24,000 nucleotides of DNA, from contig NZ_JAYREK010000025.1 of NCBI RefSeq assembly GCF_041908905.1, positions 21,904 through 45,903 on the forward strand, in the 5' to 3' direction. Positions 1 to 24,000 of the stretch are shown here, in pieces. Numbering within the stretch: the first letter of the stretch is position 1; each line of letters begins with the position of its first letter. Source of the stretch: Zoogloea sp. (GTDB lineage: Bacteria; Pseudomonadota; Gammaproteobacteria; Burkholderiales; Rhodocyclaceae). The translations under genes were made by a program, and so were the position numbers. The notes under the pieces are model-generated. The model saw only the letters and a list, made by a program, of their open reading frames with translations, searched no databases and was not told where the DNA came from.

Positions 1-18
1 GTGCCCGCTGCCGACGCC

Positions 19-1797
19 TCAGCGCGCGGTGCCGGCCACCAGGTGCGGCCTGACCACGCCCACCGGCGTGCCCCCGTCCACCCGGAACCGGCTCACCACC
101 CGCACCAGGGCGCTGGCCTGTTCCTCGAGGGATTCCGCGGCGGCGGCGGCCTCTTCGACGAGGGCCGCGTTCTGCTGCGTGACCTCGTCCATCTGGCCGA
201 CGGCGGTGGTGATCTGCTCGATGCCCTGGGACTGCTCGCGGCTGGCGCCGGAGATCTCGCTGACCAGGCTGGAGACCTCCTGGAAACTGGCCACCAGGGT
301 CTCCATCGTGGTGCCGGCCTCGTTCACCTGGGAGGCGCCGGCCTCGATGGTGCGCACCGAGCTGCCGATGAGGGCCTTGATCTCCTGGGCGGCCTGGGCC
401 GAGCGCTGGGCGAGGTTGCGCACCTCGGTGGCGACCACCGCGAAGCCGCGCCCCTGCTCGCCGGCCCGGGCGGCCTCGACCGCCGCGTTGAGGGCCAGGA
501 TGTTGGTCTGGAAGGCGATCGAGTCGATCACCCCGATGATGTCGCTGATCTTGCTGGAGCGCTCCTGGATCTCGTTCATCGTGGCGACCACCTGCCGCAC
601 CACGGTGCTGCCGCGCATCACGTCTTCGTGGGAGCGGGTGGCCAGCGCGTTGGCCTGGCGCGCGTTGTCGGCGTTCTGGCGCACGGTGGCGTTGAGCTGC
701 TCCATCGAGCTGGCGGTCTCTTCGAGGCTGCTGGCCTGCTCCTCGGTGCGCGCCGACAGATCGGCGTTCCCCTTGGCGATCTCCTGGGCGCCCAGCAGCA
801 CCTCGTTGGACGAGGCCTTGATCTGGCGCACGATCTGCACCATCGAATCGAGCAGCGAATTGACGCCTTCCGAGAGGGATTCGAGCATGCCCGACTTGCC
901 GGCAAGGGAGATCTGGCGGGTCAGGTCGCCGGCGACGGCGGCGCTCACCACCGACAGGGTTTCCTCGACGGTCTGGCGCAGGGCTTCTTCCTCCTCGACC
1001 TGACGCGTGATGTCGGCGGCGTACTTGACGATCTTGCAGGGGCGCCCGTTCAGGTCGAGGATGGGGTTGTAGCTGGCCTGGATCCACACCTCGCGGCCGT
1101 CCCTGGCGATGCGCCGGTAGCGCCCGGTGTCGTACTCGCCGCGCCCCAGCTTGTCCCAGAAGACCTGGTAGTCGGCGCTCGCCACGTCGGCCGGGGCGAT
1201 GAAGATCGAATGATGGCGCCCGACCACCTCGGCCAGGCTGTAACCCAGCACCTTCAGGAAGTTGTCGTTGGCGGTCAGCACCTTGCCGTCGAGCCCGAAC
1301 TCGATGATCGCCTGGGACTTGCCGATGGCCGCCATCTGGCCCTCGAAGTCGGCGGTGCGCTGCTTGTCGGTGGTGATGTCGGTGGCGTACTTGACCACCT
1401 TGAAGGGCGTGCCGGCGGTGTCGATGATGGGGTTGTAGGCGGCCTGCAGCCACACCTCCCGGCCGTGCTTGCCGAGGCGCTTGAACTGCCCGGCCTGCGG
1501 CGTGCCGCCCGCCAGCTTGCGCCAGAAGTCGCGGTAGGCTTCGCCACCCACGTCGGCCGGCGGCATGAAGATCGAGTGATGGCGGCCGACGATCTCGCCC
1601 AGCTCGTAGCCCACCGCCTTCAGGAAGTTCTGGTTGGCGGTCAGGATGTTGCCGTCGAGGTCGAACTCGATCACCGCCTGGGTCTTGTCGATGGCGGCCA
1701 GCTGGCCCTTGAGGTTGGCCAGTTCCAGGGCGCTGATCGCAACCTCGTCGCCGTCGGTCGCCGCCGAGCCGCCAAACCACTTGCCGAATACGCTCAC
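19..1797 (-). CDS. Soluble methyl-accepting chemotaxis protein with two tandem PAS domains (no transmembrane segment; BdlA/Aer2-like architecture)
   Basis: 592-aa ORF. GTG start at 1797 with AAGGAA 7 nt upstream. Two ~120-aa PAS-like repeats (..[23 protein letters not shown].. and ..[23 protein letters not shown]..) precede the conserved MCP signalling hairpin [25 protein letters not shown]. No hydrophobic stretch. Confidence 0.9.
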
Positions 1798-1916
1798 GAT
1801 GTCATTCCTTGGATTTGGTACATTTCGTTCCCTGTGCTAACGGTTCGCGGGCCGCAGACTTGAACGGGGGGAGGCGGGTGGCAGCTTCTGCGGGCGGGCT
1901 GCCCGCTACGAGTTGT

Positions 1917-1944
1917 TTGCCTATCGGCCTCTTGCCCCTAAAAT
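1917..1944 (+). promoter_or_regulatory. Candidate sigma70-type promoter for the ATPase/TPR cassette
   Basis: TTGCCT (1917-1922), 16-nt spacer, TAAAAT (1939-1944), about 32 nt upstream of the ATG at 1976. Read by eye only, not scored. Confidence 0.3.
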
Positions 1945-1975
1945 CATGCTCTGACCAACCTTGCCGTGACCCGCC

Positions 1976-3280
1976 ATGTCCGCAGCCGACCTGCTCAAGG
2001 ATTTCTTCAATGCCCTGCCCGAGAGCGCCCAAGGGGGTGCCGACGTCAGCGGCGTTTATGTAAATCGTTCTCCCGACGACGAGCACGACCCCGTTGCCAA
2101 CCTCAAGCAATACATCCAGTGGGAGCCGCGGACGGGGGGCTGTTATCTGTTCAGCGGCCTGCGCGGTGCGGGCAAGACCACCGAACTCAATCGCCTGGTC
2201 GCCGAGTTGCGGCAGGACGGCATCGCGGCCTATTACTGCGATGCAAGCACCTACCTCAACCTCAACGACCCCCAGCTGAGCCTGGCGGAGTTGTTAATGA
2301 CGGCACTGGCCGGGCTGGCCGACGCCGTGCGGCAGGAACTGGGCCAGGACAAGCTGAACGATTCCATCTGGCAGCGCACGAAGCGCCTCTTCCAATCGAA
2401 GGTGGAGCTCAAACCCAAGCTCATCGCTCCCCTCGGCGACTCGGGGGCCTCGCTCGAAGTCGAGGCCACGCTTCAGGAAAACCCGGATTTTCGCAAGGAG
2501 CTGATCAGCTTTGCCCAGTCCTCGTCGGCATTCTTCGATGAGGCGGCAAAGTTTGCGGACGAGGTCGCAGCCACTATCCGTCGCCACACTCGACGCGAAA
2601 AGATCGTGCTGGTGGTGGACTCCCTGGAGCGTATTTCCGCGCCCTCCGGCGACGAGGCCAAGCTGTTCAACAGCCTGAAGGAGGTGTTCTTCAACGAGCC
2701 CACCCGCCTGCAGTTCGCGTCGCTGTTCGTGGTGTACTCCGCGCCGCCTTATCTCCATGCGGTGTTGCCGGGGGTCAGCAATGGCTTCTCGCAGGCAGTG
2801 GCCCTGCCCAATTTCAAGGTGATCCAGCGCGACGGTAGCCGCAACGAGGACGGCATCGGCAGGATGCGCGAGATTGTTGACCGTCGCTTTCCGCAATGGC
2901 CGCAGATCCTCGACGAGACCGTGATGAACCATCTGGCCTGGATGTCGGGGGGCAATGTGCGGCGTTTCTTCAACCTGCTGCGCACCCTGGCCCGCAAGGC
3001 AGCCTTGAGCAGGGTGGCCTTGCCGATCACGGCGGTGGACGCCCCGAGCGTCATTCATGCCCTGGCCGAAGCCGCCCAGCCGCTGCAATGGCTCACCGGC
3101 CCCGATCGGGAATGGCTCAAGCGTTTCATGGACAACGGTGACAATCCGTCCGGCCATATCAAGGACCTGGCCGCCGATCTGCCGCCCATCATCCGCCTCT
3201 TCGATCACTCCCTGGTGCTCGACTACCAGAACGGCAGCCCCTGGTATCAGGTGCCGCCGCTGGTGCGTCAACATGTCTGA
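1976..3280 (+). CDS. P-loop NTPase of the AAA+ ORC/Cdc6 / archaeal-ATPase / STAND-like type, stand-alone (no sensor or effector domain)
   Basis: 434-aa ORF. Walker A GLRGAGKTT (aa 61-69, nt 2156-2182) preceded by a VYVNR element. Walker B-like KIVLVVDSLE (nt ~2603-2629). FVVYSAPP strand (sensor-1-like). GGNVRRFFNLL arginine motif (aa 324-336) resembling the sensor-2/lid region of ORC/Cdc6-type ATPases. No convincing Shine-Dalgarno sequence. The stop overlaps the start of the next gene. Confidence 0.75.
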   Translation: MSAADLLKDFFNALPESAQGGADVSGVYVNRSPDDEHDPVANLKQYIQWEPRTGGCYLFSGLRGAGKTTELNRLVAELRQDGIAAYYCDASTYLNLNDPQLSLAELLMTALAGLADAVRQELGQDKLNDSIWQRTKRLFQSKVELKPKLIAPLGDSGASLEVEATLQENPDFRKELISFAQSSSAFFDEAAKFADEVAATIRRHTRREKIVLVVDSLERISAPSGDEAKLFNSLKEVFFNEPTRLQFASLFVVYSAPPYLHAVLPGVSNGFSQAVALPNFKVIQRDGSRNEDGIGRMREIVDRRFPQWPQILDETVMNHLAWMSGGNVRRFFNLLRTLARKAALSRVALPITAVDAPSVIHALAEAAQPLQWLTGPDREWLKRFMDNGDNPSGHIKDLAADLPPIIRLFDHSLVLDYQNGSPWYQVPPLVRQHV

Positions 3281-5126
3281 AAGCCCCGTCCAGGCTGATT
3301 TCGAGAGCATCTGGAGCGAGATCAAGCTGCTGCTGGACTGGAACCAGGGTTTCGGCTTTTACCTCGTTTTTGGCGACGACCATCGGGTGTCCCGACGCCT
3401 TCAGCAGCGTATCGAGGACGCCACCCGCCTGCGCAGCCACCTCTTGCAGCGGGTCCGCCCCGAGGCCGCCGAGGCGGCGGTGGAGGTAGTGCTCAAGGCG
3501 GCTTTCCCCGAGGGGGAGGACCGCCGCTTTCACGACTGGCGTGCGCCCCTGTGGATCGATCTGACCACTGGGCCCGACGATCAGGCCTGGGAGGCGGCAC
3601 GCCAGCAGACCCTCGCTGCCCTCAACCGCAGTCGCAGCGCCCTCGAGAGGGGTTGCCCCCGGCCACTCTTCCTGCAGTTGCCGGAGGCTATGGCCCCGGC
3701 CGTGGTCACCTGGGCCCCTGATCTGTGGAGTATCAGGCAGTTCGTGGCGGTGCTGCCTCATGATGATCGGATTTATGTGCCGGCCGAGGCAATCGATGTG
3801 AAGACCTTTCGCGAAGAAGCGGTGGAAAGTTCGCTGAAGGCGGAGCGTTTCCATCAGGAGGGGGCACTACTGTCCGCGCTAGAGTCGGCACGAGAGGTGG
3901 TCGAACGTTTTCGGGTGCTGCGCGCAAGTGTTGGCGATACGCCCCAGACGCTGCGCGATCTTTCCGTGAGCCTTGAAAGGCTCGGCGATGTTGAACTCGA
4001 TGCGGGTAATCTTCTGGCCGCGACCGCGGCCTACCGTGAATGTCTGGAACTCGACAGGCTGCGGCGGATGAGGCAGGGTGATACGCCCCAGGTTTTGCGA
4101 GATCTTTCGATTAGCCTTCAAAAGCTCGGTGATGTCCAGTGCGAAGCGGGCAACCTTTCAGTAGCGACAGAGGCTTATCGTGAAAGCCTGGAACTCTGCA
4201 GACGACTGCGGACAAGCCTGGGCGAGATCCCCCAGGCGCTGCGCGATCTCTCCATCAGTCTCCACAAGTTCGGCGATGTCGAGCGTGAGGTGGGCAATCT
4301 CCCGGCGGCTAGGGCGGCTTATCGAGAGAGTCTGGAGCTCATTAGGCAACTGCGAGTAAGCCTGGGTGACACGCCCCAGGCGCTGCGCGACCTCTCCATC
4401 AGTCTCGACATGTTTGGCGATGTCGAGCGCGAGGCGGGTAATTTCCCGGCCGCCGCGGCGGCTTATCGGGAGAGTCTGGAACTCCGTCGACAACTGCGGG
4501 CGAGCCTCGGCGATACCCCCCAGACGCTGCGCGATCTCTCCGTCAGTCTCGACCGGCTCGGCGACGTCGAGCGTCAGGCGCACCATCTCCCGTCAGCCAC
4601 GGTGGCTTACTGTGAGAGTCTGGAACTTAGCAGGCAATTACGAGCGAGTCTGGGTGATACGCCCCAGGTTCTACGCGATGTTTCCGTCAGCCTCAACAAA
4701 CTCGGTAATGTCGAGCGTGATGTGGGTAATTTATCGTCAGCCGCAGCGGCTTATCGGGAGAGTCTCCAACTCGACAGACAATTGCGGGCCAGTCTGGGTG
4801 ATTTGCCCCACGTGCTGCGCTATCTCTCAATAAATCTAAACACGCTCGGCGACTTCGAGCGCGAGGCGGGTAATTTCCCGGCCGCCGCGGCGGCTTATCG
4901 GGAGAGTCTGGAACTCCGTCGACAACTGCGGGCGAGCCTCGGCGATACCCCCCAGACGCTGCGCGATCTCTCCATCAGTCTCGACCGGCTCGGCGATGTG
5001 GAAGCCGAGATGGGCAATCCTGCCGGTGCCGAGGCGGCCCGTCTCGAGCGCCAGGAGCTTCTTGCGCAGCTCGAGCGGGTTTCGACCGAGCCACCTCCGG
5101 CGCCGGACATCGGTCAATCGCCATAG
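3273..5126 (+). CDS. Repeat protein: ~215-aa N-terminal domain of unknown function plus eight 48-aa TPR-like (alpha-hairpin) repeats
   Basis: The ORF track frame opens at 3057, but the ATG at 3273 (MSESPVQADF..) overlaps the upstream stop as ATGTCTGA (TGA 3278-3280), indicating translational coupling. 617 aa. Residues 216-599 are eight in-frame repeats with signature GDTPQxLRDLS[IV]SLxxLGDVExxxGNxxxAxxAYRESLEL. Confidence 0.8.
   Translation: MSESPVQADFESIWSEIKLLLDWNQGFGFYLVFGDDHRVSRRLQQRIEDATRLRSHLLQRVRPEAAEAAVEVVLKAAFPEGEDRRFHDWRAPLWIDLTTGPDDQAWEAARQQTLAALNRSRSALERGCPRPLFLQLPEAMAPAVVTWAPDLWSIRQFVAVLPHDDRIYVPAEAIDVKTFREEAVESSLKAERFHQEGALLSALESAREVVERFRVLRASVGDTPQTLRDLSVSLERLGDVELDAGNLLAATAAYRECLELDRLRRMRQGDTPQVLRDLSISLQKLGDVQCEAGNLSVATEAYRESLELCRRLRTSLGEIPQALRDLSISLHKFGDVEREVGNLPAARAAYRESLELIRQLRVSLGDTPQALRDLSISLDMFGDVEREAGNFPAAAAAYRESLELRRQLRASLGDTPQTLRDLSVSLDRLGDVERQAHHLPSATVAYCESLELSRQLRASLGDTPQVLRDVSVSLNKLGNVERDVGNLSSAAAAYRESLQLDRQLRASLGDLPHVLRYLSINLNTLGDFEREAGNFPAAAAAYRESLELRRQLRASLGDTPQTLRDLSISLDRLGDVEAEMGNPAGAEAARLERQELLAQLERVSTEPPPAPDIGQSP
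3918..5069 (+). repeat. Intragenic tandem array, 8 x 144 bp (48 codons), coding for the TPR-like repeats
   Basis: Unit starts read in frame at 3918, 4062, 4206, 4350, 4494, 4638, 4782 and 4926 (LRxSxGD..). Segment 4423-4564 recurs at 4855-4996 (offset 432 bp = 3 units) with a single mismatch (G4542 vs A4974). Confidence 0.9.
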
Positions 5127-5166
5127 CGCCTCGCCCCCGACAGCCTCCGCTGCCCAAGGCGAGGCG
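5127..5166. terminator. Weak candidate stem-loop between convergent genes
   Basis: CGCCTCGCC (5127-5135) pairs with GGCGAGGCG (5158-5166) across a 22-nt loop. It starts immediately after the TAG at 5124-5126. There is no U-tract, so this is not a canonical intrinsic terminator. Confidence 0.25.
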
Positions 5167-5210
5167 GGCGCCTGGTGGGCCCTGACCATCGATCCGGCCA
5201 GCGCCCCGCA

Positions 5211-6503
5211 TCACATGCCCAGATACGCCGCCCGCACCTGCTCGTCCTCGATCAGCTCGCGGCCGGTGCCGGTGAGGGTGATGCTGCCCGTCTCGAGCAC
5301 ATAGCCCCGGTCGGCGATGGCCAGCGCGGAGAAGGCGTTCTGTTCGGCGAGGATGATCGACATGCCCTGGGCCTTGAGGGCCTTGACCACGTTGAAGACT
5401 TCCTCCACCAGCAGCGGGGCGAGGCCCATCGACGGCTCGTCGAGCAGCAGCAGCTTGGGGCGGCCCATCAGCGCGCGGCCGATGGCGAGCATCTGCTGCT
5501 GGCCGCCGGAGAGGGTGCCGGCGGGGAGCTTGCGCTTCTCCTTGAGGATGGGGAACATCGCGTAGATTTTTTCGAGGTCGCCTTCCACCTGGCCCTTGGG
5601 CTGGGTGTAGGCGCCCAGGCGCAGGTTGTCCTCGATGGACAGCGGGCCGAACACCTGGCGGCCTTCGGGTGACTGGCAGATGCCACGGCGCATGCGCATG
5701 TCGGCGCGGAGCCTGGAGAAGTCCTCGCCGTCGAAGGTGATCCGCCCGCCCATCGGCTGCACGCCGGAGAGGCTGCGCAGGAAGGTGGTCTTGCCGGCGC
5801 CGTTGGCGCCCACCAGGGCCACCGTCTCGCCGCGCCGCACCTCGAGGGAGATGCCCTTGAGGGCCTTGATGCGGCCGTAGCTGCTCTCCAGCCCCTCCAC
5901 CTTCAGCAGCACCTCGCCGACGGTGGAGCTGGGCAGGGCGCCGGCGCTGTGGGCGCCGAGGCCTACGGAGTCCGGCGCCAGGCTGGCGACCCGGTGGAAT
6001 AGCTCGCGGAAGCCGGCCTGGGCCTGGGCCCCGAACACCGGGTCGGCGTTGTCGAGGAAGGCGGCGTCGATCTCCTGCCAGTCGGCGGCGGTGAGGGCTG
6101 CCCTGGCGAGGGGGAAGACCTCGGTTTCCTCGACGCGGATGTGCTCCTCGGCGGCCTTGATGTAGGCGCGCAGGCCCTTCGCCAGCTGGGCCACCGGGGC
6201 GCCCGCGGCGAGCAGGTCGCGCAGGGCCTTGAGGTTGCCCGGGGCGTTGCGGTGGTCGGCCTGCAGGCGGTCGAGCACGGCGGCGGCCTCGGGGCTGCGC
6301 TGGCGCAGCAGGCGGAACAGGTAGTCGTCTTCCTTGGGGTGGTGGAAGTTGTCGACGAACTGCTCGAAGTAGTCGAACACCGAGCCGAGGAAGGCCGCGT
6401 CGGCCTTGCCGGCGGCCTCCATGTCGCCGATGACGCGCTCGACGGTGGTGGCCACGCGCCAGAGGTTGCGGTGCTCGTCCTTGATGATGCGGAGTGCTTC
6501 CAT
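5211..6503 (-). CDS. Hemerythrin-domain / LivF-type ABC transporter ATP-binding protein fusion
   Basis: 430 aa. The N-terminal ~170 aa carry hemerythrin-like metal ligand motifs (DEHRN, FHHPKED, ADHRN, EEHIRVEE). The C-terminal half is a branched-chain amino acid transporter LivF-like ATPase (GANGAGKTT, LSGGQQQMLAIGRAL, LLLLDEPSMGLAP). ATG at 6503 with GAGGA upstream. Confidence 0.85.
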   Translation of the reverse strand: MEALRIIKDEHRNLWRVATTVERVIGDMEAAGKADAAFLGSVFDYFEQFVDNFHHPKEDDYLFRLLRQRSPEAAAVLDRLQADHRNAPGNLKALRDLLAAGAPVAQLAKGLRAYIKAAEEHIRVEETEVFPLARAALTAADWQEIDAAFLDNADPVFGAQAQAGFRELFHRVASLAPDSVGLGAHSAGALPSSTVGEVLLKVEGLESSYGRIKALKGISLEVRRGETVALVGANGAGKTTFLRSLSGVQPMGGRITFDGEDFSRLRADMRMRRGICQSPEGRQVFGPLSIEDNLRLGAYTQPKGQVEGDLEKIYAMFPILKEKRKLPAGTLSGGQQQMLAIGRALMGRPKLLLLDEPSMGLAPLLVEEVFNVVKALKAQGMSIILAEQNAFSALAIADRGYVLETGSITLTGTGRELIEDEQVRAAYLGM

Positions 6504-6519
6504 CTTGTTGTCCTCGGTC

Positions 6520-7281
<762 letters not shown>

Positions 7282-7282
7282 G

Positions 7283-8215
7283 TTATTCAGCCTTTCCAAA
7301 CTTGGCTGCCAGCGTCGGGACGAGGCCCTTGGGCAGGAAGATCATGCACACCATCAGGATGCCGCCGAAGGCGACCGTCTCCCAGCCCTCGAAGGTGGCC
7401 AGTGCCTGGGGCAGGGCGGTGAGCAGCACCGCGCCGATCAGCGAGCCATACACCGAGGCCATGCCGCCGATGACGACCATCGTGACGAGCTCGATGGAGT
7501 GGAAGAAATCGGCCAGGTTGGGGGTCACGAAGCCGACGTAGTGGGCGGTGACGCTGCCCATCAGGCTGGCGAACACCGCCGACATCACGAAGATCGCGAC
7601 CTTGTAGCGGACCACGTCGACGCCCACCACCCGCGAGGCGACCTCGGAGCCGTGCAGCGCGCGCAGGGCGCGGCCGAAGGGCGAGTCGATGAGGTTGAGG
7701 GAGGCCCACACGCTCACCGTGAGCAGCGCGGCGACCACCCAGTACCACTGCTTGTCGCTGGTCAGCTCGAAGCCGAACAGGCCGAAGGCCGGTACCGGCA
7801 TGCCGTCGGGGCCGCCCGTCCATTGGGCCTCGTTGCGCACCGCGATGCTGATGATGATGCCGAGGCCGAGGGTGGCCATCGCCAGGTAGTTGCCCTTCAG
7901 CTTGAAGATCGGTCGGGCCACCACGGCCGCCAGCACGCCGGTGGCGACGGCGCCAGCCAGCATCGCCAGCACCGGGTTCCAGCCGAAGTGGGTGGGCAGC
8001 ACCGCCGAGGCGTAGGCGCCAATGCCGAGGAAGCCGGCGTGGCCGAGGCTGATCTGGCCGGCGAAGCCGATCAGCAGGTTGAGGCCGAGGACGATGACCG
8101 CGTTGATCGCCATGCGGATCGCCAGGTCGACGTAGAAGCTGTTGGGCAGCACGAAGGGCAGCACGGCCAGCACTGCGATGACGATGTAGAGGCCGAAATA
8201 AGCGCGCTTGTGCAT
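7283..8215 (-). CDS. livM: LivM-type branched-chain amino acid ABC transporter permease
   Basis: The ORF track frame extends to 8668, but that extension is Arg/Gly/Pro-rich and overlaps livH. The ATG at 8215 (MHKRAYFGLYIVIAVLAVLP..) sits 2 nt after the livH stop (TGACCATG). The ~310-aa product is a polytopic hydrophobic protein with the LivM-like core LNLLIGFAGQISLGHAGF. Confidence 0.9.
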   Translation of the reverse strand: MHKRAYFGLYIVIAVLAVLPFVLPNSFYVDLAIRMAINAVIVLGLNLLIGFAGQISLGHAGFLGIGAYASAVLPTHFGWNPVLAMLAGAVATGVLAAVVARPIFKLKGNYLAMATLGLGIIISIAVRNEAQWTGGPDGMPVPAFGLFGFELTSDKQWYWVVAALLTVSVWASLNLIDSPFGRALRALHGSEVASRVVGVDVVRYKVAIFVMSAVFASLMGSVTAHYVGFVTPNLADFFHSIELVTMVVIGGMASVYGSLIGAVLLTALPQALATFEGWETVAFGGILMVCMIFLPKGLVPTLAAKFGKAE

Positions 8216-8217
8216 GG

Positions 8218-9093
8218 TCACACCCGGTCCGTCACCTTCGCGCCGAACAGGCCGCGCGGCATGAAGAAGAGAATGAAGAGGATCAGCACGAAGGGGATGG
8301 CGTCCTTGTAGGCCGACGACAGGTAGCCGGCGCCCATCGCCTCGAGCACGCCCACCAGCAGGCCGCCCACCACCGCGCCGAGGCCGTTGCCGAGCCCGCC
8401 GAGCACCGCCGCGACGAAGCCCTTCAGGCCGAGCATGATCCCCACGTCGTAGGAGGTGAGGGTGATCGGGGTGATCAGGATGCCCCCCAGGGCGCCCAGG
8501 GCCGCCGACATCGCGAAGCTCATGAACAGCACGCCGTTGGTGTTGATGCCCACCAGCTCGGCCGCCGTGCGGTTGAAGGAGGTGGCCAGCATCGCCTTGC
8601 CGGTGAGGGTGCGGTTGAAGAAGTACCACAGCAGCACCACGACCACCGCGGTGACACCCAGCACCCACAGGCTCTGGGGCATCAGGGTGGCGCCGAGGAT
8701 CTCGATCGGCGCATCGCCGGAGAAGGCCGGCAGGCTGTGGGTGCCCTTGCCGAGGAAGACCTGGACCAGGCCGCGGATCACCAGCGAGGCGCCGATGGTG
8801 ATGATGATCAGGGTCACCGTCTCGGCGCCCTTGACCGGCTCGATGGCGAGCTTCTCGATCAGCACGCCGACCACCGCCGGCACCAGCACCGCCAGCAGCA
8901 GCGCCGCCGGCAGCGGCAGCCCGGCCTGGGTGAACATCACCGCCAGCATGCCGCCGAGCATGATGAACTCGCCCTGGGCGAAGTTGATGACGTTGCTGGC
9001 GTTGTAGATCAGCGTGAAGCCGAGCGCGGCCAGCGCGTAGGTGGCGCCGACGGTGACGCCGGAGAACAGGAACTGCAGCAGTTGGGCCAGCAT
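8218..9093 (-). CDS. livH: LivH-type branched-chain amino acid ABC transporter permease
   Basis: MLAQLLQFLFSGVTVGATYALAALGFTLIYNASNVINFAQGEF is a typical LivH N-terminus. ATG at 9093 with GGGAG 7 nt upstream. The in-frame GTG at 9096 is an alternative start. Confidence 0.9.
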   Translation of the reverse strand: MLAQLLQFLFSGVTVGATYALAALGFTLIYNASNVINFAQGEFIMLGGMLAVMFTQAGLPLPAALLLAVLVPAVVGVLIEKLAIEPVKGAETVTLIIITIGASLVIRGLVQVFLGKGTHSLPAFSGDAPIEILGATLMPQSLWVLGVTAVVVVLLWYFFNRTLTGKAMLATSFNRTAAELVGINTNGVLFMSFAMSAALGALGGILITPITLTSYDVGIMLGLKGFVAAVLGGLGNGLGAVVGGLLVGVLEAMGAGYLSSAYKDAIPFVLILFILFFMPRGLFGAKVTDRV

Positions 9094-9255
9094 CACGCGG
9101 CTCCCGTTCGGACGTAAGGGGTGCGATGGTTCATCGTGTCTCCTGTCGATTGAGCGATCGGATGGGAGGGACGGGCGGCGCCGGCCCCAGAAGAACTCCC
9201 GCCGCAGCGCCGGGGCATGGCGGAGGGAGTTCTGTATTTTGTAATTTATTCCGCA

Positions 9256-9284
9256 ATTAGAAATGATACAAAAAATCTAGTCAA
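9256..9284 (-). promoter_or_regulatory. Candidate sigma70 promoter of the liv-type operon
   Basis: Read on the minus strand: TTGACT (complement of 9279-9284), 17 nt, TCTAAT (complement of 9256-9261). It lies inside the GATACA/TGTATC inverted repeat. Confidence 0.45.
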
Positions 9285-9300
9285 GACAATCTTGTGTATC
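9265..9300. promoter_or_regulatory. Perfect inverted repeat GATACA-N24-TGTATC, candidate PaaX operator
   Basis: GATACA at 9265-9270 and TGTATC at 9295-9300. The same half-sites with the same 24-nt spacing recur at 17536-17571. The flanks are also shared (AATGATACAAAAAA and TGTATCGnATTG). Confidence 0.5.
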
Positions 9301-9410
9301 GAATTGCGGGTTTTAGCGAACCCTCGGCCGGCGCCCGGGGGAGGGCGTGGAGGGCGCTGAAGCACGGGGGATGCCGGGCCGGGGAGGGCGGCCGGACAGG
9401 CGCGGGGGCG

Positions 9411-9449
9411 CGATACGCCGCCCGCCGGGGAGGCGCCGGCGGCGTATCG
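9411..9449. other. GC-rich perfect 12-bp inverted repeat / stem-loop just downstream of the IclR gene
   Basis: CGATACGCCGCC (9411-9422) and GGCGGCGTATCG (9438-9449) with a 15-nt spacer that can pair further (CGCC/GGCG). It starts 13 nt after the IclR stop (9462-9464). No U-tract follows on the minus strand. The outer ends read GATAC...GTATC. Confidence 0.35.
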
Positions 9450-9461
9450 GGTGGCGACCCC

Positions 9462-10265
9462 TCAGGAGGGGGCGTTGGCGTCGCGGGTGGAGCCGAGGCG
9501 CAGCGAGAGGGCGTCGGCGGCGGCCCGCAGGCGGGCCAGGGTGGCGCTGTCGGGGCCCATGTCGATGGCGCCTTCGACGCCCACGATCACCAGCGCCATC
9601 GTGAGGTCGTTCTTGAAGTTGAAGACCGGCGCGGCGGCGGCCTCGACGCCGCGGAAGAGGTATTCGTCGCCGGTGATCACCGCGATGCCCCGTTCGCGCA
9701 CGCCGGCCAGCAGGGCCTCGGCGTCGTCCATGGTGGTGACGCCGGGGGGCAGGTTCTTGCGCTGCTCCACCTCGCGCCTGACGATGGCGCGGGTGGCGTT
9801 GGGCAGCCACGCGGCGAACACCCGGCCGGCGGCCGAGCTGAGCACGCCGAGGGTGGTGCCGGTGACCACGTTGACGGTGATCGGCCGGCGCGGGCGCTCC
9901 CAGCGCACGATGACCGGGCCGTTGTCGCCCCACACCGCCAGCGCCGTGGTCTCGTTGATCTCGTCCCGCAGCTCGGAGATCGCCGCCAGCCCGAGGCGGA
10001 TGCGGTCGAGGCGGTCGATGGCGACCAGGCCGATGTTGAGGGCGAAGGGCCCGAGGTTGTAGCGCGAGGTGAGCGGGTCCTGTTCGACCAAGCCGCTGCG
10101 GATCAGGCTGACGAGATAGCGGTGGGCCTTGGACGGGGGCATGTCGGCGGCGGCGGCGATGTCCTTGAGCATCATCGAGCGCTGGCCGAAGACCATCGCC
10201 TTGAGAATGCCCATGCCCACCTCGAGGGACTGGACGCCGTGTTTTCCTTCCAGCTCTTCGCTCAT
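9462..10265 (-). CDS. IclR-family transcriptional regulator
   Basis: 267 aa. N-terminal wHTH region (VQSLEVGMGILKAMVFGQRSMMLKDIAAAADMPPSKAHRYLVSLIRSGLVEQD) and a C-terminal IclR effector-binding-type domain. ATG at 10265. Confidence 0.9.
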   Translation of the reverse strand: MSEELEGKHGVQSLEVGMGILKAMVFGQRSMMLKDIAAAADMPPSKAHRYLVSLIRSGLVEQDPLTSRYNLGPFALNIGLVAIDRLDRIRLGLAAISELRDEINETTALAVWGDNGPVIVRWERPRRPITVNVVTGTTLGVLSSAAGRVFAAWLPNATRAIVRREVEQRKNLPPGVTTMDDAEALLAGVRERGIAVITGDEYLFRGVEAAAAPVFNFKNDLTMALVIVGVEGAIDMGPDSATLARLRAAADALSLRLGSTRDANAPS

Positions 10266-10336
10266 GGTTGGGAATCCGGTTGTTGGGTTGAATGAGTGTT
10301 CAAAGGGGGTGACGGAAGTGATTACGCAATGGTAAA

Positions 10337-10359
10337 TTGATTTTAGTATAAGAAATCAA
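10337..10359. promoter_or_regulatory. Inverted repeat TTGATTT-N9-AAATCAA in the iclR/paaY divergent region (candidate operator overlapping a possible -10)
   Basis: TTGATTT at 10337-10343 and AAATCAA at 10353-10359. The spacer TAGTATAAG contains -10-like hexamers (TAGTAT/TATAAG). TTACGC at 10322-10327 is a possible -35. The repeat ends 21 nt upstream of the paaY ATG. Confidence 0.35.
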
Positions 10360-10379
10360 AACCCGAGGAGACACTTTTC

Positions 10380-10994
10380 ATGAGCAAGCTGCGCGTGTAT
10401 GCCATCGATGGCATCGTTCCGGTGGTCGACCCCAGTGCCTATGTGCACCCCAGCGCCGTGCTGATCGGCGACGTGATCGTCGGCCCCGACTGCTACGTGG
10501 GCCCCTGCGCGAGCCTGCGCGGGGACTTCGGCCGCCTGATCCTCGAGCGCGGCGTGAACGTGCAGGATACCTGCGTGATGCACGGCTTCCCAGGCACCGA
10601 CACGGTGATCGAGGAGGACGGCCACATCGGCCACGGGGCGGTGCTCCACGGCTGCCGCATCGGCCGCAACGCCCTGGTCGGGATGAACGCGGTGATCATG
10701 GACAACGCGGTGGTGGGCGAGGCGTCCATCGTGGCGGCGGCGGCCTTCGTGAAGGCCGGGATGGAGATCCCGCCGCGCGTGCTGGTCGCCGGGATGCCCG
10801 CCAAGGTGGTGCGCGAGCTCTCCGACGAGGAGATCCGCTGGAAGACCGACGGCACCCGCACCTACCAGGATCTTACCCTGCGCTGCCTCGCCACGATGAC
10901 CGAGACCGATCCGCTCACCGCCATCGAGCCCGATCGCAAGCGCATCCACATGCCCGACGTGGTGCCGCTGGTGGCGCTGAAGAAGCGGGACTGA
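10380..10994 (+). CDS. paaY: PaaY, hexapeptide-repeat (gamma-carbonic-anhydrase-like) phenylacetate pathway thioesterase/regulatory protein
   Basis: 204 aa. Close recognisable match to E. coli PaaY along the length (..[81 protein letters not shown]..). GAGGAG RBS 9 nt upstream. Confidence 0.9.
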
Positions 10995-11163
10995 GCCCGG
11001 AGACGGCCGCCGCGACGCCCGCCGGCGGCCCGCGTCGGCCTGTCCGGGCGCGACACCGCGCGGCCGGAGCCGGCGGAGGCCACCGTCCGGGTGGATCGCC
11101 CTTCACTCTCACGAGCGGCGTATCCCGCACGCTGCTGCGGCGTTCACGGCAGGACGATATGCG

Positions 11164-11194
11164 ACCGGCCTCCCCGTGGAGGCCGGTTCTCTTT
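11164..11194 (+). terminator. Rho-independent-type terminator between convergent paaY and pac
   Basis: 10-bp perfect GC-rich stem ACCGGCCTCC / GGAGGCCGGT with a CCGT loop, followed by TCTCTTTGG on the plus strand. It lies 170 nt after the paaY stop and about 60 nt beyond the pac stop, so it may act on both. Confidence 0.55.
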
Positions 11195-11255
11195 GGTGGA
11201 GCAGCACCCCGGCGGCGTGGTTGCAGCCGGCGCCCGCCGAGCCGGCCGCCCGCCT

Positions 11256-13841
11256 TCAGCGCCCCTGGCGCGGCGCCACGGTCAGTCGTTCGATGCGCGT
11301 CGTGCCCTTCACGATCTCGCTCCGCGTGCCCAGCACCGGCTTGTTCCTGTACTGGTCGTAGAGCGCCATCTGGTCCAGGTAGTGGGGGCCGGTGCTGCCG
11401 TCCGGCGCCACGAAGCCGTCCTGCCCGGGCGCCGCCACGTCCCAGCTCCGCACGCCACGCCTGCCCAGCACCGTCAGGTTGTTCTCGGTGCCCCGGTTCA
11501 TCGCCACGTGGGAGAACTGGACTTCCGCCTCGCCGGCCTGGGGCACGCCGAAGAAGTTGCTGGTGAAGAACTTGTTCTTCGCCACCGGCGCCAGCCAGCC
11601 CGCCATGTCGGGGCCGAAGCGCTGGGTGAGGGCGGTGTCGGCCTCGGCGAGGGCCTTCAGCGCCGCCTCGCCGAAAGTGCGCCCCTTCAGGAAGTCGTGG
11701 CGCATCGCCTCGCCGGCTTGCCCGGCACGCAGGATGCGGTAGAGCACCTTGACGCCCGGCTGGACGTTCACCGAGCCGGCCGGGGGCGCTTCGGCGGTGG
11801 GGTAGCCGGCGCTGAGGTAGAACCTGGCGAAATCGACCGGCAGGTCGGCAGCGACGGTGTCGCGCAGGATCGCCGCAAACCACGCCGGCAGGATCGCCGA
11901 GGCCGGGCTGTCGTAGCGGCCGTCCCGGTTGGCGTCGTCGTGCAGGCCGTCCCAGCCCGCCAGCAGCCCGACCATCTGGCGGCGGCGGTCGTCGTCGGGC
12001 AGGCCGGCGACGGCTTTCTCGAGGGCCGGCAGGAAGTAGCGCACATTCACGTCGGCCAGGCTGGTCGGCTTGAGCAGGGCCCACATGGCGTCGGCGTCGA
12101 GGCGCGGGTGGGCGGCGAGGCGCCTCTCGAGTTCGTTGAGGCGGTCCGCCGCGCCCCACGACAGCCACAGCATGTCGGGGTTGGGGTAGCCCTTCATCGG
12201 CGAGTTGTTCCAGTTCACCAGATAGCCGGTGTCGGGGTTGTAGACCTGCGGGTTGCTGCGGAAGGGCAGCAGCCCCTTCCAGTCCATCTCGCCGGTGCCC
12301 GGCACCGGCAGGCGCAGGTCGTGGCCGGCCCGGCGCTCGGGGTACTTGCCGGTGTGCACGTAGCCGATGTTGCCGCGCCGGTCCGTGTAGTACCAGTTGA
12401 TGGTGAGCGCGTTGCGCTCGGCCTGGCCCAGCCAGCCTTTCCAGTCGGTGGCCTGGGCCTGGCGCACCCAGCCGAACAGGGAGTCCAGCTCGCGGCCGCT
12501 CCAGGTGCGCGCCTTGGCGTAGGCCACGCCGGCCGCCTCGTCGCGCTTGACCACCAGGCCATGCACGGTGCGGTACACGTCGAGGGTCTCGGCGGGCGCG
12601 TCCTTCACGCCGATCGTCTCGCTGCGCTGCTCCATCCGCTTCCACTCGCCCTGGTGGAAGTAGTGGGTCGGATCGGCGGGGTCGAGCTTTTCGGCGAAGA
12701 TGTCCACCCCGTCGCCGAAGCCCGCGGTGGCGCCCCAGCCGATCCTGCCGTTGTGGCCGAACAGGATGCAGGGGTAGGCGAAGGGCGTGTTGCCGACGAC
12801 GTCGAAGCCGGCGCCGTGGAGGCCGATACCGAAGGTGTAGGCCGGCGCGAACCAGCCGAACTGGGGGCCGTTGAGGAGGATTGCGTTGGCGCCGGCGGCC
12901 CGCTTCTTTCCGACGATCCACATGTTGCTGGCGGCGGGAAACCCCGCCTGGCCGGTCATCCCGAAGGCTTCGAGTTGGGCCAGCAGCGCGTCCTGGTGGG
13001 CGTTCTGGGGGCCATCGAGCAACGCGCCGTCGGCGTTCCGGGCCAGGCGGGCGAGGCTCGGCGGCGTGTCGCGGTAGTCCGGCAGGGTGTAGGCGACGCG
13101 GCCCTCGGCGCTCACCGGCACGCTGTAGCGGCCGGCGCTGGCGGGCACGGTGGTCGGCGCGTCGGGGTCGACCACCCACTTGAGGTCGTCGAAGATCGCC
13201 TGGCCGCCCGCCGCGCCGTGCTTGTCCTTGAGGGCGGTGAGGAGGCCGAGGTTGTCGATCTCGGTGTTGAAGTCGGAGAAGCGGTTGGCCATCGTGCCGA
13301 CGAAGATCATCACCACGTCGAAGGCCGTCCACGGTTCGGGCTTGAAGCCGAGGTCGATGAACTGCTTGGGCATCAGCTTGCCCGGCTCGGCGTGCACCCG
13401 GTCGAGCCAGGCGTTCATGCCCGCGGCGTAGCCTTCGAGGATGTCCCGGTCGGCCTTGGGCAGCGCGGCGATCTGGTCGTGGATGGATTGCGGCCAATAG
13501 TTGGCGCGGATGCCCTTGTCGAAGGCGACGAACTTGCGCCCGAGCACTTCCGCCACCCGGCCCTGGGTGCTGCGCCGCGCCATTTCCATCTGGAACAGGC
13601 GATCCTGGGCGACCACGTAGCCGTAGCCGTAGAACAGCCCGAAGGGGGTGCTGGCATGGACATGGGGCATGCCGTAGCCGTCGCGCCGGATCTCGACGCT
13701 CTCCATGGGGGCGACGGCCTGGGCTGCGGGGGCGCCCTGGGGCGTACGGGCCGCGGCGGGTGGTGCCACGGTCAGCAGCAGGGCCCCGAGGGCGGCGGTG
13801 AATGCGGCGGTTCGCGGGTTTGGAAAACGGGATCGGGTCAC
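11256..13841 (-). CDS. pac: Penicillin G acylase (Ntn-hydrolase, periplasmic precursor)
   Basis: 861 aa. GTG start at 13841 with GGAGA 6 nt upstream. Signal-peptide-like N-terminus. Strong recognisable similarity to E. coli PGA in the alpha subunit (RDGYGMPH..LFYGYGYVVAQDRLFQMEMARRSTQG.VAEVLG..FVGTMANRFSD...EIDNL.LLTALKDK) and at the beta-subunit N-terminus with the Ser nucleophile (SNMWIVGKKRA..NGPQFGWFAPAYTFGIGLHGAGFDVVGNTPFAYP). Confidence 0.92.
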   Translation of the reverse strand: MTRSRFPNPRTAAFTAALGALLLTVAPPAAARTPQGAPAAQAVAPMESVEIRRDGYGMPHVHASTPFGLFYGYGYVVAQDRLFQMEMARRSTQGRVAEVLGRKFVAFDKGIRANYWPQSIHDQIAALPKADRDILEGYAAGMNAWLDRVHAEPGKLMPKQFIDLGFKPEPWTAFDVVMIFVGTMANRFSDFNTEIDNLGLLTALKDKHGAAGGQAIFDDLKWVVDPDAPTTVPASAGRYSVPVSAEGRVAYTLPDYRDTPPSLARLARNADGALLDGPQNAHQDALLAQLEAFGMTGQAGFPAASNMWIVGKKRAAGANAILLNGPQFGWFAPAYTFGIGLHGAGFDVVGNTPFAYPCILFGHNGRIGWGATAGFGDGVDIFAEKLDPADPTHYFHQGEWKRMEQRSETIGVKDAPAETLDVYRTVHGLVVKRDEAAGVAYAKARTWSGRELDSLFGWVRQAQATDWKGWLGQAERNALTINWYYTDRRGNIGYVHTGKYPERRAGHDLRLPVPGTGEMDWKGLLPFRSNPQVYNPDTGYLVNWNNSPMKGYPNPDMLWLSWGAADRLNELERRLAAHPRLDADAMWALLKPTSLADVNVRYFLPALEKAVAGLPDDDRRRQMVGLLAGWDGLHDDANRDGRYDSPASAILPAWFAAILRDTVAADLPVDFARFYLSAGYPTAEAPPAGSVNVQPGVKVLYRILRAGQAGEAMRHDFLKGRTFGEAALKALAEADTALTQRFGPDMAGWLAPVAKNKFFTSNFFGVPQAGEAEVQFSHVAMNRGTENNLTVLGRRGVRSWDVAAPGQDGFVAPDGSTGPHYLDQMALYDQYRNKPVLGTRSEIVKGTTRIERLTVAPRQGR

Positions 13842-14243
13842 GGCGTGTCTCCTCGGCCTTGTCTGGATGGTGTTTGTTTTTAGAGGAATTAGTTACGGAT
13901 AATAAAATTCACGTTTCCATGCGTCCAATGCAAAACATTGCCGCTGCCGATAACCGAAGGTAATCGGCGGAAAGGAGGATCCGGTTGCCGGGGAGGAGGC
14001 TGTTGCCGTCGGGTGCGTCTGCGCGGGGAAGTGGCGAGGATGCGGCGGGGAGGGCGGCCGGCCCGCTCCGGGAGGGGTGCGGGGGCACGGGCCGGTGCGG
14101 TCTGGCCCTGCGGCCGATGGGTGGGGGGAAGGATCGGGCCGGCAGAGCCGGCGGGGCGGTTCAGGCGGCCGGCTGCGGCGATGTCACCGCAGCCGGGCTG
14201 CAAGCGTTGCGTCCGTCGGCGCCTCCGTGGGGCCCGGAGGGTG

Positions 14244-15200
14244 TCAGCTCCGCCCGTCGCCGAGGGGGTCGTCTTCGCGGAAGCGTTCGTGGATGAGGCT
14301 GCTGGCCGGGGGGATCTCGCCGGTGGCGAGCTGGAGATGGCTGTCCAGGTGGCGCTCGGAGGGCGCGAGGAGGCGGCGGTAGAGCTCCTTGCAGAGCAGG
14401 CGGGCCTTCTGCCCGGGCCAGTCGGTGGGGAGCAGCACGTCGGGGAGTTCCGGGTCGCGCAGTAGCAGGCGCCGGTAGTCGTGGATCAGCAGCACGCGCA
14501 GCAGGAAGGCGGTCTCGTCGTCCACCTCGCCGCCGGCCTCGGAGCGCAGCGCGTCCAGCACCGGCTGGTAGCAGGCGACGAAGCCGTCGTACATGCCGGC
14601 GAGGTGCTCGAGGTTCCAGGCGCCATTGACCATGTCCACGTCGCTCGCCGCGTTGGCGAACTGGGCATCGGCGGCCAGCAGCGGCTTGAGCCGGCCCAGC
14701 AGGTCGGCCAGGCCCTCGGCCAGCAGCGCGTCGAAGGCGGCGCTGAGGTCGGCGCTGGGGTGCACGAAGCAGTCGCCCCCCAGGGTGCCGAAGCCCTGCC
14801 AGAACAGGGCGCGGCGCAGGGCCTCGCGTTCCTTGTGGGTGAGCTCGCCGACGGTGACGATGAGGCGCCAGCGGCGGTCCCACAGGGGCGCGCTGGAGGC
14901 GTAGATGTGCCGCGAGGCTTCCTCGAAGCGTCGCTGGCCGGAGGGGGTGAGCAGGTAGTCGGTGCGCCGGCCGACGGGCTCGGTGCGCAGCCATTCTTCC
15001 TTGGCGAGCCGGAAGACCGAGGTGCGCACCAGCCGCTCGTTGAGGTCGAGGGGTTCGAGCAGCCGGATCAGGCTGCCGAGCCAGATGCGGCTGCCCCGCG
15101 GGAGCACCGCATCGCCGAAGACCGAGATGATGAGCGAGCCCGCCTGGACGCGGCCTTGCTGGCGGAAGTCATCGAGACGTTTGTGGGCTTCGGGGAGCAC
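14244..15200 (-). CDS. paaX: PaaX, phenylacetyl-CoA-responsive repressor of the paa regulon
   Basis: 318 aa. GTG start at 15200. Characteristic PaaX N-terminal region SLIISVFGDAVLPRGSRIWLGSLIRLLEPLDLNERLVRTSVFRLAKEEWL..GRRTDYLLT. Confidence 0.9.
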   Translation of the reverse strand: MLPEAHKRLDDFRQQGRVQAGSLIISVFGDAVLPRGSRIWLGSLIRLLEPLDLNERLVRTSVFRLAKEEWLRTEPVGRRTDYLLTPSGQRRFEEASRHIYASSAPLWDRRWRLIVTVGELTHKEREALRRALFWQGFGTLGGDCFVHPSADLSAAFDALLAEGLADLLGRLKPLLAADAQFANAASDVDMVNGAWNLEHLAGMYDGFVACYQPVLDALRSEAGGEVDDETAFLLRVLLIHDYRRLLLRDPELPDVLLPTDWPGQKARLLCKELYRRLLAPSERHLDSHLQLATGEIPPASSLIHERFREDDPLGDGRS

Positions 15201-15287
15201 GGTGTTGCCGGAGGGCAGGCGTAAAACCGTCGATTTTATGCCACTCCCCCCGGCTCTGGATAGGAAAACGACGCTTTTCCGGCGGGC

Positions 15288-16337
15288 TCAGAGGTTCAGC
15301 AGGTGGGCCGCGTCGGGGATCTCGGGCTGTTGCCGGGCAAAGAAGCCTTCGGTGTGGATCAGCTCGGGGCGCGCGCCCAGGGCCTTCACGGTGGCCACGC
15401 AGCTGTCCACGAAGGCCGGGCTGCCGGCGGCAAAGATGGTGTGCTTCGACAGGTCGGGGAACAGCCCCGGCAGCACCGCATCGACGCGGCCGGAGAGGCA
15501 GCCTTCGGCCTCCTCGCGGGTGAGGGTGATCCTGTAGTCGAAGGCCCGGTGCTTGGTGCGCCACCAGGCCATCAGGCCCCGGGCGTAGACGTCGGCCTCC
15601 GTGCGCGCCGAGAACAGCAGCGTGACCGGCTTGCGGAAGCCGCGGCGCAGCGCCGCCTCGGTGAGCGCGAGGATGGGCGCCAGGCCCGTGCCGGCGGCAA
15701 GGCACAGCACCGGCGTGTCGACGCCCGGGTCGCCGATGAAGGTGCCGTAGGCGCCCGACAGCTTGACGCTCTCGCCGATGGCAAGGCGGTCGTGGATCCA
15801 CTGGCTGGTCACGCCGTCGTCGGCGCGGGCCACCTGCAGCACGAGTTCGCCGTCGGGCCGCGGGGCGTTGGAGATCGAGTAGGCGCGGGGCGGGATGTCG
15901 GCGCGCGGGTTGCCGAGGGTCACGTACTGCCCCGACCAGTAGCGGATCGGCTGGCCGACCGGGCGCAGGCGCAACTCGACCACGCGCTCGGCCACCGCGC
16001 GCTTGTCGGTGACGACGAAGAGCGCGTCCTCCCGGGGCGGAAAGAGCTTGGGCCGGGCGTCCTCGGTGCCCCATTCGATGGTCAGCTCGTCGGAGATCGG
16101 CTTGGCCATGCACATCAGGCCGTAGCCCTGGCGGCGCTCCTCCTGGGACAGGGCCATGTCGAGCACCATGCCCTGGTCGAACTGGCCCGCCGTGACCTTG
16201 ACCTTGCATTCGCCGCAGGCGCCGGCGCGGCAGTTGTTGGGCAGCGCGTAGCCTGCCTTTTCGAGGGCCATCAGCACGGTGTCGCCGTAGGCGCATTCCA
16301 CCGACTTGCCCGAGGGGTGCATGATGATGCGGGACAT
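15288..16337 (-). CDS. [2Fe-2S] ferredoxin / FNR-type NAD(P)H oxidoreductase fusion (reductase partner of the upstream diiron oxygenase)
   Basis: The ORF track frame opens at 16427. The ATG at 16337 (MSRIIMHPSGKSV..) gives 349 aa. N-terminal plant-type cluster motif CRAGACGECKV...LMC, flavin motif RAYSIS and NAD(P)H motif AAGTGLAP. Domain order is as in the reductases of soluble diiron monooxygenases. Confidence 0.85.
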   Translation of the reverse strand: MSRIIMHPSGKSVECAYGDTVLMALEKAGYALPNNCRAGACGECKVKVTAGQFDQGMVLDMALSQEERRQGYGLMCMAKPISDELTIEWGTEDARPKLFPPREDALFVVTDKRAVAERVVELRLRPVGQPIRYWSGQYVTLGNPRADIPPRAYSISNAPRPDGELVLQVARADDGVTSQWIHDRLAIGESVKLSGAYGTFIGDPGVDTPVLCLAAGTGLAPILALTEAALRRGFRKPVTLLFSARTEADVYARGLMAWWRTKHRAFDYRITLTREEAEGCLSGRVDAVLPGLFPDLSKHTIFAAGSPAFVDSCVATVKALGARPELIHTEGFFARQQPEIPDAAHLLNL

Positions 16338-16427
16338 GGTTTGTTCTCGGTGAGGGGGATGGGTAAGGCGCGGGAGGAGGGGGCGCTGTTTCTCCCCACG
16401 CCTTCCTCCTGGCGCCTGACGCTTCAA

Positions 16428-17456
16428 TCAGAAGACGGGAATGATGTCTTCCATCTCGATGTCGCTGATCTCCTGGCCGGTGATGCCCACTTCGGGGATC
16501 GCCGGGAAGGGGATGTTGTAGCGGTCGAGCACGCCCTTCAGGTTGATCATGGCGTTCTTCCAGTTCTGCAGCTTCATCTCGTAGGTGGGAATGCCGAAGC
16601 CGGCGCCGCGGGCGACTTCCTCGGCCTCGCGCTGGTTGGCGATGAAGTCGGCGGGGAGGTCCCAGAACTCCATCGGCGGCTCGAACAGCACCGCCGACAG
16701 GAACAGGTAGCCGGCGCGGATCTGCTTGGTGACCACGGACTTGGTCTCTTCCTTGAGGCCCGGGTAGTCGCGCTCCATCACCGCCATGCAGATCGCCATG
16801 TGGCGTCCCTCGTCGCGGCCGATGTTCTTGAAGCCTTCCTTGAAGACCGGCTCGCGGGAGTTGTCGAACATCTGCTTGAAGATGGTGGCGGCGGCGATCT
16901 CGCCCATCAGGAAGGAGCTGAACAGCACCGCCAGGTCGTACTTGGGCACGGCCTGCTTGTAGCCGTTCCAGTAGCGCGAGCCATTGAAGTACAGCCACTG
17001 CACGTTCTTCTGCAGGCGCTTGCCGAGCTCGGTCTTGGGCTGGTAGGTGATCGGGTCCGGGTGGCCGAGCATCCTGGTGATGGCCAGGCCGCACATGATC
17101 TCGTGGTTCTGCTCGTCGCGGGTGACCGAGAAGAAGCACTTGCGGACCGGGTCTTCCTCGTGGACCTCATAGGTCTTGATCAGCGCTTCGGCAAACACCG
17201 GGGGCGCCGAGGCGTCGAACACCGACAGCAGGCTCCACCAGTAGGCGATCGATTCGCGTTCTTCCCAGGTGTAGCTGTCCACGTCCAGGGTGTCCCACGG
17301 CAGCTTCTCCGGGTCCCAGTTCTCGCGCAGGGCGGCCTGCCAGACCTCCTGCAGCTTCTTGGTCTTGCTGTTCCACGACAGCGGATAGACGTTGGGCTGC
17401 TGGATTTCGGGCGGAAATTCCATCTTGTCGGCGAACCGTTCCTTGCTGACGCTCAT
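16428..17456 (-). CDS. Ferritin/R2-like diiron-carboxylate oxygenase, single-subunit type, function unknown
   Basis: 342 aa. Two diiron half-motifs: VFDAS...(34)...RDEQNH and MGEIA...(30)...RDEGRH. ATG at 17456 with GAGGAG 8 nt upstream. Followed by a dedicated reductase gene. Confidence 0.8.
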   Translation of the reverse strand: MSVSKERFADKMEFPPEIQQPNVYPLSWNSKTKKLQEVWQAALRENWDPEKLPWDTLDVDSYTWEERESIAYWWSLLSVFDASAPPVFAEALIKTYEVHEEDPVRKCFFSVTRDEQNHEIMCGLAITRMLGHPDPITYQPKTELGKRLQKNVQWLYFNGSRYWNGYKQAVPKYDLAVLFSSFLMGEIAAATIFKQMFDNSREPVFKEGFKNIGRDEGRHMAICMAVMERDYPGLKEETKSVVTKQIRAGYLFLSAVLFEPPMEFWDLPADFIANQREAEEVARGAGFGIPTYEMKLQNWKNAMINLKGVLDRYNIPFPAIPEVGITGQEISDIEMEDIIPVF

Positions 17457-17530
17457 GATTTTGTCTCCTCGTATCGGATGCTGCGTTGGTGTGGGTCTTG
17501 CCCTTCAAGCCCATTCGAGCTGTGGGGTTA

Positions 17531-17560
17531 ATAATGATACAAAAAAATAATTTCCGTCAA
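17531..17560 (-). promoter_or_regulatory. Candidate sigma70 promoter of the diiron oxygenase-reductase(-paaX) unit
   Basis: Read on the minus strand: TTGACG (complement of 17555-17560), 18 nt, CATTAT (complement of 17531-17536). It is embedded in the GATACA-N24-TGTATC repeat. Confidence 0.4.
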
Positions 17561-17571
17561 CAAAATGTATC
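17536..17571. promoter_or_regulatory. Perfect inverted repeat GATACA-N24-TGTATC, candidate PaaX operator
   Basis: GATACA at 17536-17541 and TGTATC at 17566-17571. Identical half-sites and spacing to 9265-9300. It begins 80 nt upstream of the oxygenase ATG. Confidence 0.5.
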
Positions 17572-17731
17572 GCATTGGAGGTCGTGCGAAAAACCGACGT
17601 TTTCCGTATACCGCCGTTTTTTGGGTTTTTTTGACCAAAATAACGTTTTAAGTTTTTGATATAAAAATAGTTTTCTTTTGTGTAAGTGGTTTTGAACTAT
17701 GTAATCTCGAGGCTTTCTATCAGAAAAATAC

Positions 17732-17769
17732 GATACTGAACATTGACATTAATCAGGTTCGTTTGTACT
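17732..17769. promoter_or_regulatory. Degenerate GATACT-N26-TGTACT repeat over the paaN promoter (weak PaaX-operator candidate)
   Basis: GATACT at 17732-17737 and TGTACT at 17764-17769. The layout matches the perfect sites (left arm, 5 nt, then -35 hexamer), but the right arm matches TGTATC at only 4 of 6 positions and the spacing differs by 2. Confidence 0.25.
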
Positions 17770-17771
17770 GT
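17743..17771 (+). promoter_or_regulatory. Candidate sigma70 promoter of the paaN-paaJ operon
   Basis: TTGACA (17743-17748), 17 nt, TACTGT (17766-17771), 38 nt upstream of the paaN ATG. AGGAG RBS at 17796-17800. Confidence 0.4.
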
Positions 17772-17808
17772 TTGAGTCAAGAACCCAACACCAACAGGAG
17801 ACATCGGA

Positions 17809-19476
17809 ATGACGCACCCCCTCTTCGAAAAGCATCGCGCCCGCCTGGATGGCGCCGTCGCGGCGATCGCCTCGCGTGCTTACTGGTCGGCGTTCAGCGA
17901 GATGCCCAGCCCCAAGGCCTATGGCGAGACCGCGCCCGATGACGGCAAGCGTGCTTTCGAAGCCCACCTGGGCAAGCGTTTCGAGCTGGATCAGCCTGGC
18001 CTGACCGGCTGGCACGGTGGTGAGTCTTCCCCCTACGGCATCGCCCTCGGCGTGAGCTACCCGGTGTGCGACCCGGAGGCCCTGGTGGCCGCCGGCCACG
18101 CGGCGATGGCCGGCTGGCAGGCGGTGGGCGCGGATGGCCGCACCGGCATCTGTCTCGAGATCCTCGACCGCCTCAACAAGCAGAGCTTCGAGCTCGCCCA
18201 CGCGGTGATGATGACCACCGGCCAGGGCTGGATGATGGCCTTCCAGGCCGGTGCCCCCCACGCCCAGGACCGTGGCCTCGAGAGCGTCGCCTACGCCTGG
18301 CGCGAGCAGAGCTTCGTGCCCGCCGAAACCGTGTGGGAGAAGCCCCAGGGCAAGAACCCGCCGCTGGTCATGAAGAAGCACTTCCAGATCGTCGGCCGCG
18401 GCACCGCGCTGGTGATCGGCTGCGGCACCTTCCCGACCTGGAACACCTACCCGGGCCTGTTTGCGGCGCTCGCCACCGGCAACCCGGTGATCGTCAAGCC
18501 CCACAGCAACGCCATCCTGCCGGCGGCGATCACCGTCCGCACGATCCGCGCGGTGCTCTCCGAAAACGGCATCGACCCCAACCTGGTCAGCCTGTGCGTC
18601 GCCGACAAGCGCGCCACCACCCAGGCCCTGGCCACCCACCCGGCGGTCAAGTCCATCGACTTCACCGGCAGCAACGTGTTCGGCCAGTGGCTCATCGACA
18701 ACGCCCGCCAGGCCCAGGTGTACGCCGAGCTGGCCGGTGTCAACAACATCGTCATCGAGTCCACCGACGCCTACAAGGCGATGCTCGGCAACCTGGCCTT
18801 CACGCTGTCGCTGTACTCCGGCCAGATGTGCACCACCTCCCAAGCGATCTTCATGCCGGCCGGCGGCATCGAGACCGACCAGGGCCACAAGAGCTACGAC
18901 GAGTTCTGCGCCGACCTGGCCGCCGCCGTCCAGCGCTTCCTGTCGAAGCCCGAGGTTGCCCACGCCGTGCTCGGCGCGATCCAGTCCGCCGACACCGCCG
19001 AGCGCATCGACGTTGCCAACAGCGGCGCCCTGGGCAAGGTCGTGCTGGCCTCCACCAGGCTCGACAACCCCGACTTCCCGGCCGCCACCGTGCGCACCCC
19101 GGTGCTGCTCGCCTGCGACGCCGCCGACGAGAAGCTCTACATGGAAGAGCGCTTCGGCCCGATCGCTTTCGTCGTCAAGACGGCCGACAGCGCCGCCGCC
19201 ATTGCCCTCTCCGAGCGCGTGGTGAGCACCCACGGCGCGCTCACCGTGGGCGTGTATTCCACCAGGCAGGACGTCATCGACGCGATGACCGAAGCCACCT
19301 GGCGCAGCAAGGTCGCCCTGTCGATCAACCTCACCGGCGGCGTCTTCGTCAATCAGTCGGCGGCCTACTCCGACTACCACGGCACCGGCGGCAACCCGGC
19401 GGCCAACGCCTCCTACGCCGACTCGGCCTTCGTCGCCAACCGCTTCCGCGTCGTCCAGCGCCGCTACCACGTTTGA
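17809..19476 (+). CDS. paaN: PaaN-type aldehyde dehydrogenase (ring-opening / 3-oxo-5,6-dehydrosuberyl-CoA semialdehyde dehydrogenase; PaaZ-like ALDH without MaoC hydratase domain)
   Basis: 555 aa with an ALDH fold. First gene of a paaGHIKJ operon. The length and N-terminus (MTHPLFEKHRARLDGAVAAIASRAYWSAFSEMPSPKAYGE) are as I recall for the PaaN subfamily. No C-terminal hot-dog domain. Confidence 0.85.
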   Translation: MTHPLFEKHRARLDGAVAAIASRAYWSAFSEMPSPKAYGETAPDDGKRAFEAHLGKRFELDQPGLTGWHGGESSPYGIALGVSYPVCDPEALVAAGHAAMAGWQAVGADGRTGICLEILDRLNKQSFELAHAVMMTTGQGWMMAFQAGAPHAQDRGLESVAYAWREQSFVPAETVWEKPQGKNPPLVMKKHFQIVGRGTALVIGCGTFPTWNTYPGLFAALATGNPVIVKPHSNAILPAAITVRTIRAVLSENGIDPNLVSLCVADKRATTQALATHPAVKSIDFTGSNVFGQWLIDNARQAQVYAELAGVNNIVIESTDAYKAMLGNLAFTLSLYSGQMCTTSQAIFMPAGGIETDQGHKSYDEFCADLAAAVQRFLSKPEVAHAVLGAIQSADTAERIDVANSGALGKVVLASTRLDNPDFPAATVRTPVLLACDAADEKLYMEERFGPIAFVVKTADSAAAIALSERVVSTHGALTVGVYSTRQDVIDAMTEATWRSKVALSINLTGGVFVNQSAAYSDYHGTGGNPAANASYADSAFVANRFRVVQRRYHV

Positions 19477-19605
19477 ACCTGCGCAGGAAGCCAGGGCGCC
19501 GGCTCCGGCCGGCTCCGCGGTGGGCCCCGTACGCCCGTACGGCGGCGCTGCCCGGGCCGGCCTGACGGGCACGCCACGATTTCTGCACGAGTTCAGGAGA
19601 CTGAG

Positions 19606-20400
19606 ATGGAATTCAAGAACATCCTTTTTGCGGTGGCCGACGGCGTCGCCCGCCTGACCCTCAACCGCCCGGACAAGCTCAACAGCTTCACCGGCGAGAT
19701 GCACGCCGAGCTGCGCGCCGCCCTCGACGCCGTCCAGGCCGACAAGACCATCCGCGTGCTGGTGCTCACCGGCGCGGGCCGCGCCTTCTGCGCCGGCCAG
19801 GATCTGGCCGACCCGGACATGCAGCAGGTCGGCGGCAGGATGCCGGACATCGGCAACGTGGTCGAAGCCAACTACAAGCCGCTGATCCTGCGCCTGCAGA
19901 ACCTGCGCGTGCCGACCATCGCGGCGGTCAACGGCATCGCCGCCGGCGCGGGCGCCAGCGTGGCGCTGGCCTGTGACCTGGTGGTGGCCAGCAAGTCGGC
20001 CTCCTTCCTGCAGGCCTTCAGCAAGATCGGCCTCGTCCCGGACACCGGCGGCACCTGGTTCCTGCCCCAGCGGGTCGGCATGGCCCGGGCGATGGGTCTG
20101 GCCCTGCTGGCCGACAAGCTGCCCGCCGAGAAGGCCGCCGAGTGGGGCCTGATCTGGGAAGCCGTCGCCGACGACGCCTTTGGCGCCCGCATCGATGCGC
20201 TGGCCGCCCAGCTCGCCGCGATGCCCACCAAGGCGCTGGTGCGCACCCGCCAGGCGATGCACGCCGCGCCGGGCCACACCCTCGAGCAGCAGCTCTCCTT
20301 CGAGGGCAGCTTCATGCGCGAGCTGGGCTGGAGCGCCGACTACGCCGAAGGCGTCGCGGCCTTCATGGAAAAGCGCGCCCCCAAGTTCACCGGAGAATGA
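19606..20400 (+). CDS. paaG: PaaG, 1,2-epoxyphenylacetyl-CoA isomerase (crotonase family)
   Basis: 264 aa. Close match to E. coli PaaG (LTLNRP.KLNSF..EMHAEL...L..V..D.TIR.L.LTGAGR.FCAGQDL ... SADY.EGV.AF..KR.P.FTG). GGAG RBS. Confidence 0.9.
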   Translation: MEFKNILFAVADGVARLTLNRPDKLNSFTGEMHAELRAALDAVQADKTIRVLVLTGAGRAFCAGQDLADPDMQQVGGRMPDIGNVVEANYKPLILRLQNLRVPTIAAVNGIAAGAGASVALACDLVVASKSASFLQAFSKIGLVPDTGGTWFLPQRVGMARAMGLALLADKLPAEKAAEWGLIWEAVADDAFGARIDALAAQLAAMPTKALVRTRQAMHAAPGHTLEQQLSFEGSFMRELGWSADYAEGVAAFMEKRAPKFTGE

Positions 20401-21932
20401 GCGTGAGCCAGGCCCTCAACTCCTCCGCCATCGTCGCGGTGGTCGGTACCGGCGCCATGGGTGCCGGCATCGCCCAGGTCGCCGCCGCGGCCGGCCACGT
20501 GGTCAAGCTCCTCGACAACCGCCCCGAGGCCGCCGCCAAGGCCGTCGCCGGCATCCGCGCCCAGTTCGCCAAGCTGGCCGACAAGGGGCGCATGGGCGCC
20601 GAGGCCGCCGCCGCGGCCAGCGAGCGCCTGCAGGCCGTCGAGCAGCTCGCCGACCTGGCCGACGCGGCCCTCGTCGTCGAGGCCATCGTCGAGAGCCTCG
20701 AGGCCAAGCAGAGGCTCTACCGCGATCTCGAAGATATCGTCGGCGCCGGCTGCATCTTCGGCACCAACACCTCGTCGATCTCCGTCACTGCCATCGGCTC
20801 GGCCCTGCAGCGCCCCGAGCGCCTGGCCGGCCTGCACTTCTTCAACCCGGCGCCGCTGATGGCGCTGGTCGAGGTGGTGTCCGGCCTCGCCACTGACCCG
20901 GCGGTGGCCGCGACCCTCTTCGACACCGCCGCCGCCTGGGGCAAGACGCCGGTGCATACCCGCTCGACGCCGGGCTTCATCGTCAACCGGGTCGCCCGCT
21001 CGTACTACGGCGAGGCGATGCGCCTGCTGGGCGAGGGCGCCGCTGACGTCGCCACCCTCGACGCGGTGATGCGCGAGGCCGGCGGCTTCAAGATGGGCCC
21101 CTTCGAGCTCACCGACATGATCGGCCACGACGTCAACTTCGCCGTCAGCCGCTCGGTGTGGAACGCCTACTTCAACGACCCGCGCTTCCTGCCCTCGCTG
21201 ATCCAGCAGGAGCTGGTGGACGCCGGCTTCTACGGCCGCAAGAGCGGGCGGGGTTTTTACGATTACCGCGAGGGCGCCGAGCGCCCGCAGCCCAGGTCGG
21301 CCGTCGCCCAGCCGGTGCCCGAGGCGATCGTCCTGCACGGCCATTCGCCGGCCGTCGAGGCCATCGCCGACCGGCTCTACGAGCGGGGCGTGGCCTACAC
21401 CTGGGGCGAAAGCACCGACGGGCGGATCGCCGAGGTCGGCGACGCGGTGGTCTTCCAGACCGACGGCCGCACCGCCACCCAGCGCGCCGCCGAAACCGGC
21501 ATCGCCAACATGGTGCTGATCGACCTCGCCCTCGACTACACCACGGCCACCCGCCTGGCGGTGAGCGTCGCCCACACCTGCTTCGCGCCGGCCGCCGCCG
21601 CCGCGGTGGGCCTGCTGCAGGCCGCCGGCTTTGCCGTTTCGCGCTTTGCCGACGTGCCCGGGCTGGCGGTGATGCGCACCCTGGCCACCCTCGCCAACGA
21701 GGCCGCCGACGCGGTGAACCAGGGCGTCTGCGACGCCAAGGGCGCCGACGCGGCGATGCAGCTCGGCGTCAATTACCCCAAGGGGCCGCTCGCCTGGGCC
21801 GACGCCGTCGGCGTCCGGGTGATCTGCCAGGTGCTGCGCCATCTCGGCGCCTTCTACGGCGAAGACCGCTACCGCGTCTCGCCGCTGATCCAGCAGGCAG
21901 TCTTTGCCGGAAAGGGCATCCATGTCCACTAA
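20397..21932 (+). CDS. paaH: PaaH, 3-hydroxyadipyl-CoA dehydrogenase
   Basis: The ORF track frame opens at 20142. The ATG at 20397 overlaps the paaG stop (ATGA). 511 aa. NAD-binding VAVVGTGAMGAGIAQVAAAAGH, plus NTSSISVTAIG..PERLAGLHFFNPAPLMALVEVVSG and STPGFIVNRVAR, as in E. coli PaaH. Confidence 0.9.
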   Translation: MSVSQALNSSAIVAVVGTGAMGAGIAQVAAAAGHVVKLLDNRPEAAAKAVAGIRAQFAKLADKGRMGAEAAAAASERLQAVEQLADLADAALVVEAIVESLEAKQRLYRDLEDIVGAGCIFGTNTSSISVTAIGSALQRPERLAGLHFFNPAPLMALVEVVSGLATDPAVAATLFDTAAAWGKTPVHTRSTPGFIVNRVARSYYGEAMRLLGEGAADVATLDAVMREAGGFKMGPFELTDMIGHDVNFAVSRSVWNAYFNDPRFLPSLIQQELVDAGFYGRKSGRGFYDYREGAERPQPRSAVAQPVPEAIVLHGHSPAVEAIADRLYERGVAYTWGESTDGRIAEVGDAVVFQTDGRTATQRAAETGIANMVLIDLALDYTTATRLAVSVAHTCFAPAAAAAVGLLQAAGFAVSRFADVPGLAVMRTLATLANEAADAVNQGVCDAKGADAAMQLGVNYPKGPLAWADAVGVRVICQVLRHLGAFYGEDRYRVSPLIQQAVFAGKGIHVH

Positions 21933-22395
21933 GCATCCCAACGCCGCCGAGGCCCAGGCCCTCGCCGAAGCCGTCGCCGACGCCATGTGGGCCCGCGACC
22001 GCGCCGCCAACGCGCTGGGCATCAAGATCGAGAGCGTCGGCCCCGGCGTGTCGCACCTGTCGATGCCGGTGCGCGGCGACATGGTCAATGGCCACCACAT
22101 CTGCCACGGCGGCCTGATCTTCTCGCTGGCCGATACCGCCTTCGCCTACGCCTGCAACAGCTACAACAGGAACACCGTGGCCTCGGCCTGCCACATCGAC
22201 TTCCTGGCCCCGGGCATGGAGAACGACACCCTCGACGCGGAAGCCGTCGAGCGCTCCCAGTCCGGCCGCACCGGCGTCTATGACGTCACCGTGAAGAGCC
22301 GGCAGACCGGCAAGACGATCGCCCTGTTCCGCGGCAAGAGCTACCGGATCAACGGCGAGGTCATCGCCGGCCTGGCCGCCGCGCCCGCTGCCTGA
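21922..22395 (+). CDS. paaI: PaaI, hotdog-fold (hydroxy)phenylacetyl-CoA thioesterase
   Basis: The ATG at 21922 (MSTKHPN..) is preferred over the TTG at 21904. 157 aa. NGHHICHGGLIFSLADTAFAYACNS and GRTGVYDV...ALFRGKSYRI match E. coli PaaI. Confidence 0.88.
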   Translation: MSTKHPNAAEAQALAEAVADAMWARDRAANALGIKIESVGPGVSHLSMPVRGDMVNGHHICHGGLIFSLADTAFAYACNSYNRNTVASACHIDFLAPGMENDTLDAEAVERSQSGRTGVYDVTVKSRQTGKTIALFRGKSYRINGEVIAGLAAAPAA

Positions 22396-22424
22396 ACCCC
22401 ACAAAAATCAGAGAGGAGACACCC

Positions 22425-24000: not shown

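Follow-up and report, generated by a model that had tools for sequence, protein, structure and literature searches.

What does a bacterium gain from a gene pair that places an ATPase in one protein and a probable repeat-built sensor in the next? The pair studied here lies in a 24,000-nucleotide stretch of Zoogloea sp. DNA (GCF_041908905.1 NZ_JAYREK010000025.1:21904-45903; hereafter, the window). A previous sequence-only reading described it as a split NLR-like sensor, possibly a defence system, in which gene 2 starts within the stop of gene 1. When we re-derived the open reading frames and motif positions, the gene coordinates and motifs of that reading proved correct in every detail (Table 1). 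The overlap was likewise confirmed: the ATG of gene 2 occupies positions 3273-3275 and the TGA of gene 1 positions 3278-3280, and the junction therefore reads ATGTCTGA. Among homologous loci, the spacing between the two genes ranges from -26 to +57 nt, with a 4-nt overlap at 20 loci. A survey of homologues, which the sequence-only reading had proposed as a check on co-occurrence, found an open reading frame encoding the N-terminal domain of gene 2 (hereafter, the N-domain) abutting gene 1 at 72 of 74 evaluable loci from more than 10 phyla; both exceptions are loci with a fragmentary gene 1. Starting from the N-domain side, gene 1 was found upstream in 3/3 look-ups. Pairwise identities of the gene 1 and gene 2 proteins are strongly correlated (r=0.90, Mantel p=0.001), and both cores are under purifying selection (ω≈0.1): measured against Zoogloea orthologues, gene 1 has a dN/dS of 0.10 and the N-domain one of 0.08-0.09. 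Because homologues occur in many phyla and dN/dS is low, the genes are real rather than chance reading frames. The two genes form a unit and co-occur almost without exception.

Table 1. Features of the gene pair and its borders, in window positions.
Feature	Position	Strand	Basis or remark
Promoter-like site TTGCCT-16-TAAAAT	1917..1944	+	32 nt upstream of gene 1 ATG
Gene 1, 434-aa AAA+ ATPase of ORC/Cdc6–STAND type	1976..3280	+	ORF, Pfam, predicted model, Foldseek, homologue alignments
Gene 1 Walker A, G61-L-R-G-A-G-K67-T-T-E70	2156..2185	+	Homologue alignment
Gene 1 Walker B, V211-LVVD215-S-L-E218	2606..2629	+	Homologue alignment
Gene 1 lid motif G325-G-N-V-R329-R	2948..2965	+	Alignment; lid helices in model
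Gene 1 winged-helix motif IIRLFDHSL	3188..3214	+	Alignments and model
Gene 2 start overlapping gene 1 stop, ATGTCTGA	3273..3280	+	
Gene 2, 617-aa partner: N-domain, linker and TPR array	3273..5126	+	ORF, Pfam
N-domain, aa 1-165, predicted degenerate AAA+-like α/β core	3273..3767	+	Alignment, model, Foldseek
N-domain motif L117-N118-R-S-R121	3621..3635	+	Alignment; end of helix α3, just before β4
N-domain motif A148-P-D150-L-W-S-I-R155	3714..3737	+	End of helix α4, immediately before β5
Gene 2 helical linker, aa 166-220, poorly conserved	3768..3932	+	
Eight 48-aa (144-nt) TPR-type repeats with hypervariable positions	3933..5084	+	
Stem-loop, 18-nt arms and 4-nt loop	5127..5166	.	Between gene 2 and convergent hemerythrin–LivF gene

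Gene 1 carries the motifs VYVNR (aa 27-31), GLRGAGKTT (aa 61-69), VLVVDSLE (aa 211-218) and GGNVRRFFNLL (aa 325-335), whose conservation we scored over 71 homologues of 25-96% identity. The GxRGxGKTTE pattern, including K67, is invariant (71/71 homologues), as are D215, E218 and G326; R329 is conserved in 99%, and the sensor-1 position is a polar residue (S/T255). From the aligned motif we read R329 as a sensor-2-like arginine of the lid, GGNVR presumably being comparable to the GDAR motif of Cdc6/ORC. In the winged helix, D410 shows 92% conservation, and most homologues have a histidine at 411 or 412; in sequence, these residues resemble the MHD motif of STAND proteins. All ATP-site motifs are present in gene 1 except the arginine finger: across the 71 homologues, no conserved arginine of the box VII type is found between β4 and β5 (aa 257-273). 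The predicted model (pLDDT 87) comprises an α/β core, a helical lid and a C-terminal winged helix, after which the protein stops, with no repeats of its own. Its top Foldseek matches are ORC1/Cdc6 structures (7jk6_A at 5.8e-9; 2qby_A, 1fnn_A, 1w5t), together with RdrA, SSO1545, TnsC, RuvB and Apaf-1. AAA_16, AAA_22 and NPHP3_N all score above the Pfam cut-off; among STAND models, NPHP3_N reaches 26.8 against a cut-off of 24.8, whereas NACHT (20.1 versus 26.7) and nSTAND_NTPase5 (22 versus 34) fall below theirs. Pfam and the Foldseek search with the predicted structure thus support the original placement of gene 1 as an AAA+ NTPase of ORC/Cdc6-, archaeal-ATPase- and STAND-like type.

The first ~215 aa of gene 2 had been called unassignable. 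No Pfam model covers the N-domain, and to that extent the description stands, but the first ~165 aa constitute a conserved domain of predicted AAA+-like fold, found in at least 2,220 cluster representatives and always N-terminal. Its model (pLDDT 90.5) has five β-strands in α/β order, and the best 50 PDB matches listed by Foldseek are almost all AAA+ or AAA+-like (probability 0.89-1.0), including ORC subunits, CbbX, the Sir3 AAA-like domain, NSF-D2, DnaC and a clamp-loader subunit. The scores are modest (E about 4e-4, TM about 0.4), and profile comparison detected no sequence similarity of the N-domain to gene 1 or to nSTAND2. A Walker A motif or P-loop is absent from the domain. Among N-domain homologues, N118, R121, A148, D150, W152 and R155 are invariant or nearly so; the invariant arginine sits in APDLWSxR, and N118 and R121 of LNRSR are also invariant. 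Because of the predicted secondary structure and the position of the motif directly before β5, we infer that R155 occupies the canonical AAA+ arginine-finger position. The N-domain thus appears, as modelled, to be a degenerate AAA+-like domain that has lost its P-loop and kept an arginine-finger-like motif, and the pair would therefore consist of an active ATPase and a pseudo-ATPase–sensor. The idea of a split NLR holds insofar as NTPase and sensor are encoded by coupled genes; it does not describe a simple cut, as the N-terminus of gene 2 itself seems to be a degenerate AAA+ module.

The remainder of gene 2 bears out the proposed array of eight 48-aa helical repeats as TPRs. The repeats start at aa 221, 269, 317, 365, 413, 461, 509 and 557, a spacing of exactly 48 aa, compared with 34 or 42 for TPR. 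Tandem Repeats Finder reports a 144-nt period with 7.7 copies (3933-5038), and TPR_12 matches at E=3.8e-25 (88 bits), with TPR_2, TPR_1 and TPR_10 also matching. The array varies even among close strains: with N-domains 94% identical, the copy number is 7 (L001), 8 (window) or 9 (L002). In Zoogloea orthologues, dN in the array exceeds that in the core 6- to 8-fold, the overall ω of the array is < 1, and variable residues are concentrated at defined repeat positions. TPR_12 is found in 50/55 partners and TPRs in 10/10 further long family members; partners consisting of the N-domain only also exist (L013, L084). The array behaves like a sensor, and we infer that it senses a ligand.

The pair has a G+C content of 0.61-0.64 between flanks of about 0.70. 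The promoter-like site upstream of gene 1 is at most plausible by position, as one such site was found versus 0.6 expected by chance. The stem-loop downstream of gene 2 is a possible terminator; a consensus terminator scan did not call it. The pair is very rare and patchily distributed: when 185,579 species were scanned, each through a single representative genome, tblastn confirmed 296 loci, which are spread over many phyla and lie in neighbourhoods that differ by lineage. Three of 72,556 plasmids carry it, and searches of phage collections and IMG/VR found none. No third gene is conserved beside the pair among homologous loci, and the ±1 neighbours and ±10 kb contexts examined are mostly housekeeping. 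PADLOC models match only a handful of 104 flanking proteins, and several of these matches are to generic ABC or helicase models. The contexts examined show no clear excess of defence models. Within Zoogloea, the downstream side of the locus is syntenic. In V. cholerae, the protein is recorded on only a few hundred contigs; set against what we take to be the number of sequenced strains, we read this copy as a strain-variable accessory gene.

As the sequence-only reading had noted, no effector module accompanies the pair: Pfam finds no recognisable effector domain in the window pair, and effector domains appear only in rare variants of the family. One variant (L079) has the architecture N-domain–SIR2–NACHT–FGE-sulfatase; in a second (L084), an N-domain-only gene is followed by metallophosphatase–NACHT–FGE-sulfatase; and a Nostoc variant reads N-domain–TPR–nSTAND1–WD40. 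Gene 1 is kept at all three of these STAND-linked loci. The best PADLOC match of gene 1 is mad8 (E=1e-3), gene 2 matches a generic TPR model alone, and neither protein matches a PADLOC Avs or NLR model. NCBIfam antiphage models yield nothing above cut-off, and a PDB sequence search returned no match. By these sequence comparisons, the pair corresponds to no named defence system.

How could such a pair work? The explanation that we favour, and to which we give an even chance, is that the pair is a composite-site AAA+ sensor switch: an obligate two-protein, NLR-like device, probably conflict-related and without a name of its own, whose output is not encoded by the pair. ORC and RFC are heteromers of active and inactive subunits that share arginine fingers in trans. 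By analogy, the pseudo-ATPase domain would dock on gene 1 at its nucleotide face, thereby completing the active site in trans in the way that Orc4 serves Orc1 and clamp-loader subunits serve one another; predicted secondary structure and motif position suggest this putative trans arginine finger. The TPR array would bind a variable protein or peptide ligand, thereby controlling docking and, in turn, the ATP state. The complex would then act as an NLR-like sensor, most probably against invading elements, with an output outside the pair. For a conflict role we counted the patchy distribution, the variable neighbourhoods, the hypervariable sensor, the G+C content lower than that of the flanks, and the links of the N-domain to SIR2–, metallophosphatase– and nSTAND1–STAND proteins. 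Against this explanation we counted the modest Foldseek scores of the N-domain and its lack of sequence similarity to gene 1, the absence of an effector from the common architecture, the housekeeping neighbours, the absence from phages and viral contigs, the TPR-less partners (L013, L084) and the ω < 1 of the TPR array. The defence role put forward at the outset is not supported so far, given mostly housekeeping neighbours, absence from phages and presence on 3 of 72,556 plasmids.

A different view is that the pair serves the cell in a role other than defence, as a switch or assembly factor: a housekeeping-type or regulatory ATPase–TPR scaffold whose TPRs bind host proteins and which might, for example, control a signalling pathway or the way in which a host complex is assembled or turned over. 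Metabolic or regulatory flanks lacking conserved mobile or defence genes, the missing effector domain, absence from phage and viral collections, strong purifying selection on both cores and downstream synteny within Zoogloea all fit this view. However, a host-binding scaffold would be expected to be stable, whereas here repeat number and sequence differ between close strains. The scatter of 296 loci in 185,579 species over phyla with different neighbours in each, the V. cholerae copy read as strain-variable, and the variants fused or adjacent to SIR2–, metallophosphatase– and nSTAND1–STAND proteins also speak against it, and we think it somewhat unlikely. The pair might also serve other NLR-like proteins as an accessory regulator or as their output module, its ATPase recruited to STAND sensors via the N-domain. 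Gene 1 and the N-domain would then make up an ATPase unit that sets a threshold, resets the sensor or is recruited by it, much like MoxR–vWA or Trip13–HORMA, and in the common N-domain–TPR form the target would be a partner whose gene lies elsewhere. ORC/Cdc6-type ATPases, however, work as switches rather than as unfoldases; moreover, only 3 such loci stand against about 70 with the pair alone, and there is no conserved third gene. We consider this reading quite improbable, even though the N-domain forms the very N-terminus of complete STAND proteins (L079, Nostoc), an adaptor or effector position, stands alone beside one in L084, and is accompanied by gene 1 at all three loci, and even though ATPase thresholding modules and inactive STAND components have precedents in conflict systems (PMC7159879; PMC8195603).

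It appears highly improbable that the two genes make up a MalT/LAL-type transcription regulator split in two, acting via a separate DNA-binding protein or the winged helix of gene 1. TPR_MalT similarity occurs in 23/55 partners, gene 1 does have a winged-helix domain, and a GerE/LuxR-type gene lies directly upstream of the pair in V. cholerae. That neighbour was seen only in V. cholerae and is not conserved in other loci, however; the conserved helix IIRLFDHSL has a hydrophobic and acidic character instead of a basic one, and Pfam finds a LuxR/GerE or other HTH domain in neither protein. Returning to the composite-site switch, we also considered a bolder form of it, which we regard as unlikely: an undescribed class of "split-site" AAA+ immune sensor in which a foreign ligand on the hypervariable TPR receptor lets the arginine finger activate the ATPase. 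If this were true, the activated ATPase, or an oligomer nucleated by it, would itself be the output, and the N-domain would be a handle by which SIR2–NACHT and nSTAND1–WD40 proteins plug into an ORC/Cdc6-like ATPase.

Among described systems, the nSTAND2 two-gene system comes nearest, with a layout conceptually similar to that of the pair. This counter-invader operon is a computational prediction (Kaur, Iyer, Burroughs, Aravind 2021, eLife, PMC8195603), written as "STAND+wHTH -> inactive STAND(+wHTH)+TPRs+HEPN", for which the authors predicted a hetero-multimer and reported an arginine finger in both proteins. The sequence-only reading had suggested that the pair may be an undescribed system; a similar two-gene layout had already been predicted. 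Both comprise two adjacent genes, one encoding an active NTPase and the other a partner with eroded NTP-binding motifs that bears TPRs. In our pair, however, the arginine finger would be kept solely by the inactive partner, whose inactive module is a ~165-aa α/β core alone, lacking lid and wHTH, and the TPRs are usually followed by neither a HEPN nor a GT4 effector. No sequence relationship to nSTAND2 was found: neither protein matches Pfam PF20702, which a true nSTAND2 control matches at 1.8e-27, and when the N-domain and gene 1 were each compared with the published nSTAND2 alignment by hhalign, the probabilities were < 1%. An E. coli nSTAND2 sequence, searched against plasmids and phages, gave no match.

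Other relatives share parts of this design. In structure, both gene 1 and the N-domain are matched best by ORC/Cdc6, clamp loaders and PF01637-type archaeal ATPases, and gene 1 shares with ORC/Cdc6 the GGxxR sensor-2-like motif and the GxRGxGKT P-loop. Unlike ORC/Cdc6, the pair has no replication context, no box VII arginine in gene 1, TPRs on the partner, and a winged-helix surface in gene 1 that does not look DNA-binding. STAND NTPases hold NTPase and sensor repeats in one polypeptide, whereas here the repeats are in gene 2 (72/74 loci). Avs/AVAST and bNACHT proteins resemble the pair in combining a STAND-type NTPase with a rapidly varying TPR-like sensor that can be swapped to WD40 or FGE-sulfatase (PMC13581612), but they are single polypeptides with an N-terminal effector, enriched near defence genes; the pair comprises two proteins, matches no PADLOC Avs or NLR model, has no effector domain and shows no clear association with defence islands. 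In iSTAND and iSTAND2, components of predicted MoxR–vWA ternary conflict systems (PMC7159879, PMC8195603), a catalytically inactive STAND/AAA+ module also partners an active AAA+ ATPase. The pair differs in its much smaller N-domain and in an active partner that is ORC/STAND-like, not MoxR, and no MoxR or vWA genes are found among its neighbours.

The repeats themselves recall fungal NLRs, which reportedly carry near-identical units with few hypervariable positions and a copy number that changes between close relatives, much as in the gene 2 array. Fungal NLRs with highly similar TPR, ANK or WD repeats have been described (Dyrka et al. 2014, PMC4986451); in contrast to the pair, these are eukaryotic single-chain NACHT or NB-ARC proteins.

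In the window, the two genes form the overlapping unit that the sequence-only reading had described, with the coordinates, the start/stop overlap and the eight 48-aa repeats of gene 2 all borne out. The ATG of gene 2 lies within the final codons of gene 1 (overlap caacATGTCTGAaag), and every motif quoted for gene 1 is present: VYVNR (residues 27 to 31), GLRGAGKTT (61 to 69), VLVVDSLE (211 to 218) and GGNVRRFFNLL (325 to 335). The gene 1 product of this Zoogloea DNA is identical to WP_374242032.1, which carries the annotation “hypothetical protein”. The G+C content of the pair is 0.61 to 0.64, versus about 0.70 in its flanks. Opposite the chemoreceptor gene, the pair faces a convergent hemerythrin–LivF / LivG / LivM / LivH transporter cluster, headed by a hemerythrin HHE domain joined to the N terminus of a LivF-type ABC ATPase; the same fusion adjoins the pair in Zoogloea ramigera (locus L002). 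The hairpin between the convergent genes drew no call in a consensus terminator scan, and the window holds no tRNA gene and no RNA family found by an Rfam search. Carriage by a mobile element was dropped as a candidate, with no integrase or transposase near the pair in the window, as were flanking terminal inverted repeats, of which no convincing ones were found.

Coordinates of the pair and of associated features in the window and in homologous loci
Feature	Locus	Position	Strand	Remark
PAS-domain chemoreceptor gene	window	19..1797	−	divergent flank of the pair
Gene 1 ORF	window	1976..3280	+	434 aa
Conserved N-terminal helix, LLKxFFNALP	window	1976-2014		gene 1 aa 3-13
P-loop, G-x-R-G-x-G-K-T-T-E	window	2156-2185		gene 1 aa 61-70
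Gene 2 ORF	window	3273..5126	+	617 aa; ATG at 3273
144-nt repeat copies	window	3933-5084		
144-nt repeat copies	L001	5617-6572		
144-nt repeat copies	L002	2298-3493		
Hairpin	window	5127-5166		18-nt arms, 4-nt loop; 3' of gene 2 stop codon
Hemerythrin HHE–LivF fusion	window	5211-6503	−	
342-aa ORF	window	16428-17456	−	G+C dip (0.55-0.62)
TPR ORF with intact N-domain	L080	8209-9873		
GerE/LuxR-type regulator gene	L082	8915-9703	same as pair	300 nt upstream of pair
Threonine synthase gene	L029	8918-10432	same as pair	directly after pair
Threonine synthase gene	L032	4428-5852	same as pair	directly after pair

Scanning one genome from each of 185,579 species yielded 296 stretches encoding gene 1 relatives, and the best 79 of these 296 loci were taken further. 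They come from Beta- and Gammaproteobacteria, Acidobacteriota, Verrucomicrobiota, Myxococcales, Actinomycetota, Heliomicrobium, Deinococcales, Brocadiaceae, Hydrogenedentota, Abditibacteria and acetic-acid Alphaproteobacteria. At 72 of the 74 evaluable loci, the conserved N-terminal domain of gene 2 (N-domain) is encoded by an ORF whose start lies between −26 and +57 nt relative to the stop of gene 1, with overlaps of 4 nt at 20 loci and 8 nt at 8 loci; the remaining two loci hold gene 1 fragments only, and two additional loci carry frameshifts in both genes. When divergent N-domain proteins were taken as the starting point, gene 1 lay directly upstream in 3/3 cases. The pairwise identities of the N-domain correlate with those of gene 1 (r = 0.90, Mantel p = 0.001); measured against Zoogloea orthologues, gene 1 has an ω of 0.10 and the N-domain one of 0.08 to 0.09. 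The pair is a conserved unit, a real feature without a name. It is carried by 3 of 72,556 plasmids, and no relatives were found by protein searches of 50,697 phage records or by pattern scans of IMG/VR. On the Acidisarcina polymorpha plasmid pACPOL1 (L080), the deposited start of the TPR gene (8890) is too late and misses the N-domain; a CHAT-domain gene and a second TPR gene lie about 4 to 6 kb upstream.

Gene 1 had been read as an ORC/Cdc6-, archaeal-ATPase- and STAND-like AAA+ NTPase, and structure and profile searches agree. In its AlphaFold model (pLDDT 87, pTM 0.86), a hairpin and helices are inserted into an AAA+ α/β core, which is joined by a helical lid and, at the C terminus, a winged helix. 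Foldseek against the PDB places ORC1/Cdc6 on top (7jk6_A at 5.8e-9, then 2qby_A, 1w5t and 1fnn); next come RdrA, the ATPase of RADAR, two archaeal ATPases (2fna and 2qen), TnsC, RuvB and Apaf-1. The protein scores slightly over the Pfam cut-offs for AAA_16, AAA_22 and NPHP3_N and under those for NACHT, ATPase_2 and nSTAND_NTPase5; PDB sequence searches with the gene 1 and N-domain profiles returned P-loop noise only. DNA binding is not suggested, because the winged-helix helix (IIRLFDHSL) is hydrophobic and acidic. In an alignment of 71 homologues (25 to 96% identity), the invariant residues are G61, R63, G64, G66, K67, T68, T69, E70, D215, E218, P258, G326 and W423; R329 reaches 99% conservation, residue 255 is either S or T, and D410 is followed in most homologues by His at 411 or 412. 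The Arg within the P-loop, present in 71/71 homologues, is reminiscent of the GxRRxGKT loop in archaeal ATPases of the PF01637 type. The arginine finger of AAA+ proteins sits between β4 and β5; the alignment and the model show no conserved Arg between these strands of gene 1 (250 to 256 and 273 to 277). A short, confidently predicted helix at the N terminus, with a disordered stretch after it, may serve as a peptide ligand of the partner TPR array.

The first ~215 aa of gene 2 had been called unassignable. They hold a conserved domain of ~165 aa with an AAA+-like predicted fold, which no Pfam, NCBIfam or PADLOC model matches and which recurs in the partner gene at nearly all loci. Searched exhaustively with HMMER, 1.84 billion cluster representatives contain 2,220 family members at E ≤ 1e-3, of which 1,192 reach E ≤ 1e-10, and in 150/150 of the matches listed the domain starts within the first ~30 residues. 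Invariant or near-invariant positions are W14, F27, W94, L117, N118, R121, A148, P149, D150, L151, W152, S153 and R155. The model (pLDDT 90.5) is a five-stranded α/β fold of order α0-β1-α1-β2-α2-β3-α3-β4-α4-β5, whose best PDB matches (E 4e-4 to 1e-2, probability 0.89 to 1.0, TM about 0.4) are nearly all AAA+ or AAA+-like: ORC subunits, CbbX, the inactive Sir3 AAA-like domain, NSF-D2, DnaC, TnsC and a clamp-loader subunit. Walker A is absent, the P-loop place after β1 reading GFGFYLVFGDD (consensus GFAFIVLLVPD). The motif APDLWS(V/I)R closes helix α4 immediately ahead of β5 in the model, which we take to be the arginine finger site of FtsH (…RPGRFDR-QVVV), DnaA box VII and the RFC SRC motif. 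Gene 1 and the N-domain show no sequence similarity in a profile–profile comparison, so it is from the predicted fold only that we consider the N-domain an AAA+-like pseudo-ATPase domain.

With no conserved Arg in its β4-β5 interval, gene 1 thus has all the elements of an ATP site minus the finger, whereas the partner, which lacks Walker A and carries R155, has the finger only. From these facts, which it fits, we infer, with moderate confidence, a heteromer with a composite ATP site, in which the gene 1 protein would be the ATP-binding member. The gene 2 pseudo-ATPase domain would dock onto the nucleotide face of gene 1 and contribute R155, possibly together with N118 and R121, and the TPR array would take a variable ligand and thereby gate docking. 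Equimolar production of both proteins would fit the translational coupling.

The C-terminal repeats of gene 2 are the TPR array they had been taken for, matching TPR_12 (E = 3.8e-25) and further TPR models of Pfam. The eight repeats start at residues 221, 269 and so on to 557, spaced exactly 48 aa, and Tandem Repeats Finder reports a period of 144 nt in 7.7 copies (3933-5038). TPR_12 was found in 50/55 partners, 10/10 additional long family members consist of the N-domain and TPRs, and partner length ranges from 167 aa (N-domain only, Zoogloea locus L013) to about 900 aa. Repeat copies number eight in the window, seven in Zoogloea locus L001 and nine in L002, with N-domains 94% identical; one repeat interval in L001 is 95 aa, not 96. 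dN is 0.11 to 0.14 in the array versus 0.018 in the cores (array ω 0.21 to 0.25), and variable residues concentrate at repeat positions 15-16, 22-25, 27-32 and 41.

The pair combines an active and an inactive AAA+/STAND module with a repeat sensor. Its nearest described counterpart is the two-gene operon of nSTAND2, which has the same gene organisation. As predicted by Kaur et al. (PMC8195603), this operon has one STAND module with eroded NTP motifs, carrying TPRs and an effector. In the pair, by comparison, the inactive module is an α/β core only, an effector is usually absent, and the Arg finger is in the inactive partner only. Membership in nSTAND2 was rejected: Pfam PF20702 recognises a control sequence and matches neither protein, and hhalign against the published alignment was negative. 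Searches of plasmids and phages for nSTAND2 loci, sought for a comparison of upstream genes, gave no match. Unlike the pair, Avs and bNACHT are single chains with an effector, and no PADLOC model ties them to either protein. The pair also differs from iSTAND ternary systems, since MoxR/vWA genes were not found nearby, and from MalT/LAL regulators, since an HTH domain is absent. PADLOC and NCBIfam scans of both proteins gave no significant match, in keeping with the sequence-only reading that this is no named two-gene defence system. A literature search found no paper on the pair, the 2026 STAND survey (PMC13581612) not having been compared by accession. The counts stated in that survey are 589 prokaryotic STAND clades, 198 of them defence-associated, so an uncharacterised clade is by itself no surprise.

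Rare architectures link the N-domain to other STAND proteins. In the acidobacterial locus L079, the TPRs are replaced to give N-domain–SIR2–NACHT–FGE-sulfatase; at L084, an N-domain-only gene precedes a separate metallophosphatase–NACHT–FGE-sulfatase gene; and a Nostoc plasmid encodes an N-domain–TPR–nSTAND1–WD40 protein of 1,844 aa, annotated “ribosome assembly protein 4”. The L084 module (FGE-sulfatase gene, gene 1, N-domain-only gene, metallophosphatase–NACHT–FGE-sulfatase gene) is present in two copies, L084 and L085, on the 21.6-kb ENA contig ctg189427, which may have arisen by tandem duplication or through faulty assembly; a reverse transcriptase gene (RVT_1 and GIIM domains) follows each copy.

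These links, together with the patchy distribution, variable neighbourhoods, hypervariable sensor and sensor swapping, make a conflict or immune role the likeliest single reading. A cellular regulatory role is well in play, given that the pair has no effector, no clear defence-island association and no phage carriage. As to surroundings, the 104 immediate neighbours are a metabolic, transport and regulatory mix in which the commonest families occur just 2 to 4 times, and PADLOC gave few matches among them, several generic. Same-strand downstream genes are unrelated enzymes and others (amidohydrolase, permease, threonine synthase, VIT1, RecC and similar). The 20-kb contexts in V. cholerae, Pokkaliibacter and a 4.8-Mb metagenome contig are housekeeping; the one in a gammaproteobacterial MAG is a polysaccharide region of variable content, where Schlafen-like, Mrr-like and BrnA genes occur. 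A conserved third gene was dropped, as all-against-all clustering of neighbours gave none. The regulator gene of Vibrio cholerae (L082) was not seen in other lineages; the threonine synthase genes belong to two betaproteobacterial loci (L029 and L032).

If the composite-site model is true, the pair would be an NLR-like sensor built as two proteins with one shared ATP site, in which the sensor controls catalysis by giving or withholding an arginine finger, an activation step testable with the point mutants K67A and R155A. The N-domain family of at least 2,220 sequence clusters, which has no Pfam model or annotation, would likewise gain a name and a predicted fold. The pair poses the question of what output is provided by a module of ATPase and TPRs that lacks an effector and is maintained by purifying selection in more than 10 phyla; its split active site and missing output are what merits experiments.

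Elsewhere in the window, the 342-aa ORF has no Pfam match at 1e-5. Its two E..H motifs (DEQNHE and DEGRH) are suggestive of a di-iron oxygenase, and it is flanked by a Fer2/FAD/NAD reductase gene on one side and an aldehyde-dehydrogenase-like ORF on the other.

Follow-up and report, generated by a model that had tools for sequence, protein, structure and literature searches.

A predicted paa-regulon diiron protein and its reductase as a candidate two-component phenylacetyl-CoA ring oxygenase in Zoogloea and related bacteria

The window, a 24,000-nucleotide stretch of a Zoogloea sp. contig, holds a minus-strand unit of three genes beside genes of phenylacetate catabolism. They encode a diiron protein (DiFe), a reductase (Red) and a PaaX repressor. 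The first two were proposed in a preliminary description of this DNA; both are real open reading frames on the minus strand, at the coordinates below, and carry the diiron half-site and ferredoxin/FNR motifs ascribed to them.

9265–9300, no strand: second copy of the operator-like inverted repeat GATACA-N24-TGTATC, upstream of a livHMGF-like ABC transporter (pattern match)
14244–15200, minus strand: paaX repressor, third gene of the unit (TIGR02277, 285 bits against a cut-off of 264.55; Pfam domains PaaX, PaaX_M and PaaX_C)
15288–16337, minus strand: Red, [2Fe-2S] ferredoxin-FAD-NAD(P)H reductase with BenC/MmoC-type domain order (349 aa)
16428–17456, minus strand: DiFe (P0001), putative diiron oxygenase of an unnamed family, ferritin-like/R2-like (342 aa, from translation)
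17531–17560, minus strand: sigma-70-like promoter TTGACG-N18-CATTAT, overlapped by the first operator (consensus match only)
17536–17571, no strand: GATACA-N24-TGTATC, the operator-like inverted repeat that overlaps the promoter of DiFe (pattern match)
17809–19476, plus strand: paaN, PacL-type ring-opening aldehyde dehydrogenase, divergent from DiFe (TIGR02288, 909 bits against 578.75)
19606–20400, plus strand: paaG, epoxyphenylacetyl-CoA isomerase, which would consume the proposed product (TIGR02280, 374.6 against 345.15)
20142–21932, plus strand: paaH (NF006124, 665.8 bits; TIGR02279, 664.7 against a cut-off of 669.4)
22425–23750, plus strand: paaK, phenylacetate-CoA ligase, the maker of the proposed substrate and PaaX effector (TIGR02155, 702.9 against 646.3)

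DiFe starts at an ATG with a GAGGAG ribosome-binding site 8 nt 5' of the start codon. The Red frame opens at a TTG at 16427, and the ATG at 16337 fits the spacing in 78 other loci. No terminator-like sites lie between DiFe, Red and paaX on the minus strand, and Red is directly 3' of DiFe in all 78 of the loci long enough to show this. The true start of paaH is placed later than the start of its frame because the HMM match begins at residue 91. A complete paaABCDE set lies ~3 kb past the window end in the Zoogloea genome, and a penicillin-acylase-like gene is located near DiFe-Red within the window. Contigs from sludge RNA libraries cover DiFe and paaN, with one contig spanning the Red/DiFe junction; as such contigs measure neither level nor a single transcript and may include DNA, they are a hint only.

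The DiFe protein contains the motifs VFDAS (residues 78–82), RDEQNH (113–118), MGEIA (184–188) and RDEGRH (214–219). Among 29 homologues, with identity down to 23%, E97, D114, H118, D215, R218 and H219 are invariant, H118 and H219 being the only invariant histidines. Residue 81 is D or E without exception, and conservation is at least 90% at E115, E186 and E216. DiFe has the two half-sites of a ferritin-like diiron-carboxylate oxygenase, D/E81...D114-E115-x-x-H118 and E186...D215-E216-x-R218-H219, and D81, E115, H118, E186, E216 and H219 are the likely diiron ligands. E97 was considered as the first ligand and rejected in favor of D81, since the helix spacing inferred from secondary structure pairs D81 with E115. 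Residue 122, four residues past the first His, is a Cys that is invariant in the main clade; we take this position to be the equivalent of the radical Tyr of class Ia R2 (E. coli R2 numbering). Conservation of DiFe is very high, and every homologue is annotated as hypothetical, ferritin-like, rubrerythrin or diiron oxygenase. No NCBIfam model fits the protein, a single-protein sequence search of the PDB gave no match, and fused forms longer than 600 aa were not found, which is weak evidence. Its ESM Atlas matches are 'ferritin-like' clusters only, and a profile search gives a weak match to R2lox (E 1e-4 to 2e-3). The AF2 model of DiFe is helical, with a pLDDT of 88, and its top fold matches are all diiron or dimetal proteins. 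The nearest is R2lox 4hr0_A (Z 19.4, rmsd 3.3, 264 residues aligned), and RNR R2 proteins match with a VIA Z of 16.4–18.6 over 256 residues at best (Foldseek E ~4e-4, TM ~0.5), giving DiFe the R2 fold of class I RNR R2. As modeled, DiFe resembles R2lox and RNR-R2 in fold more than it does PaaA, AurF or BoxB.

Red is composed of Fer2 (7–80), FAD_binding_6 (111–200) and NAD_binding_1 (213–313) domains, with the motifs C36-x4-C41-x2-C44...C76, RAYSIS (RxYS) and AAGTGLAP (GxGxxP). It is a Fer2-FNR oxygenase reductase, having an N-terminal plant-type [2Fe-2S] domain followed by FAD and NAD domains, and it reaches no equivalog cut-off (BenC, 146.7 against 430; PaaE, 110.5 against 420.8; MmoC, 124.6 against 500). 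The Pfam domains and ligand motifs agree with the earlier proposal of a two-component system made of a diiron oxygenase and an FNR reductase with an N-terminal ferredoxin domain. The canonical phenylacetyl-CoA epoxidase, in turn, is the multi-subunit PaaABC(D)E, in which PaaE carries its [2Fe-2S] domain at the C-terminus. In PaaE of the Zoogloea genome, the ferredoxin domain occupies residues 282–357 at the C-terminal end, in the opposite order to Red. DiFe does not match the PaaA and PaaC models (TIGR02156, TIGR02158) at E up to 0.01, whereas PaaA of the Zoogloea genome scores 540 bits. The pair was described as distinct from PaaABCDE, and the missing model matches and the reversed domain order uphold this. 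DiFe as a PaaE-less variant of PaaA was also considered, and rejected because of the lack of a model match.

As first described, the pair stands under a paa-type operator (17536–17571) and is followed by paaX. The pattern GATACA-N24-TGTATC matches twice in the window, against 0 expected from 100 shuffles. With an operator shared between its promoter and paa catabolic promoters, DiFe-Red is predicted from sequence to belong to the paa regulon, and PaaX would be the protein that binds the repeat. The repeat is kept ~70–110 bp upstream of DiFe in many loci and genera, including loci that lack PaaABCDE. In some genera, DiFe-Red lies away from the paa cluster, at 0.9–2.6 Mb from paaG in four single-contig genomes. 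The promoter of the distant DiFe-Red carries GACCGACCGGTCGATC plus TTGATCCAGATCAA, and an identical pair is found between paaN and paaG of the same genomes. In two complete genomes, a genome-wide search allowing up to 1 mismatch finds the GACCGACCGGTCGATC/TTGATCCAGATCAA pair at those two sites only. Judged by these operators, regulon membership appears to hold under two different regulators.

The neighborhood of the pair varies with lineage. DiFe-Red is linked to clusters of the paaN type, to a paaZ-type cluster on a Vitreoscilla plasmid, and to paaX alone; in Paraburkholderia, DiFe-Red-PaaX stands by itself amid unrelated genes. In Ottowia-like loci, the pair is directly divergent from paaA, and in some genera it adjoins bktB and a cobD/ampE-like gene. 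A Variovorax plasmid carries a 52%-identical DiFe homologue between a PaaK-like ligase and a reductase. Nearby are a PaaG-like crotonase, a MaoC/PaaZ-C protein, a thiolase and an indolepyruvate ferredoxin oxidoreductase, and PaaABCDE is absent from this locus. Linkage of orthologues to paa genes elsewhere, on which the preliminary description set weight, or shared operators are seen in most proteobacterial loci examined. A clade of soil Actinobacteria, ~50% identical to DiFe, has dapA, RNase J and ftsK as neighbors, and neither a reductase nor paa genes were seen beside it. Another homologue, in Nonomuraea, is isolated in uninformative surroundings, and a metagenome scan gave matches of the actinobacterial-type clade only.

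The comparison set comprised 80 genome loci, mostly from related Betaproteobacteria. Of 55 other genomes with DiFe and Red, 21 have no match to PaaA, PaaB or PaaC; several are type strains, and one is a complete chromosome, from Azonexus. All 21 retain paaN, G, H, I, K, J and the binding protein at 63–90% identity; on the complete chromosome of Azonexus sp. IMCC34839, the order is paaN-G-H-I-K-J-SBP-paaF-ECH, bounded by a convergent histidine-kinase gene. In genomes G633 and G690, a 770-bp gap lies precisely at the position of paaABCDE in the syntenic cluster of G584. Between PaaA-less genomes, every measurable paa gene has a dN/dS of 0.00–0.37, and DiFe, at 0.00–0.13, is lowest or joint-lowest in 7 of 8 genome pairs. 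The paa genes of PaaA-less genomes are not decaying and are under purifying selection. Records of phenylacetate assimilation (API 20NE) were sought for the PaaA-less isolates with no usable result, and the search yielded no data on their growth with phenylacetate.

In a family sample of 201 Rhodocyclaceae genomes, PaaG is above its cut-off in 35 of the 37 DiFe-positive genomes, the remaining two being fragmentary. Seventeen genomes from 14 genera have DiFe and PaaG and lack PaaA. PaaABCDE is also present in 18 of the 37 (G000 included), and the pair is therefore dispensable there for the ring-oxygenation step. Neither oxygenase is present in another 22 genomes that have PaaG, which means that a PaaG match alone does not demand an epoxidase; of 20 such loci looked at, 8 contain a lone PaaA-like gene and 12 are reduced clusters. 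The DiFe family is rare overall, and no homologue besides that of G000 turned up in 400 genomes sampled evenly across the phylum.

The pair was earlier given a peripheral role, as a funnelling step or in the modification of phenylacetyl-type compounds. This part of the preliminary description is not supported as worded. The 21 genomes keep the lower pathway and the pair without PaaA, PaaB or PaaC, and a funnelling enzyme is therefore an inadequate explanation. What the evidence indicates instead is the central step of ring oxygenation. Since DiFe-Red is the sole oxygenase in the otherwise complete pathways of many related bacteria, it is probably a substitute there for PaaABCDE, the classical five-protein ring epoxidase. 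With moderate confidence, we propose that DiFe and Red form a two-component phenylacetyl-CoA (arylacetyl-CoA) ring oxygenase, which is redundant in Zoogloea and replaces PaaABCDE elsewhere. The modeled diiron-carboxylate oxygenase fold, together with a dedicated NAD(P)H reductase, would provide appropriate chemistry for ring oxygenation. Several observations weigh against the proposal: the actinobacterial clade with neither reductase nor paa neighbors, the isolated Nonomuraea homologue, the genomes that have PaaABCDE as well, the 22 PaaG-positive genomes with neither oxygenase, and a fold nearer R2lox and R2 than the known CoA-ester oxygenases PaaA/C and BoxB.

We infer the following substrate, product and electron path. 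PaaK would form phenylacetyl-CoA, which would release PaaX from the GATACA-N24-TGTATC operator overlapping the DiFe promoter. Electrons would pass from NAD(P)H through FAD and the N-terminal [2Fe-2S] cluster of Red to the diiron site of DiFe, and the reduced site would activate O2 and oxygenate the phenylacetyl-CoA ring. The most likely product would be the 1,2-epoxide, as made by PaaABC(D)E, to be processed by PaaG, the alternative oxepin-CoA hydrolase, PaaN, PaaJ, PaaF and PaaH. DiFe-Red would act as a second oxygenase beside the complete PaaABCDE in Zoogloea, and as the only one in many relatives. For the broader claim, that a single R2-like diiron protein and a BenC-type reductase make up a complete phenylacetyl-CoA ring epoxidase that has repeatedly displaced PaaABCDE in Rhodocyclaceae and other Proteobacteria, the balance tips slightly in favor.

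Alternatively, DiFe-Red may serve the paa regulon as an accessory oxygenase, making no ring 1,2-epoxide and acting in side-product detoxification, with other arylacetyl-CoAs, or in precursor funnelling. It might hydroxylate or detoxify, for example, 2-hydroxyphenylacetyl-CoA, or might act on substituted, hydroxyphenylacetyl- or indoleacetyl-CoA. The coexistence with complete PaaABCDE in Zoogloea and in 18 of the 37 DiFe-positive genomes of the family sample fits such a role, as does the penicillin-acylase-like gene near the pair in the window. In addition, the indolepyruvate ferredoxin oxidoreductase in the Variovorax cluster could supply other arylacetyl-CoAs. We nevertheless find this reading doubtful: it leaves unexplained the 21 genomes, and the 17 of the family sample, that keep an intact lower pathway under selection, with PaaG and no PaaA, PaaB or PaaC. 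Moreover, no CoA ligase, amidase or other peripheral enzyme consistently accompanies the pair, which is joined only by paa core genes, PaaX and the ABC transporter.

It is improbable that DiFe is not a substrate oxygenase, having instead an R2lox- or rubrerythrin-like protective, cofactor-maturing or redox role and being co-expressed with O2-dependent aromatic catabolism. Such a protein could handle peroxide or iron, or repair another enzyme. The closest folds, R2lox and RNR-R2, have natural substrates that are unknown or functions other than small-molecule oxygenation, 'rubrerythrin' is among the source names of DiFe, and the actinobacterial clade sits among housekeeping genes without a reductase. 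However, every proteobacterial locus has a dedicated NAD(P)H-[2Fe-2S] reductase in the operon, which is typical of catalytic oxygenases, the operator is shared specifically and exclusively with paa promoters, and DiFe persists exactly where the epoxidase is missing. That DiFe-Red is unrelated to phenylacetate and merely carried along by synteny is very improbable and already disfavored: most of the 80 loci come from related Betaproteobacteria, where synteny may be inherited, and bktB and the cobD/ampE-like gene adjoin the pair in some genera, but the paa link survives different cluster architectures (paaN, Vitreoscilla paaZ, Ottowia-like, stand-alone with paaX) and a change of regulator and operator, and DiFe is essentially confined to PaaG-positive genomes among the 201 Rhodocyclaceae.

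A ring oxygenase of the DiFe-Red type would bear on an earlier observation. Carlström et al. (2015, PMC4453571) described aerobic growth on phenylacetate in two bacteria whose paa cluster lacks paaABCD and retains 'paaE', and posited a yet-to-be-identified epoxidase. DiFe-Red may be this epoxidase in such paaABCD-less degraders; neither Sedimenticola (selenatireducens CUZ) nor Dechloromarinus (chlorophilus NSS) is a genus named among the DiFe matches listed. Price et al. (2022, PMC9007349) covered the alternative oxepin-CoA hydrolase and not DiFe, and the family is not mentioned in PMC13186573. Central to the catabolism of phenylalanine, styrene and other aromatics, the aerobic hybrid phenylacetate pathway occurs in ~16% of sequenced bacteria according to reviews (PMC9493321), and its ring epoxidase is taken as its signature. 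If our proposal is true, predictions from genomes that call the pathway broken for lack of paaABCDE would be in error for many bacteria of denitrifying and wastewater habits (among them Azonexus, Dechloromonas, Brachymonas and Rivihabitans), and the 2015 question of the missing epoxidase could be put to a direct test with two genes. A far simpler, two-protein aryl-CoA epoxidase would also be useful to enzymologists and for tropone/oxepin engineering.

Comparison with known systems leaves DiFe uncharacterised, as the preliminary description had concluded: family models, profile search and fold comparison assign it to none of AurF/CmlI, R2lox, PaaA or BoxB. R2lox (PDB 4HR0) and RNR R2 are its best structural matches and, like R2, DiFe has an Asp-type first metal ligand, but identity is only 11–16%. 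Unlike R2, DiFe has no R1 gene nearby (no RNR large-subunit gene among the genes of the window), and Cys122 stands in place of the radical Tyr of class Ia R2. For R2lox, which is marked by an Mn/Fe cofactor, a Val-Tyr ether cross-link and a bound fatty-acid ligand, neither a dedicated reductase nor a pathway is known, whereas DiFe is paired with Red. The arylamine N-oxygenases AurF and CmlI (PF11583), diiron enzymes that act on aromatic substrates, as DiFe is proposed to do, form the sole Pfam family that DiFe touches, at 23 bits and below the gathering cut-off of 29.6, which leaves it outside the family. Their folds match with Z 14.6 and 12.8, below R2lox, and DiFe has no biosynthetic-cluster context. 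AurF and CmlI have a third histidine ligand at the diiron site; in the DiFe alignment, the invariant histidines are H118 and H219. The alpha subunits of soluble multicomponent monooxygenases match with Z 14.9–16.1, with chains of ~500 aa, and no alpha/beta(/gamma) or coupling-protein genes of the sMMO, ToMO or phenol hydroxylase type adjoin the pair in the window and 80 loci. Likewise, MmoC and BenC share the Fer2-FAD-NAD order of Red and are its best NCBIfam matches, but no alpha/beta/gamma hydroxylase, coupling protein or Rieske oxygenase adjoins Red.

The two aryl-CoA epoxidases are the closest systems in proposed function. PaaABC(D)E of E. coli and Pseudomonas (PDB 3PVR, 3PW1) has the substrate, product and pathway position proposed for DiFe and Red. 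Both combine a diiron-carboxylate catalytic protein with an NAD(P)H, FAD and [2Fe-2S] reductase, and both are under a paa repressor, as predicted here for the pair. The PaaC chain and DiFe belong to the ferritin-like superfamily (Z 14.7). However, PaaABC(D)E has PaaA, PaaB, PaaC and PaaD, whereas DiFe is a single oxygenase gene, and a system of two genes with an N-terminal ferredoxin domain in Red falls outside the PaaABC(D)E type. BoxAB of Azoarcus evansii (PDB 3PER), like DiFe-Red, is a two-component system of one diiron oxygenase and one reductase, is placed in an aerobic hybrid CoA-dependent pathway, and makes an aryl-CoA ring epoxide, the reaction proposed for our pair. BoxB, of ~470 aa, belongs to a separate family (fold match Z 14.1; DiFe has no match to its model TIGR03225) and reportedly does not accept phenylacetyl-CoA (PMC4453571). 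BoxA is another kind of reductase, Red reaching only 25.5 bits against the cut-off of 459 for TIGR03224. If the proposed function is true, DiFe would be the third ferritin-like family independently recruited for aryl-CoA ring epoxidation, after PaaA and BoxB.

DiFe, a 342-aa ferritin-like diiron protein, and Red, its [2Fe-2S]-FAD-NAD reductase partner, lie in one direction with paaX, and no terminator-like site separates the three genes on their strand.

Features of the window
16428-17456, minus strand, DiFe (342 aa)
15288-16337, minus strand, Red (349 aa)
14244-15200, minus strand, paaX
11256-13841, minus strand, penicillin-acylase/PvdQ-like Ntn hydrolase (861 aa), between paaY and paaX
9265-9300, second perfect copy of the GATACA-N24-TGTATC inverted repeat
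5211-9096, livHMGF-like ABC transporter

A 352-bp AT-rich spacer divides the DiFe side from paaN, paaG, paaH and paaK, which run in the opposite direction, and paaY, the penicillin-acylase-like gene and the transporter lie upstream in the window. Past the window end, the same contig holds paaI, paaK, a 3-oxoadipyl-CoA thiolase, a binding protein and a crotonase close to the alternative oxepin-CoA hydrolase, and then a complete paaA-B-C-D-E, which encodes the canonical phenylacetyl-CoA epoxidase (PaaABCDE). The penicillin-acylase-like gene is missing from the corresponding position in 80/80 other loci and is thus a local insertion. On balance, we favor the prediction that DiFe and Red form a two-component phenylacetyl-CoA ring oxygenase, redundant with PaaABCDE in this Zoogloea genome and the sole oxygenase in many relatives.

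PaaA is missing, with no match at E up to 0.001 in whole-genome searches, from 21 of the 55 other genomes carrying the pair, and the same 21 also lack PaaC and PaaB. They include the complete chromosome of Azonexus sp. IMCC34839 and the isolates Brachymonas denitrificans DSM 15123, Rivihabitans pingtungensis DSM 29661, Dechloromonas hortensis MA-1, D. denitrificans ATCC BAA-841, and Azonexus hydrophilus DSM 23864 and ZS02. In Azonexus sp. IMCC34839, the cluster runs paaN-G-H-I-K-J, binding protein, paaF-like hydratase and alternative hydrolase, ends at a convergent histidine-kinase gene, and encodes all steps except ring oxygenation; DiFe-Red is its only oxygenase. The paa genes of PaaA-less genomes are not decaying. 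In eight pairs of such genomes, every paa gene that could be measured gave a dN/dS of 0.00-0.37 (a single PaaJ comparison, which returned a stop, was left out), and DiFe, at 0.00-0.13, was lowest or joint-lowest in seven. An accessory role of the pair on a related CoA ester is a less likely but plausible alternative.

Among 201 Rhodocyclaceae genomes drawn evenly, PaaG scored above cut-off in 79. Both PaaA and DiFe were found in 18 of these, PaaA only in 22, DiFe only in 17 (14 genera, four single-contig genomes) and neither in 22; these figures are counts with no statistical test, since related genomes are not independent. Only two DiFe-positive genomes, both fragmentary cases, lacked a full PaaG match. 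The pathway-hole argument is tempered by the "neither" class. In 8 of the 20 "neither" loci examined, a lone 272-aa PaaA-like gene lies directly upstream of paaG (L097:9123-9941, plus strand; also L096 and L098-L103), with a score of 70 bits for TIGR02156, whose cut-off is 280. Its copies, from eight genomes without canonical PaaABCDE or DiFe, are 63-87% identical to one another, and the gene could represent a third, minimal version of the pathway's oxygenase. The other 12 loci hold reduced paaY / paaG-I-J-K clusters, mostly without paaN and paaH. With a lone PaaA-like gene or a reduced cluster at these loci, the oxygenase module of the phenylacetate pathway seems replaceable in more than one way.

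The neighborhood of the pair was compared across 80 species genomes (Zoogloea, Azonexus, Dechloromonas, Paraburkholderia, Brachymonas, Rivihabitans, Ottowia and others). Red directly follows DiFe in 78/78 loci long enough to show it, and the pair almost always diverges from paaN-G-H-I-K-J and is followed by paaX or an ABC transporter, the latter directly after Red in Dechloromonas- and Azonexus-type loci. In two loci the pair is directly divergent from paaA, on Vitreoscilla filiformis plasmid pVF1 it adjoins a paaZ-type cluster, and in Paraburkholderia adhaesiva DiFe-Red-paaX forms a module of its own with unrelated neighbors. On plasmid 2 of Variovorax sp. RA8 (L116, 93068-110670), a 52%-identical DiFe sits between a PaaK-like ligase and a [2Fe-2S] reductase in a compact paa-like cluster that contains no PaaABCDE. 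Nearby are a TetR gene, a MaoC/PaaZ-C protein, a PaaG-like crotonase, an OB-fold protein with a thiolase, an ABC transporter, an FAD-linked oxidase and an indolepyruvate ferredoxin oxidoreductase, a gene content that again points to a putative arylacetyl-CoA substrate. The linkage of orthologues to paa genes holds for the proteobacterial clade and fails for a soil-metagenome clade (80 Streptosporangiales-like loci, L119-L198), ~50% identical to DiFe, whose neighbors are dapA, RNase J, ftsK and acyl-CoA dehydrogenase, with no reductase or paa genes. Therefore, the paa link is a property of the proteobacterial clade rather than of the whole family, which has at least one other role. DiFe and Red themselves are unlikely to have a role that is non-catalytic or unrelated. 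The acidic and His ligand columns of the two diiron half-sites recognized in the preliminary description are invariant or nearly so in homologues down to 23% identity.

The same description placed an operator before DiFe and paaX after the pair, and both placements stand. A GATACA-N24-TGTATC copy lies in front of DiFe over a sigma-70-like promoter, and the second precedes the livHMGF-like transporter, which probably serves the regulon in phenylacetate uptake; no copy would be expected in the window by chance. A 333-aa ORF without family match (9294-10295, plus strand) overlaps the livH operator and promoter region and is probably not a gene. Many genera, PaaA-less genomes included, have the repeat some 70-110 bp upstream of DiFe. 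In another four Rhodocyclaceae genera, paaN/paaG are not adjacent to DiFe-Red (80-84% identical). The distance, which four single-contig genomes reveal, is 0.9-2.6 Mb, and the neighbors of the pair there are a cobD/ampE-like gene and bktB. The repeat is absent from this distant pair in all four genera and is replaced by GACCGACCGGTCGATC followed by TTGATCCAGATCAA in the DiFe promoter (L199-L205, L208, L211). This bipartite element, common only to the DiFe promoter and the paaN/paaG region, lies between paaN and paaG in 5/5 genomes examined (L212-L216), and in two complete genomes GACCGACCGGTCGATC occurs at these two sites only, allowing one mismatch. Clusters with the element contain no paaX, and GACCGACCGGTCGATC presumably resembles TetR-type PaaR sites. 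Membership of the pair in the regulon outlasts a change of putative regulator. In two of the genomes with the distant pair (99% complete, no PaaA), the paaK-paaJ gap is 770 bp, at the exact place of paaABCDE in the syntenic cluster of a relative. At L199, one of the loci with DiFe-Red apart from the paa cluster, an integron integrase gene (7564-8559, plus strand) lies ~200 bp downstream of Red, and an ISAs1 transposase is also nearby.

Sludge metatranscriptome libraries from two studies contain contigs that are 99-100% identical to DiFe and paaN, and one contig spans the Red/DiFe junction. These contigs are only a hint that the pair is expressed in sludge. Carlström et al. (2015, PMC4453571) described paa clusters without paaABCD that keep 'paaE', in two bacteria able to use phenylacetate for aerobic growth, and posited an epoxidase not yet identified at the time. 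Red reaches 110 bits against the PaaE model, so that an annotator would label such a gene 'paaE'; the lone 'paaE' of those clusters is a candidate link only. In the literature after that study, we found no paper naming the enzyme. Red does have the N-terminal ferredoxin ascribed to it (Pfam order Fer2, FAD_binding_6, NAD_binding_1), opposite to the PaaE of this genome, which carries its ferredoxin at the C-terminus.

DiFe touches a single Pfam family, AurF, below cut-off, and no NCBIfam family covers it. Searching the PDB with the single sequence gave no match; a profile of 29 homologues matched R2lox and RNR-R2 at E about 1e-4. The AlphaFold2 model is an all-helical bundle (pLDDT 88, pTM 0.86), for which Foldseek ranked RNR-R2 and R2lox top at TM about 0.5.

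Fold matches to DiFe (structural-search Z scores, all against representatives)
R2lox, 19.4
Aldehyde-deformylating-oxygenase-like protein, 19.1
RNR-R2, 18.6
sMMO alpha, 16.1
PaaC, 14.7
AurF, 14.6
BoxB, 14.1

The family is small (243 clusters at 50% identity among 1.8 billion representatives, many of them fragments), and its members are named hypothetical, ferritin-like, rubrerythrin or diiron oxygenase in every source. DiFe is extremely conserved: beta-, alpha- and gammaproteobacterial members share 76-92% identity with the Zoogloea protein, and those from Arcobacter and Bacteriovorax clusters share 74-78%. Profile, fold and family-model scores make DiFe a separate family within the ferritin-like diiron superfamily with the R2 branch nearest, in line with the initial view, which could assign it to no characterized subfamily from sequence alone. 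Its C-terminal tail (residues 336-342, ...IIPVF) is invariant in the main clade and modeled at pLDDT below 50; like the tail of R2, it may serve as a peptide that docks to its partner, here the reductase, which is only a guess.
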